From assembly GCA_964187785.1 (NCBI GenBank), contig OZ076409.1, positions 43,898,001 through 43,962,000 on the forward strand: 64,000 nucleotides of DNA, written 5' to 3'. Below, piece by piece: positions 1-64,000 of the stretch. How positions within the stretch are numbered: the stretch's first letter is position 1; each line of letters starts with the position of its first letter. The position numbers and the translations under genes are program-made. The notes beneath the pieces were generated by a model. The model saw only the letters and a list, made by a program, of their open reading frames with translations. It did not search any database and was not told the DNA's origin. Origin of the DNA: Amphiscolops sp. MND2022 (lineage: Eukaryota).

Positions 1-1279
1 TATTGTGATATGTTGGTGACTGGTATCCACATGCTTCAACAACAAAACAGTTAGCGTGTGCATGAACCTTTGGGGCACAATATTACTCCTGCTTTTAGGC
101 TTTCATGTTCAAAAGTAGAAGGCTAGAAACTATAGAATCTGCAATAACTAGACACTCTTGTTAAATCATTCACTGTCGTACCAGTTTACACGGCCTTCAA
201 ATCTCGGAGTAAAGAAACTATAACTACTTTTGAAAGCATGCGAGGCTCAGGTGAATGAAAAATCTATACTCGTTCTCTCCATATCATGAATCGACGTACG
301 AATAATTAACACTCGTTCGGTTCATCTCAAGAACTTGATAAGGAAGCATAGTTACCGACACTCGCTCCTTCCATAGCAACAGAACTGCCGGAACGAATAT
401 CTAAACTACTCATTTGGTACTCAGATCACTATAAGTAGTCGCCTGAAACACGTTGCCTCTTTCAGATTTCTAAATTGTTCCTGCTATTGCAGAGATAATA
501 AATATCTAGGCTACACAGTTCAATATGATTGGTTAGGTTTTGGTATCACACAATTCAACAACAAAACAAAAAGGATTTCAAAGTGTTCTTGAAGTGTTGC
601 CTTCTGAAATAGGATGACAAAAAACTTTTTTTATCAAAATTATTTGCAGTTTTTTTGTGCATTGGCATTTTTTCAGCCTCAAAATTTTGTCCTTGTAGAA
701 CAGTTTGGGGCAGAAAACATCTGGGTGGTCAGCAGACGTCTTGTTATTATTTCACCTTATCAACTTCGAAAATTGAAATTTATTCTGCCTAAACTAACAC
801 TGTTCTATTACTATTCGACGAAACAGCCCGATAAAGACACTAATTGAGACTGCTTGAACATTATACATGCTGCAGGCCTGCAAACAGGGTTATTTTCATG
901 AAACATAGTAAACACATTGAGTATCCGGTAGTAAATTGTGTGGAATTACACTGCATTCTCCACTACTGCATTTATCCTTGAAAGTATTTCCCCCTTCTTT
1001 ACGTAGACAATCACGTTGAATTCACACATTGTTGTCTCGACTACTCATGCGTTTTAATCACCGCAGCTTGAAAGAAGTTGATCACAACAGTCAATTTTAA
1101 CGGTTCCTTCAGAGTATTAGAAATCATTGAAAACGTTGCTGGCAACTTTAAAGAACATTTACAGTACAGTCATTAGAAGTCGAGGCAAGAGCTGAAAACA
1201 AAGTTAAGTGGGAAAAAATGTTTTAGGAACTGGAAACTTTACCAAGTCAAACTGAATGGTCAATTAAAGTAATAATACT

Positions 1280-1831
1280 TAATGCGTTATCCCCTGTTCT
1301 TGATAACTGCCTTGATGCGCTCGGGAATTGAATCAAATAATTGTTGGACAACTGCGTCAGGAATTGCATAAAATTCACGTCTGAGAGGTTGCCAAAGAAG
1401 ATTCATGTTTTCAAAGCTTTGACCTTCAACGCGGGTGCCCACCATCTTCCACAAGTTTTAATCAAGTTTTAGTCGAGAGGTAGTCTGGTCAATTATTCAG
1501 TATCATTATTCCATTGTTGTGAAGCAAATCCATCAAAGAGGGAGCTTTGTGGGGGGTAGCATTGTCTTGTAGTAACAAACAGTCGTGGTCCCATGTCGGA
1601 AGTAAATAATTGAGAAGCAGTTGCTGGTAACCTTCAGCATTGAGAGCACACGCTTGTCGGACGACCATTTTCCCAAACCCCCCACATTCCACACGATTAT
1701 TTTTTAAGTTGTCCTTTGCAACGTTTGACCAGATATAGAGGCACAAATCTCGTTTCAACAGGACTCTTGGTCGCCGCACAATTTGGCGACGTAGGCGAAC
1801 CATCTCAAAAGTAGATTCCTCAGTAAACACC
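1280..1831 (-). pseudogene. Tc1 transposase, C-terminal DDE part (stops and frameshifts)
   Basis: VFTEES (canonical FSDES), QDNATPH, degraded WP..SPDLNPIENLW and a C-terminal SIPERIKAVIKNRG*RIKY resembling the Tc1 family end. Confidence 0.85.
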
Positions 1832-2094
1832 TGGTCTCGCAGATGCTCAGTTGTAACAATCACGGACTCTTGTTTTCTGCATTTCAGCGGACCATCCTTC
1901 CCATTCAGTAGAAAAACCATAGTTACAAAAAGAGAACTGATAATTTGGGTCATTCATGTGTTGAAACTGCAGAATGATAAAAATAAGAGCATTTGTCAGA
2001 GGAATTGAAGATATAAAACACGTCACGATACGTTCTGACATATTGAATCACATTTGAAAGTTAAGAATGAGTCACATTTTGAAAGTTGCAAAAA
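1832..2094 (-). repeat. 3' LTR of BEL/Pao element
   Basis: Colinear with 8947-9210 (roughly 80-85% identity by eye); TSD immediately to the left, PPT-like tract immediately to the right. Confidence 0.8.
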
Positions 2095-2189
2095 TACAGC
2101 CCGCCTTAATTTTCATTGGGAAACTAAGAGAATCTTTTTAATCAAAGAAAAATCAAAATTACAAGTTTGTTGATTGGAGTTTTTTAGGG

Positions 2190-5100
2190 ATTATCCTTTT
2201 GCGGGACGTCAAAGAGTTTTCGCAGTTTGTGGACTGATCTGTTGTATGTCCCGTTGGCCGGCTTGATTTTCAACACTCGAACAAACTTGTCAGGGCCACT
2301 GTAGACATAGGATACTCTTGCTAGGGGCCACTGAAGAGGAGATGTTTTATCGTCAATCACGTAGACGACATTCTTTTAGGTTGGAAGTCTCTTCTTTCCA
2401 TTTGTTGCGTTCCTGGAGGGATGTCACGTACTCTTTTGTCCGCCTTTTCCAAAAGTGGATGGTTAGATTTTGCAAATGAGCCCATTTGTTGACTGGCGTT
2501 GGGTCACTCGCGTCATCGATTGTATCGGATCTGACAACACCAACACTCCGCGGGCGGCAGTGATTCAAGCTTCCCACCAAGACACAAGTGGGCAGTAGTC
2601 AAAATTGTGTCATCATTGAGATCTTCAAATAGCGGAAAATTGGGTGTGAGCTCAAAATTAACTCAATTTGGCAAAAGAGTGTGGTTAATTCTTCAAACGC
2701 AAGTACATTGTTGCCCATCACCTTTCGTAGATGTTGCTTCACTCGCTTGATTGCGGATTCCCACAGACCTCCAAAATGCGGAGCTCTTGGAGGTATGAAG
2801 GTAGAATTGATTAGGAGGCCAGCTGCAGCGGTTTGTAGGGAAACTTCATGTTTTGCCTTCAGGATTTTTTGCAATTGGGAGATCTCTGCTCGGGTTCCCA
2901 AAGAATTGCTTCCATTGTCGCTGTGAATTGTCTTCGGGCACTCTCTTCTGGCAACGAATCTTCTCAAGGCTGCGGAGCATGCTGGTTTTGTCCTGTCGGA
3001 CACTGCCTCGATATTCACTGCTTCACTTGCAAAACAGACGAAGAGTGCCATATATGACTTGACAACATTCCGTGCCAATTTTCGACATAGCAATTCCTAC
3101 TCTTTCGAATGCCTTTGGCCTTTGTTGGGACATCGACACGTTCTTCAGGTAGATCTCCCATTAGGGGTACTGGGGCTTGATACTGAACCAATTGCAGTCG
3201 ACGCAATTCAGAACTAACTTTCTTACAAGTGAACGGAAGCGTGGGACCCAAAAACGAATGCGGATGTGCGCCATCACTTGTGTTATTCCTCCGTGACGTG
3301 TCGACAGATGAGCGTTTGGCGGAATGAAACGCTGATAACTGCTTATTTTAGGAAGCTTAGCATGGGCTAATCTTCCGCCTACACAAAGCACGCCATCGTC
3401 GAGCAAAGGATAAAGTTTCAAGATGTTACTTTCTTTTTTTTTACTTGCGGGGCTAATTCCAGAGTCTTGATTTCTTCACTGTATGCCTTGCGTTGTTCCC
3501 GCCACAGTAATATCATCGTCGAATCGGCAAGTTCAGAGCCTGTCACGTATCAAGGGAAGTCTTTCAACTCTTTTTTCAGTTTCAACGCATAACGTTTTAC
3601 GTACGCAAGAACTCGTAAAGCTTTGTGAAGGGAATTGTATTTTGAAACATCGAGAGCATCTTGATCGAGAGCATCGAGATCGAGAGCATCGGAAGCGTGA
3701 AAGGATATCAACTTTGCTTTTTTCTGTTCGTCAAGAATTTCGTCGGGAAAATGTGCTCAGGGAAACTTCCGGTGATAAGACAGGCAGGCCCACTCCACCA
3801 CAATGAGTGTGCCTGGGTTGCATCTGGATCAATGGCCCGTGATGCAGGGTCGGCTGGATTGTCTTTAGATCTTACGTGATTCCATCCAATTGAATTTCCG
3901 TCGGGAAATTTTGAGACCCGGTTGCTCACAAAAGTAGACCAATGGCTTGGTTCATGAGAAAGCCAATTCAGACGATTGTTGAATCAGTCGAGGCGTATTG
4001 GGTTCCGAATTGAAGGTTCACATAATTGATTGCCTTTAATGTTGACTTGAGGAGGCGCGCACCAAGAAGGGCCGCGCAGAGCTCTAGACGTGGGATTGAA
4101 TTACAATTGATTTGTTAATTAAAGGCAATCAATTATGTGAACCTTCAATTCGGAACTCAATACGCCTTCAAAGTTGCTCTTCGTATTGAGCTGGTTTCGT
4201 CTTCAAAGTTGCTCATGTTGAAGAAGGTACATTCGACAACAATAATGTCACAAAGCGACAAATGCTGAGTGATATTTCTAAAAGTTTCGATCCGCTCGGT
4301 TGACTTTCTGCTGTAACAATCCAGTTCAAGCAGATGATGCAGAAGACTTGCGAAGCCAGCGGCAATTGGGATGACAAGCTCCTCGACCACTTAGTCAACA
4401 CATACCTCGGATGGCGATCAAAGTTGATTTCGCTGAAAGAAATGAACTTGGAACGATTGGTCCTCTTTGATGGACTTGCAGACAAGGTAGATGTTCACCT
4501 GTTCTGTGATGCCTCCGAAAAGGCATACGCTGCCGGCATCTACACTGTCGCCTCCACCACCGACAGCAATACACAATGATTGTGTATTGCTGTCGGTTGT
4601 GGAGGCGACAATGTAGATGCCGGCAGCGTATGCCTTTTCGGAGGCATGACAGAACAGGTGAACATCTACCTTGTCTGCAAATCCATCAAAGAGGACCAAT
4701 CGTTTCAAGTTCATTTCTTTCAGCGAAATCAACTTTGATCGCCATCCGAGGTATGTGTTGACTAAGTGGTCGAGGAGGTTGTCATCCCAATTTGCGCTGG
4801 CTTCGCAAGTCTTCTGCATCATCTGCTTGAGCTGGATTGTTACAGTAGAAAGTCAACCGAGCGGATCGAAAATTTTAAAAATATCACTCAGCATTTGTCG
4901 CTTTGTGACATTATTGTTGTCGAATGTATCTTCTTCAACATGAGCAACTTTGAAGACGAAACCACCTTGGGTTGAGTTGCAAAACATCCCCGTGATTTTA
5001 TGTTGTGGTCATTTCCTCGAAGTTCTAAGTTGTCGTTGGCTTTTTTATACTGGAGGGTAGAGGAAGAACGAGTGAGGATTCACCAATTGTCCATTTTCGA

Positions 5101-7731
5101 TGGGTATCACGATGGTCACATTTAGCCTGCTTCAGTACCTGAAGTATATCATTCTGTAACTTCTTGGCTTCTTCAACAGAATTGGCTCCAGTGAGTTTGT
5201 CATCAACATAGAAGTCTCTATTTACTGAGAGTTGAGCTTCAGGACAAAGCCCTTCAAGATTTGCGCACTCGACGAGTGAGCGAATGATGTGGTAGGAACT
5301 GCTTGCGACACCGTAGGTTACGCGTGTCATCCTGTAGGTATCAAATTGTTGCTGCCTGTCGAAGCGCCAAAGTATACGGTGATAGTCCTTATCCTTTTTG
5401 CAGAGTTCCACTTTCCAATACATCTTTGCAATGTCCGCTGACATGGCAACTTCGAAGAATCAAAACCTGAGCAAATTGTCGAAGTGGTCTTCTTGAACCT
5501 TCGGACCTACAAGTAGACATTCTTTCAGAGAGACTCCTGTGGTTGTTTTCGAGCTTGCGTCAAAAAGAACACGCAATGTTGTCGTCGAGCTGTCTATCTT
5601 TAGCACTCATTGATGTGGCAGGTGATAGTTTGGGAAAACATCCAGTTCCACGCTTTCTACTTTTTCCAGTTCACCAGGTAGAAAACTTCTTGAATGAAAG
5701 CTGCGTATTTCTTGAGGAGAGACTCATCTCGATGCAGAGTCCGCTCCAAGCGAAGAACTCGCTTCATTGTCTTTGCTTTGCTGTAGCCAAGCCTTTGTGA
5801 TTCCTCCTTGATTGGCATTTGGACCACAAATCTTCCCTTCAAGTTCCCAGAATTTTAACAACAAATGGTCTGTGTCTGCTTCAGAAGAACTTACGAGATG
5901 TGTTGTGATGGAGTTTGCATGCGAGATCGCGACCGGACCGGTTACAACCCAGCCAAGAATGAAGTCTCTTAGATAAAGTCCATTGTCTTTGATTTGTTGT
6001 CTAGGAGAATTTCTTCAACAACATTGGCTCCTAGAAGTGCATCTATTTTCCTTAGAATGTTGAAGCTCGGATCTGCTAGATTCAGATGGTTGAAGTGTCT
6101 CATTTGTGAAATATTAAGCTCCCGAGAGGGTATCACAATGGTAAATATTGAAATCAGATGCAAATTGACACTCCACAAGTCTTTTGACTCTGTGTTGAAC
6201 CAAGTGTCGTAATCGTAGCTTGATTACTTCTTGTCGAAAGCATTACTTCTCTGCCATGTTTGCAGTGATAAAACTGGCTTGGGACCCGGAATCCAAGAGT
6301 GCTCGCATTCTAATTGGCTTGCCACTCCCATTTCGTATAAAATCAGCTACAGTGGAGAGAAGGACTGTATTGTTCTTATTATCAGTGTTCGAATGCCCTG
6401 TTGTGAACTTAGAGTTCGAGTCTGTGTGAGACGCCGAACTGCCGCTAGCTATAAAAGTGTTCCTCCTGTTGTCACCAACTTGTGGTGGATTGGAAGGTCT
6501 ATGAGTTCGATGGCGCAGCGTGTGGTGCTTCATCCTAAGTTCTCGGCAAGAGAACTTTGACTGGCAATCTTTCGAAGAGAAGAGTGATCAGGATGGTGAT
6601 AATTATAACAAAGTCTTTTTCCTTTGACGAATTGATGTCGATTGGCAACTGACATGGCTTTGAACAGGGACAAGAATTCTACAAGCGATCCTCACTGCAA
6701 TTTTTGCACGATGGGCTGTATACTCAGTATGATTGGATTCGCTTATCAGGCCGTTAGGCGTTTTGAGTTGCGTTTACTTGACCTGATGGCTTAGAGCCAC
6801 CAATCTCGAGTGCACGGCTTCGAGTGTCGAGGAATTTTGAAAGCTGTTTCCATGTGAGAAAGTCTGTTCCGGGATGGTCCAGCTGCCACTGCTTGCGTAA
6901 CTCCGGATCCATTTTCTCAGACGGAGAATGATCGAAAATTGCATCCAAGTACTCCACTGGTTGTCTCAACTCCCTCAAGTCTCGTTTGTTGTTTCAAGTA
7001 GTTTTCTCAGACCGGTGTAGAATTCAGACTTCAGTGAGTTTTGGGACCAAACTGCGTGTAAATGGGCTTTGTACAATGCTCTTGTTGTTTTCATAGCGTT
7101 CGTGCAGAAGTTCCCAAGCGATTTCGTAGTTATAATCATTGATCGTAACTGAGCTAATCAGCTTGGCTGCTTCTCCCTTGACACAAGCTTTCAAATAGTT
7201 TGATTTCTCAGAGTTCGATAATTGGTTGTTGGAGTCGAAAGATGCTCTGAAAAGATCAGCAAAGCTCATCCAGTCCGTATAAGAACCCGTAAACGATGAA
7301 AGTTGAAATTTCGGGAGTTTCAGTTTGCTTGAATTCCGGCTCCCATCATTTGTAGAGGTACGTGGAGAGTTCTCCGTGGCTTATGATGCCCTTTTATAGC
7401 TGTCAATCAGTGTTGACAAACGTGCAACAGTCACACTTGCATTGTAATGGAACTTTGTCGAAAGCTCTATGTCTTGAGACAGTTGATCATCATCATCGAG
7501 AGGTAATTCTATCTCAACGTCATACAGATGGATGACTTGGATATTGTCTTCAAGCGTCTTTAGAAGTGTTTCGGCTTCAACAAGTTAATTTGGCGTTGCG
7601 ATCACCGTGGTTAGGAAGTCATCCACTTTCTTTTCGAGATTTGTGAAGGCACCCTTGTTCGCACCCCTAACTCTCGAAAGTCGTTTTTCGTCAGCTGGTA
7701 AATGATTGGATGGATGAATGAGATCCGTCAT
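2190..7731 (-). pseudogene. BEL/Pao gag-pol polyprotein (many stops and frameshifts)
   Basis: ORF fragments 7024-7269, 6754-6978, 6243-6533, 5969-6178, 5657-5842, 5025-5444, 4418-4822, 3708-3929, 3161-3421, 2599-3093 and 2353-2580 carry Pao-type gag, PR, RT, RNase H and IN motifs in the expected order. Confidence 0.92.
4192..4964. repeat. About 770-bp fold-back palindrome (386-bp arms, 1-nt centre at 4578) within BEL pol
   Basis: ACACAAT-G-ATTGTGT centre; mirror ORFs 4334-4579(+) and 4418-4822(-) encode near-identical RNase H peptides. Confidence 0.95.
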
Positions 7732-8008
7732 GATCGAAGATGATCACCTTGTAGAGGGGGACTAAAACAGTGACTTTTACAGCTAAAGGTCCCCCGGGAT
7801 TCCAAATTCGACTGTAAAAAGGCTGATGAAGTAATGTGAAGTCTTGATGCGCAAAGCTACTGTGAAAGTGATCTGAGATTCTTTTGGCTACTCAGACACA
7901 CAAAAAGGCAAAATTTCAACGTTGAATTCACTAGCCTAACCTCAAGATAACCTTTAAGTGAATGCAAAATTTGAAAATTCTATCATTTAAACGTTGTGAT
8001 GTTGAGTT

Positions 8009-8663
8009 TCACCAGTCATTGCATGGACACTGGCACTCATCTCTTTTACACTCAAAGAACTTGTCATTACCACGCTGGTTCAGCTCTTTTCTGTAGTTTT
8101 TGTATAGGATTGTTTCTTTAGTAAGATTTCTAAGGTTATGGAGACCGTCTTCGTTGAGGTGTGGGGCGTCGTCGGGATAAAAATAACGGACCCCAGTAAT
8201 ATTTCGGGCCACAGTTCGATAACTCCAAGTAGTAAGTAACCCCTATAGGTAGCAAGGGGCTGGTCTTTGGTCTTTAGCTCACCTACTGACAGCAAGAAAT
8301 CGTTTACTTGCTTCAAACGTACTTTATTTTCGTTTCGTTCAGGTCTTGTAAGAACGTAAACTACTTCGGCACGGGGGCACAAGAGATTTGCAAGATCAAT
8401 ATTCTCGTGAGTCACTTGACTTGCAGTTGTCGTAGTTGGTTTTTTGAAAAAATACATGTCGTTTCCCCAGACAAAAGGAATGATGATATCAAAAATATCC
8501 TTGGGGGAATAAAATTGTAGACGTACCGGACACAAGCACCAGGCAGAGAAGTATACTCAAGTTTCCTGCTTCCAAATTCCTTGCCTGTGAGTCGGCAATC
8601 AAAAGGGTTTTTCGTGGATGAAGTTCTGTAGACCTGATAACGTGACTGTCTTGGTGTAGACAT
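8009..8663 (-). pseudogene. SGNH/GDSL-family hydrolase (esterase-like) ORF inside the BEL/Pao element, frameshifted
   Basis: Joining frames gives KTLLIADSQAR (block I, 8588-8596), SLPGA (block II), DIIIPFVWGND (block III, 8458-8466), VYVLTRPER...KQVNDFLL, YPDDAPHLNEDG (block V DxxH, 8159-8170) and a Cys-rich tail CKRDECQCPC. Confidence 0.8.
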
Positions 8664-8946
8664 TCAGAAACCTCTCAGAATGGTCATTGGGACAAGGGTA
8701 TTAGATATTTGATTAATAATACAACGCCAACTTTACTTGAACAAGTTTCACAAAATAATTCCGCAATTCAGCTCTGTTTTTTAATTAATTCGGCAAAAAC
8801 AATCCACATCTGGAATTGTTCAAATCTATAAAATCGTAAATTCGAATTTCATCATTCAGTATGTCAATAGGTTCTTATTAGAACGAACTAAAAGGTTTTT
8901 GAAGACAGGTAAAAATCTTGGGACTGTAGTCTTTAGGAGCCCGGGG

Positions 8947-9210
8947 AGGTCTCGCCCATGCTCCATTGTAACAATCACGGACACTTGCTTTCTTCATTTC
9001 AGCGAACCATCCTGCCCATTCGGGAGAAAAACCAGAGTTACAAAAAGAAGATCATTAGTTTGAGTCATTCATGTGTTGAAATTGCAGAATAATGAAGATA
9101 AGAGCTTTGTCAATGGAATTGAATACAAAAAACACGTCACAATACGTTCTGACATATTGAATCATGTTTTGGAAGTTAAAAAATGAGTCATATTTTGAAA
9201 GTTGCGAACA
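8947..9210 (-). repeat. 5' LTR of BEL/Pao element
   Basis: Begins TGTTCGCAAC on the - strand directly after the TSD; homologous to 1832-2094. Confidence 0.8.
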
Positions 9211-9647
9211 ACACCCATTTTTGAAACTCTGTCATCTATTTTTGTTTCATTGTGTGGCACCATCGCAGACGGTTTGGTCTGTGAATTGATGTCAACAGGT
9301 CTTCACGTTCGGCTTTGCGTCCAAAAAGTCCTTGACTGTGCATAATTCGTTTGACACCAGACACTGTATACAAGTATCCCATGCTCTAGTTCAATTTGAG
9401 TCGAAGAAGTCAATCGTGGGCAAAGGACAGAAAGCTGCATCGAATCTCTCACATTTCTCCTAGTAACTTTAGACCTTCGTCCTGGTTGTTCTTTCGCTTT
9501 TACTGATCTGGTCTGTTTTTAATGTTGGATGACACAGTTAACTGAGCTCTTATTTGTGTCCATCATATCGGCTCTTGCGCGTGTTTCTCCTCGTAGGTAA
9601 AAGCGAATGATCAGTCTTCGAATGGGCAAGAGAGTTCTTGGAGCCAT
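9211..9647 (-). pseudogene. Tc1 transposase, N-terminal DNA-binding part
   Basis: MAPRTLLPIRRLIIRFYLRGE... then RIMHSQGLFGRKAEREDLLTSIHRPNRLRWC; joins in frame to VFTEES at 1831 when the BEL element and one TSD copy are removed. Confidence 0.8.
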
Positions 9648-10544
9648 ATTTAAAACGAAATGATGAGTGTGGAACAAGAATGGGTAATGTAACGTTCGAA
9701 TTTCGAGATCTATAAGCGATAAAAATGCTATACTGACTGTTTTAAACAATCAATTTCCGGTTTCTTTGTTGGTTTATTCACCTTTATTCTTAGGTGAATA
9801 ACAGTTTTTCGCGCTTGCCCCGATTTCAAATTGCTATACTGTAACAAGTTCACGCAAGTTCAACAAGGGGAACCATACATTAATGGACAAAGGGTCGAGG
9901 AGGGAAAAGGGTCCCGGAAGATGTTTCAGAGGTTTTTTTGACCGAAATGGATATTCCCGTATTCATGAAAGGCTTGCTGAAGGCGATGTCTTGCTACCTG
10001 TCAAAGTATCAGGGTTTGTCAATGCAGCTCTATGCAGGTGTGAATCCTAAATTAAACATAACCAAATCAAGGCAAGTTTGCCACAAATAGAAATGAACTA
10101 ATGAAGACTATGAAGAGTCAAACAAAACTAATTTACAATATAGTGTCTTGACTGACAACATGTAGAAATCACCGATATGATCTCGCTGCTCAGCGGGCTT
10201 CTTGTTCAGAAAAAAATTCAATATTCGAATCTTTTTCTGTGGAAATTGTTCATATTTTGGATGTTTTCGTGGTTTTTGAATTTCCACAGTGCTCAATAAC
10301 AAAACAACTAGTTTTTAACCTAAAATTGCACAGAGAAAATGTTTTTAAAAGAGGTGTAATATGATTAGAAAATTTTCAAACTTTTCAGTTTATCGAACTT
10401 TTTTGCAAAAGCCCTGAACATGTGTCGCTACTGAAATAGCTTCGGGGCAGAAACTTTCCCGCTGCCCGTTGCATTTTGTGCTTGTTTTTGCCGTATTCTA
10501 CAATCGGTTCTTTCCGCAGAAATTTACTTCGTTCCCCAGCGATC

Positions 10545-10715
10545 GAAGACACGCTACGCTTGCCAAGATCATGGTTAATCTTGCTAAATCATGGTTAACC
10601 ATGGTACTCTTGTCAAGATCATGGCTAATCATGATACATGGAAGGCTTGTCGAGATCATGGCAAGATCATAGCAAGATCTTGACAAGATAGCCATGGTTT
10701 ATCAAGATTCTTATC
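10545..10715. repeat. Short-period CAAGATCATGG-type repeat array
   Basis: Multiple degenerate AAGATCATGG/ATCTTG units; related fragments near 17545-17630, 49700-49770 and 60320-60430. Confidence 0.6.
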
Positions 10716-10841
10716 AAAGGTGTTATGTCAAAAATTCGATTAAAAGGATTTCCAGTTAACGACCGTGTCCCAACCAGAGAACTGAAAACCGGCATCAAGA
10801 TGTAAACAAAAACGAAGTAAACTTCTGCCGAAAGGACCGGT

Positions 10842-10980
10842 TGTAAAATGTTCCCAGCCCAATGTATTACCCAGCCCAATGAAAAGTTTAGTATTTTCCC
10901 AGCTCAATGAATTACCAGTAAAACGCAGCTGGGAAAATACTGGGAAAATAATTCATTGGGCTGGGAAAATACTGGTTACA
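10842..10980. mobile_element. Small fold-back MITE-like element
   Basis: TTCCCAGCCCAATG units on the left mirrored by CATTGGGCTGGGAA on the right; ends TGTAA...TTACA. Confidence 0.5.
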
Positions 10981-13738
10981 TGTCAACCTATGTCAAAAAT
11001 ACAGATTTCCATATTTCGTTGATCTCCGCAAACGTATTGCAGTTATGGCGCCCTTAAAAATTTGAATTATTCGAGCTTGGAAATTTTTATAGTTTCATAA
11101 AAAAGTGGAAGCCAACCCTGTTCCTCAATAACTATTTAGGAAGCGTCGATTGCTTCTACTTGTCTCGTGAATAACTGTTTAAAGGCGAAACCATGAAATA
11201 TCATCAAATTAAACGAGGTAATAAATTACATTTGCAACTTTTGCTAAAGAAAAAAGACGCCCTTGAAACTATTGTCCAATAAGAAAATTCAATTTTTCGA
11301 TCCTTTACTAAAAATTAAAAATGATAATGGTCCGAGAATTTGCCATGGAGTCCAAATCGCTGGTTAGAAAATTCAGAAATATTCATACGTGATCATTTCA
11401 TATGTTCATGCATGCTGTCTGTGGTGCTTTACACGCTTAATTTTGCGGTGGAGGCCTCGGAAAAATATCACTAAAGACAACTGATTTCGCAAGTGAAACT
11501 TCAGTTTAAATTCAGCCAATCAATTCAATTCAGTTGTTGATTTGCATCATCAATGAAAATAAAAAATGACTAACGATGTTTTCAATTGACAGTTTCGAAA
11601 CTTCGTGAAAATTCCACCATCTGACTTCATTACTGAAAACTGACCAAACTCTCCTTTTACCTGTCAGTTGCGAATCGATGAATGGATATGTTACAGATTA
11701 CGTGATTAATACTCGCTAACTAAGTAGATTTATACCAAGAATAACCAAATAAAAGTCCAAGGGTAAGTGCATTTTCATTTGTAAAAGGTATTGTTTTTCA
11801 TGATGATCTATTATAATGGGATATATCCTTTTGTGACACGATAACAACCGTAACTTTTAAATTAAAACGCTTCAACATTTCCAAAACAAGTTTTGATAAA
11901 ACTTGACACGAAAAGCGAGAAGATTCATAGCGCGTTTTTGTATAGTCGAATTATTTTTTGTTTTTTTAGTTCTAGCCAGGATTTTCTATTATTCTTTTCC
12001 TCCGCCACGTTTCGCCAATAGCTAGTAGAATCACTGGAAAGTACTTTCCACTTCGCTTAGAGGTTAAGGCGAGTTTCAGCGTGGCGAGTGAGTTACTCCC
12101 TGAAAGTACCCTGTTAGAATTTTTTGTTGTAACAGTTTCCAAATGATATCGCAGTGCCACTGTGCCTGCTGTTTGGAAATAGCTTTAACCCGGAATGGAG
12201 GTGGAAATTTCTGGATGCATCCAAAAATCTGGTGCTTAAACTTTAAACCGCAATATCTCCAAAACTATGTGAGTCCGACAAACGATTTATACAGCGTTCG
12301 AAAGAGGAGCATCAGGGCTTTCAAATCTATTTTTAAACTGCTGGGCTGGGGGCCCGCTAGCGCGGGCCCCTTGCGCGCAAAGTTTTTTGCGCGAAGTCCT
12401 CCGCTGGCGCGCGGTTTCGCCGCACTGGCTCCGGACTTTGCGCCAAAACTTTGCACGCGTGGTGTCTCTAGCTGCAGTTCAGCTTGTTTTAAAACATGCT
12501 AGGGCCCCTTTTGACCTAATCTTGTCCCCAGTAGTATAAAGTGGCCAAATACGAAAACAGGAAAATCGGAAATTTTGCGCTATTTTTTCTTTGATTTTTT
12601 TGGTCCCGTTTTTCTGATTTTGGAGACATCAAGTCAACAATCCGTGAAAATGCGTGCAATTCTATGTTATTCTGCCTGAAAGTCTTAATCAAGAGTTTTC
12701 TCCTCCATCAAGTGGGCTGGTGCCTTTAGAAGTTAGCAGATCTTAAGTGGTGCAAATACGTACCGCGATCCTAACTAGGGTTAATTACGTTCATCATTCT
12801 TTCCTGATGTAAAACATTGAGTATTATGTTATCGAGAGGAACAGCTCTTTACGTCCTGTAAATCACTGTTTCGCGAAACATTCACAATGTTTAATTTTCC
12901 TTTCCATTCAGTAAATTTGGATGTGGTCTAAACCAAGCTATCAACAATAGAACTGTCTCTTGGTTAAAAAACAATGGTCTAAGACAGACTGCTTTCTTTT
13001 TATAGATTATCGGTCTTCGTTCCATAGCAGAAGTAGCGTTGGCGCTTTGATGCGTCGCTTCTGATAAAATTCTCAATGGTCTCTTGTGTTCAACGTAACT
13101 AGCGATTTGTTAAAAGAAAATAAACTGAAAGACTTGTCCGTAAGGTGGAAAATTTTACAACTTTTGTCTCCGCTGGGGCGCAACGGGCCGTTGTTATACT
13201 ATGGGTCCATTGAGGTCTTTGTTGCTACCATAAAATGTCCCTGGTCATTATAATTTTTTATAGTTCTCAAAATTCCAAGCATGACGCTTGTTGAACCGTG
13301 TGTCAATTCTTCAAGCATTGATTTCAACAATAAATATGACAATGGCTCCCTTCGGGATAAAAATAAAGCATCTTTTACCAACGAAACCGCTCAGTTTACT
13401 ATTTACTAGTACCAATCTTAAATTTACCCTTTACATCTTGCACCAAAATGATACCGCCAAAAATCTAGTTTGATCGAAGTATTCTTAACTGCACCTAGTT
13501 CAAGGTCAAAATACTCTTCTTTACAGAAATTCAAATGAACATGTATCTAAGAGCATAGAAATTACATGATTTACAGCTAAAATGGGCGGTATACACATTC
13601 AGTGGTGCTCATATCAATAATGCTTTAATTATCTTTTTATTTAAAGTGATTTTTGTCATCAACTTTCGTAAATTGGAACTGTTGCAAAGTTATTGAAAAC
13701 GTTCGTTATAATTATTTAGTATACTATAGTGCTTAAAC

Positions 13739-14031
13739 ATGGATAACAGCAGTTATTATCTTGACAGTGACCAAAATATCTATATTGGACCCGATGTCAT
13801 GAAAGTTCAGAGGTCTTCTACACTTCCAGCGATACATTCTGCTGATAAAAATGATAAAAACAAGTCAGAAAGACGCACCAGTCGAACTTTCCACTCAGAA
13901 GAAAGGCCCATTACCAAGCAAACGAATCCGTACTTGCTGAAAATTTGGAAATCTCGCTCCTTGTCAAGGAGACACGTGGACAGAAGACTGGTTTTTAAGG
14001 TGGATGATGCTACTCCAGAGGCAGTTAAAAG
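13739..14031 (+). CDS. TTLL2: TTLL2-like exon 1
   Basis: ATG-initiated ORF ending RLVFKVDDATPEAVK-R; donor AG|GTGAGA. Confidence 0.8.
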
Positions 14032-17000
14032 GTGAGAAGGGTAATACTTCGGTTTATTATCCTTATTTTTAAATGCTTTATTTCTTCAAAAAATGCTTTG
14101 TTTTTTTTCAAAAATGTTCAACCTTGAAAGTTGTCAATCTATGCGTACTGGTTAAAATCAAAAACACAGGTTTTGCTCTTAGAACAACATCTGAATGTTG
14201 CACTAAAAAGGGCGTTAAAAAGCTAAAGACACTCGATTCCGCTAACAGCAAAAATTTTTGTATTCATTACAAACAAAATTTCAGACGCACAAATAAATTT
14301 TTTCAGAAACCATTTTCCAAAATCCAGAATAGTTTGGGAATTTTTGCTTTCTTCGAAATTCAAAATGCAATATCTTGCAAATCACGGGAGGCGAAAATTT
14401 CGTCACCAGAAATTTTGTCGTCAGAAATTTCGTCGTAAGAAATTTCGTCGTATTGATTAGAATTAACAGTGTTCATTTGAATTATTCAATTACTTAATTA
14501 TTGAAATGAGATCTTGAGAACAAGTTTCATTTTGACGCCAAAATTGAGTCAAAAAGTTAATTGCATTCAATCAACTCATCAAGACACTTATTGAGCAATG
14601 GTATATTTTCAGTCCTACCGGTGGAACTACTTACCGGGGCTTTACAATACAATTCAAGCTTGTTCCAGAGGGAATTTTGATTTTTTTTGTAAGAAAATTT
14701 TTGCTTAAGTGTCGAAACAACTTCGTGTTGGGATAAGAAACAAGGTGTATCGGGGGTGGGTGGTTGGTTGATAAGGAACATGGTCCGAAACTTTTTCTCT
14801 CAAAACCATGACTGAAAGTAGTCAATGATAGCAATAATTGCACAATTATTCAATAATTATTAAGATAATTATCAAGACTCAATAATCAGACAATTCCTAA
14901 TAGATTAGAGAAAATGCGACGTTTTATAGAACATAATCACCGACGACGAAATTTCTGGTAATCAATTCAAATTATATTCCCATAAGTCTTTGCTTCGACG
15001 AAGTTACACTAGTTTTGGCTCCTAATTTAACAAAGACTTACCTGGAAATTCTAAAACAAGTCAAGGAACAGTTCCAAGGCTACAATTTGATACGGGAAGA
15101 TTTTGTTCTGATCGGAACACAAACTACTTTATTAGGTTGGCATTATAAACCTATTACACGCGTTTGGAGATGATTGGTTTAGCGGAAGAACCCTTTGGAA
15201 GATGGATGGCGCCATTAGCTACGTTGAAAATTTAATCAGAAAAACAATTAACTCAACATACTCAATTGTCTCTTCTCGTTACAAAAATCTAGATAAGCAG
15301 AGTGCAGCATGAGGCATTCAACTATTCAGACAACTTTCGAAAATTTAAAGATGACGATTGTCAAGGTTCAAAAATCTCTCATTTACAAAGCGATATCTTT
15401 TTTAATGTTTGATTTCAAACGAAGCAAACCCTTGTAATTCGGATGAAAAATTGGGAGACTTTTGCTCTAGAGAGTTTTTGTCAACTTAATTGGACCCTCT
15501 TCTGAACAACGCATCCTTTGTCTTCAGAAAAGAAGTTGCTTGTCTCTATCTTTATTACAACTAAATCGGTACTTTAAATGAGGATAGAGATGCAACCTGT
15601 ACTATAGGCCGTATGTATAATTAAACAGTAAGTCCTCTAACTCCAGTTCATCCCCTTCTGCGATTGGCTGACACTTGGAAGAATTATCTTCTGGATGACG
15701 GCCTTCTGTTCATTGCCGGGTGTATTGTTTCTTCATTACGATACATATCCCTCAAAAGTGGAAAGTGATCACTTGGTGTAAAAAGTATTTTGCTTAGTGT
15801 TTAAGTTAGCGAAGTGGTTTTCTTCGTTTTTATAGTCGATTTCTGTGTTTGAGCTCTGATTGCTTACTAGCTCTATATCAGATGTTTCTATGTTACATTC
15901 GCCCCTCCCGCTGGCATTTAAACGGAATTTTCATATACTTTAGCGTTCTCATATCTCAGTGAAGCTCTTCATTTCTGCGTCAAGCGACTTTGATGACACT
16001 ATATATCTCCGTGTCTCACATGTTGGCGGGTACGATGATCAATGGTCCGATGTTGCTATGTGACTGGTCCATTTGTCCCGGTTAGCCAGGTATGATCCAT
16101 AGCTTTGCCGAGTTCTGTTTAGCTTCGATCGTTCTCTTCCAAAAGAGCAGGCTTTCAGGGTGCTCGTATTTCTGCTCCAGTGGTGTGGTGACAACCTCCT
16201 CTTCTTGGGTGGTTATTATTGCTACTTGTGGTTTTGCTACTTCGATATTGCTACTTGCGGTTTATCGGAATATGCCCTCTCGAACTTTGATTTCAAAGGT
16301 TTTGTTTCAAAACAAATGGCAATGGATAACTCCTTTGGCGCCTTTCGTCTGTTTCATCAGTAGCCCGTTAGAGACTCCACCAGCTCCGCTGAAGCAGTTT
16401 ACCAGTTAGGTACTAGGTTTTGCTGGAAAACAACCATTCGTTAGATATTTCAGAGTTCGCAGGACAAAAAGGTTACTAATTTGGGTATTTGATTTTCGGC
16501 GATAGTGTAGCTCAACGGTGGGTTTTCAAGTTTTGCATGTTCAAGTTGTCTTCCTCATTATTTTTGGAGACATGTCCAAAGCACTCCAAAAATTTTATCC
16601 AGCTTTTTTGATAACAGTCAGTAGACTTTCTCTCAAGGTTCTTACATCGCGGTCAATTATTCCGGCCGCGGTATGTTTTTACGGTGTACCGTATTTTAAT
16701 TTCAGGTATTGATTCCCAAAACAAGTCTGTTGTTCTCTTTACAAAAATCTAGATAAGCAGAGTACCGCAGGGCGCAGTCAACTATTTGGATAAAATTCAA
16801 CAAGACGGGAACGTCTAAAGTCGGAGCTATATCTAAGACTCAAAAAGCGCAAAGTTTTTAAAATTGTAAAAGGGGCACCCTTTCGACTTTTTTTGAAAAT
16901 CCAGTTTGTTGCAAAATATCAAAAAAAATGAAGGAGACTCTTTGGAGACATTTTTAAAAATTCGAAAAATTTTTTGAAAAAGGTTTCAAAAAAATGAAAA

Positions 17001-20000
17001 TTGAGAATTTTGAAACAGTCTCATAGTGCCGAAAACGTAGAAAGAGGAGACACTTCGGGCTTTTTGAAACTTCAGTTTGCTGCAAAATATCAAAAACCTT
17101 AAAGGGGTGACCCTTTGGAACAAAAAAATTCGAAAAAAAGTCGCACAGTGCCGAAAAAAAATTCAAAAGGGGGACCCTGTTGTCCCGTCCGGTTTTGCAT
17201 CTTTCGTTAGAGATTGAGTACGCGAAAGGGGACCCTTTGCACTAACTTATATGCTTTTCCGCTTGTCGGTGCAGTAGTTTAGTAGTTCTGTAGAAAAAGT
17301 GTTCACTACGCATACATTCTGTTATCTGACGAAAAAAAAACTTGCCACTGTAATAGTCGGGCACATTTTCTTAAAATGCACCGACTAAAAATTTAAAAAT
17401 GACGATTGACAAGTTACAAAAATCTTTACTTTACAGTGTTATATCATTTCTCGAAGTTTGATTTGTTTTCAAATAAAGCAAAACCTTCTAATTTGGATGA
17501 CAATTTAGACTTTTGCTCTTCAGATTCTGCCAAATTTTGACTACATCTTGGCGGCCATGAACCCCATGGCAAGATTTTTACCAAGATATTACCAAGATTC
17601 GTTATTCCAAGATCAAATTCTATCAAGATTAAAAATTGAATATTTCGGAGTTGGTGCCTTATTGGATTTTAAAAATGTTAAATTCATATCACAAGAAATA
17701 GAGCGCGTTCGAAGTCTTAAACTGCAATAATAGCTGTCTTTAGCTTTTTGGTACCAAGTGGTACCTTTTCAGCTACTGACAGACTGTCAAGCCAGTCAGT
17801 TTCCTTGATCTTCACTGGTTTGTTTCCATGGATTTATTCCCACTGCTTTGGTGTAAATCAGAAACTCGTGCAAGTATGAAGCAAGGATAAGTGAGTTTTG
17901 ATGTTGATGTATCACTTTTGATGACTATCAAACACAAGCACCCCAGTCAAAAGAGCCTTAGCGGTTGTGGTTGGAATATTTTGCTCGAATCAAATCAGCA
18001 GATAATAGCAGCTTTTGTACTTGTGTTTCATCGACGATTATAAACAATTTCCGTCCCGACTATTATTAAGTTCAATCGCCCAAAAAATTCAGTTCTCAAA
18101 TGAAAACCTCAGGTAACATATCTTTCTGCTAATGTAATTTCAACTTTTTAGGTCTCTTAGACAGCTTATTATTGACTTCGAAGAAAATTGTGGGGTGATA
18201 TGAATTTGTATTTCCGGAATTTTCCGCGAGCGTGGGTGGATGGAGTACGTGCGCAATGGGCCTGCCTCTCAGGATAAGTGGCACCTGTACTGGAAGTGTG
18301 CCACATTCAAGCCCTCGGACTACGACTTCTTGCTGGGTTGGCAGGTGATCAATCACTTCCCCAAAACATTCAATATCTCCAAGAAAGACTGTCTCGCACG
18401 AAACCTAAAAAGGTAATGATGCATTGTTTGTATCTTTAGCTGTAGAGGGAAGTCAGATTTTAGCAAAATTTGTGGCTATTTCTTGAACATGCGTGTTTGC
18501 CTCGATTAAAAGACTTCATTTCAACACTTTTATTCATTTTTGTCAACAACTTTTTTCTTTGGTGGTCTCTCCCCTCGTTTGGATGTTCTAGCAAAGAAAA
18601 CTAGAGCCTAAAGGGCAACTTTTTGGATGTTTTGGGCACGAATTCATTCCAATTTTGATTTAAAAATTCGAAAAAAATCTAGATTGTGGGATTCCCGTTC
18701 CAAGTTGGAAGAAAGTTCAGTTTTTGAGTTGGCCTCTGGTCTAAACGGCGTCCGGGGATGGTAAAATGTTTCCCTTATTTTTAACATTTTTATACTAACT
18801 AGAAAGGTAGACGCAACCAAAGGCTTCCCGAGGACAAAGGCGAGGGAATATTTTTTCTTTTAAATTTTTATTTTGGAACTCGATATAGATCTATATGCAT
18901 AAGCGCATGAACTAGTTTTCCGATCAGTAGACTTTTCAAGTTCCAAATGTTCCGATAACCATTTATAGTTATCATTCAGCATCCCCCAGCCAACTCCTGG
19001 TTGAATTTACCTGCAAAAAATTCTATCTTACAATTCTGGTTTGTACTCGAACTGCTGTATGAAATATTGATATTTGGAAAATGTTGAAGAAAGTTCCTGC
19101 AGTGTTTTAGAAGGTAGTTGAGGGGGTGTTAAGGACAGAAAACAACCAACTTTGCACTTCGGTATTAGAATTGCCATACCAAAAATTTTCGACACCATTT
19201 TAATCAGCATTTTGTTTCGAGAATCAGGTAAATTCAATTTCTGTGAAATATTTAACTAGTTGTTTGAGCCGGAAGCTGCATATTATTTGTTAACTCGGAG
19301 AAGATATGGTAAGAAGGGTGAATTAAATGTAATACAAATCAACACAAAGTAATGATCGTTAATGTATGAACTGTTCACTATCTGTATCATAGAGTTCAAC
19401 TTCGACTAATGTTCATACTGTAAAGCTCTTCATCGTAGGCACTGGCAGGTACTATGAACTAATTAGTTCATCTTTTTAGTGACGTCTACTTCTCATTCCC
19501 CCCTTTGTAAATCAGGGAAGCCATTGTTGAGCTTCTGTGGGTTCCCACTTGACCTTGACATCAGCTGTTGGGTTTTCCTTTTTGATTTTCGGAAAGGGTT
19601 GTCGCAGGAATCGTTGTAGTGGGCTGGAGAACTCTAAACGACTTAACCAATTAGAAGTACTCTACCCCTCCTAATTTTACGGTTCGCTTAGCGCCTTTTA
19701 TTCTACTTCATCTACGAAGGTCAGGTGACTCTGTTTGTATTTTATGGTTTTTTAATTCCTTTTTGTCTACTATTTTTAAGTTACCTCTTTTAGGGCTTTT
19801 TTTCCTTTTCTTCGGAGTGGCTTCGGTATTCACAGTGGCACGTATTGGCGTCTGTTGTTCGCCTTCCGGTTGTTTTGGTTGTGTGCCGTAACTGGTGCTA
19901 CATTGTACCGGCGTAGACGGTGGCGGTGTGTGTATCTCGGGTGCGGTTTCTTCTTCGTGCCGTTGCGTTTCCGCTGTGACGGTAGTGTTACTTGCTTGCG

Positions 20001-23000
20001 GTCCCTGTTCTTCCGTTGATGCGTCTTGTCCGTTGCTCGTCTCTATGACATCGGCGTAGGTTGATCTTTTCTCTGGCTTTGTTGGAAGGGTGTAGCTGCA
20101 TCCCGGTTCGTCGGTGATACCGTATACTCGTTTGTGGGTATCGCAGTACTTTCCTTGGCTAAACTTTCCGCATCTGACACAGCGATTTGTTGGTTTCTTC
20201 TTTTCCTCTGGCTTTTTCGGCAGCTGAAATTTTATTGGTTTCGACGCTAATTTTTTATGAATTATTTTTCCGTCTGACGTTGTTATAGTGTGTTTAGTTT
20301 CATTCACGGCCGTCAGTATTTTGTTGGTTTTAAATCTGCATTTCATTGCATTTGGTTTGTTTTCTTTTTCAAAAAATTGGTACTGTTTAAATTCCTTGCT
20401 TACCGATCTGTTTCTTTTCTTCGAATCGTTAGGAATCAGATAATCTGCCATTTATCCCTCTGAGTCGTTGATTGTAAACATCTGTAGCTCAGTGGGTTGT
20501 GCTGAAACGTAATTGGCCAGTGTCTTTTTCCAATTGGAGAGAAGACATTCTGATCGACCGATTAGATTGGTTATTGCCGTGCGTGGCTTACGTCCGTAAT
20601 GCATTTGGAATGGCGTCATATTCAATTTACTATGCGGAGTTTGTCTAATTGTTTTAATTGCCAATTTAACACTTTCTTCAAATGTTAGGCCGTCTGCCAT
20701 ATTAGCTCTAGTTAATGATTTAATTGTCCGTATCGTTCTTTCTACTTGGCCGGTACCTGTATGTAGATTCGGTATACATCTAATGCGTTTTATATTTTCT
20801 TGGTTACAAAATTCTTTGAATTCGTTACTTTTAAAACAACTACCGTTGTCGGTGCGTACGCTCCGTGGTGTTCCGTTATCTGAACAATATTCCGTTAAAA
20901 ATTTTAAAACTGTCCGTGTGTCGGTGTTTTTACAAATTTTTGCGGTGGGCCATTTGCTAAAACGGTCGACTGCGACTAAAATATATACATCGCCGCGAGT
21001 CTTTGATTTTATTGGACCGGCAAAGTCCAATTGTATTTCTTGATTCGGTTCGGACAAAATTTCTAAATAGTTTTTCTCCGTTGACGGTAATTGCGTTGTT
21101 AAATTCTTACCTGACGACCTGCAGCTGGGACAGTTTTCCGCTTTTTCCTTTATCTCCCGATAGAGGCCGGGCCACCAGAAGGCTGCGGATGATTGGTCCA
21201 TCTTTGTGGCTGATGGGTGTCCTTGATGGAGCATGGCGATGATTGTGCTTCTCATTGCTTCAGGTATAACGTTCTTGTCGTTATAGAAAAGTAGACCGAA
21301 TCGGGTTGTCAGGTGATATCTGTGTGGCCGATAGGGATAAAAGATCTCCTCAATCTGGTTCTTTTCGACGGCAGTGATAGCATTCAAGATTTTTGTGTCT
21401 TTCGCCGTTTCTTCTACTAGCATCGGCAAGTCGAGTGCAAAATCTTTTTCGGCCTTCTTGATGGTTTCCTCTGTCCGCTCATTGTGTTCGTCGTCTAGGT
21501 TGTTCGTCTTGACGGTTTGTTTCAATCGGATTAGGTTTATTGTTTCGTGTTTCCGAAACTTTTTGATGGCGTTTGTGGGACATTTTTCTTGTCTGACATT
21601 GCTCGTTTGGCTTTCAGTGTCAGATGACTGTGTTATCCACGATTCGTAATTGTTCTGCTGGAACTCTTTCAGCGGCGTCGTACCCAGCGTGTCGCAAAAA
21701 CTAAAGAATCTGTTGTATATTTGTACATTCAATTCAACAATTCTTTTTCGTACTTGCTGTGAGGGTCGGTATTCTTGAAGTCTTTCATTGTGTGTCCCTT
21801 TTCCCACGATTCTCAATTTTTCAGGTTTCAGTAGTCTCTTTCTCTCTGTCCAGAGTCTGAGAGTGTCTGGTGAATGCCCTCTTTTCTTGAATATGAAGTG
21901 CATGTCGATTCCGTTTATTTTGTCCATACTGGATGGCTTTGCTGATCTATTTGAAGAATTCACGGATGCGATTTTATTAACACCGTTCAGTGGTATCGAA
22001 GTTTTGAGCAAATGAGTTTGTCTATTTTGTTCACGCTTACATATGCCGTGTTGTGATTGGTCGATTTTTTGTCTCGGCTTTGTTCGTTCTGTGAATCGTT
22101 TTATGCTTCCGTTCGTTTGAATGAAATCGAATAAGCCGTGTATTTGGTTTATTACGAACTCTTCTTCGGATTCCGTTTCGTTTTGACCGTTTAAGTTATT
22201 CTCCGCTGCGCTTTCATCGGTGTTTACGATCGGATGTCGGCTTAAGTAGTCCGTCAATGGGATGTTTTTACCGGCGGTATATTGAACATTTACGTCGAAG
22301 TGGCTTAATCTGTCTAACCTCCGTGTTAATCTGGCGGTATATTGTTTATGTGCCCTGTTCCGTTTTAGCAACGGCTGTAGCGCTTGGTGGTCAGTTAGCA
22401 AATTTACCCTTTTTCCGTATACAAAATACCTGAAGTATTCTAAACCCCATAGTGCCCCTAGCAACTCTAACTCGTTAATAGCATATTTTCTTTCGCAATC
22501 AGTGAGAAATCTGCTAGCAAATGCGACTGGTCTGAAAATTTCTCCTTCCTTCTGCCATAGTGTCGCTCCGAGTCCCGTATTGCATGCGTCTGTTGTCACA
22601 TAATTTTCTTTCTTCGGGTCAAAGTGGGCCAAGCATGGGGGTTCAGTTATTTCTTTCTTTAAATTCTCGAAGTCTTCGTCAATTTTGGGTGTCAATTCCC
22701 AGTGAGTTTCTTTCTTCAACAGCCTCCTCATTCTGTCTGTCTTCTTGGACAGGTTATTGATGAACTTCGCTAGGTGTTGTATTGAGCCGAGGAAAGATTT
22801 TAGTTCTTTAGCGTTCTTTGGAGCCATCAGTTTTGTTATTGCTTCCGTTTTATCTTTTATTGGTTTCACTCCTTTTTGATCAATGTGATAACCCAACCAA
22901 GTTATCTCCTGTTTAAATAATTCGGTTTTCCTCTCACTTGCCCTGTAACCGGCGTTTTGTAGCTTTGTGAGTACTTCCCGAATTTCTCGTTCGTGATCAT

Positions 23001-26000
23001 CAATTGTTCCGTTTGTTACACATATGATGTCATCTAGCCATACCGGTGTTTTAAATTCCAGCACTTTGTCGATGTCTTCCTGAAACACGGTAGGAATATC
23101 CGACAGTCCGTAGAATCCTTTCTTGAAACGGTAATGGCCGGTGAAATCACCGCCGATTATCGAAAATACACAATGTCTGGCTGCCTCCGCGGTTAATTTT
23201 GCTTGTCCGTAGGCGTAGTCCAAATCGATCTTTGACATCCAGATTTCTCCGTCGCTTCGGGTGATTTCCGCTGATATATTGCTGATCAGTTCTTCCATAT
23301 TTGGCATTGTTGCTTTTCTTTTGACACATGCCTCGTTCAATTTTCTTGAATCGAGGGCAATTTTTACGGACTTGTCTTTCTTTATTGTTATGACAGCCGG
23401 TGAGACGAAACAATTTTCTGTGGTGTTGTTTGCGTTTTCCAGGTGTCCGGTTTCGATTAGTTTCTTCAGTTCATTTTTGACCGTTTTTTGGAAATGTATT
23501 GGCACTTGTCGTCCTTTTTGTTGTATCGGCTTTGTGTCTTTTTTCAGTTGGATGTCGATTGCCAAATCTTTGATCGTATGGTTGTTTTTGAATGGGTCTT
23601 CGTATTCTTTTACGATCTTCTGTCTTCTTTCATCCGTTTCGATATATCTGATAATGTTCGTGTTCGTGTTCCCTTGTAGCCCGATTTCTAGTTTGTCCAG
23701 CCAATCCAGTCCCAGTAAGGGTTGGGTGTTTTTGTTCTCGGTTATTAATATGGGAAGTGTTATTTTGCTTTTCTCCGTTTTTACTTCCAACATGGTTTCA
23801 CCTTTGAACTTTATCGGGTTTTTATTTACGTCTACAAAGCTTTTTGTGGTTTTGTGTAATTCCGCTGTATTAATTATAGGCGGTATTATCGTTACCGGAG
23901 AGCCAGTGTCAATGATAAATTCTATTAGCTGTCCTTGAACCAATAGTATCGCTTTGTAGAAGTCGATCCGATTTATGCCGTTGACGGATTGGATGTGATC
24001 AATTTCGGGCCATGATTCGGTGTCACTGTCCGTTGACGGTCCTTTTTGTATCCGGCTGACGGTTTTGGATTTGCACACTTTGGCAAAGTGACCCATCTTC
24101 TTGCAGTTATTACACTGTGCTCTCCGTGCTGGACAAATATGTTCCATTGACCAATTTGGTTTACCGCAAAAGCGGCAATTACGGTTTGGTATTTTCTTCT
24201 TCCATGTTTCTGCGGTTTTTTGTTTCCGTATTGGTTGTGTGTGGGCGACTTGTTCTTCACTTGATGAACTTTCCAGTTTGACTTTTCGGGGTCGTTTATT
24301 TGCTTTTTTGTCTCCGTATTTGCGGTTGTAATTGTCTTGTTCAATGGTTTCGAGTACCATTTGAAGTTTCAGCGGTCCTTTTATGAATTTGTCTCGGGCT
24401 TTTTTGTCATTAATTGTTGCTGCAAATTTGTATGTAATGATTTCTTCCGGTGTGATGCTGTTGAATTCACATTTTCGCTCGATGTCCACTAATCTCTTCC
24501 AGTACTCGTCTAAAGTTTCATTTTCATCTTGTTGGATATTGAAAAATTGTGCCCGGCTGTGGAATACATTCCTTGCTGGTATGAATGTTTTCTTGAATAG
24601 CTTCAGCATTTCTGGGAGGTCAATATCTTTTAGCTCTTTGCCCCATTGTCCTCTCATGATTTCATGTTTGGCCTTGGGGCCTAAAGCCCAGATGACGTCT
24701 CCCTTGATATGGTACACCGTATGCGGATCCATTTGGTCGACGCCTTGATCCATCAATTCTTCTAGATTTCGGTTGTATGTGAGGTGTATGTATTCCGAAA
24801 TCTGCTCCCACCACATTCGTGGGTTTATCTTGGTGAGATCCGTTTCTCTATCCGATAAAATCGGTATTTTGTACTTGTTCTTCTCCAGTCTGTCTGCCGT
24901 CGTCTGGTTCATTATTGTCTGGTTTGCGGCTTGTTGCCCAGATCGTTCTGAGGTATTTGGGTCTGGGTTGTCCATTAGATTGCTGACTGCGCCATGTTAA
25001 GTCGGAGAAGATATGGTAAGAAGGGTGAATTAAATGTAATACAAATCAACACAAAGTAATGATCGTTAATGTATGAACTGTTCACTATCTGTATCATAGA
25101 GTTCAACTTCGACTAATGTTCATACTGTAAAGCTCTTCATCGTAGGCACTGGCAGGTACTATGAACTAATTAGTTCATCTTTTTAGTGACGTCTACTTCT
25201 CATTATTCACTTTCATCAACGAAAGATTACTACAGAGAATTCTAAGTTTTTGGCTATCAGCATTTCAAAAGATGCCATTGACATGAATTTATAGGATGAA
25301 AGCAGTGTACGGTGCGCATCTGTTCAACTTTTTCCCAAAGACATACATACTTCCAAAAGACTACCCCCGGCTGATCAGCCAGTACACGGACATGAAGGAA
25401 TGGAACCAGTGCGTGAAGAACCAGCTCAAGAGGTCTGCCAGACTCAGTCCCCGGAAAAACTCGGCCGGAAAGCGGGACTCCTCTCAAACTAGCGATTCAG
25501 CCAGCAGCAAAAACGCGGATGGCAGAGGTCGTAGATTGGAAATAGAGATTTCAATTTGAAAGATTTGTAATTTTCTTCAGACTTACATTCGGCAAGTAAA
25601 ATCCTACACTGAAAAAACTAATGCCATACTCTCACCTTCGCTAGTTTTAGAAATCAAATTTGGATGAATTCAGCAGAAACTAGAAGCCTTATTTTAAAGA
25701 AAAATATTTTGATCTATCACACAAGTTGAACGTGAAAAATCAGCAATACTTGTACGAAATGGACAGGTGACAATAAGTTTTCAAGTATCAACTAAGATAA
25801 ATATATTTTTGCTCGCTTTCTGTTTCCCAGAGTGACCGAACCTTATGATGTAATTGTTATTACTTTTTGTTCAATTATGTTTTGTAATTATTACAAAACC
25901 TCTCGAAATTTCCTTCCTCATTGAATAAAATTTTTTAAATAGACGAGCCGATCAATGCACATCCAGTTCTAGAAGTATTTTGATAAATGCCTGGTTTCAT

Positions 26001-29000
26001 TTGGACATCTTTATTATGTTCTTCATTTCCAACCGACACAGGAGATTGGACTACGTCACATCACCGCAAACGGAGGAGCAGCAGTCCGTCGAAAAGGAAG
26101 TACTCTTACAGCAATAGCAGCAGTGGAACCGATAAAAACAACAACAACAACAACAGTAGTAGTAGTAAAAACACAAAGAAAAACACAAAAAGCAATAAAA
26201 GCAAAGGATCAACCAGTCCCAACAAAAACGGAAACCGGGGCGATTCTAGCGACAACAACTCAGCAAGAAAGTCAAGCGGGTCTCCCGTTGGTAGTAAAAA
26301 CAGCGAAGCAAGAAACGACGAGAAGAGCTCAAAAACGAAAAAGGACGAAAAAACAAAAGATACAGCTAGTGAAAAAAAGAGTCAAGTGAAAAACGACGTT
26401 GACAGAAAGGAAGACAAGAAAACTGATGACAGAAAAAGTGGGAAAAGTCCGGAAAAGAACAAAGAAAAGAAGGGAGGTAGAAAGGACAGTAACAGTTTGC
26501 AGGGTAAGGTAACTGTCGATTCTAAGGCAGACAGCGATGACGGAGGTCGAAGCAAAAGATCAAATTCCGAGGGTAGTATCAAGAAAGGTAACCCCCAGGT
26601 ATAAAAGAGTGTGCGATACAATCATTAAAAATGGATGAAAATGAACATACTGTATCTTCCTTTTCAATTAAATAGAATTTATTTTTCAAAGCTTTTATGC
26701 AGCATTAGCCATTCAAATTTTGTATTCTAACTACAAAAACTAGACCTTTAGATTACAAGGGCTAGATTATAGGGCATATATAAAAGTTACAAAACTCAAT
26801 GAAAATAATGATATAGATGACAAAGTGTGGATCTTTGGAAGCCATGAAAAGATGCATGGCAAATCACTTGCTGAAACCTTTGTTTGGTTTTTATGACTTA
26901 TACAGCTCGAAACTTCAGTGTAAAAATTCATCAATGAACGAACTAGTGTAACGTTTGCCTGTCTCCGATTGAAAAGTTTGTTCCAGTAAATAGTCAGTTA
27001 CCGTTGATGACTTCCGCGTTTTTACAAAGCCTGTCCGAAGAACTGCAAAGGCTCAGAATCACATTTCGCCACCGTACCCATAACGAGAAAGAGAGCAAAT
27101 CAAACAAAAATCGCAGAAAAGACACCTGAAGTCTCATTTAGCAAAACTGCTATTTACGACAAGACGGACTTTGCACAAACTGGAGCTTTTCTTAGCAGAT
27201 TGCTACATATGGTGATAATTGCCTAAATAAGTCAGTTCATTCGACCAATCAAGTATACGGCGCCTGTATTCCCCTTCTAATTGCCAAATTGCCGCATGTC
27301 AAGTGTGCTGTAATTTATAGTTTTCTCGTTGTAAGAACTCGTGAGATACGATTTCATAATGTCTTGTACCTCGAAGAAATTCACCATTATTACCATTCAT
27401 TTTTGAACGTCTGTTTTAGCAGTGGTTTTGAAAAAAAGCGTAATTCACGTTGCTGACAGCAAATAAAGACTGGATCAGGCGGGTGAGTACTATGACGGAG
27501 CGGAATCCTCCTCTGACGGGACATTTTATATCTAAAGGGGGCAAAAAGGATCCATGGTTATGGGCGCCTGTCCCGGGTATATACCTATGCATTGGGTTCC
27601 TCCATCTCATCTCTACCAACGGAGAATCAATGGTAGCAGCTTGCCGTTACATGGAGACAAACCATTTTTCGGCGACCACAGAGGGATTGCTTCGGGGTTG
27701 GGATTACTTCCCTTAATGATTTTAAAAGAGCCGATCCTCTGGTGATTAGCGCCAAGTATGACCCGGAGGCACCAAGTATGGCGGAAGAGAAACCAGAGCT
27801 CTTTCACATTTTTTACCACGTATGTATGTCATTTGAGGCTTTCCGCCTTGTGTTTAACGGTATTTTCTTGGAAATGACCTGTATCAAATCATTTTCGGTA
27901 TTTTCTCTGACAAGTACATGTGGAATTATCTTGATCCTTTCAACAGGACACTCGGTAATGATCTAGCGTGCCGCTATTGGGCCGCAGAGAGTGTTAACAG
28001 ATGTTTTGCAGTCTATTTACATTTTCTAGCCATGCAAGCTGTTAGCACTTGCTCGGACGAAACCTACAATATGCCAAAACGAACGTTCACGTTTCACCCT
28101 TCCCATTTCTCGTGCAGACCTCCCAAAGAGATGGTCTTTAGTGAAATTGTAGCACAAGTGCTAACGTTTCTAACGGCCTAAATCATTTGCCTCTGGCTGG
28201 TTCGGTCGAAGAGAAATGATGGAAAGAAAGTGCGACTCCTCAATCCGGGTTGTATGAATTTTCGAGCTAGATCAAAAAACTTTTTTGGCTGCATCAAAAT
28301 TTGTGTGCGATCGTTTGCAAATCTTACATGCCTTCAATAGTGGGACAGACTACATTGGGCTATTTATAGACGGAACTAGTGGTGCATTACTGAAACTCAT
28401 TAAGAAAAAAATTGTCCTCGGGTTCGAAGGAGTGGGTTTGAAAAACTCTATCATAAATGCTTGCTCTTGTGCAGTCTAAAAGACTATTCTATTATTCTAC
28501 ACCTAAGTTGCAGAGCCGTCATTTTGCGAAGTGTTCAATTGAAATTTATATAAAAAGCTCATCATCAAAATCCGTGAAAAATGCTTTCACGGGTGATTAT
28601 ATTTGAATTTAAACGATCGAAAAATGAAACGAAGTAATACTTGTATCGCACAACCTTGTTCCCAGAACCCAGGTGGTATTACATGGATAGCCAAGCCGTC
28701 ATCAAACTCGCAAGGAAAGGGAATCCATATAATCAGAGACCTGAATGATTTGATGTTTAACACATCTACTGTGGTCCAGAGGTACATCGACAAGCCTATG
28801 CTTATATCTGGCTACAAATTCGATCTCAGACTCTACGTGATCATTGCCAGTTTTCACCCTTTGACAATCTACTTGTACAGGGTCAGTATTTGCCATGATG
28901 ATCTTTCTAGTTTTCGGTTTTCAACAATGATATGACACTTTCTGGATCTTGTACTGAATCTTTTTCAGTTGGAGTGTTCAACCAAAGACTCAACGTTCAA

Positions 29001-32000
29001 CCAAACCTTTTTTTCTCACTCAAGCATACAATAGAACTCAGCTCACAATCTGAGACTAGCTTTTTTTAATGAACTTTCAAAAAACATATAACTTTGTAGA
29101 GAAAAACAAAATTCCAGCCGATAGTTAATGTCAACGAAAATAAAAATATTTGCATTATTTCAGGAAGGTTTAGTGAGATTTGCAACAGACAAATTCGACA
29201 TGAACGAACTGACTAATGTGTACGCCCATCTGACTAACACCAGCATCAACAAAGGCAGCCCCTCTTACAGCGACAACAAAGACTCTGTAGGACCAGGTTA
29301 TTTGATCCAAGCAACTTTTCCTACATTTTAAGAAACCCGATTTCACTAGTCGATAGATCCATCCGTGTCCATTTCGTTGGGCTTTGATGGATCCTGTCTG
29401 CTTTCTTTAGAGCACTTTCCAGTAAAGAGTGTTCTGTATCAAGCTCAAGAACCACGAAATAATTCGAATTTACTGAAAATTAAAATTCCATACAGTCTCA
29501 CAGTGATGTCAATTGGAAAGCGTGACCTTTTGGCTTTTTTACACAAGTGGAAAATGTCAAGAGCTTGAAAAAAGGATACGTTGGAACAAAATAAATCTTC
29601 AAGTTGATAAAGCTAATGAAACTTTTCTTCCCAAACCTTTCGATCATTGTATTCAAACAACGGATAGCGACAATCTTGATGTCCATAATCAAAGTTGAAA
29701 GAATCCAATTTCAAAACCAGACATAGCAGCTGATTTTCGAAACGAGACGAGGTAGTCGAGATTATACACATCAAGTGTACATCAATTTAAGGTAAGTGGC
29801 ACAAAAGAGAGACCATTAAATTACAACGGCATTATGTTGAATGAAAGTTTCACATTGAGAGTTATTTGTTGAATCTAATGTTTCAATACGTTTTTGAATA
29901 CCATTTCCGCCCGGGTTTCCCGACCAGATTGATCATACTCTGATCATATATGGCCCCATACAAATCATACAAATTTTTTCCATGATTTTATTATGATCAA
30001 TCTGGAATCATATATGATTCAGAGTATGGTCAGCTTGTAACCATAAACTTCTACGGTCCAGTCTGAAACCATAAATGGACTTCTACGGTCCAGTCTGAAA
30101 CCATAAATGGACTTCTACGGTCCAGTCTGAAACCATAAATGGACTTCTACGGTCCAGTCTGAAACCATAAATGGACTTCTACGGTCCAGTCTGAAACCAT
30201 AAATGGTCCAGTCAGGAATCATAAATGGCCCAGACTATGATCAAACTGAAATCATGAACTTTTTCTACCCACGCGGGTTGCCGTGACATGCAATTTAATG
30301 AAAAACTTTCAGATATTAAGAACCGCCAGCTTCATGGGTTGAGTGCAGAACCGGCAATAGAGCCACGTTCGACCTTTCAGTGTGATTTCTGTTACTTTCG
30401 AGAAATATGATCACTAATTCAGCAAAAGCTGTCAGAAATTGATTATTGCGACCTTGTTTTCAGTTTTGTGATTGTATTGGAACTTTGATTGAGGAATATC
30501 TAGACATTTCATCAGTGTATGCGTTAATTGACTACGTTATCCTAATTTTCTATTAATGGCTCCAGACTGACTATGCTCTGGACCATATATGGTCCAGTCT
30601 ATGGCGAGTCTGTAATGTTTAATGAAATCACGTTGATCATAATATGGGCCATATATGGAAACAGGTTATTCATAGACTAAACCATATATGGGCCAGAGTG
30701 TGGTTAGCCTGGAACTATCTTCCAACCTTAGTATGATCAACCTGCTTTTGCATGATAGGGAATCTCGGGAAAAGTGATTAGATGGATAATTCTTAAAAAC
30801 ACATCGATTAGATTTTTGAGGATTTGCTTCTGTTCAACGAAGGCTTTTATTTTTGAATAAAAATCAGGAAAGCTACTTTTATCATACTTTTCTCTCAAAC
30901 TGACTGTTTTGTCTTAAATTCAGAATCGGGTATTTTGTCTCGTTCAATAAATCGCGTGTTTTGTCCCATTTATAATCGAATGTTTTTTAAAAATTTTTGG
31001 CCTTGTTTTTCATTTTTTTCAGAGACGAAAAATCTTACTTTTCGACGGGGAACTTTTTTCCCTCTGCCAGTTTCTGCCATGACTTCGTGCCATACCTTCT
31101 ATTATTTCACTCCAATTCATATGCGGCGTGATATGCACTTGGCCTACCCTTAACGTGGATAGCACAGAGTTTCTCAAAGAGTACGGTTGTTCGGGTCCCG
31201 CGGTGGACCATTTTTTACGCTCTTAAATGTAAAGGGGAGATGAAAGGCGTTTTTTTGGCCTCATGTGACATTTTCTCTGCGCTTTTCAAGTCATAGGCCC
31301 CTTGCTTTTTAGCAGAAAGAAACGAAGCGTTCTGTGAGCCTATAGGGCCAATCAAAGTTTTTCGGCACTGTGCGACTCACCAAAAACGTTCCAAAACGTT
31401 TATTTTACCATTTGGGTTTTAGAGGTTTTCTGTTGAGGAAAACCATTTTACGAGTCTTAAGGGTAACCTCTTTGGTTATTTTTTGGTCCTGTGTGACTAA
31501 CAAGAGTTTTTGGAATAGTTGTGAAAAGATCTACATTTTTTCCGGCTCTGAGCGACTTTGACTTTTTGAGATTTTTTTTGTCTTCACTTGAGGTTCGCTG
31601 TCTCAGTTGTTTTATGTTTTCACTTCAGAAACCGGCTTTTACGAGTTTTTTCGGTCAAACCGAAAAGATAATTTTGGCACTTTGCAACGTTTTTCGAACA
31701 AAAGTTTGCCAGGGAAAATCATAAATACGGGTTTTCGTGAATTTTAGTTGAGAAGTCTTTTTCAACCCTCAGAAGTCCTCATTGGACATTGTCTGTTGTA
31801 ACATTATACGACCAATATCTCCTGCTCAGTTAATATATTTAAACCCGAATTAATGATTTTTCCTGACACATTTCTGATCGACACTATAGTGTGTACGAAT
31901 GGCGGCTTTATGTTTTTAGTAGTTCTAAATGAATTTTTTAAACAGTTTCAGAGACGATGACTTGAGAATTTTACTTTTTTTGAAATGTTTCGTTCAAATA

Positions 32001-34677
32001 AACTTCTTTGTCGAAAAATGCTATAACTGATTACGTCATGGCCGACCGTCCTTTATCCGTAGAAATCTTTGTGTCCAATTGAACTTCAGCTGATTTTTTT
32101 GTCAGCCTGTTAGAATAGAAGAATTTTGTTAAACCAAGAATTGAATACCTTGTATGCAAATTAAACGCATTAGAGTCGATTGATATTACATGGTATACGT
32201 TGTATCAGAATGTGTGGGTGATTCAGTTCGACATGAAAAGTGTTGACCAGTGAATATTTCATGACAAGCAGAAAATGTTGGAAATTGTGGGAAACAGCTG
32301 AGGAAAATTTCTAGGTTTCAAGAAATCAGAAAATATTAATTTTACAAGATTAGACTCCAAGTTACCTCTGCCAAGAACAAAATTCTCAGAAAAACATTTT
32401 TCAAATTGTAGTAAATTTCAAATTTTTGTGAAAGATTTTGTATTGTGTCAATATGACCATACAAAAGCGATGTATCATCTAATTACTAATTAGTGAGAAG
32501 AGAGAGTCTATAGTACTATAGTAGAAGAAGAGTTTATTTCCCCAATTCCGACTGGTGGACGCCGAATAACCAGTTCTGCTTTTCTAAGTCGGTGCCACTG
32601 ACCATACCACTACGCTAGGAATGGAAGACTTGCTTAAGGCCCAACAAAGGTGAGTTGAGAGAGGTTCGAACCTGATGCCGCCCCAGTACAGGCCGAGTGC
32701 TTTAACTACTACGCCATGCTCCCCTGAGGAGTCATTCTAAATGAACAAGTTGGCCAACTTTTTGGTTTTTGGTAAGTATTTTACTTATAAGTAAAATACT
32801 TACCAAAAACCAAAAAGTTGGCCAACTTGTTCATTGAAGAGCAAAGAAGAGCAATCTACTGACTCGTATAATAATATGGAGTTAACTTAAAGCAACGGGC
32901 GGGTCATTTATCATCCTGGGAAAGAGTATAAACAAAAATTAATGCATGTTTTCACTCTTTCCCAGGATGATAAATGACCCGCCCGTTGCTTTTAGTTAAC
33001 TCCATATTATTATACGAGTCAGTAGATTGCTCTTCTTTGCTGTTTATAAGGAGAGACGATCTTACCTCAGTTAAAAACTTTTGACAGTGAACAAAAAACT
33101 TGATGTCACGATTGAATCAAACCCTTGCAAGGATGTCAAAAATGCTTTCAGGTTGCATTTGGGCGCTGAGCAGACTCAGAGCGTACTTGGAAAATGAAAA
33201 CTCGTCGACCAAAAGGCACCCCTCGTTTACATGGCACAAAATTGCCAATATTATTTGTCTTACTATTCTCACCCTGTCCAATCACATTCCCCCACAGGTC
33301 AGTGATGAATCATCAACAATGATGAAAATTCTTATAACTGGATCCACGAAAAACGATTCCAATGCACTTGAAAAAAGTAAAAAGAAATAAATTTGTCATT
33401 AGAGTAGCAAAGATTGGGGCCATTTGAAGTGTCGTGAACAATTTAAAACGATGAAACATAAAATGAAGCTGGAACGTTGCTTAAAACTTCTAGACTCAGA
33501 AAACTCTAAGATGTTTTTGTCAATGAGTAGTCTTAGAGATGGTTTTATGGATGGTATTCAATTTCAAGATGATTCTATTAAGTTTTCAAAAAGTGAAGAG
33601 ATTAAACAAGCTAGCTTTTTGGAATTCTTCTCACCACTTAACAGGCCTACAACTGCTTTGAACTTTTGGGATTCGACATCTTATTGGACGAGAGATTGAA
33701 ACCTTGGCTCCTTGAAGTCAACATTAGTCCTGCCCTCACTACAAACACCCATCTGGATGCCCACGTCAAACTTGGAGTATTACGTCACACAGTTTTTCTT
33801 TGCGAGAGGTTGTTTTTCTCGGAGTTCGATGATCAAGACGATGATGGTAGCAACGAACTTACCATCTACAGATATCATCGGGACACGGCTGGAAAGAAGC
33901 GTTCGCGGAATAATTTCATTCGTTCCAATCCATCAGACTTTTTCCAGCCCCGAGTTGGTGTGTTTAGTCGGAGTAGGTACCAGAAACCAATTCCCACTTC
34001 TTTGGGGGACCTGAGGTGAGGGGCGGCTGGATGGTTTTTTCATTGCTTTGTTTTTCAATATACAATTGATGTTTTTGCAAAGTAAATTGAGCAATCTCCA
34101 ATTTTTATATATATTTCTGGAAAAATTCAACTGAAAGATAACCGATAGGCAAGTTAGATGGGTTTGTTAGAATGATAAAAATTGAATCAAGGTATAAATT
34201 TGTGAGCAATCACCGTGTAACTACCAAAAGACTTGGACCATGTTTATAGACAAGATCAGAAAAGTACAAACGAATTTAGTCTGACACAACTTCAGTTTCT
34301 GGACTTTTTTTATAGAAGTCGCTTCTTGATTAGAAAAGTTTTTTTCTATTATTCGAAAACTACGTCAACCTCCTAATTCCACTTTAACTACTTTTGCAAG
34401 CATTAGCAGCAATTTTCAATGACATCACATTGAAAATGTTAGTGGTAAATTTTTGACGGTAGTAGCAATCAGTCGTCCCTGCCAAAGGTTGATATTCCCT
34501 TTCAACGATGAGACAAGAAGAGCGACCAGTACCGAGTTTCATGACACTAGGACGGCTGTTTTGGAGATACAGAAAAGAGATGCCATTGTACAGAGACGTC
34601 TAGAGTCATACAGTGCCAAGAAAAGGTCGAATAGCACTAATCAGAAAATGGAAAACCTTTTATTATGGTGTCCTTGA
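13739..34677 (+). CDS. TTLL2: Tubulin polyglutamylase, TTLL2-like (9 coding exons, about 771 aa)
   Basis: Exons 13739-14031, 18218-18412, 25295-25527, 26042-26587, 28673-28881, 29164-29296, 33152-33297, 33645-34015, 34488-34677 join in frame (2316 nt). Motifs: LVFKVDDATPEAVKRIFRERGW, WHLYW, INHFP, KKDCLARNLKRM, FPKTYILPKDY, WIAKP, VQRYI.KPMLI.GYKFDLRLYV, EGLVRFAT, HLTNTSINK, CFELLGFDILLD..LKPWLLEVN.SP, LIFPFN. TTLL2 subfamily call is from recalled similarity. Confidence 0.88.
14385..14964. mobile_element. MITE with AAATTTCGTCGT subterminal repeats (copy 1)
   Basis: Homologous along its length to 61141-61718; inverted GAAATTTCGTCG / CGACGAAATTTC ends. Confidence 0.7.
16799..17390 (+). mobile_element. 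Helentron/DINE-1-like non-autonomous element
   Basis: Starts AACAAGACGGGAACGTCTAAAGTCGG, ends with hairpin TAGTCGG...CCGACTA then an A run; internal repeats; no TSD; family recurs at 36528, 38836, 54185 and 63150. Confidence 0.7.
18218..18412 (+). CDS. TTLL2: TTLL2-like exon 2 (non-canonical GG acceptor)
   Basis: IFRERGWMEY...WHLYWK...QVINHFPKTFNISKKDCLARNLK; donor AG|GTAATG. Confidence 0.88.
19288..19495 (-). repeat. 3' LTR of Gypsy element 1
   Basis: Direct repeat of 24995-25202, adjacent to the PPT. Confidence 0.95.
19708..20451 (-). CDS. Integrase C-terminal extension, separated from Gag-Pol by one in-frame TAA
   Basis: Same frame, ATG directly after the stop; YQFFEK...HTITTSDGKIIHKK matches the contiguous IN tail of element 2 (FQFFEK...HTVTTDTGKIIHRK); contains CVRC-x7-CDTH. 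Confidence 0.75.
   Translation of the reverse strand: MADYLIPNDSKKRNRSVSKEFKQYQFFEKENKPNAMKCRFKTNKILTAVNETKHTITTSDGKIIHKKLASKPIKFQLPKKPEEKKKPTNRCVRCGKFSQGKYCDTHKRVYGITDEPGCSYTLPTKPEKRSTYADVIETSNGQDASTEEQGPQASNTTVTAETQRHEEETAPEIHTPPPSTPVQCSTSYGTQPKQPEGEQQTPIRATVNTEATPKKRKKSPKRGNLKIVDKKELKNHKIQTESPDLRR
20452..24975 (-). CDS. Gypsy Gag-Pol polyprotein (Gag with two zinc knuckles, PR, RT, RNase H, IN), 1507 aa
   Basis: CRFC..H.C and CNNCKKMGHFAKVC; IDTGS; SKIDLDYAYGQ, FYGL, WLDD; TTDAC, ELELL, TDHQAL, DYLSR; HQGH...CPSC, LDFAGP, TDNGSCF, VERTIRTIK. Confidence 0.95.
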   Translation of the reverse strand: MDNPDPNTSERSGQQAANQTIMNQTTADRLEKNKYKIPILSDRETDLTKINPRMWWEQISEYIHLTYNRNLEELMDQGVDQMDPHTVYHIKGDVIWALGPKAKHEIMRGQWGKELKDIDLPEMLKLFKKTFIPARNVFHSRAQFFNIQQDENETLDEYWKRLVDIERKCEFNSITPEEIITYKFAATINDKKARDKFIKGPLKLQMVLETIEQDNYNRKYGDKKANKRPRKVKLESSSSEEQVAHTQPIRKQKTAETWKKKIPNRNCRFCGKPNWSMEHICPARRAQCNNCKKMGHFAKVCKSKTVSRIQKGPSTDSDTESWPEIDHIQSVNGINRIDFYKAILLVQGQLIEFIIDTGSPVTIIPPIINTAELHKTTKSFVDVNKNPIKFKGETMLEVKTEKSKITLPILITENKNTQPLLGLDWLDKLEIGLQGNTNTNIIRYIETDERRQKIVKEYEDPFKNNHTIKDLAIDIQLKKDTKPIQQKGRQVPIHFQKTVKNELKKLIETGHLENANNTTENCFVSPAVITIKKDKSVKIALDSRKLNEACVKRKATMPNMEELISNISAEITRSDGEIWMSKIDLDYAYGQAKLTAEAARHCVFSIIGGDFTGHYRFKKGFYGLSDIPTVFQEDIDKVLEFKTPVWLDDIICVTNGTIDDHEREIREVLTKLQNAGYRASERKTELFKQEITWLGYHIDQKGVKPIKDKTEAITKLMAPKNAKELKSFLGSIQHLAKFINNLSKKTDRMRRLLKKETHWELTPKIDEDFENLKKEITEPPCLAHFDPKKENYVTTDACNTGLGATLWQKEGEIFRPVAFASRFLTDCERKYAINELELLGALWGLEYFRYFVYGKRVNLLTDHQALQPLLKRNRAHKQYTARLTRRLDRLSHFDVNVQYTAGKNIPLTDYLSRHPIVNTDESAAENNLNGQNETESEEEFVINQIHGLFDFIQTNGSIKRFTERTKPRQKIDQSQHGICKREQNRQTHLLKTSIPLNGVNKIASVNSSNRSAKPSSMDKINGIDMHFIFKKRGHSPDTLRLWTERKRLLKPEKLRIVGKGTHNERLQEYRPSQQVRKRIVELNVQIYNRFFSFCDTLGTTPLKEFQQNNYESWITQSSDTESQTSNVRQEKCPTNAIKKFRKHETINLIRLKQTVKTNNLDDEHNERTEETIKKAEKDFALDLPMLVEETAKDTKILNAITAVEKNQIEEIFYPYRPHRYHLTTRFGLLFYNDKNVIPEAMRSTIIAMLHQGHPSATKMDQSSAAFWWPGLYREIKEKAENCPSCRSSGKNLTTQLPSTEKNYLEILSEPNQEIQLDFAGPIKSKTRGDVYILVAVDRFSKWPTAKICKNTDTRTVLKFLTEYCSDNGTPRSVRTDNGSCFKSNEFKEFCNQENIKRIRCIPNLHTGTGQVERTIRTIKSLTRANMADGLTFEESVKLAIKTIRQTPHSKLNMTPFQMHYGRKPRTAITNLIGRSECLLSNWKKTLANYVSAQPTELQMFTINDSEG
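24995..25202 (-). repeat. 5' LTR of Gypsy element 1
   Basis: Direct repeat of 19288-19495, adjacent to the PBS. Confidence 0.95.
25295..25527 (+). CDS. TTLL2: TTLL2-like exon 3
   Basis: TAG| acceptor; MKAVYGAHLFNFFPKTYILPKDY; 3' boundary (G|GTCGTA) less certain. Confidence 0.85.
26042..26587 (+). CDS. TTLL2: TTLL2-like exon 4 (Ser/Lys/Asn/Asp-rich low complexity)
   Basis: Open 546-nt frame, CAG| acceptor and G|GTAACC donor, phase 1-1; an alternative donor at 26598 pairs with an alternative acceptor at 28666. Confidence 0.7.
28673..28881 (+). CDS. TTLL2: TTLL2-like exon 5
   Basis: WIAKPSSNSQGKGI...VVQRYIDKPMLISGYKFDLRLYV; donor |GTCAGT. Confidence 0.92.
29164..29296 (+). CDS. TTLL2: TTLL2-like exon 6
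   Basis: TTTCAG| EGLVRFATDKF...HLTNTSINK. Confidence 0.92.
29910..30769. mobile_element. Fold-back/MITE-like element with internal minisatellite
   Basis: Termini CCCGGGTTTCCC...TTGATCATACT and AGTATGATCAA...GGGAATCTCGGG are inverted; many CCATATATGG/CCAGTCTG sub-repeats. Confidence 0.6.
30047..30206. repeat. Perfect 32-bp tandem repeat, five copies
   Basis: ACTTCTACGGTCCAGTCTGAAACCATAAATGG at 30047, 30079, 30111, 30143 and 30175. Confidence 0.95.
32522..32724 (-). mobile_element. tRNA-derived SINE
   Basis: - strand GGAGCATGGCGTAGTAGTT (A box) ... GGTTCGAACC (B box), then CCTTAAGCAAGTC (CORE-like) and an AATAAA plus (CTT)n tail. Confidence 0.65.
32740..32835. repeat. Perfect 96-bp palindrome, no spacer
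   Basis: AATGAACAAGTTGG...TACTTA|TAAGTA...CCAACTTGTTCATT. Confidence 0.95.
32840..33041. repeat. Inverted repeat, 88-bp arms with a 26-nt spacer
   Basis: 32840-32927 is the reverse complement of 32954-33041 with one visible mismatch. Confidence 0.95.
33152..33297 (+). CDS. TTLL2: TTLL2-like exon 7
   Basis: TTTCAG| GCIWALSRLRAYL...WHKIANIICLTIL; donor CAG|GTCAGT. Confidence 0.88.
33645..34015 (+). CDS. TTLL2: TTLL2-like exon 8
   Basis: AYNCFELLGFDILLDERLKPWLLEVNISPAL; donor AG|GTGAGG. Confidence 0.92.
34488..34677 (+). CDS. TTLL2: TTLL2-like terminal exon
   Basis: LIFPFND...LLLWCP*; alternative in-frame acceptor at 34473; AATAAA at 34702. Confidence 0.8.
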
Positions 34678-34701
34678 AATTTGTTTTTAACCAAGTCAGA
34701 G

Positions 34702-34707
34702 AATAAA
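34702..34707 (+). promoter_or_regulatory. Putative polyadenylation signal of the TTLL2-like gene
   Basis: AATAAA about 25 nt downstream of the stop codon. Confidence 0.5.
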
Positions 34708-36527
34708 TTTTTAGCTATTGAGTTTAATGGTTTTCGCAATTGATCAGCATTCACGGCAAACCAAAATTTTTCATTTCATTTTTGCATTTCTGTACTGAGA
34801 GTCCATAATATTTCATCCATGACCAGGCCTGGTCCATCAATAGCAATCAACATTTTTACAAGTGGCCAGGAAAGGAAATCAAAATTGAAAGCTTTCAAAA
34901 ACTGACAAAAGATCTTTCTGAATTCATCCATGAGCTACCCCTGGCTATCCATGGACCACCTCTGGTCATGGATGGAAATCGGGTGACACGTATTTGATAC
35001 GTATTTTGCATTAGAATTTGTTGACAGTTAAAACGAATCAATTTGAGCTGATATACTAGAACATTTCAAACAAAAACTTCGATTGAATGCAAAAAAGTTC
35101 GAACTTTTTTGCAAGATGTTTGAAAAGAGATGGTGCAAATTCCGTAGTATAAGTAACATGCAACTGTCTGAAAGTCTCATTTTAAAAAGCTTTAATTCAG
35201 CCCTACGAGTAAAAATTGAAAAAAAATCAATGTTGTCCTTTCTGCAGTTCACGGTGCAAAACTTCTCATCCGTAGTAGAAAGAAAAATATGAAAAACTAA
35301 GGGAACGGAACATAGTTCCGTTTTTAACATTTCTCTGCACTGTTAAGCTAACGGTAATTATTTTTCAATCTTTCACCTCCTTTTCATTTTTTTTCGAAAA
35401 TATTGAAAATCAAAATAGCAGCAGTTGGATTTTTGGAATTTTATTTTGAATTCATGGGTGTATTTTTGAACTTTTTTAGAGCCTCATGAAAAGTTAGCTT
35501 GGTCGTTTTTCGAAAAATTCTCCATCATTGATCGACCGATCTAATGTTGAAGCTTTAAAGTCCGACAAATTTGGATATATTCACCCGTACTGAGACTCCA
35601 TTCAATCCCATCGATGGGAATCGAAAATCAGAAAAACGTGGCAAAATTGCAATTATACGTATGAAAATGCGACGGAATCAAGCTCCCATACCGTGTCAGA
35701 AAATACCTGAAGAGATACTCTTGAGACTCAAAAATAGCTTCTGAACTGGCAGCATCAGAAAAACTCATGTTGAAAAAACGTTATCAAAATTTTTACTTTC
35801 GAACAGTTTCATAGTGCCGATATTCTGAATCCGGACCCTCTAAGTTCGCAAAACGCTTTTTCCAAGCTAAAAACTGTTTTAAAAATGAAGGGGTACTTCG
35901 TAAAAAGTCACACAGTCGCGAAAACACCGTAGTTCTTTTCCACAGGTATTGAGAAAACGATCATCAGTTCTACAGGACCAAAAAATAACCAGAGATGTCA
36001 ACCTGAGTGCTTGGAAAATGCTTTTCTTCAACAGAAAATCTAAACAAAATTAAGTGAAAAAAAATTCAAATATCCTCGTTTCAAAAATTTTGATATCAAA
36101 AAATGTCTTCGATAAGTCGCATGTTCTCAAAAAACGCTACGCCCAAAAAACCTCTACGCTCGCGAAACACTTTGCTTCTGTTAAAAATGAAAGAGGGCAA
36201 CACGGTTATCTCCGAAATAAAATCAAAAATAGTCGCATAATACCGAAAAAGAGCCCGAATGGGGGAACATTTGGTCTTGCTTATACCTTTACAAGCAATC
36301 AAAAAGTGGTTTAGTTCGGGAGTCGAACCCACGTCCTCTTGCTTCACCAGGCCCTGAAATTACCAACAGCAGGCGGGAACAAGTTTACAAAATTTATGAA
36401 ACTTGAAATAAATAAAAGTTGACGTTACATGGTGATGGAAGAAAAAACACTTGCCACTTTAAAAGTCGCGCACTTTTTTCAATCTGTTTTGAAAACCGTG
36501 TCGGCATGTAAAGTTTGATTTCTTTGT

Positions 36528-37124
36528 AACAAGACGGGAACGTCCAAAGTCGGCGCTATATCTAAGGCTCAAGAAGCGCGGTTTTCAAATATGTGTAGGA
36601 CGTTCTCATGAAAAAAGGATGTTTTTGACCTCAGGCTCCTTAGTATAACGCAATACAGTTCGGATATAACATCATCAAAAGTTCGGACAAAGCGTTTTCC
36701 TCCGGATGTTACGACAAAATTTAGAATAGTATTGAAAATTAATTTTATTATTTTGAAAAATTAGTCTTTTGAGAAATCTCACAAGGCCAAAAATTGCACA
36801 AGGCGGACCAATTGGGCTTGTTGAAACTCCAGTTTGTTGCAAAATATCAAAACATTGAAGGGGCAAAAAAAATTCGGAAAAAAAGTCGCACAATGCCTAC
36901 AAAAATTTAAAGAGGGGACCCTTCAGTCTCGCCCGCTTTCGCAAATGCTCGAACAAGTTTCTGGCTGAAGCAGGCACTCGAACCCGTGACCGCTGGGTTC
37001 CCCGTAAACCGATTAAAGTCTGTACTAAAAAGTGGTACATACAGGGTGAGATCTGTGGTCTGACAAAAAAAACTAGCCACTGTAATAGTCCGGCACTTTT
37101 CACTAGAAAAGTGCCGACTAAAAA
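36528..37124 (+). mobile_element. Helentron/DINE-1-like non-autonomous element
   Basis: Same termini (AACAAGACGGGAACGTCCAAAGTCGG ... TAGTCCGGCAC-GTGCCGACTAAAAA). Confidence 0.7.
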
Positions 37125-38835
37125 TGAGCTATCAATATCCAGTAAGCACAAAGTCAGCGCAAGGGAATGTTCTTCAGAAGATGTTTTGTTTCAATTACAT
37201 TTTCCACGATCTGCTAGTCGTAAACTTGTTTGTCGAATTTTTACGAATGTTTGTCGTAAACATTAGACTGGTTTGGAACTTTGCGGATTGTGCTGTTTTT
37301 GTGACTTTGATAGTTCCGATGCATGCCAATCTAGACATTTCCAAACATTTGTCGCATACAGTGCGCTTCAATGGCTCGGAATTATTTCGGATTCAGGTTT
37401 CATGACTTTGTTAACCACTGCAAATTCATTTGAATGCGAAACAAACTTTTCTTCATCAAGGTAATCCGATCCGAGACTGAACAGTTTGTTTTGTAGAGGG
37501 CATACATCGTATTCATCACGTTGGTATTAATTATACAGCAACAAACTGTATCAGCATGTATCCGGACAGATGTTACTTCATCGGATGTAAAAATTAAGTG
37601 TTTAGTTACATTCAAAGGCACTTTTTTAAAAAAGTTCTCTTTTCCAAACACTCGAAAATATGACAGTGCCGCTGCTAAACGTTTCTTGCTATCCATTGAA
37701 ATACTTTTTGGGTACATTTCGAAATACATTTTGAAAATAGCCAAAATAACTGTTCCCTACTTTTTGGATTCTTCAATGGATTTCTATAAATTCTTGAAAT
37801 GGCATTTTTAACCGCATTCCAATTGTTTTTGCTTCAAAAAATTAACAGAGTTTTTTGAAACACTCTTTTGTTAACAGCATGTTTCAATCCAATCTGACTC
37901 CATTTATGCGCGAAAAGGAAAATTATTGCAAAAATGTATAATTTTTCTACTGTTTTGGGAGACAGAACTTCGAAATTACGTCCGTTGAGGCCTACAAAAC
38001 TAGCTTTCAGTTGAATGACACTGTTACAGACATCATACAATTGGGAATTTCGAGCAAAATAATATCTGCAATATAACGCCATGTGGTGTAGATTGCAAGT
38101 TTCCATTCAAATGGCCAGACAAAAACAGGTTGAAAATTATACAACATATTGTAGCGCGTTTTTTACTGATTCATGATTCGACTAATTGTGGGACCTCGGC
38201 CGTTTTGGGGAAGCTTAATCACGTGTTTTTGCTAGGCATATTTTCCTCCAAAACACAAATTACCGCGGTATCTGAAAAAACTCAAAATTTTTTCCCAAAA
38301 AGTTATGGTTGAAAATAGTTTTATCACTGCAAAGTCTATGGACTGCTACTTACTGTTCGTATCCAAAATCAACACATTTGTCGGGAACATTCAGAACGAC
38401 CTAGTACAGATACGGGTGTAATTTTCAAGGCCTAACTGTTGCATTGCCAAAGAAAAAGAGCAGAACATGGATCCTATTTATTTCATTCTGGGTGAGTATT
38501 CAGCATTTTCAAATAAATTTTATGATATTAAATTTACGCTGATTTTTTTACAACACTGAATTCTAAATAACTTGAGACTAGTTAAAGTTAAAAACTACAG
38601 CGAAGAGACATTCCTCTCCCAAATTTCTGAAAACCTTGAGATAAGTCGGCCAACAAACTTAGAAAAAATTACTCTAAGCCTAAGGACAACAAAGAAAACA
38701 CACCAAGAAAGCCACGAAGAGATTTTGTTATCTTTTGAGGAGGGTAGACCTCTGTTAATCTCTGTTAAGGTTATAACCCGAATTCTTGTTGAATATAGCA
38801 AAAATGTATAATCCGATTTTGTTTCAGTAATGTTA

Positions 38836-39497
38836 AACAAGACGAGAACGTATAAAGTCGGAGCTATATCTAAAGCTCAAAGCGCAAAACATTATTTTTG
38901 AAAAAACTAACATACATACTGTTGCAAAATATCAAATATCAAAGAAATTGAAGGGGGCGAAATTTTTTTTTTTTAAAAAAGTCTCACAATGCCGAAAAAC
39001 TGAAAAGGGGGACCCTTTGAGGTTTTTCAACATCCATTCTGTCGCAAAACAAGAAAAAATGAAGGAAATTTTTTTATTTTCGGGAAAAAATCTCACAATG
39101 CCGAAAAAACTGAAAGGGGGAACTGTTTGGGATTTTTCAACATCCATTCTGTCGCAAAACATCAAAACAATGCAGGGGGGACCCTTTGAGGAAAAAATTT
39201 CCGACAAAAATGTCTCGTAATGCCGAAAAAAATTGAAAGGGGGGACCCTTTGGTGTTGCCCGGTATGGTATGTTACGCGGAAAAACAGGGAAAACCTTTT
39301 TGGTCCAGTTCGCTAGGCCAAATGGTGCAATTTGACACCATAATATTTGGTAAAACTTTTAGGAACTATTTTGGTCAGTTCGTGTGGATAGAAAAAAAAG
39401 TCACTATAATAGTCGCGTTTCACTCCATGAAGCGCCGACTAAAAAAAAAGAGTCACTATAATAGTCGCGTTTCACTCCCTGAAGCGCCGACCAAAAA
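38836..39497 (+). mobile_element. Helentron/DINE-1-like element with internal tandem repeats and a duplicated terminus
   Basis: AACAAGACGAGAACGTATAAAGTCGG start; three units of about 110-120 bp (TCTCACAATGCCGAAAAA...GGGGACCC); terminal hairpin module present twice (about 39400-39445 and 39452-39497). Confidence 0.72.
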
Positions 39498-42400
39498 CAA
39501 TATTAAAAAGGCATGTTGTTCATTTTGAAAGAACAAAATACTCTACGAACCCTTCTTTTTCTGGATATTTTCTCATTTCTTAATGCCGCTGTGATTTTCT
39601 TCGAACGATTAGAGATATCAATCTAGAATGGTTCGCAGTCATGCAGAACGTTTGGAATTGCAATTTTGGTCGAACTCTCATTGTTTTTAGGCCACTGTTG
39701 TATCTTACGAGTTAAGATATAAAAAAGTGTGTGAGCTGAAAACTCTATTCTGAATGTTAGCAAGTGTATACGTAAAGTGTATTGGTCAATGAGATACAAA
39801 GGATTAACTATTGACAGGTACTAAAATGTCATTACAGTGAATTTTAGAACAAGACTGAGTGATTGAATGATTAACATCGTATTACAGCAACGCTTCTTTG
39901 CGAATCTCTTTTTTTGCAGATCAATTATTATATCATTTGAACTCTATTGAAAAATAAAGTAAAGACAGGGTAAAAAATTTTCCACCGGGATATTTCTTAT
40001 CCAAAACCGGTTCTTTATAGTTAAGATGCAGCAGATCGAAACGAGTGTGTTGTGAACTCCCATGCTGGAGGAACTATGCAAAGAGAAACAGTTTCATCAA
40101 AAATCATACAAAAACAAAAAACTTTAAAGGGGAATCTTTCAGGGTGAAAAAGACTTTTTAAAACTGCAAATATTTCAAAAAAAACACAAAATTTTGGTTC
40201 AAAAAAAGTCGCACACTGTCAAATTCGACCAAAGGAGTGACTTTTTAAAGTAACTTGAAGAAATAAATGTTTTTCAAAATCATCTGTTTAATAAACCGAA
40301 AAGTGCCGGAAACCCCTTGTTATACGGTTCATCCGATAGCTTGACCTTTACCGTAATTCGGTTCATGCATACAGACCTAAAGTTACGAGTTGTTAGTAAA
40401 CAAACTTTAAACACAATTTATACAACATAAATTAAAATAGTGATTTGTTACGATATAGTACAGTTACTGAAATACAAGCTGACATTTTATACCCTTTTAC
40501 ACCCAAGCCGTAGAATACAACACCCCTAAGCAGGCCGTCTACGCTCTCAAAGCTCTTTTTCTTCGTGAGAACTCCAAAAAAGTGGATATCACACACTCTG
40601 GCGGAACTGGATATCACACACTCTCGCTTCGTCGCCAGGTGGACTTCTGTACCATGTGCACAATGCTTTTTAGCTTTTCCACCAGCATCTAGTAGCTATT
40701 GGCAAAAGCTGTTGGAAAACATTTGCGTGCTAAAACTAACAACATAAAAGCTCCCGCTCGCCATGTTTACGTACAATGAGATTGAAAACTCTCTAAAAGC
40801 ATTTGGTTTCTAAAAGCAAAAAGTACTGTTTCCGTTGGAAAAGTTCTTCCAAACAACAATTCGCAAAGTTTGGTCATGTTTAGAGGAAGACCTGGAAGCC
40901 AGTTCAGGAAACATTTTGTTTCCAGTTTTCGTCAAAAAAACCATTACTGTCTGATTTCAAACCTAATATCATTGAATTAGGTATCCTTGCTGCAAATGCA
41001 ATCATCAATCTGTAGCTAGTCCATCAATCTGGCTTTTTGAAGATTTTTATGAAACAGAGTCCCTTTGTAACAGAAGTAGTAACATCACTAAATAACAAAA
41101 CTTTTATATCCAAACTACTATTACTACTCTGGATAAAATCACTATAGGCGGAATAGCCCAAGAAATGCGCTATATCCGAATATTGAACGTAATATCCGGA
41201 TAGTTTTACTCTATAGACGTTCATAATTTGTTCACGTGGCCGGACTTGGCCGGTCCAGTAGTTCAGTAGTTTCTGTAAAAAGTGTCCACTACGCATACAT
41301 TCAGTTATCTGACAAAAAGAAAAAAACTTGCCTCTATCATTCGCGCTCATTTTCTGGTAAAATGGCCTACTAAAAACACCAGTGCCACTGTGCCTATTGT
41401 AACAACGAAAGTCTGCGGAAATGTTCCAATAGCGATGCCATATTTACAACGTTATTGTGTTTTCCAATCGTTCATCATGTTTTTCCAAACCAAGCACTTA
41501 ACCAAACGTTTTGATACTAGAAGCCAAAAATTCATTTCTCCCTCAATGATTTAACGTGAACGCGGTAATCATATTTTCTCAGATTGAAACTGTACAGTTT
41601 CACGGATCCGACTGTTGTTGCAAAAACCCGCGAAATTTCGAAACAATTTAATAGGCTCGAAATCAATCGTGTCAAATATTAATGCATATCAGCTGCATAG
41701 ATACCAAAACCAGAAACCAACTTGAACTTTTTGTCAAAATGGGCCCGAATAAGATGAATCAGAAGTTGAGGAGGAACTGAAAAAACTTCAATTCGCTCTG
41801 CTTTCAGAATGTTTGAGAAGAGTAGATCGAGATGTAGTCGCAAATTTAACAATAGTCGGTCAAAAACGTATTTTTCACGTTTTTTAGAACAGCGTTTCAA
41901 CTGAATACGGTATGTCTAAGCTATTCAGAATGTTTCTAGGAAACTGTTCATTACAGATGAAGCTTAAAAGACAAAAAATGGCGGAGGGTAGGAATCGAAC
42001 ACTTTACCTACCGTGTGATACGTTGTGGAAGAACTGACCTTCCATAATAAGTAACTGACCAAGTCGCAAACCCGTTGAAATTTTAGTTGAAAGAAAAAAC
42101 CAAAATCGAATGATATTGTACGAAGGTTTCCCATATTCAGGAAGAAACGAAAATTTGAAACAGTTTTTGTCTTTGAAGATATGGTACAAATGTATTTCGA
42201 GAATAATCTGGTTATCTGAAATATCCTATTTTTGTTTCGCTATTTAAAGCGCAATACTTCTTGGCCTGATTTATCTGAGACCCAGTATGATCGTCATCAT
42301 CTTGAGTCCAAACATTTATTGGGTTTGTACTTTACCATACTCTGTCCATATTTTATTTAAAAGATAGTGCTCTGTCCACAGAACTCAACGATCAGAAAAA

Positions 42401-42633
42401 AAACAAAAAGAACAAAAATAAACAAAATTGAGAAACTATACTGAACAATGAAACAGAAGGTCTTGAATTTTTAGAATCTTTTGGCACCGGGCAATATTCT
42501 GGCGGTTAGCAAGCGTCTTGCTCATAAACATCAGAAGGGGCCAAAAAACTTCTAGCAACATTGTTTCATTACATTTCATGAATGCAGCAAATTATCACAT
42601 TATGTGAATTTTCTTAAATTTCAAATTTTCCAG

Positions 42634-45600
42634 GTTTGCTTTGTGGGTACTATTCGGATGACGAGAGTTGCCGATTGGAAGAGCCTGTGAATAACCACAA
42701 TTTGGAATACGCTCAAGAGCTTCCCCAAAGTTACCCCTTCACTTTTGAACTCAACTCCCGTTCGGCTTACACCAGCGACCTTTATAATGTCACCGAGCAA
42801 AGTTAGCTACATCTCGAATCGACAAAAAGAGCCAATTCAACGTCTAGTTTTCAGTTTAGAAATCAAACAAGATCAAAATACTGCCAAGTTTCATTCGAAC
42901 TTGGACTGTCGTTTTCATATAATTTTTGATCATTTAAATGTCTTGAACGGACGCCTGAGGTAAAACTCTAGCTCTTGGTGATTAAGTTGGAGTTAACTTT
43001 AGTAGCTTCAAAGTTCGTGGAAGAAACCATAGTGGATTTATAGCATTTAAAATATTCCCAAAGCGCATTTAGAGAACGTTCCTGATTTTGTAACCAGATA
43101 TTGGTTCCTTCTATTGAGAATCTAACACGATTGCCATATTAGGCAACAACTTGCGTTGAAACTACGGAAAAACGGAATATTTTACCATAGTTAAAGAAGA
43201 AAATGAACACAACTAAATTTAAATATCCGGGTATCAATTGTTGACCATTAATGACCAATAATTGACACCTTGAATGTTTTTCCACAAACAGGGAACTCTT
43301 TATTGCTTATTCATTTCGTCAGCATTCGGATTCATTTTGAATATCATAACAAAAAATTGTTCCTTGTGTTCTATATTCTTGGTTGAATAAGAAAACAAAT
43401 AAGTTTATTTAAAAGTATCTTTTCAGAACATAAATACTGTCAGTGAAACGATCTATTCTCTAGCTACGAAAAGTATCTAACTGATGCAATTTCGATATAA
43501 GGCAAAGTAACATATGTTGTTTACCAATATGTAAGCATATGTATAAATAAATGTCTATGATGAGAATGATCTAAAGTTTTGTGATTGACAGTGTCAACCG
43601 AAAGGATCGGTTCGGTATGTGTACCGTATAACATTTCCTCCCTTCTAAGTTCCTTTCGGTTACTGTTTCGAGGTTCCCGGTGTTGGGGTGTTTTCTCGAA
43701 TGAAGTCGGCTGGCTTCGTCAGTGGTTTCGGCGGCTCCTTTCGACTGTTCCATCTCTCGGTGATACCTGTAACAATTTTAATTCTTCAACATCATATCCA
43801 AAAGTTTTTTGTGTATGTAACCCCCCCGTAACTGTTCGGGTGTCTACTTTCACGGTTGGACCGTCTTATTTTTTCATTTTCGGTAATTTTATTATTTATT
43901 TGGTTCTCACCCGGATTTATCTCACCGTCCGTATGAAGATTCAATTCATCTTCTGGTGATGTTGTTACGGGTTTGTATTTTCCGTTCCTCTCTGAGGTGT
44001 CGTGGTTTTCGAAATCGCTTTCTTCCTCCTCGATTTCACCCTCCTCACTCTCAGAGTCGGATTCGGCCCGTTGATTTTGTACAATTTTCAGCTTTCCGTT
44101 TAATACAACCCTGAGGATTTCGTTCCACTGGGTGTATTTTCCATCGACCCCCCTCAGGCAATGTCGGTTTTTTGGGTTGATGTTGTCTCCGATCTTCGGT
44201 GTTGCCTTCTTGTCTTTCTGAAATATAATCAGTTCCGAAATAAATTTTCGGTGGATTATTTTTCCGGTATCAGTGGTTACGGTGTGTTCCGTACCACTTA
44301 TTGCCGTGTGTAATTTTCATTGAAATCTACCTTCAAGTGATTTCTTATTATGTTTTTTTTTCGAAGAATTGAAAAGGGTATTTACCAACCGGATTTTTCT
44401 TCTTTGGTGTTTTTTCGGTCATAGCTTTTTCTTCCGTTTTTGTTCGGGCCATGATCAGGTGGTTTGATACCTCTCCCTCACCATTTCTGGTTACGTAGAT
44501 CGGTATTTTCGGTCGATTGTTAGCTGAAACAGTTAGTTCCGACCATTTAGAAAGGAAAGTTTTTCCGTCTTTTATTATATTTGTTAGTTCGGTTCGTGGT
44601 TTCCGGCCGTGATGTAATTCAAACGGTGTTACTTTTAATCCCGTATGTATTGTAAATCGCATTACGTTTAATGCTTTATTTACACATTCGGTTAGGCATG
44701 TTTTATCCTCTAGGTTCACGATTATGAGGTTTTTCAATGTTTGTATCGCTCGTTCTACTGCTCCCGTGCCGGTATGCATTCTCGGTGTGCTATATTCGAT
44801 TTCGATGTTTATCGATTTACAAAATTTTTTGTATTCTTTTGAAACGAACGCTCCACCTTTGTCCGTTTTTATTTTCTCTGGTAGTCCGTACAGATTAAAA
44901 TTTTGTTTCAGAAAGTTTATTACCTCTTTAGTTTCCGAGGATTTGCAAATTTTTGCCGTTGGCCATTTGCTGAATCTATCTATTGCAATTAGGATTTGAT
45001 GGTCGCCGTTCAAATTTTTATTGTTCAGTTTTCCCGAAAAATCAATTTGGATTTCTTGTCCGGTTCGGTTAGTGTTTTTAGTTTCCCAAAATTTTGTTTC
45101 GGTAGTTGGTATTTCAAGTTCTTACCCGATGACATGCAGGCCACACAGTTTTTTGTTTTATCTTCTATTTCCTTTTGCATGTTTGGCCACCAGAAGATTT
45201 TGGCCTCGGCTGACATTTTGGTAGTTCCGGCACGTCCGAAATGCAGCGTGTCTAGCAGTTTCTTTCTCAATTCAGCGGGTACAACAATTCGGTCGTCGTT
45301 GAATGTCAGTCCCCATTTATTGTTTAGTTTCTCAAAGTTTGCTCGGTAGTGTTCTGGAGCCGTATTCTTTTCGCCTCGCCTCATTGCGTCCCGTACTCGG
45401 TTGAGTTCGGCGTCCGTTGATGATTTTGCGATCAGCGTCTTCAGATCGAGCATGAAGTTGAATTCAGCTTTTTTAATTGTTTCTTCGGTGTTCTTTTGAT
45501 TTCCGGTTGTTTTTTCGATGATTTGGTTGATTTGAATGAATTGGGCCTCTTTCCCCTCGGTATTGTATGCTTTTAGGTCTACGATGGGGAAGTTGTCGCC

Positions 45601-48600
45601 CCGGATTACTTGGTTTTTCGCCCTCACTTTCTTGTTCCGTTTCTTCGGCCATCTCCGGTTGTGGTGTCTCTTGGATTTCTTCCATTCTTTCCTCTAATGG
45701 TTGGTAACCCCCACCGAATCTGTTTGCTCTTGTCAGCAATTCGCCGTCTATCTCAGCTATTTCTTGGCGACTTCTTTTGTTCGGTCTCGAGGGGACCCAG
45801 ATCTGCCGTTGCGCGTTCATGTCGAATTTCCGGCGCATTGTTCCCGGTCGGGAAATTTCCAATCGTCTTTCTACGAGTCTGAGGGTTTCTGGGCTCTTTC
45901 TGCGTCTTCGGATTATCTCCATGATTTCGGCCGTCGCGCCCCAATGGAAGTAATCTCTGTCCATTTCGTTCTTAAATAAAGGTAAATTGTTTAACAAGTT
46001 TGAATTTTGATTTGAATTGGAATTTAGATATCGGATTGAACTTTCCGTTTGAGCTTTTCGTTGGCGTTTATTTGGTGCACTGTTCGTTTGTTTGTTCATT
46101 TTGTTCACGTCTCAGTTATTCTCGAATTTTCTATTTTGATGTGATTGGTTGTTAGAATGCTCTTCGGTTGTTTTATTTCTTTCCGGTGCGGCTTGTGATT
46201 GGTCGGCGAACAGCTTTCCGTATTTTACGTTTAATTCGTCGTGCTCGGAAAGAATATTGATTACGTATTGCTCGTCGTATACGTCTTCGTTTGATGCGCT
46301 TTCTACCGGATTTCTACTTAGAAAGTCGGTAAATTTCAGATTACTTCCTGCAATGTGTTGAATGGCAATATCAAAGTGCGCAAGCCGTTCTAACCATCTT
46401 GTTAGTCTTGCGCTGTATTGTCTATTGCATCGGTTTTTTAAATAAAAGGTTCAAGTGCTTGGTGGTCTGTGTATGAAAAGACTTTCTTTCCGTATAAATA
46501 AAATCGGAACTTTTCTAGTCCCCAAACAACTGCGAGTAATTCTAATTCTCCGATTGAGTAGTTTTTTTCGCTATCGTTAAGGTATCTGCTACCGAATGCT
46601 ATCGGTTTTATTTCTCCGTCTGATTGTTTTTGCCATAAGGTTATGCCAAGTCCGGTTTTACTTGCATCGGTTGTAACTATATTTTCTCGGTCTTTTGCAT
46701 AATGTGCCAGGCAAGGTTCTTCGGTTAACATTTCTTTTATGCTGTTGAAATCTTCATCTTGTTGTTTTCCCCAGTTCCATACCGAATCCTTTTTTAGGAG
46801 TTTTCGGAGCCTGTCAGTTTTTTCCGATAGTCTCGGTAAGAACTTTGCAAGGTATTGCATTGCGCCGAGGAATGATTTTAGTTGCTTTTGATTTTCCGGG
46901 TGTTTCAATTCTAAAATTGCTTTTACTTTTTCTTTGTTCGGTTTTATTCCCGTTTCATCAATTTCGTGTCCCAGCCATTTTGTGCTTTTTAGAAAGAATT
47001 CGGATTTCCGTTCGCTTGCTCGGTAACCCGCATCTTCCAATTTCTTAAATACATCGAATAATTTCTTCTCGTGTTCTTTCCGATAGCTTCGGGTCACCAC
47101 TATTATGTCATCTAGCCATGCCGGTGTGCAGTATTCTAAAGTTCGATCAATTTTCTCTTGGAAGATTGTCGGTATATCTGCGAGACCGTAAAATCCCTTC
47201 TTGAATCGGTAGTATCCGCTAAACTTCCCTCCGGTTATTGCGAATACACATTGGCGGGTTGTTTCTTTTGATAATTTCATTTGGCCGTATGCGTAATCAA
47301 GATCGATTTTTGACATCATCAATTCTTTTGTTCGGTCTCTAGTGATCTCTACCGAAATTTGATTTAGCAGTTCTTCCATGTTCGGCATGTGTGGTCAAAT
47401 CTTTATACAGCTGTCATTTAATTTTCTCGAGTCCAGTGCAATTTTTACTGATTTGTCGTTCTTTACCGTAATTACTACCGGTGAAACAAAACAATCTTCG
47501 TCCACGTGTTTTACTTTCTCCAGATGTCCGGTTTTTATTAATCTTTCCAATTCTTTCCCGACATCTTCTTGTAGGTGTAGTGGGATTGGTCTCGCTTTCT
47601 GTTTCACCGGATAGTGTCCCGGTTTTAGTTGAATATTTATCTCGGTATCTTTTATTGTAGTGTTGTTTTTGAATAAATCTGGAACTTTCTCGATTACTCT
47701 TTTCCTTTCTGGTTGATTGTTTTCTTCTGTTCGGATATTACCGATTGTTAATTTGAACTTTTTCATCCAGTCCATTCCGAGTAGTGGTGTAATGTCGGTT
47801 CGTTCCGTTATCAGTATTTGCATTTTTTGTTTGTTGTTTTCGTATTCGACATCCGCCGGTATTTTCCCCCCGAAATTTTACTTCATTTCTGTTCACATCT
47901 TGATACCGGTGTTTGACTTTCTGCATTTCGGTTTGTTTCATTATGTTTTCGTCTGCGGGCATTATTGAAATCGGTGATCCGGTATCCACTATAAATTCTT
48001 TTTCAATTCCGTTCACTTTCACTGTTGTTGTAAGATATTTATTTCTGTCGGTAATTCTGTTAATTCTTTCAATTCTGTTTATGCTCGTTTCTGATTCGTC
48101 GGATTCTCCTCCAGTTACCTCGGACTCGTCTTCGGTCACATTACGTACCTTGCGTTTGTAGTTCTCTCTTTGTTTGCATACGCGTGCGAAATGTCCTTTC
48201 TTTCCGCAGTTATTGCAGAGTTTTCCTAATGCCGGACATTTGTGAGTTGGATTCCAGTTCGGTGCGTTGCAAAATCTGCAAGGTTTTTCGTTTATAAATT
48301 TGTTTTTCGGTCTTGTGTCCGATCTTTCCATTCTTTGTATTGGTTCTTCTTTTATTTCTTTTTCTCGGTTTGATATCAAAGCTTCCGGTATGGTGTTTTT
48401 CCGATTCTTTCTTTCGTACGTGTTTTGTTTGATCATTTCGATTGTTTTCTTCAGTTCAAGTTTCTTCTCTTTCATTAATTTGTCTCGGAGTTTCGTGTCC
48501 GTAATTGCGGTCATAAATTTTGAAATGAGTAAATCTTCGGCTGTTATTCCTTCGAATGCACATTCTTTCTCTATCTCTATTAATCTCCGCCAGAAATCCT

Positions 48601-51600
48601 CCGGTGTTTCGGATTCAGTCTGTTTTGTCCAGAAGAATTCTCCGCGGTTATGGTATGTGTTTCGTTTTGGTAAAAAATATTCGTTAAACAGTCGGATTAG
48701 ATCTTTTACCGCTATTCTGTCTGGTTCGGTTTTGTACTCCGCTCGTGTCATTTGGTATAGAGCTTCGGGGCCGATTCCCCATATGAAGTCTTCTTGGATT
48801 TCGGCTTCGTTTCCGGTCCAACCGGTTTGTGTCATCTCGGCTCCCTGTATCAATTCGGTGATGTCCATTTTGTGTTTCCTTTTCGCATATTGCCGAAATC
48901 TTTCGAGCCATTGTTTCGGTGTGAATATCTTCTTTCCGTCTGATGTGGCTTCGAAATTTGGTACTTCAATTTTACTTTCTTCTGTCATTTTCTTTGTTTT
49001 GTTGAAATATTCTTGGTAATTTCAATTTGCTGACTGCGTGATTAAGTTGGAGTTAACTTTAATAGCTTCAAAGTTCGTGGAAGAAACCATAGTGGATTTA
49101 TAGTATTTAAAATATTCCCAAAGCGCATTTAGAGAACGTTCCTGATTTTGTAACCAGATATTGGTTCCTTCTATTGAGAATCAAACACGATTGCCATATT
49201 AGGCAACAACTTGCGTTGAAACTACGGAAAAACGGAATATTTTACCATAGTTAAAGAAGAAAATGAACACAACTAAATTTAAATATCCGGGTATCAATTG
49301 TTGACCATTAATGACCAATAATTGACACCTTGAATGTTTTTCCACAAACAGGGAACTCTTTATTGCTTGTTCATTTCGTCAGCATTCGGATTTATTTTGA
49401 ATATCATAACAAAAAATTGTTCCTTGTGTTCTATATTCTTGGTTGAATAAGAAAACAAATAAGTTTATTTAAAAGTATCTTTTCAGAACATAAATATTGT
49501 CAGTGAAACGATCTATTCTCTAGCTACGAAAAGTATCTAACTGATGCAATTTCGATATAAGGCAAAGTAACATATGTTGTTTACCAATATGTAAGCATAT
49601 GTATAAATAAATGTCTATGATGAGAATGATCTAAAGTTTTGTGATTGACAGTGTCAACCGAAAGGATCGGTTCGGTATGTGTACCGTATAACACCTTGGA
49701 TCTTTTTGGCTAAATCTTGAATCGTTTTTTATTTTTTTTTTAAAGTCTAGCAAGATCTTGGCAAGAAGTTCAGCATGTCTGTACTTAGTATTTGCTCATT
49801 TTTCTAGTCTGTGGTGTCGTGGAAATGGGAGTAAGCAGTTTGTTGAGCGAGGGTCTAGATAGCTCTTCAGAGGAGATAATTCAGTCGTTCAGTGACAAGT
49901 TCCAAGTTCCATATCTAACTGCCAGTGTTGCTGCAATGAAACCAGGGATGTTGGAATCATCAACATACTACACCGTTTCCGCGTTGAGTGAAGCATATCA
50001 GATTTTATGTGAATCGTCTCGGCTTTCGTTCCAAATTTTCAGCCAATCACCGGCCACCTATCTAAAAGTGCTGTACACGGCTTCGGGCAATAAGTTCGAT
50101 TTACTAAGTTCGAATTTGAATTGGTGCAATAAGTTCGAATGGAAAAGTTTCGAGACACCAAGTTCGAATTTTCATATCGGGCATATCCGGTGTAAACTGG
50201 ACATCCTTCACACAAGATCCTGAGAGCCCGACCGCCTAGGATATAAAGGAATCTAAAAACTGAAATGTGGGGCATATCCGGTGTATGCACGCTCGCCCTC
50301 ACCGTCGCAAAGACCAGCTCCCACTACGATCGCTTCGGGATCTCCGTCCCCGCTAGGTCTTTGCTCCTGTTCGACCTCGCTTAGCAAGATGGGAACATAA
50401 GCGGCCTCAAGGGGCCGCGGGGCACTAGATGAAATGGGGAAATATCAGGGGCACGTTTTATACTTAGTTCAAAATTCGAACACAGTGATTCGAACATGTT
50501 CCGGTTTTTGGAAAATTCGAACTTAGTCCATTCGAAATTAAAATTCGAACATATGCGTTCGAACTTATTACCGTGCCTCCTTTACACTAGGGAAATCTAC
50601 TCGTTTCGAAGTTTCTAAGTTCGAATTTGAACTGGTGCAATAAGTTCGAATGGAATAGATTCGAGACACCAAGTTCGAATTTTCATATCGGGCATATCCG
50701 GTGTAAACTGGACATCCTTCACACAAGATCCTGAGAGCCCGACCGCTTAGGATATAAAGGAATCTAAAAACTGAAATGTGGGGCATATCCGGTGTATGCA
50801 CGCTCGCCCTCACCGTCGCAAAGACCAGCTCCCACTACGATCGCTTCGCGATCTCCGTCCCCGCTAGGTCTTTGCTCCTGTTCGACCTCGCTTAGCAAGA
50901 TGGGAACATGGGGCACTAGATGAAATGGGGAAAGATCAGAGGCACGTTTTATATTTAGTTCAAAATTCGAACACAGTGATTCGAACTTGTTCCGGTTTTT
51001 GGAAAATTCGAACTTAGTCCATTCGAAATTAAAATTCGAACTTATGCGTTCGAATTTATTACCGTGCCCCCTTTACACTAGGGAAAACCTACTCGTTTCT
51101 CTTGCCTATTGACGTCATGTTGCCACTTGAATCTGATTGGACATTTTGTTCAATCAAAGTCGTTTCCGAATAATGATAAAGAAGGCGTGAAAAAACGTCT
51201 TTAAAATTTAGGCTTTCCAAGCGGCGTTTTTTAATTCCTGTCGTTTTGAATATTGAACAATAAAATTGAAACAAAACAGTTGAATTTAAGCGTAAACTGC
51301 AATCTAAGTTAAATGTCCGAAAGTTGAAAAGTTTCTAATCATATCGGTTTCTACCATCCCTGATTTCGAGATTACCCATACGGCAAATGGACTCTAAACA
51401 TGATACCTCAACTCTCGAAACCCACAGTAGCTGCTTTGAATAAGAGGCGTTTGAACAAAATCACATACATCACGGATTCGGATGATGGTTAGTTTAGAAC
51501 ATCGACCAAAACAAGCCAGGAACGGCCCAAGTCCATGCCCCGCTCAAGGTTTCAAATGAGCAAAGTGCTTGAAATATTCAACTAAAGTGAAACTTTTCAT

Positions 51601-54600
51601 CTATCATACAGAACCAAAACCTACCCGGAGGGGGACCTTTGAGCCTCAAAAACTTTGAACGGGAAGCATCTACACGAATTTTTGAAAAGGGCTCAATTAA
51701 TTTCTTTTTCCAAACCAAACACTTCAAGAAACTAAACACTTTAATGACATTGGAAACTTTTTAAAACTTCTTTAAAAATTTTCAAACAAGACGCGCGCTG
51801 ACCAGCAGGTTACTTTCCGCACCAAACTGTTCTCTCATGACATGATTTTGAGGCCCAAACGTAATCAATGCACTATGAAATGGCAAATAAGTTCAAATGC
51901 ATTAAAGTTTTGACACTTTTTGATTCATCTTATCCAATTTTTAGAGGAAACACTTGATTTATTAATACGAAAAGAACCGAAATGTTTTGTTGTCGAACTA
52001 AGTGAATACCCGTTTCTAGCCTACCAAATTTTGTTAATATTCCCAAAAAGTCATTAAAAAGATGAAAAAAAAAGAAAATTTCAAGTTTTTCACTCCAGGA
52101 CGCGCTCTTCAAACAGGAAACTGCAAGTCTTGTCAAAACGCTAACTGGATACCACAATCAGTCGATGGTGAAGATTTACATCATTCTAACACACCGAGAA
52201 GCTCCAAAAACTTACGTAAACATTGTACTCAGAAAACTGCAAGAAAACGTCGAATATTTTTGAGTTTTAAGGGTTCTTCTGTGTCTTTTTTAACCTGGAA
52301 AACTGTAAAAAAAAGTCCTTTCAAAGGCGTACAGATCCTATGTATGTTCTAACTTTGAAAAACATGGGGAAAACGTCCACAATTGGGAGCTTTTGTCGAT
52401 AAGAAAGAAACTTCAGAGCTTCTAACTGCTTTGTTCTCAAATTCGAGGAATTTTGTTACATTCTTTTCCCAAGTAGGTGTTGAATACACTATCAATTCAA
52501 CTTTCAGGTCAATGGAAAATCTACTCTACAAAACATTTCGTGAATCCAACAAAAAATCGCATTTAAATGTCAAAGAAACGTGCTTTATGTCATTTTTGGA
52601 ATTTGGAGTGTTTTGAAAACGATTATAACAATAACTTGTTTTTAAGCTTTCCGAAACAACCTCTGGATAGCAGGTTGTTTGTTGTTGAGTATTGAGACTA
52701 TTGTATCCCACAACTTTGCTCCAAAATGTTACAAAGGCGTGCACAAAAACGTCAAAAACTTTTTGAACAAATTGGGTAATTCAGAAGATATTTTTCGACT
52801 TGAACTTGTCTGAAATTGGAGAACTTCGACATTTTCGAGTAATTTGGGGTCATTTTGAGGCACTTTTGTACAAAAAACTGTATTTTTTACAGAGAGCCTA
52901 CTTGATATCACGTTTGTTTGTTGTTCAACTTCAAAAAAGGTTGGCCGTTTTAGTCAAAGTGTGGCACTGTTTTTCCTCGAAAGCTGATAAGTTTCCCATG
53001 AAAGGCATACTGCTTCGTTAGATGTTTCGTTTGAAGTCTAAATACCCATCTAATTTACAAATGTTTATCCAGACAAGTTGCAGACAAATCTATGAAAGTG
53101 TCAAATTTGATATTTTTGATTTTTTGTGGCGACTTAGGTTTTTCTGACAAAAGCCAGCGGTTATCTCTTCAAAAAGCTCAATCAAGTATAATATATTTAC
53201 TTTCACACGTTTTCAACATTATACGAGCAAAAAGTTTTCAGAAGTACTCAACTTACATAAACGATGAAAAACAACGAATTTGATTATTTTCTGTCGCGTT
53301 TGGAGTCATTCTGAAGTGTTTTTGGAGCAACGGGCTGCAACTTCCTCATTGAAAAGACATACTGTATTGTTACTTTTTTCGCCATTGATTTTTTGAACTC
53401 TCTGATTCTGCAAAAATTCCCCAAATTGTACACAAATTGAGTAAAAAACAACGAAAACTAAAAATATTTTAACTTTTTAATACTCTTGTGTCTATTGGAC
53501 AATTTTTTCCATCAAACAAGTGCTCTCTTGATTGAATGGGGTGGCGACTTGGGCCGTTCCTGATTTGTTCTTTATTCGCGTTTTAAAACGTACAAAACGA
53601 GCTCTCAAATGAAACTCTTTTACACATTTGAGCGAACGCTTAGATTTTTCTCCTCGTTTCGTATAGCAATCTTAGAGGCTATTCGATTCACAACAAAATC
53701 TGATTCAAACTTATGTCGCCGTACGTGTGTCACTTTTTTGTTTTGACAGGTATGTCATTGCTCAAGGAAATTTTGCGTGATGAAGATCTCGCTGCAGTTA
53801 CAATCGCTACACATCAAGTGTCAACGTACTATCGTCAAAGCCACGAGGATACACTCGTCCAGGGATGTAACATTTTTTTGAAAGAAAACTGATTAATTGA
53901 AGAAAAAGACCATTGTGTGTTATGAAAAAGATCAAACTGTTTGATACAAGTTCAAAAACCATTATGTTGCACTATTACATCANNNNNNNNNNNNNNNNNN
54001 NNNNNNNNNNNNNNNNNNNNNNNNNNNNNNNNNNNNNNNNNNNNNNNNNNNNNNNNNNNNNNNNNNNNNNNNNNNNNNNNNNNNNNNNNNNNNNNNNNNN
54101 NNNNNNNNNNNNNNNNNNNNNNNNNNNNNNNNNNNNNNNNNNNNNNNNNNNNNNNNNNNNNNNNNNNNNNNNNNNNNNNNNNATTCGAATATTTTTTGAA
54201 AATAGTGGAAACACGCGCACTTTCGAAAAACTTCAAGGGTATCCTGTACTCTCTAGAAACGTAATGGCTCAACGGGAAACATGAGTAAAGTGGAAATGGG
54301 ACCCTTCGGTGAAAAATTTGGGAAAATCGAAAAAAAGTTGCACAGTGCCGAAAAAACCCTAAAGGGGGCACTTTGGTCTCAAACAGTTTAGAGGATACGG
54401 TAAATACTATGAAAAACTCAAAAGGGCATCTTTTAGCTTAACTGGGCTCCTTGGGTACCCTTTAGAGTTTACACGTAAAGTTTGTAAAACGTGGATCTTT
54501 CAGTGTGAAGTCTGTTGCCTTACAAAAAAACTTACCTCTATAAAAGTCGGGCACTTGTTGTTACAAAATGCGCCGACTAAAAACGCGCTTTATAAACTGA

Positions 54601-57600
54601 GAACTTTGAAACCCAACGCCGTAAGCATCCGGTGAAAACCGGTTGTAAAATGTCGCATGCAGCCGAAAAAACAGTAAAGCGATTTTTTCCACAATTCATT
54701 AGAAAACTCTCATCAGTCCTACGGGACCAAAACTAACGAAACAGATCAACTTTGACTGAAAACGGTTTTGCTGACCAGAAAACCTCAAAAAACTAAAATT
54801 TTAAAATTTGTGTAAAAGTGTTTTCTGTAAGTCTCACAGTGCCGAACATCCCTAATTGTCATTAGAGGAAATTTTATTCTTGTGACTGACTAACTGCGCT
54901 TCAAAAAATAATTTAAATTAAGTAAAGTGATTTTACGAAATTCTAAAATGAATACATACTGATTATCTTAGAAATTTCTAGATCAAGTGAAGATTCAAAT
55001 AAATCGAGATCTTGTCGGCAATACCAGAATCGATCTTGGCACCGTTTTACCGGATTCTACCGAAAAATCATTATATTTCGAACCCTATGTATTGCCATTA
55101 CAACAGCAGGCCTATTTTTGAAATTATAGACACGAATACACTTCGTTTCGTTTTCAACAAGTCGAACTTTAGTTATGAAAATCTCGAGAAATTTGAGTCG
55201 TGTCATTTCAAAAATAATTATTTGATTCATTTGTTAAACTATTTTTTACTCTAAAGCTTTTCTGACCATCCCTGCTCCATAAAGATGAGAGAGCTTGGAG
55301 ATACCAATATCTGGATTTACGCGACTGTTGAAGGCACCCTGTCATTTCTGAAGGAAGCTCAAAGGTTGCAGATGCTTACCACGTCCTATGACTACACTAT
55401 TCTAAACCCAGCCACTGCGAGGTAAAAGGCTTTGACATTCGTCAACTTTTAATTCATATATGAACTTCTAGGTTTATTAAACAAAAAATGCTTTAATTGT
55501 AGCCCGCTGAAAACTTTCAGAGTCCAAAAACTGATAATGGAAAGTTTCAACAAGTTTTTTGAAATGGTACCGGTACAGAGAGAAGATACTTTGTACTAAA
55601 TTGGGTTTTATTCTAGATGCAAAATGTTCTTCCAAACGATTTTTGAATCTCGATCAAACTTAGGTTTTGTATGGCTGTTTTCTAATGCCTGTAAAGTTGT
55701 TTTGATACTGTATGTTCTGTATGTTCTGTATTGCTCTATTGAAAACACTACCACCCAAAATTTTGACAAATTTCGAAAACTCAAGTCCATAAAAGTGAGA
55801 TATCGGTTCCATAAACTGCTGATACCTTCGAGAAAAAACTGCAAAGGCTTCATAACAATATTGGCTTTTTGTGCAGTATTTGTATTCTAAAACTTTCGTT
55901 CTCGGGTTATTCGTTTCTAATTGTAAAAATTATATCAAAATTTTGACAGGTATTCTGGTGTTTTGCGAAATTTCGTCAGAGGAGGAGCGAGTTTCACATT
56001 GTTCAATCTTCAGCCAATCAGCAGTCAACAAAAGCCATCCAACGATACTTATGATGAAGTTAGTTGAGATGACAATTGGGCGGATTCGGCGTCTAGAGAA
56101 TATTGTCTAAAGAAGAAAATTTTATGTGACCACGATACAGAAAGTTTAAAATGAAACAACAATGAAATTTTCTACGAATGTTGTCAATCAGCACAAGCAA
56201 AAAAATGGAAAAAGCTCCCTACTTACTAGAACTTTTACTAAGACAACAAATACTATTTTATTTTAAGTTGGTACCATTTGTTATGATACATAATATTTTT
56301 GGATTTAAAAACTCAGATTAGTCGGTAAACATTTGCTGGATTGTTCAAACTGTTGTAAATGTAATCGAGTAGCTATAAAACAATGTAAAACCTTGACTGC
56401 AAAGCAATACGAAAACGTGTTCAAATGTTCAAAAGCACTCACTTGGCAACGTGGTTTGCAATGGGTGCATTAACCAATCACTTTGCGCTGTTTCTTGTTC
56501 TAATTGGAAGTACTACTCCAATAGGCCGGTTACGGCCGGTTGACTGAGCGGAGCTGATATTTCAAACAGTACAAGGCAAAGAGCCGGCTCCGGCCATATC
56601 AACCAAACCCCGGCTAATTAGCATTAGTACTTTAATATTGTTGCTTATGTTTTTATTAAATGTTGAAACACTCCTTTTGATATTGTGAAGTGGCTTATAA
56701 CTGATGAATAAGCCGTCTATTATGTGCTCATGTGTAGTGCTAAACTCCAGTCTTTGGACCGATTCCCGTCTGAAATTTATAACAAGTTGCTAGTCTTATT
56801 AGCCGGATCAGGCTGTTTTAGTGCGGTACATACATGAATTACATGAAACTTAAAATACTCAAATGGCTCAGTAGGCACGACTGCAGGCTCGTGTATAAGC
56901 GTGATGTCAACATTCGTGAAATACCAATTCGCTATTAAAGCTTTGATGTGTTGTTGATGCTCATAGTTAAGTGGCACTCTTTCCAGGAATGCGTCTCTAA
57001 TGCTTTGTTTATGTTGTTTCCAAATACGCTATTGACAACGATCAGGTGCCGTTCATGGAATTTTAACACTGAAAGTATGTCGAATCTGTTGCCCATTGAA
57101 ATGTAATAATTTTGAGTGTCATGCCGAAGGGGGTATACTTACTCTCAACCCGCTGATGCTGAAACAATTGATCTGAACTTTTATAGTGTTCAAACCACAT
57201 TCAATAAAAACTTTCCGATTAAAATTCAAAGGCTGTAAATCGGCTGATTCTGATGCCCACTACAAGGAAGCACAAAAGCAAGGCTAGGAAATCTAGAGAC
57301 GCAGACCTGCTGTCCGACTTGGAAAATACGGACATAATGCTAGGTAGCAATCACTCTGAAAGAGAGAATAGTGAATTTGGAAATTCGGCTAGACGGCCTG
57401 AAAGCCCTAGTTATGATGCATTAGTGGACCATAATACCAATTCTCACTCTAATTCTGTTGTGAGAGAAATCAGGAGGTTTGCCGGAAATGGACAACTATC
57501 GGGAGAGATTGATTCTAGCAGTGAGATAAATAGATCGTCAGGAGAATTGAACCATAGCATTACGCAAGAGATGAATGGCCTAATGAACAGAGTTAATGTG

Positions 57601-60225
57601 CAAATTCAGAAGGCTATAAGTGGAGCAATTATTGAACAAATGTTACCACAGATTCAAGCCTCTCTTAGGTCCGGTTCCGGACAAATGCCCCAAAAGGGAT
57701 GGAACGTCCCAGCTGAGAAACCGGAAGATAGATCCGAAGGAACATTCAACCGTAAGGTCCGAAGCAGTTCACGGGATGTGTTCTCACGAAATCTAATTCA
57801 TGACCAAAATGAGGAGGAAGCTCGTTACAATAATTTAATCTGAAAACTTTGTTTCCTGCGTTGTTTGATCTGAATATGGAATGCATAAAGTCAAAGTAAA
57901 AGACACAATAGGAATGAAAAACAAATTGTTCGATAATGAAACAAACAATAACCGATCAATTATTTCCAGAATGTTAGGGCACAATTAAAGAAACTAATTG
58001 AAACTGATCCCAAAAGTACAGCAGGGATGACTATCGCAATGAATTGTGGGTTTGGATTATTTTAGTTAATTTTTGTTTTTTTTCTCCCAAAATGGTTTAG
58101 CTGCCGACCCTGATCAGCTTTGACTCAGTGGCAGTTCTTCGGTCTGCTTGGGCTGAGACTCTCAATCAGACATCTGGATCGTCCTTGACACCTGAGAACC
58201 TCAAACACAATTGCAGTGGACTCGAACCAAGAGGACCAGAAACAAAGAAAGTCATGGAAAAATTCATGGAAGTATTGAAACAGGTAAAAGGGGGCGGTGG
58301 GTATTATAGCCGAACTGCAATAACTCTTTTTGTAATATGGATTCCGAAGCGACTGTTGGTTAATGCTCTACTGGAAAACCTGAAGTCAGTATGCCCAAAT
58401 GCGACCAAATTGCGATGCCTCAGTATCTGTTGGTACTCAATATTGAGGCTACCCTAGTGCCAGAAGGGGCGTAGGGAATTTCCTAAGTGATGTTACAGCT
58501 CATTTTCAAACAATGCATGACAACTCACAAACATATGCAACAGCATGGGAACATCAGAAGATAAGAAGCAGGGAAGTTTGATTAAAAAAAGGAAAAACGG
58601 TACAATAAAAAATGAGGCATCACAAGCAAACGATCAGGGTGAGAAAAATAATATTTCAAACTTGTTCACGTTAAAGTCAACAAGTAAGTTAAAATTTACG
58701 TTAAACTCAAGATTCCCTGTGTTCAGTTGCTAATTAGTGGGAGTATTAAAAAAATTAACTTTCTCTCTGAATTTGATTAACGACAGTGCCACCAGTTTTT
58801 CAAACTTTACTGTTTGAAAATTTATATATTTTTTCGGTTTTTCATTTTCTTTGTGTACATCTAACGTTCTGCATGGCTAAATAAGAAAACAGTATAGTAC
58901 TTTGTTTTGTTTTTTTTGTTTGTTCAATTTTCGTCCCCTTTGGCTATGCTCAGCATTTTAGGACTTTATTTGAAATTTTTAAAACTTAGTAGTCCCATTT
59001 AGTTATCATCTACTCAGAGTCGAACGTTTGTACTTTTTTCAAACTGAACGATGTTACTGTCCACTGAAAAAAAAACGTCGACTTCAATGAAAATGCGCAT
59101 CATTCGAATTTGTTGACGTTATAACCAAACTTTTATAGTTCTTGTTAAAAAATACTATTACGCATACTATTACCTTACGCAATTAGTGAAACTCCAGTTT
59201 AATAATTTTGACTGTTTTAAACCATTTACTAATTCCGCATTTTGACTAGAATTCACCGCGTTCATATTACACTTTGCTGGACCACCACACTAATGGATTA
59301 CTACAGTCTTTGACAAATTTACACTAATTGACTATTTTACCCAAAATACTTTTTACACCAAGTAACCACTTTCCACTTTTGCGGGATATGTATCGTAATG
59401 TACATCCTAGGCCGAAGATCGCATCTAGTTAAAGATCGCATTCTGCCATTACGGATGCATCAAAAAAATGCGTTATTTCCGAGTTCAGTTAGGTTTTGAC
59501 CATGAAAAAAAAGCGGTGAAAGTACTCATTTTAGAAAGTACCTATCTATCTTTTTTGTATATACGCATGAACTAGGTTTCAGACTGGTAGAGGAATTTTT
59601 ATATTGAGATACCTCCGTTACTTTTTCTTTTTCTCTATCAAGCACTGAGGCTCATGTTCGGTGTTCATTTTAGACACGCATATCAGGGATGACTGGCAAT
59701 ATCCAGTTTGATTCACGAGGACTGAGGAAAAATTTGTCGCTGGAAGTGCACGAACTTTTGTCGTCAGGAGAGATGAAACAGGTCGGGAACTCTTTTCTTA
59801 TTTTTGAAAACAAATTCATATCAGAATGGGACCCATGAATTTTAGAATTTGTGCCTTAAATTTACCAGAAAAAAAAGATAAAATTTTTAATGAATCGAGA
59901 CTTTTCTGAATGGAAACGAAGTGTTTGTTCGAAGTTAGTTCATCAATCGGATTTCTATTCGAATTCGAAAAACAACAATTTGAATTCGAAAAGGAAAAGT
60001 TGAGAGGTACAACGATGGAAAAATATAACTACACGTTGTATGTATTAGGCGAACATTCTCTAGTATTATTTAATTTAAGATTCATTTGAATCTTCATTTT
60101 ATTCGCGATTTAAGGTAGCAGTTTGGGATGATGAAATAGCAGATTTCTACATCACCATACTCCCTACGCAAATCGGCAGTGGTCCTACCGATATCTCACG
60201 ACATCTAATAATCACATCAATCCTG
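42634..60225 (+). CDS. Ionotropic glutamate receptor (AMPA/kainate-like), N-terminal domain to start of S1; 5' end unresolved and 3' part beyond the last exon found
   Basis: Phase-compatible exons 42634-42801, 49808-49987, 51371-51487, 53750-53866, 54982-(55043 or 55088), 55285-55421, 55950-56058, 58101-58283, 59674-59781, 60115-60225. Motifs ICGVVEMGV, IQSFSDKFQVPYLT, LNMIPQL, YITDSDDG, NFVRGGASFTLF, ISFDSVAV, ISGMTGNIQFDSRGLRKN, VAVW, RHLIITSIL follow the usual iGluR order. Confidence 0.82.
42979..43633 (-). repeat. 3' LTR of Gypsy element 2
   Basis: Direct repeat of 49039-49693. Confidence 0.95.
43800..48988 (-). pseudogene. Gypsy gag-pol, disrupted
   Basis: Fragments 47738-48988 (Gag, VDTGS), 47395-47823, 46438-47388 (RT WLDD, RNase H), 45473-46108, 45025-45627 (IN zinc finger), 44348-45013 (IN core); clearly similar to element 1 throughout. 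Confidence 0.92.
49039..49693 (-). repeat. 5' LTR of Gypsy element 2
   Basis: Direct repeat of 42979-43633. Confidence 0.95.
49808..49987 (+). CDS. iGluR N-terminal domain exon
   Basis: TTTCTAG| ICGVVEMGVSSLL...IIQSFSDKFQVPYLT; donor position uncertain. Confidence 0.78.
50076..51098. repeat. TTCGAA-rich TIR element plus flank, tandemly duplicated (about 0.5 kb x2)
   Basis: About 50105-50607 is repeated at about 50616-51098; ends CACGG...AATAAGTTCGA / TTCGAACTTATTACCGTG are inverted. Confidence 0.85.
53983..54182. other. Assembly gap (200 N)
   Basis: Run of N. Confidence 1.
54185..54583 (+). mobile_element. Helentron/DINE-1-like element, partial (abuts assembly gap)
   Basis: GCACAGTGCCGAAAAA core and terminal AAGTCGGGCAC...GCGCCGACTAAAA. 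Confidence 0.6.
55285..55421 (+). CDS. iGluR N-terminal domain exon
   Basis: MRELGDTNIWIY...FLKEAQRLQMLTTSYDYTIL; donor AG|GTAAAA. Confidence 0.75.
56360..57829 (+). mobile_element. Probable solo LTR (about 1.47 kb) containing an ORF
   Basis: Ends TGTAATCGAG...CTCGTTACA form TG...CA inverted termini; flanks GTAAA/ATAAT only partly match; contains ORF 57253-57843. Confidence 0.45.
57253..57843 (+). CDS. Uncharacterised 196-aa ORF, probably retroelement-derived (Gag N-terminus-like), within an iGluR intron
   Basis: Basic N-terminus MPTTRKHKSKARKSR, helical-looking middle, frame runs off the putative LTR end. Confidence 0.4.
   Translation: MPTTRKHKSKARKSRDADLLSDLENTDIMLGSNHSERENSEFGNSARRPESPSYDALVDHNTNSHSNSVVREIRRFAGNGQLSGEIDSSSEINRSSGELNHSITQEMNGLMNRVNVQIQKAISGAIIEQMLPQIQASLRSGSGQMPQKGWNVPAEKPEDRSEGTFNRKVRSSSRDVFSRNLIHDQNEEEARYNNLI
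58101..58283 (+). CDS. iGluR N-terminal domain exon
   Basis: TTTAG| LPTLISFDSVAVLRSAW...NC...FMEVLKQ |GTAAAA. Confidence 0.8.
59674..59781 (+). CDS. iGluR N-terminal domain exon
   Basis: TRISGMTGNIQFDSRGLRKNLSLEVHEL, the GxTGxIxFDxxGxR motif. Confidence 0.88.
60115..60225 (+). CDS. iGluR exon, linker and start of S1
   Basis: VAVWDD...RHLIITSIL |GTGAGT. Confidence 0.82.
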
Positions 60226-60579
60226 GTGAGTTCAAGAAAAACCAGCACGCAAAAATCAGGTGGATAATTGAATTGGAGTAACAATTGCTTTTTTCAATAC
60301 TCGAGTTAACCCTTTTACTAGCATCTTGGCTGCCATGGCCAGATCTTTCCACGTTCTCACAACATCTTAGCGGCCACAGATCTCATGGTACGATTTTTAC
60401 TAAGATCTTAGTAACTAGTAAGATCTTAGTACACCAAGCTACTAGAAAGCTACAGACCTTCGATTGCGCTTACTATAAATTTCAAGGCGCATCATCGTTC
60501 AATATAATCGTTTTACAATAAAGTATCTGGAGCAAATGTTTTTGTAGCCTTGAGACCATTCTTGAACTTTCATTTTTAC

Positions 60580-60643
60580 GCTTTTTCTGAAACTGTTTTC
60601 TTAAAAACGGCCCGTTTTTAAGAAAACAGTTTTCAGAAAAAGC
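60580..60643. repeat. About 64-bp palindrome
   Basis: GCTTTTTCTGAAACTGTTTTCTTAAAAACGG-C-CCGTTTTTAAGAAAACAGTTTTCAGAAAAAGC. Confidence 0.85.
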
Positions 60644-61140
60644 TTCTGGGAACCACCAGAAACCGCTGTAATTCCATCAAACTGATATTCTTACGGAGTT
60701 AAAATGAAGAGTTCGCATTTTGTGATCATTTTGCCGTGTAAATTCTTGAAGAAAGCGTTTTCCGTAAAAGTGTTAGAATAAAAAAGTATAGGTCGGAATT
60801 AAAGGTACAAAGTTCTCCCATGCCTTGTTTGTTATGAACACCGGTTTTTGAGAAATTGCATGATAAATTTTGTGAAACGGCAAAATTCAAAAAATAAGGT
60901 AATTGTTATAACTTTTGTCATTTTTGTTAGATTTGAAAACAAAAACTATTTCTGAAATTCTGATTGAAACTAGAGAACGTTTTGCACCTGATACTTTTGT
61001 GCTAGTTCAATATGTGGAAATTTTTCGCGGTTTGAATTGTTTTGTCATAGCTTTTTATGGTTAGTTATGGTATTCCTGCTCGCCGTTCTTGATATCTACT
61101 CAAAATCTATTCTGCCAGAGTGATTATTGCTTTTTGTGAT

Positions 61141-61718
61141 CGGGCAGCGTAAATTTCGTTGTCAGAAATTTTGTCGTAGGGATTTCGTCGTAGGAAATTT
61201 CGTCGTATTAGCAAATCCAGAAGGTTCGTCGTCAGAAAATTTGTCGTCAGAACCTTCGTCGTATTGATTAATTAACAGCGTTCACGACAAGATGCCATTT
61301 TAATTATTCAATTATTTATTGATTGAAGTAAGTTCTTACGAACAAGTTTCATTTTGGCACCAAAATTGATTCAAATATAATTGCCTTCGATCAGCTCAGC
61401 AAGAAGCTTGTTGGGTAACGATATTTTCAATCTTGAACTATTTTATCAACCAAATATCAAAAAATAATCGAAAATTGCAGAAATTGTGAAAAAAATCTGT
61501 GACAAAAAGATGTTCAAAGAAAAATTATATTCGTTCGAAAGGCGAAACTTTTCTCTCAAAATCATAATTAGAAGTAGTCGATGCTAGCAAATTATTGCAC
61601 AATTAAGGATACTAAAAGACAATTCCAAATAGATAAGCGACAGCGTTTTATAGAACGTAATTAGCGACGGCGAAATTTTTGACGACTAAACTTCCGAGGA
61701 CTAAATTTCTGGTAACCG
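61141..61718. mobile_element. MITE with CGG...CCG termini and 4-bp TSD (copy 2)
   Basis: TGAT|CGGG...AACCG|TGAT; arrays of roughly 14-bp AAATTTCGTCGT units in inverted orientation at the two ends. Confidence 0.78.
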
Positions 61719-63149
61719 TGATCAGTATATTCTTCAAATTATTAACGCAAAGTACAGTACTGTGATTAAAAAAACGTCCCCCGGGCGATTTTAGGCCCGA
61801 TTTTCTCGAAATCCGTTGAAAATTTTGAGAAACATAAGAATTAAAAGTTTCTTAAAATTTCATCTAGTTTACATTAGTGTTTTTTAAATTTTTCTGGGAC
61901 AAAATTTGAGAAAGTTACAATTACCTGATTTTGAGCAAATTTGGGGCTTTTTTCCGTTTTACCAATTTTTGACCGTTTTATCCACAGTTTTTCGGCAAGT
62001 TTTATGCTCAAATAACTCGCACAAATCTACTGAATCTATGGGTATTTTTAGATTTCAAAAATTATCAACCGTTTTTGAAATATCATGCTCGAAATGTAAA
62101 ATTTCGTCGATTTACATGTATTAAGATAGGAAATGAACGTTTCACGGCGCAAAACTGCGATTATTTTTCCATTTAGAATGTTTTTGAAGCAAAAAATATC
62201 ATTGAATTCTATGAATTTAAAATTTTCAGAAAAATATTTCAAAAAGCTGCCCAAAACTGGGAAAATAGCAGAAGTGTTCTGTCTCCGCCGGAGATTTCAC
62301 TTGATGCGCCAATCAGAATTGAAAGTTTGAGCAAATACGCAATTCTAATTGGTTGATAACGACGCTTAGCGCATAGGGGGACGATTTCTTATTCACACTA
62401 CTGTATTGGTGCGTGTTTGTCAATTTTTGTTTCAAGCAGTGATAATTTTGTCAGTTTCCTTTGAAGCCCGTAACCTACTCACTCTCATCTGTTCGAAAGG
62501 ACTTGCTTTTGAGGCGCTTTTCTGTATGTTCAGCATAATGAAACGTTTTTCTTTCTCTGGTTGGTTGATCAGCTGTTTACTGTCCATGCTATCTGGATTT
62601 TACTCGGCGCTTTTTTTACAAAGAGTGACAGACTCTTAACAGAGTTAAAACTTTTTCGTGAGACCACTGACCTCGCTTTTTTACAGACTGGTCCACTTTT
62701 TACAGACTTTACGTCTTGGTTGAAGGAGCCCAAGGAGAATAACCTCTCTTTGAATTTTAAATAGTATGTACAGTATCCCCAAAAAAATTTTTCGGGACAA
62801 AAGGTCACGGGATTTTCGGCACTGTGCAACTTTTTTCGAATTTTCTATTTCCACCGGACGATTCCCCTTTAATTTTTTTCACGTTTCCAGTTAAGGCAAT
62901 ACGTTCAAGAGCGTGAAGAGTCCCCCTTAAGGTATTTCCTTTTTCGGTACTGCGCTGTTTTTCAAAATTTTCCCAATTTTAGTTTTTTAATGTTTTTGGA
63001 TAAAAAATGTTGCATGTTAGTATTTTTAGCATCGCTCTTACGTTAGTGCGAGTTTTCCTGAAATGCCGTGATCATATGTTGAGACGTTCCTCTCTTGCCA
63101 GTATTTCGCTCGTTGCAGTTGATGGTTTGTTCCGATTCGTGGTTTTTTT

Positions 63150-63690
63150 CGGCGCATTTTAATAGAAAATGAACGTGATTGTTAGGGTGGCAACGTTTTT
63201 TTCGTCAGATAACAGAATGTGTCCGTAGAGGACACTTTTTACAGAAACTACCAAACTACTGGTCCGGCCAGCGGAAAAGCATCTATGTTAGTGCAAAGGG
63301 TCCCCCTTTCATTTATTATATTTTAAACGGAACGCACAAAACCGGATGAGACTAAAGGGTCCCTTTGACATTTTTCCGGCATTTTGAGACTTTTCGAAAA
63401 TTTTTCAACGTGTACAATGGTTCCCCTTCAATTTTTTGATATTTTGCAGCAAATTGGATGTTAAAAAGCACAAAAGGTCCGTTTTTGACATTGTGCCTTG
63501 TTTCGATTTTTTTTCATCGATGCGTATTTTTTGATGTTTCCATTTTAAAAAAGAAGTTGTTCTATACGATATTTTTGCCACTCTAAAAATTATGAAAATT
63601 TCCAAAAATCCACCTTCTGAGCATTTTAATGAGACTTTGAGCTTTTTGAGCCTTAAGCGGGCGCCGCCTTTAGACGGTCCCGTCTTGTTT
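63150..63690 (-). mobile_element. Helentron/DINE-1-like element, reverse orientation
   Basis: Ends CTTTAGACGGTCCCGTCTTGTTT (reverse complement of the family start); body matches 17180-17345 in reverse. Confidence 0.68.
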
Positions 63691-64000
63691 CTGTTGATAA
63701 GACTTTGCTGATTTCTGATGTTTTGCAATTTATCTGGCAATGCGGTTTCATCTTCGGTGATATTTTGTTTGCCCGTCAGTTTGGAGCTTCGCATTGTAAC
63801 CTGTTTGGTTTCTCCGAATGTTTCTCCGAATGGCTAGTCAACAAAAACCTTGATTTTTGTTTTTCTGTCGTTTTTTAATTAATCCGTTGAATGTGGTTTT
63901 CTTTTTGGTCGGCGCTTTCATAGAAATCGCAGACTATAGTGGTGGCTTCTCTTTTTTAAGGCCAGCGAACCGACCGTTTTCTATTTAAAAAATTCAAAAA

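Follow-up and report, generated by a model that had tools for sequence, protein, structure and literature searches.

Why retroelements carry SGNH esterases has been an open question since the domain was found in the ORF1p of CR1. A locus in Amphiscolops sp. MND2022, where an SGNH/GDSL hydrolase gene lies ahead of gag within a BEL/Pao retrotransposon, raises it anew: does the gene belong to the element, and what could its product do there? The locus was analyzed within a stretch of 64,000 nucleotides, referred to as the window. On balance, we favor the reading that the window holds a dead BEL/Pao copy with a stand-alone SGNH gene of ~200 aa before gag, whose product, a predicted acyl esterase, is likely made from the front of the element RNA and likely acts on anionic membrane lipids at particle assembly.

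The BEL/Pao Element and Its Surroundings

The element occupies positions 9210–1832 of the minus strand (7,379 bp) and is flanked by a 5-bp target-site duplication (TSD). Its features are, from the 5′ end:

9211–9215, TSD ACACC on the 5′ side, identical to 1827–1831
8947–9210, minus strand, 5′ terminal repeat of 264 bp, beginning with TGTT and bounded by its similarity to the 3′ end
8940–8965, minus strand, weak candidate primer-binding sites with TGG at 8965 or 8958, overlapping the last bases of the repeat
8664–8946, minus strand, non-coding stretch from the repeat to the SGNH gene, common to sister copies (matches of P0150, P0096 and P0111)
8009–8663, minus strand, SGNH/GDSL hydrolase pseudogene with four frame breaks (ATG at 8663, TGA at 8011–8009); intact sisters have 211 aa
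7732–8008, minus strand, spacer from the SGNH stop to gag, with a pyrimidine-CAG ending at 7812 (splice-acceptor-like, by eye) and TGG at 7804
2184–7731, minus strand, decayed BEL/Pao gag-pol (Pfam), gag ATG at 7731
4189–4967, inverted duplication of 389 nt (96%) within the Peptidase_A17 region
2095–2110, minus strand, candidate polypurine tract, a purine-rich tract directly upstream of the 3′ repeat, read from the repeat alignment
1832–2094, minus strand, 3′ terminal repeat of 263 bp, ending with CA and without a copy of the SGNH gene
1827–1831, TSD ACACC on the 3′ side, the same bases as at 9211–9215

Belpaoviridae are described as having LTRs of 0.2–1.2 kb, a length of 4.2–10 kb, the domain order PR-RT-RH-IN and a purine tract (PMC8742986 and the accessible part of PMC3118150), and their ICTV profile comprises only gag, pol and env (PMC8742986). 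The element in the window, with its TSD, is alike in LTR size, length, domain order and purine tract. Its Pfam matches follow one another as DUF1759 (2e-20), protease (0.03, weak), RVT_1 (2e-4), Peptidase_A17 (9e-17), Integrase_H2C2 (3e-8), rve (1e-6) and DUF5641 (2e-11), i.e., PR-RT-RH-IN with BEL-type domains, with RNase H falling in the Peptidase_A17/RNase H region of the pol. In gene content, the element departs from the profile, the SGNH gene being extra. Judged from these domains, its BEL/Pao membership rests on pol, and the SGNH gene is a variant feature. The two terminal repeats are identical in 224 of 262 ungapped columns (85.5%). The copy of the gene at 8009–8663 is a pseudogene in an old insertion, and the element is dead.

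The flanks of the element, one with FQKWV and one with VFTEEST, rejoin in frame to a transposase-like ORF, and thus no flank DNA was lost. This split ORF, at ~1250–1826 and 9216–9750, is presumably Tc1/mariner-like, judging from its motifs; none of its five fragments had a Pfam match at E ≤ 0.05. The arms of the 389-nt inverted duplication at 4189–4967 in pol are 96% complementary, lie 1 nt apart and are younger than the insertion, and a further inverted pair of 50 nt is found at 3991–4167. Elsewhere, the window contains two Gypsy-type elements, at 19708–24996 and 43148–49561. One Gypsy-type gag-pol ORF encodes 1,514 aa, its RNase H and integrase being separated by a long stretch outside any Pfam match; the second copy is frameshifted, with repeats near 43148–43501 and 49208–49561. 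Two plus-strand ORFs of 205–206 aa (25987–26604 and 57223–57843) have no Pfam match; the former is of low complexity and adjoins a Gypsy-type element. A 200-base run of N at 53983–54182 marks an assembly gap.

The Decayed Gene in the Window

An earlier note on this DNA had described an SGNH gene between the 5′ LTR and gag within the TSD-bounded element. This description was borne out. The motifs LLIADSQAR, SLPGA, FVWGND, DDAPHLNEDG and CKRDECQCPC all occur on the minus strand in that order from 8663 to 8009, between the LTR edge at 8947 and the gag ATG at ~7731, and the gene lies inside the repeats at 9210–8947 and 2094–1832 and the TSD ACACC. Some details changed. The gene is indeed a frameshifted one of ~200 aa, but its pieces number four rather than three, i.e., the Ser block at 8489–8674, SLPGA at 8412–8663, GND at 8080–8556 and DxxH at 8009–8242. 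Likewise, the FVWGND block is present, but WGND is a decayed form, as intact sisters read GGND. A frameshift-aware alignment to the intact sister P0015, in which each break was written as X, has 175 identical codons among 209 aligned and zero internal stops; it places the breaks near 8610, 8550, 8500 and 8260–8230, the last with a short extra stretch. The Ser, Gly, Asn and Asp-x-x-His blocks are all still legible. A Pfam search gave no SGNH match at E ≤ 1 for any of the four single fragments, whereas the intact sisters do match.

A Divergent SGNH/GDSL Family

With residues 18–125 of the middle fragment as query, 10 proteins were retrieved from 16 candidates, including the intact 211-aa form. 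The intact sisters of the window gene form a 17-member cluster with seven 211-aa copies, 1–10 residues apart and located on different contigs. A full HMMER scan returned 189 representatives at E ≤ 0.001, of which 122 also passed E ≤ 1e-10. Conservation was assessed in an alignment of 28 rows, 31–80% identical to P0015, with counts taken over rows that have a residue at the position. The catalytic residues S25 (25/26), D159 (26/28) and H162 (27/28) and the oxyanion residues G42 (26/28) and N68 (25/27) are conserved, and the Ser, Gly, Asn and Asp-x-x-His blocks are present family-wide. Also conserved are an N-terminal His (H10, 21/23) and a C-terminal Cys-x4-Cys-x-Cys motif (C199, 22/25; C204, 22/24; C206, 20/24), which together form a possible metal site. 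The complete motif set was found in 7/8, 8/12, 11/12, 8/8, 13/15 and 11/11 full-length members of six young clusters.

Pfam Lipase_GDSL_2 matches 17 of the 28 aligned members at E ≤ 0.01, with scores below its gathering score of 32.9 bits (21.2 for P0015 and 32.6 for P0209, the best scanned member). By sequence, the family is a divergent SGNH/GDSL subfamily. Searches of the PDB by sequence gave no match with P0004 and nine rows with the profile, none of them significant; the best (E 0.074) was a chance helical match to tetanus toxin, and three GDSL enzymes followed at E 0.42–1.6. The AF2 model of P0015 (pLDDT 91.8, pTM 0.90) has the alpha/beta fold of SGNH hydrolases and matches these enzymes. 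In VIA, it aligned with sialate O-acetylesterase 7pzg over 163 residues (Z 16.9, rmsd 2.5), and the rows listed were mostly SGNH/GDSL esterases; the best Foldseek match was PAF-AH (E 3.4e-6). The ESM Atlas offered, as a lead only, eukaryotic GDSL clusters at 0.93–0.94. The concern of the earlier note that no SGNH profile or structure might match is thus dispelled by the intact sisters, which match both. On the evidence of the model, the protein is an SGNH hydrolase with a Ser25/Asp159/His162 triad and predicted esterase activity.

The protein is basic, with a pI of 8.8–9.9 in all ten family proteins tested, and no clear transmembrane span was seen in any of the ten (best 19-residue hydropathy 0.74–1.62). 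It is encoded by a stand-alone ORF of 195–213 aa in the window's sisters and at two further loci, L001 and L002; the gene at a third locus, L003, is alike but broken. No fused form was found among 7,997 candidate proteins of 441–2000 aa, the only match being a bird phospholipase B (E 4.9e-4); this is weak evidence.

Association of the Gene With the Window's BEL Family

The earlier note had proposed that a BEL/Pao lineage carries an SGNH gene as a 5′ accessory, and this proposal is supported by the pol domains, the fold, the intact sisters, matches in the flanking DNA and a second BEL family. On both sides of the gene, the non-coding DNA of the window is matched by sister proteins that have an early start or continue beyond their stop. 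P0150 matches LKTTVPRF just past the repeat end, at the repeat junction, P0096 and P0111 match 8847–8664, and the read-throughs P0017, P0008 and P0064 match down to 7860. None of the sister proteins reads past 7860 toward gag, so that adjacency to gag in young copies is something we infer. A search with the LTR reading frame found two proteins, both ending inside the LTR; one of them, P0225, is located on a contig of the same size (16,718) as that of the intact P0020. As a control for this comparison of contig sizes, the SGNH and ORF1 clusters of L001 share at least four sizes (15 × 15 members listed), and none was shared in 19 other set pairs among the members listed (15 per cluster). Three pol fragments of the window that were found in the protein collection are singletons, and five of 10 exact look-ups there were absent, including both versions of the L002 DUF5641.

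The read-throughs and the equal-size contigs tie the sisters to the LTR and leader of the element, which argues against a one-off LINE insertion. The earlier note had itself named such an insertion, of an independent LINE fragment into this single BEL copy, as an alternative, and since the gene family is present in LINEs, the idea is a natural one. However, the sisters share flanking DNA from the LTR junction to 7860, an intact sister and an LTR-frame protein are found on contigs of equal size, no similarity to LINE ORF1 or ORF2 occurs anywhere in the window, and a second BEL family has the gene. We consider this alternative very improbable. That the SGNH gene is a fixed part of the window's BEL family is strongly, though indirectly, indicated by these sequence comparisons.

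A Second BEL Family With the Gene Probably Inside the LTR

A metagenome scan with one peptide pattern gave 153 pattern matches, which were reduced to four loci (L001, L002, L003 and L004). L002 represents a different BEL family, on a single 1.7-kb contig, and its SGNH protein is 44% identical to P0015. It shows:

1–201, end of DUF5641 (Pfam, E 3.4e-8), followed by the purine tract
865–1461, SGNH gene, between the polypurine tract and the primer site
1529, pyrimidine-CAG (splice-acceptor-like, by eye)
1541, primer site with the canonical 18-nt tRNA-end layout

We take TGTTGG at 171 to be the start of the LTR, in view of the pattern of BEL ends. By the mechanism of reverse transcription, the sequence between purine tract and primer site is LTR. 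Thus, the gene of L002 would lie inside an LTR of ~1.37 kb, a likely position for which the indications are strong but indirect. The 40-member L002 cluster includes the frameshifted P0240, which matches L002 as far as base 1537 and continues in unrelated sequence; this single case agrees with a departure at the LTR end as expected of a 3′ or solo LTR. Similarly, P0235 and P0238 are found on contigs of equal size (230,476), differ by 4 residues and have three private columns in common, whereas they are 9–17 residues apart from the other ten full-length members of the cluster. This pattern, again a single case, agrees with twin LTRs. L002 has a single AATAAA, at 298, which would place the gene in a very long U5. 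In another cluster, that of P0057, 13 of the 15 listed members are on contigs of 0.6–1.3 kb, the size of a collapsed LTR-like repeat, and this cluster possibly represents another LTR-resident family.

The End of the LTR in the Window

For the element in the window, an LTR of 263 bp with the SGNH gene internal is the probable arrangement: the 3′ repeat ends with CA directly on the perfect 5-bp TSD, with the flanks rejoining in frame. It is possible, albeit rather unlikely, that the gene is located within a long LTR (~9210 to 7805) as in L002, and that the 3′ LTR was shortened by 1.1 kb at its distal end or integrated by way of an internal CA. In line with such a long LTR, no clean primer site follows the 263-bp repeat, and the order of LTR start, 550–700 bp, SGNH gene, short spacer, pyrimidine-CAG and TTTGG resembles that of L002. 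The position of the 3′ CA speaks against it, and 12 or 82 of 248 windows, according to the gap costs chosen, resembled the L002 primer site at least as well as the site at 7804 did. Moreover, none of the 23 window-family proteins are contig twins, against one pair among 15 in the L002 family, a weak contrast that holds among those listed. Whichever LTR end holds, the SGNH gene is ahead of gag on the sense strand.

The candidate primer sites, at 8965, 8958 and 7804, are all weak, and a scan for the canonical tRNA-end layout picked neither 8965 nor 8958. Primer sites at the latter two positions would leave 12–19 primer-site-like bases on the 3′ end of the element. The likeness of the 3′ repeat (1832–1850, minus strand) to the 5′ end extends beyond a TTACA-A-TGG junction (8965–8948) by exactly 18 nt; if this junction is the primer site, the right end of the copy bore a primer-site-like tail when it integrated. 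No tRNA gene for comparison was found in the window. A relic primer site at 7804 was rejected, its likeness to the L002 primer site not being significant, and an alignment of L002 with the non-coding DNA of the window did not rise above shuffles.

LINE Settings of the Gene

The other loci from the metagenome scan are LINEs. L004 is a copy of the LINE family of L001, and L003 represents a second LINE family with the same order. L001 shows:

240–863, SGNH gene
1173–2111, ORF1, followed by APE and RT

In both families, the separate SGNH ORF precedes ORF1 and APE-RT in a three-ORF layout (240–5018 in L001, 222–4059 in L003). This layout is not among the ORF1 types described in the accessible part of PMC4120745. 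ORF1 of L001 has 312 aa and a PHD-like start according to an ESM Atlas lead; Pfam found no PHD in it. That the SGNH gene stands on its own before ORF1 in the two LINE families is strongly, albeit indirectly, indicated.

The SGNH proteins of L001 and L003 are 37–40% identical to P0015. The element context is known for four families, of 39 non-redundant rows. On the separation of the two BEL-linked from the two LINE-linked proteins, two trees disagree: its bootstrap value was 96% with 39 rows and one model, and 32% with 24 rows and another model. Scans of genome_contigs for the family gave no match. The only viral_contigs locus, L005, was dropped, its match of 30 aa to a phage tape-measure-like gene being due to chance.

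Possible Functions

In all four known settings, the SGNH gene would be the 5′-most ORF of the element RNA. It may be the first ORF to be translated, in which case splicing or re-initiation would give access to gag or ORF1, and the cassette may be exchanged among LTR and non-LTR retroelements within a single host lineage. Since the gene is common to two BEL families and unrelated LINEs, its product is likely an accessory enzyme that these retroelements have in common. By analogy with the esterase of ZfL2-1, the protein could dock on negatively charged phospholipids and cleave an acyl chain, and might thereby help the RNP or particle to be assembled, transported or released. Action on membranes or lipids is thus conceived by analogy. 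Cell-to-cell spread, suggested in the earlier note, found no support, the protein having no transmembrane stretch.

The main functional rival to action on membranes is a counter-defence or host-modifying deacylase: by stripping a host lipid signal, glycan or protein of acetyl or acyl groups, it would explain why unrelated retroelements in one host all keep the gene. The gene is indeed common to BEL and LINE families whose particles differ, and it stands alone, with no coiled coil or fusion to a structural protein found, although that is a weak point. Furthermore, the nearest folds, PAF-acetylhydrolase and sialate O-acetylesterase, are small-acyl (acetyl) esterases, so that the substrate need not be a membrane lipid. 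However, the host substrate is putative, and the basic charge of the protein matches that of the lipid-binding ZfL2-1 esterase (accessible part of PMC3905857). We hold the deacylase to be rather unlikely. A selfish or neutral hitch-hiker, i.e., an ORF taken from the 5′ end of a LINE by template switching and without benefit, is improbable. Close relatives at LINE 5′ ends (L001 and L003) would fit such an origin, as would the accessory ORFs of rotifer LTR elements, which evolved neutrally within the genome (accessible part of PMC5408684). Yet, the two BEL-linked proteins are only 44% identical, and nevertheless most young copies of both have kept the frame open and the catalytic motifs complete, which requires long selection on the protein.

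Returning to an accessory enzyme that acts on membrane lipids, a bolder extension may be considered, although we regard it as doubtful. A portable esterase cassette, always the first ORF, would be present in dozens of unrelated LTR and non-LTR families of one animal lineage and kept under selection; in one BEL family, it would lie inside a giant U5 in both LTRs, and lipid or acyl hydrolysis would be rate-limiting, or serve counter-defence, for all retroelements of that host.

Comparison With Known Systems

SGNH cargo is known from LINE ORF1p and Penelope-like elements (PMC3905857; PMC4120745), Ngaro (PMC9210276), Vesta ORF3 and Athena of rotifers (PMC5408684) and Helitrons (PMC4021074). For BEL/Pao elements, neither position described here, i.e., before gag or inside the ~1.37-kb LTR of L002, is in the profile of PMC8742986. 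The words "esterase" and "hydrolase" do not occur in the main text of PMC3118150 and PMC12440569, and PMC7599744 mentions SGNH only in a reference. In the literature searched, to which Repbase, supplements and most subscription papers did not belong, neither a BEL/Pao element with an SGNH gene nor an esterase inside an LTR was found. The gene widens the described BEL/Pao set beyond gag, pol and env.

The Vesta elements of bdelloid rotifers carry a GDSL ORF3 after gag and pol, which they share with Athena/Terminon Penelope-like elements; their extra ORFs showed no departure from neutrality (PMC5408684). As in the elements described here, a stand-alone GDSL/SGNH ORF with intact catalytic residues is found in an LTR element and is common to retroelement classes of one host. 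However, the GDSL gene is the third ORF in Vesta, whereas the window gene is upstream of gag and that of L002 is past the purine tract, before the primer site. Moreover, the accessible text does not name BEL/Pao as a carrier, and the gene described here also occurs in APE-type LINEs (PMC5408684).

In CR1, L2 and RTEX, the esterase is a domain of ORF1p together with a coiled coil or a zinc finger/leucine zipper (PMC3905857; PMC4120745). The ZfL2-1 esterase hydrolyses esters and binds anionic liposomes, its ORF1p was dispensable in a HeLa assay, and H191 and S228 are transposon-specific residues of ORF1p esterases of this type (PMC3905857). The proteins described here are like it in the SGNH fold, the Ser-Asp-His triad, the basic charge and the position 5′ of the replicase, but they are encoded by a separate ORF with a C-terminal Cys motif, in L001 before a PHD-like ORF1, rather than as an ORF1p domain with a coiled coil (PMC3905857). 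ZfL2-1 ranked 27th in Foldseek for the P0015 model (E 1.5e-4), and the PDB sequence searches gave no match to it at E ≤ 10.

Other element classes are involved in Ngaro, of the DIRS order, where the SGNH ORF is located after the tyrosine recombinase, i.e., 3′ (PMC9210276), and in Helitrons, whose texim SGNH genes bear introns (PMC4021074); with the present case, they share SGNH cargo of unproven function in a mobile element. The sORF1 and sORF2 of the MDG1 group are accessory ORFs before gag, as here, but sORF2 is a small FAST-like membrane protein, in contrast to the soluble enzyme fold without a transmembrane stretch reported here (accessible part of bioRxiv 10.1101/2025.03.14.642691). The small, soluble, stand-alone version, of which numerous intact copies occur naturally, lends itself readily to expression and assay. 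MMTV sag, also an accessory ORF encoded in an LTR, lies in U3; the gene of L002, in contrast, would be close to the 3′ end of its LTR. If the settings in BEL/Pao, within an LTR and at LINE 5′ ends all hold true, one accessory enzyme crosses the divide between LTR and non-LTR elements, always at the front of the RNA.

What the first reader, a model, noticed from the sequence alone, without database searches (positions are those of the whole stretch)
14032..18217. TTLL2 intron 1 appears to be a non-canonical GT...GG intron
Seen: exon 1 ends AAA AG|GTGAGA (phase 2). The next conserved block begins TTTCCGG|A ATT TTC CGC GAG CGT GGG TGG. An in-frame TGA sits at 18201, there is no AG between it and 18218, and the next AG (18230) is in the wrong phase. 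Splicing at CGG| gives LVFKVDDATPEAVKRIFRERGW, colinear with the TTLL2 motif as I recall it (LVFRVDETTP.VV..VLLERGW). The other seven introns can be GT-AG and the gene is otherwise intact. Inference: this lineage's spliceosome may accept GG 3' splice sites, or this is an allele or assembly error.
Basis: partly seen in the sequence, partly recalled or inferred. Interest (0 to 1): 0.75.

Follow-up and report, generated by a model that had tools for sequence, protein, structure and literature searches.

The report
Lone GG-ending intron in acoel TTLL2
The first intron of this acoel worm's only TTLL2 gene ends in GG instead of the near-universal AG, and one sequenced transcript is joined exactly there; it is likely a rare one-off exception of a known kind handled by an ordinary splicing machine, though a variant allele or an assembly error at that base is not excluded.

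Summary
Observation confirmed. Intron 14032-18217 starts GT and ends CGG. Every nearby AG tested gives a premature stop, and the GG junction yields an intact 777-aa TTLL2 that is colinear with homologues. One 151-nt record of run X1 joins exon 1 to exon 2 at this place with no mismatch. It is a single molecule, and no read covers base 18216.

The lineage-wide idea is not supported. In 17 dynein genes plus PRP8, 0 of 644 introns called (428 well anchored) end in GG, with about 91% detection power; the upper bound is about 0.8%. U2AF1 is single-copy and keeps its AG-reading residues; PRP8 Q1594 and the Prp18 loop are intact.

The site is one transition from TTCCAG and has more exonic A plus poly-U than all 427 canonical introns (post hoc), which favours a real, compensated GG acceptor (about 0.66) over an allele (0.2) or an assembly error (0.07). 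GT-GG introns are known (human BANP; 6 in Drosophila). The scan noted similar single GG acceptors in other genomes.

The parts
13739..14031 (+). TTLL2 exon 1 (coding part from the first ATG), ends ...TAAAAG, phase 2
   Evidence: X1 records lie on 13773-13923 and 13990-14030
14032..18217 (+). Intron 1, 4186 nt, U2-type donor GTGAGA, ends TTTGTATTTCCGG (GT-GG)
   Evidence: donor context 86th and acceptor context 66th percentile of 427 canonical introns
18205..18217 (+). U-rich tract and the CGG acceptor; G at 18216 stands where A is expected
   Evidence: 7 T in positions -13..-5; TTCCAG is the 4th commonest acceptor hexamer, 34 of 427
18172..18177 (+). Candidate branch site (TTGACT), inferred
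   Evidence: GTGAC and TGACT are enriched at -45..-12 in this genome's introns; not shown to be used
18218..18412 (+). Exon 2, 195 nt, starts AA, phase 2-2 (skipping it keeps the frame)
   Evidence: single DNA match in G000
25295..25527 (+). Exon 3
26042..26598 (+). Exon 4, low-complexity K/S/N-rich insert
   Evidence: 46% identity to relative P0001; boundaries set by frame and GT-AG
28666..28881 (+). Exon 5, TTL domain
   Evidence: PF03133, E 2.5e-26; best named hits are TTLL2
29164..29296 (+). Exon 6
33152..33297 (+). Exon 7
33645..34015 (+). Exon 8, TTL domain
   Evidence: PF03133, E 1.3e-16
34488..34677 (+). Exon 9 to the stop codon

Best explanation
Intron 1 of the single TTLL2 gene ends in GG in the assembly and one transcript record is joined at exactly that place; it is likely a genuine, isolated U2-type GT-GG intron that likely arose by one A-to-G change from TTCCAG and is likely removed by an ordinary major spliceosome. 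Inferred mechanism: a strong donor (AAG|GTGAGA) and a U-rich tract let U1 and the large U2AF subunit define the intron without the U2AF1 contact to the -2 adenine. After branching, no AG lies in the 32 nt before the site, and the next AG (13 nt downstream) has a very poor context. The terminal G is still present, and adenosines on both exon ends (AAAAG|, |AA) would pair with the U-rich loop 1 of U5 and hold the site for exon ligation. Shown: the sequence, the reading frame, one joined record, the rarity of GG acceptors in other genes, and the ordinary splicing-factor residues. Inferred: that G18216 is fixed in the species, and every mechanistic step.
For: Joined record at the predicted place with 0 other letters. 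Only this junction gives the full 777-aa frame while keeping exon 2. The gene is single-copy and otherwise intact. Donor context is at the 86th and acceptor context at the 66th percentile; 24 of 427 canonical introns are at least as strong at both ends. The AG at 18230 scores below all 271 canonical acceptors then in hand. PMC10711555 (passages) names poly-U tracts and exonic adenosines as features that favour non-consensus 3' sites in yeast. Here: 4 A in the last 5 nt of exon 1 (30 of 427 introns), AA at the start of exon 2 (18 of 427), 7 T at -13..-5 (65 of 427 have 7 or more); the sum, 13, exceeds all 427 canonical introns (maximum 12). A base hit at random by an error or a null allele would be expected in an average context. 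Precedent: BANP GT-GG derived from GT-AG and is conserved across most vertebrates (PMC4176328 section 18); 6 GT-GG among about 60,000 Drosophila introns (PMC4528330 passages). Mutating -2A weakens U2AF1 binding less than mutating -1G (PMC7505975 passages).
Against: No read covers 18216, so the joined record could come from a CAG allele. The junction rests on one record of depth 2, probably one molecule, in a run that holds none of this organism's cytoplasmic dynein exons and is dominated by other organisms. The compensation score was built after I had seen the site; in the yeast paper the downstream-A enrichment was seen for alternative AG and GAG sites, not for BG sites; and the exonic As are also constrained by the K-R-I codons. 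Known GT-GG introns mostly have a canonical alternative nearby (5 of 6 in Drosophila; BANP's is an alternative site), whereas this one would be obligate, which is rarer. U2AF1 Cys27 strongly prefers A at -2 and is unchanged here.
Confidence: 0.66

Rival explanations
1. G18216 is a real but segregating splice-damaging allele that the haploid assembly happens to show. The working allele ends in CAG and produced the joined record; the G allele would give exon 2 skipping (in frame, 712 aa) or decayed transcripts.
For: The site is one transition from the common TTCCAG (34 of 427). Acoel genome projects report high heterozygosity in wild populations (PMC9911081 passages). False non-canonical junctions from SNPs are a known trap (PMC4176328 passages). 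Exon 2 skipping keeps the frame.
Against: Both X1 records match the assembly at all 302 letters, which fits the assembled haplotype, but the heterozygosity needed to weigh this could not be measured. The context is more permissive than all 427 canonical introns on the post hoc score. No second copy or haplotig of exon 2 was found in G000.
Confidence: 0.2
2. G18216 is a consensus error of the assembly and the true intron is GT-AG.
For: A single substitution explains everything, and a genome-wide scan picks out such outliers.
Against: In 428 well-anchored introns no acceptor AG was confidently broken (the one GC-GA call has a canonical alternative), and the 302 exonic letters covered by X1 show no error. 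Neither test is strong enough to exclude one error. The unusual context is not expected for a random error.
Confidence: 0.07
3. The lineage's spliceosome has relaxed 3' splice-site selection and GG (or other non-AG) acceptors are a regular class, as in Fritillaria.
For: PRP8 has G in place of S two residues after the -3-reading glutamine (human S1524, yeast 1596); 117 of 120 homologues have S, 2 have A and 1 has G. Changing that glutamine relaxes the -3 and -2 positions in yeast (PMC12707134 abstract and passages).
Against: 0 GG acceptors in 644 introns called, 428 well anchored. Recovery of in-silico AG-to-GG changes was 294 of 323 and 115 of 126 well-anchored introns; the upper bound is about 0.8%. 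U2AF1 is single-copy with F20, C27, R28, H29, S34 and the second-finger R/C/N/F contacts kept. PRP8 Q1594, W1575, E1576 and W1609 equivalents are kept. The Prp18 conserved loop aligns to yeast Prp18. PRP8 carries other scattered substitutions at conserved columns (17 listed), so S1524G may be plain divergence.
Confidence: 0.03
4. The transcript is joined by another route: a micro-exon spliced to the AG at 18230, the shifted register GG..CG, or a U12-type reaction.
For: A canonical-only alignment can be forced through a 13-nt micro-exon at 15786-15798 and the AG at 18230. The join is ambiguous by one letter. The GT-GG introns tabulated in PMC1557818 are U12-type.
Against: The record joins exon 1 directly to 18217/18218 with no letters between. 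GG..CG would need two non-canonical ends and would discard a strong GT donor. The donor GTGAGA is not the U12 GTATCC type (consensus recalled; one search looked for it).
Confidence: 0.04

Closest known systems
GT-GG intron of vertebrate BANP (Parada et al. 2014, PMC4176328; sections 17-18 and passages read)
   Same: GT donor, GG acceptor, derived from an AG by one change, RNA support at the GG.
   Different: BANP's GG is an alternative acceptor shown conserved across vertebrates. Here it would be the only frame-keeping acceptor, support is one record, and conservation is untested.
Drosophila GT-GG introns (FlyBase rule-benders, PMC4528330 Table 3; passages read)
   Same: One-base departure from GT-AG in an otherwise ordinary animal genome, at about 1 in 10,000 introns (6 of about 60,000).
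   Different: 5 of 6 have a similar canonical alternative; this one has none in frame.
U12-type GT-GG introns such as ARAF and SLC12A7 (Sheth et al. 2006, PMC1557818 Tables 2-3; passages read)
   Same: Same terminal dinucleotides.
   Different: This donor is GTGAGA, U2-type, not U12-type.
Lineage-wide non-canonical introns of Fritillaria borealis (PMC13326754; abstract and outline read)
   Same: An animal intron without a terminal AG.
   Different: There 95% of introns break GT-AG and the U2AF subunits are duplicated; here 427 of 428 well-anchored introns end in AG and U2AF1 is single-copy.
BG 3' splice sites of yeast prp18 and Prp8-Q1594A mutants (PMC10711555, PMC12707134; passages read)
   Same: Use of an NG acceptor helped by a poly-U tract; exonic adenosines.
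   Different: Those need mutant splicing factors; here the Prp18 loop and the Prp8 glutamine are intact.

Membership tests
U2-type GT-GG non-canonical intron (BANP, Drosophila type) | GT donor with U2 consensus | tested here: met
   AAG|GTGAGA, 86th percentile of 427 canonical donors
U2-type GT-GG non-canonical intron (BANP, Drosophila type) | U2-like pyrimidine tract ending in GG in the genome sequence | tested here: met
   TTTGTATTTCCGG in the assembly; context at the 66th percentile
U2-type GT-GG non-canonical intron (BANP, Drosophila type) | Transcripts joined at the GG | tested here: met
   One record, 0 other letters, one-letter register ambiguity
U2-type GT-GG non-canonical intron (BANP, Drosophila type) | The G at -2 is real and on the haplotype that gave the spliced RNA | tested here: inconclusive
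   No DNA run was listed; X1 does not cover 18216; the heterozygosity test failed
U2-type GT-GG non-canonical intron (BANP, Drosophila type) | Conservation of the GG in related species | not testable with these tools
   No relative genome is held; none of the 80 metagenome loci kept (of 108 confirmed) is a close relative, best 51% over nearly all of exon 2; the DNA behind P0001 could not be fetched
U12-type GT-GG intron (ARAF type) | U12 5' consensus (GTATCC; recalled) | tested here: not met
   Donor is GTGAGA
Fritillaria-type lineage-wide non-canonical splicing | Most introns lack GT-AG | tested here: not met
   412 GT-AG, 15 GC-AG and 1 unresolved of 428 well-anchored introns
Fritillaria-type lineage-wide non-canonical splicing | Duplicated, divergent U2AF1 | tested here: not met
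   1 match among 8 candidates scored; AG-contact residues kept
Fritillaria-type lineage-wide non-canonical splicing | Duplicated U2AF2 | not tested
   Not searched
Fritillaria-type lineage-wide non-canonical splicing | Changed m6A pattern on U1 and U6 snRNA | not testable with these tools
   Needs RNA modification data
Relaxed second-step fidelity (prp18 loss, Prp8 Q1594A type) | Loss or change of the Prp18 conserved loop | tested here: not met
   One Prp18 gene; the loop aligns to yeast Prp18
Relaxed second-step fidelity (prp18 loss, Prp8 Q1594A type) | Change at Prp8 Q1594 or at the flanking suppressor sites W1575, E1576, W1609 | tested here: not met
   All four kept; S-to-G two residues after the glutamine
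Relaxed second-step fidelity (prp18 loss, Prp8 Q1594A type) | Changes in SLU7, PRP22 or FAM192A/Fyv6 | not tested
   Not searched
TTLL2 tubulin polyglutamylase family | TTL (PF03133) domain with TTLL2 as the best named homologues | tested here: met
   enzyme activity not tested and no tree was built

The most novel reading that the evidence does not exclude
This is an obligate, fixed GG acceptor, and it belongs to a small class of non-AG acceptors (above the roughly 0.01% of other animals, below the 0.8% bound found here) that acoels tolerate because the PRP8 alpha-finger carries a Ser-to-Gly change beside the glutamine that reads the 3' splice site, with exon-end adenosines selected to hold such sites on U5 loop 1. 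That would be a natural animal counterpart of the yeast alpha-finger fidelity mutant.
Probability: 0.06. Interest if true: 0.65.

Novelty: new member of a known kind. Interest (0 to 1): 0.25.

Why it matters
If real, it is one more natural GT-GG intron. It is unusual in being the only frame-keeping acceptor of an intact single-copy gene, and it gives a clean minigene test of whether exonic adenosines and a poly-U tract can stand in for the -2 adenine in an animal. In practice, annotation that demands AG will truncate TTLL2 or invent a micro-exon here. It does not show a new splicing code for the lineage.

Tried and rejected
Sequencing runs: only X1 was listed (kind unknown); no RNA holder was listed as such and no DNA run, so 18216 could not be read. 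The second lay, on cytoplasmic dynein (L195), was meant to measure allele differences and count junctions. It returned 6 records that fit only in part, none at 99% or more, so it gave no heterozygosity estimate. A homologue search with exon 2 alone found none. The metagenome scan kept 80 of 108 confirmed loci, none a close relative. P0001, a close relative (94% in exon 5), starts at exon 3 and says nothing about the junction. A haplotig check with L051 (contig C336) found no match among the G000 loci held, and its GC is 48%, so it gave no divergence estimate.

Micro-exon route: produced only by the canonical-only alignment and contradicted by the direct join. U12 type: rejected on the donor. 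Retrocopy as the source of the joined record: no second match of exon 2 DNA or of the protein at high identity. A nested (stwintron-type) origin of an AG was considered from the sequence and rejected, because the bases before exon 2 are CCGG.

The 17 non-AG calls among 644 are spread over 11 dinucleotide pairs, none ending GG. 16 are in poorly anchored alignments and the 17th (GC-GA, gene g17) has a canonical alternative; I treat them as alignment noise. One whole-gene alignment run timed out and was redone in chunks.

Literature: searches for acoel non-canonical splice sites and passages of three acoel genome papers showed no report of GT-GG or other non-canonical introns in acoels. The library lacks most subscription papers and I read no supplements.
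Full report
What is there. The window holds one host gene, a tubulin polyglutamylase of the TTLL2 type: PF03133 in exons 5 and 8, with TTLL2 as the best named homologues. It has nine exons between 13739 and 34677 and a 777-aa frame without internal stop. It is the only high-identity match in G000. G000 is a 1.07-Gb genome with 2,388 matches to the spliced leader published for an acoel and 0 for the reversed control (motif from PMC9911081). I therefore call the organism an acoel, without naming a species. An earlier scan note says the same.

The observation. Intron 1 begins GTGAGA at 14032 and ends TTTGTATTTCCGG at 18217. A TGA at 18201 closes the frame upstream. The nearest AGs end at 18183 and 18230, both out of phase. 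Five alternative AGs and intron retention all stop translation within 98-136 aa; skipping exon 2 keeps the frame but deletes 65 conserved residues. The junction peptide has the same spacing as the closest full-length homologue, P0004. A spliced aligner written here found the GT-GG junction from homologues alone. When limited to AG it either invented a 13-nt micro-exon or dropped exon 1. The other seven introns are GT-AG; the boundaries of introns 3 and 4 flank a low-complexity exon and were set by frame and by the relative P0001.

RNA evidence. One run was listed, of unknown kind. Laid on 13600-33000 it gave 2 records, both 151 nt, depth 2, with 0 other letters. One joins 14030 to 18217, skipping 4186 nt with one ambiguous letter, so the intron is GT..GG or GG..CG. 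GT..GG keeps a strong donor and is the likely register. This removes the micro-exon route for that molecule. It is one molecule. The run does not hold this organism's dynein exons and is mostly other organisms, so these look like stray reads. No record covers 18216, so the spliced RNA cannot be tied to the G.

Is GG a lineage rule? I tiled 1.40 Mb over 17 dynein heavy-chain genes (whole or in part) and PRP8. I aligned them to profiles of homologues with a splice model trained on this genome that allows any acceptor at a penalty. Of 644 introns called, 428 were well anchored (eight ungapped, well-scoring codons on each side): 412 GT-AG, 15 GC-AG and 1 GC-GA that has a canonical alternative. None of the 644 ends in GG. 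When AG was changed to GG in silico, the method recovered 294 of 323 and 115 of 126 well-anchored introns, and 112 of 146 and 45 of 61 weak ones (two genes occur in both sets). The 95% upper bound is about 0.8%, or 0.5% with all calls. Limits: these are conserved genes, not a random sample; donors were limited to GT and GC; non-AG ends needed a non-negative context score. The bound excludes a Fritillaria-like code (95% non-canonical, PMC13326754 abstract) but not a rate a few times above the Drosophila figure of 6 in about 60,000.

Splicing factors. U2AF1 has one match in G000 and keeps the residues that PMC7505975 (passages) places on the -3, -2 and -1 bases. The PRP8 alpha-finger keeps the equivalents of yeast Q1594, W1575, E1576 and W1609. 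It has G for S two residues after the glutamine, where 117 of 120 homologues have S; this is one of 17 departures at conserved columns listed for this PRP8 and has no visible effect in the intron count. Prp18 is present with its conserved loop. SLU7, PRP22 and U2AF2 were not examined.

Real site, allele or error? TTCCGG is one transition from TTCCAG, 34 of 427 canonical acceptors, so all three readings start from the same ancestral sequence. For a real, tolerated site: a strong donor (86th percentile), a good acceptor context (66th), 32 nt free of AG before the site and a very weak next AG. On three features taken from the yeast study of non-consensus 3' sites (PMC10711555 passages) the site scores 4 A before the donor, 2 A after the acceptor and 7 T in the tract. 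No canonical intron among 427 matches all three or reaches the sum of 13. This score was made after seeing the site, the exonic letters are codon-constrained, and the paper saw downstream As at AG and GAG rather than BG sites, so I count it as moderate support. Against: obligate GT-GG introns are rarer than alternative ones (5 of 6 Drosophila cases have a canonical neighbour; BANP's is alternative), and SNPs are a known source of false cases. My odds, which are judgement: real fixed GT-GG 0.66, allele 0.20, assembly error 0.07, other route 0.04, lineage rule 0.03.

Mechanism (inferred). The major spliceosome defines the intron through U1 at the strong donor and the large U2AF subunit on the U tract, with weakened U2AF1 binding: Cys27 prefers A at -2, but -1G matters more. 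After branching, possibly at TTGACT near 18175 (motif enriched in this genome), the CGG is the first well-placed YNG. The terminal G can still take its place in the active site, and A-rich exon ends would be held by U5 loop 1. Efficiency may be reduced, with in-frame exon 2 skipping as the expected by-product.

Comparison and verdict. It works like the one-base GT-GG exceptions known from BANP and Drosophila and meets their tested features, except proof that the G is real on the expressed haplotype. It is not U12-type and not Fritillaria-type. Three searches and passages of three acoel genome papers showed no report for acoels; supplements were not read. Earlier scan notes describe single GG acceptors in other genomes and none near this window. 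Verdict: a new member of a known kind, interest 0.25.

Noticed in passing
window 19708-24996 (-): LTR retrotransposon inside intron 2 with a 1514-aa open frame (gag, protease, RT, RNase H, integrase hits); the domain order is Gypsy-like (recalled).
   Followed up: partly
window 43795-49021 (-) and about 2300-7400: A second, fragmented Gypsy-like element and pieces that resemble BEL/Pao elements (ORF list; the resemblance is recalled, not tested).
   Followed up: no
window 34472 and 34487: The last TTLL2 intron ends in a weak AAG that scores below all 271 canonical acceptors; a CAG ending at 34472, 15 nt upstream, is in frame and could be an alternative acceptor (read; my notebook entry gave a wrong position, 34466).
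   Followed up: partly
window 26042-26598: A 185-residue K/S/N-rich low-complexity exon interrupts the TTL domain; the close relative P0001 has it too, while P0004 has only a short linker.
   Followed up: partly
window 13720-13738: An AG ends 9 nt before the start codon after an AT-rich stretch; it could be a spliced-leader trans-splice acceptor, untested.
   Followed up: no
G000:C4:84164092-84164397 (L178:4092-4397): The PRP8 alpha-finger has Gly at the position of human S1524 (yeast 1596); 117 of 120 homologues have Ser.
   Followed up: partly
G000:C4:84156036-84159288: A PRP8 intron begins GTATCC, like a U12 donor, but no U12-type branch sequence was seen at its 3' end.
   Followed up: partly
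G000:C7:57944328-57944906 (L213, L367): U2AF1 lies in one uninterrupted 238-codon frame, single copy.
   Followed up: partly
G000:C1:16.23-16.41 Mb and genome-wide: The spliced-leader motif has 2,388 matches, with a tandem array of about 904-bp period on C1.
   Followed up: no
18 genes sampled in G000: GC-AG introns are 15 of 428 well-anchored introns (3.5%), above the 1% animal average in PMC7072748 Table 1; small sample, no RNA check.
   Followed up: no
window about 53980-54180: A 200-N scaffold gap.
   Followed up: no
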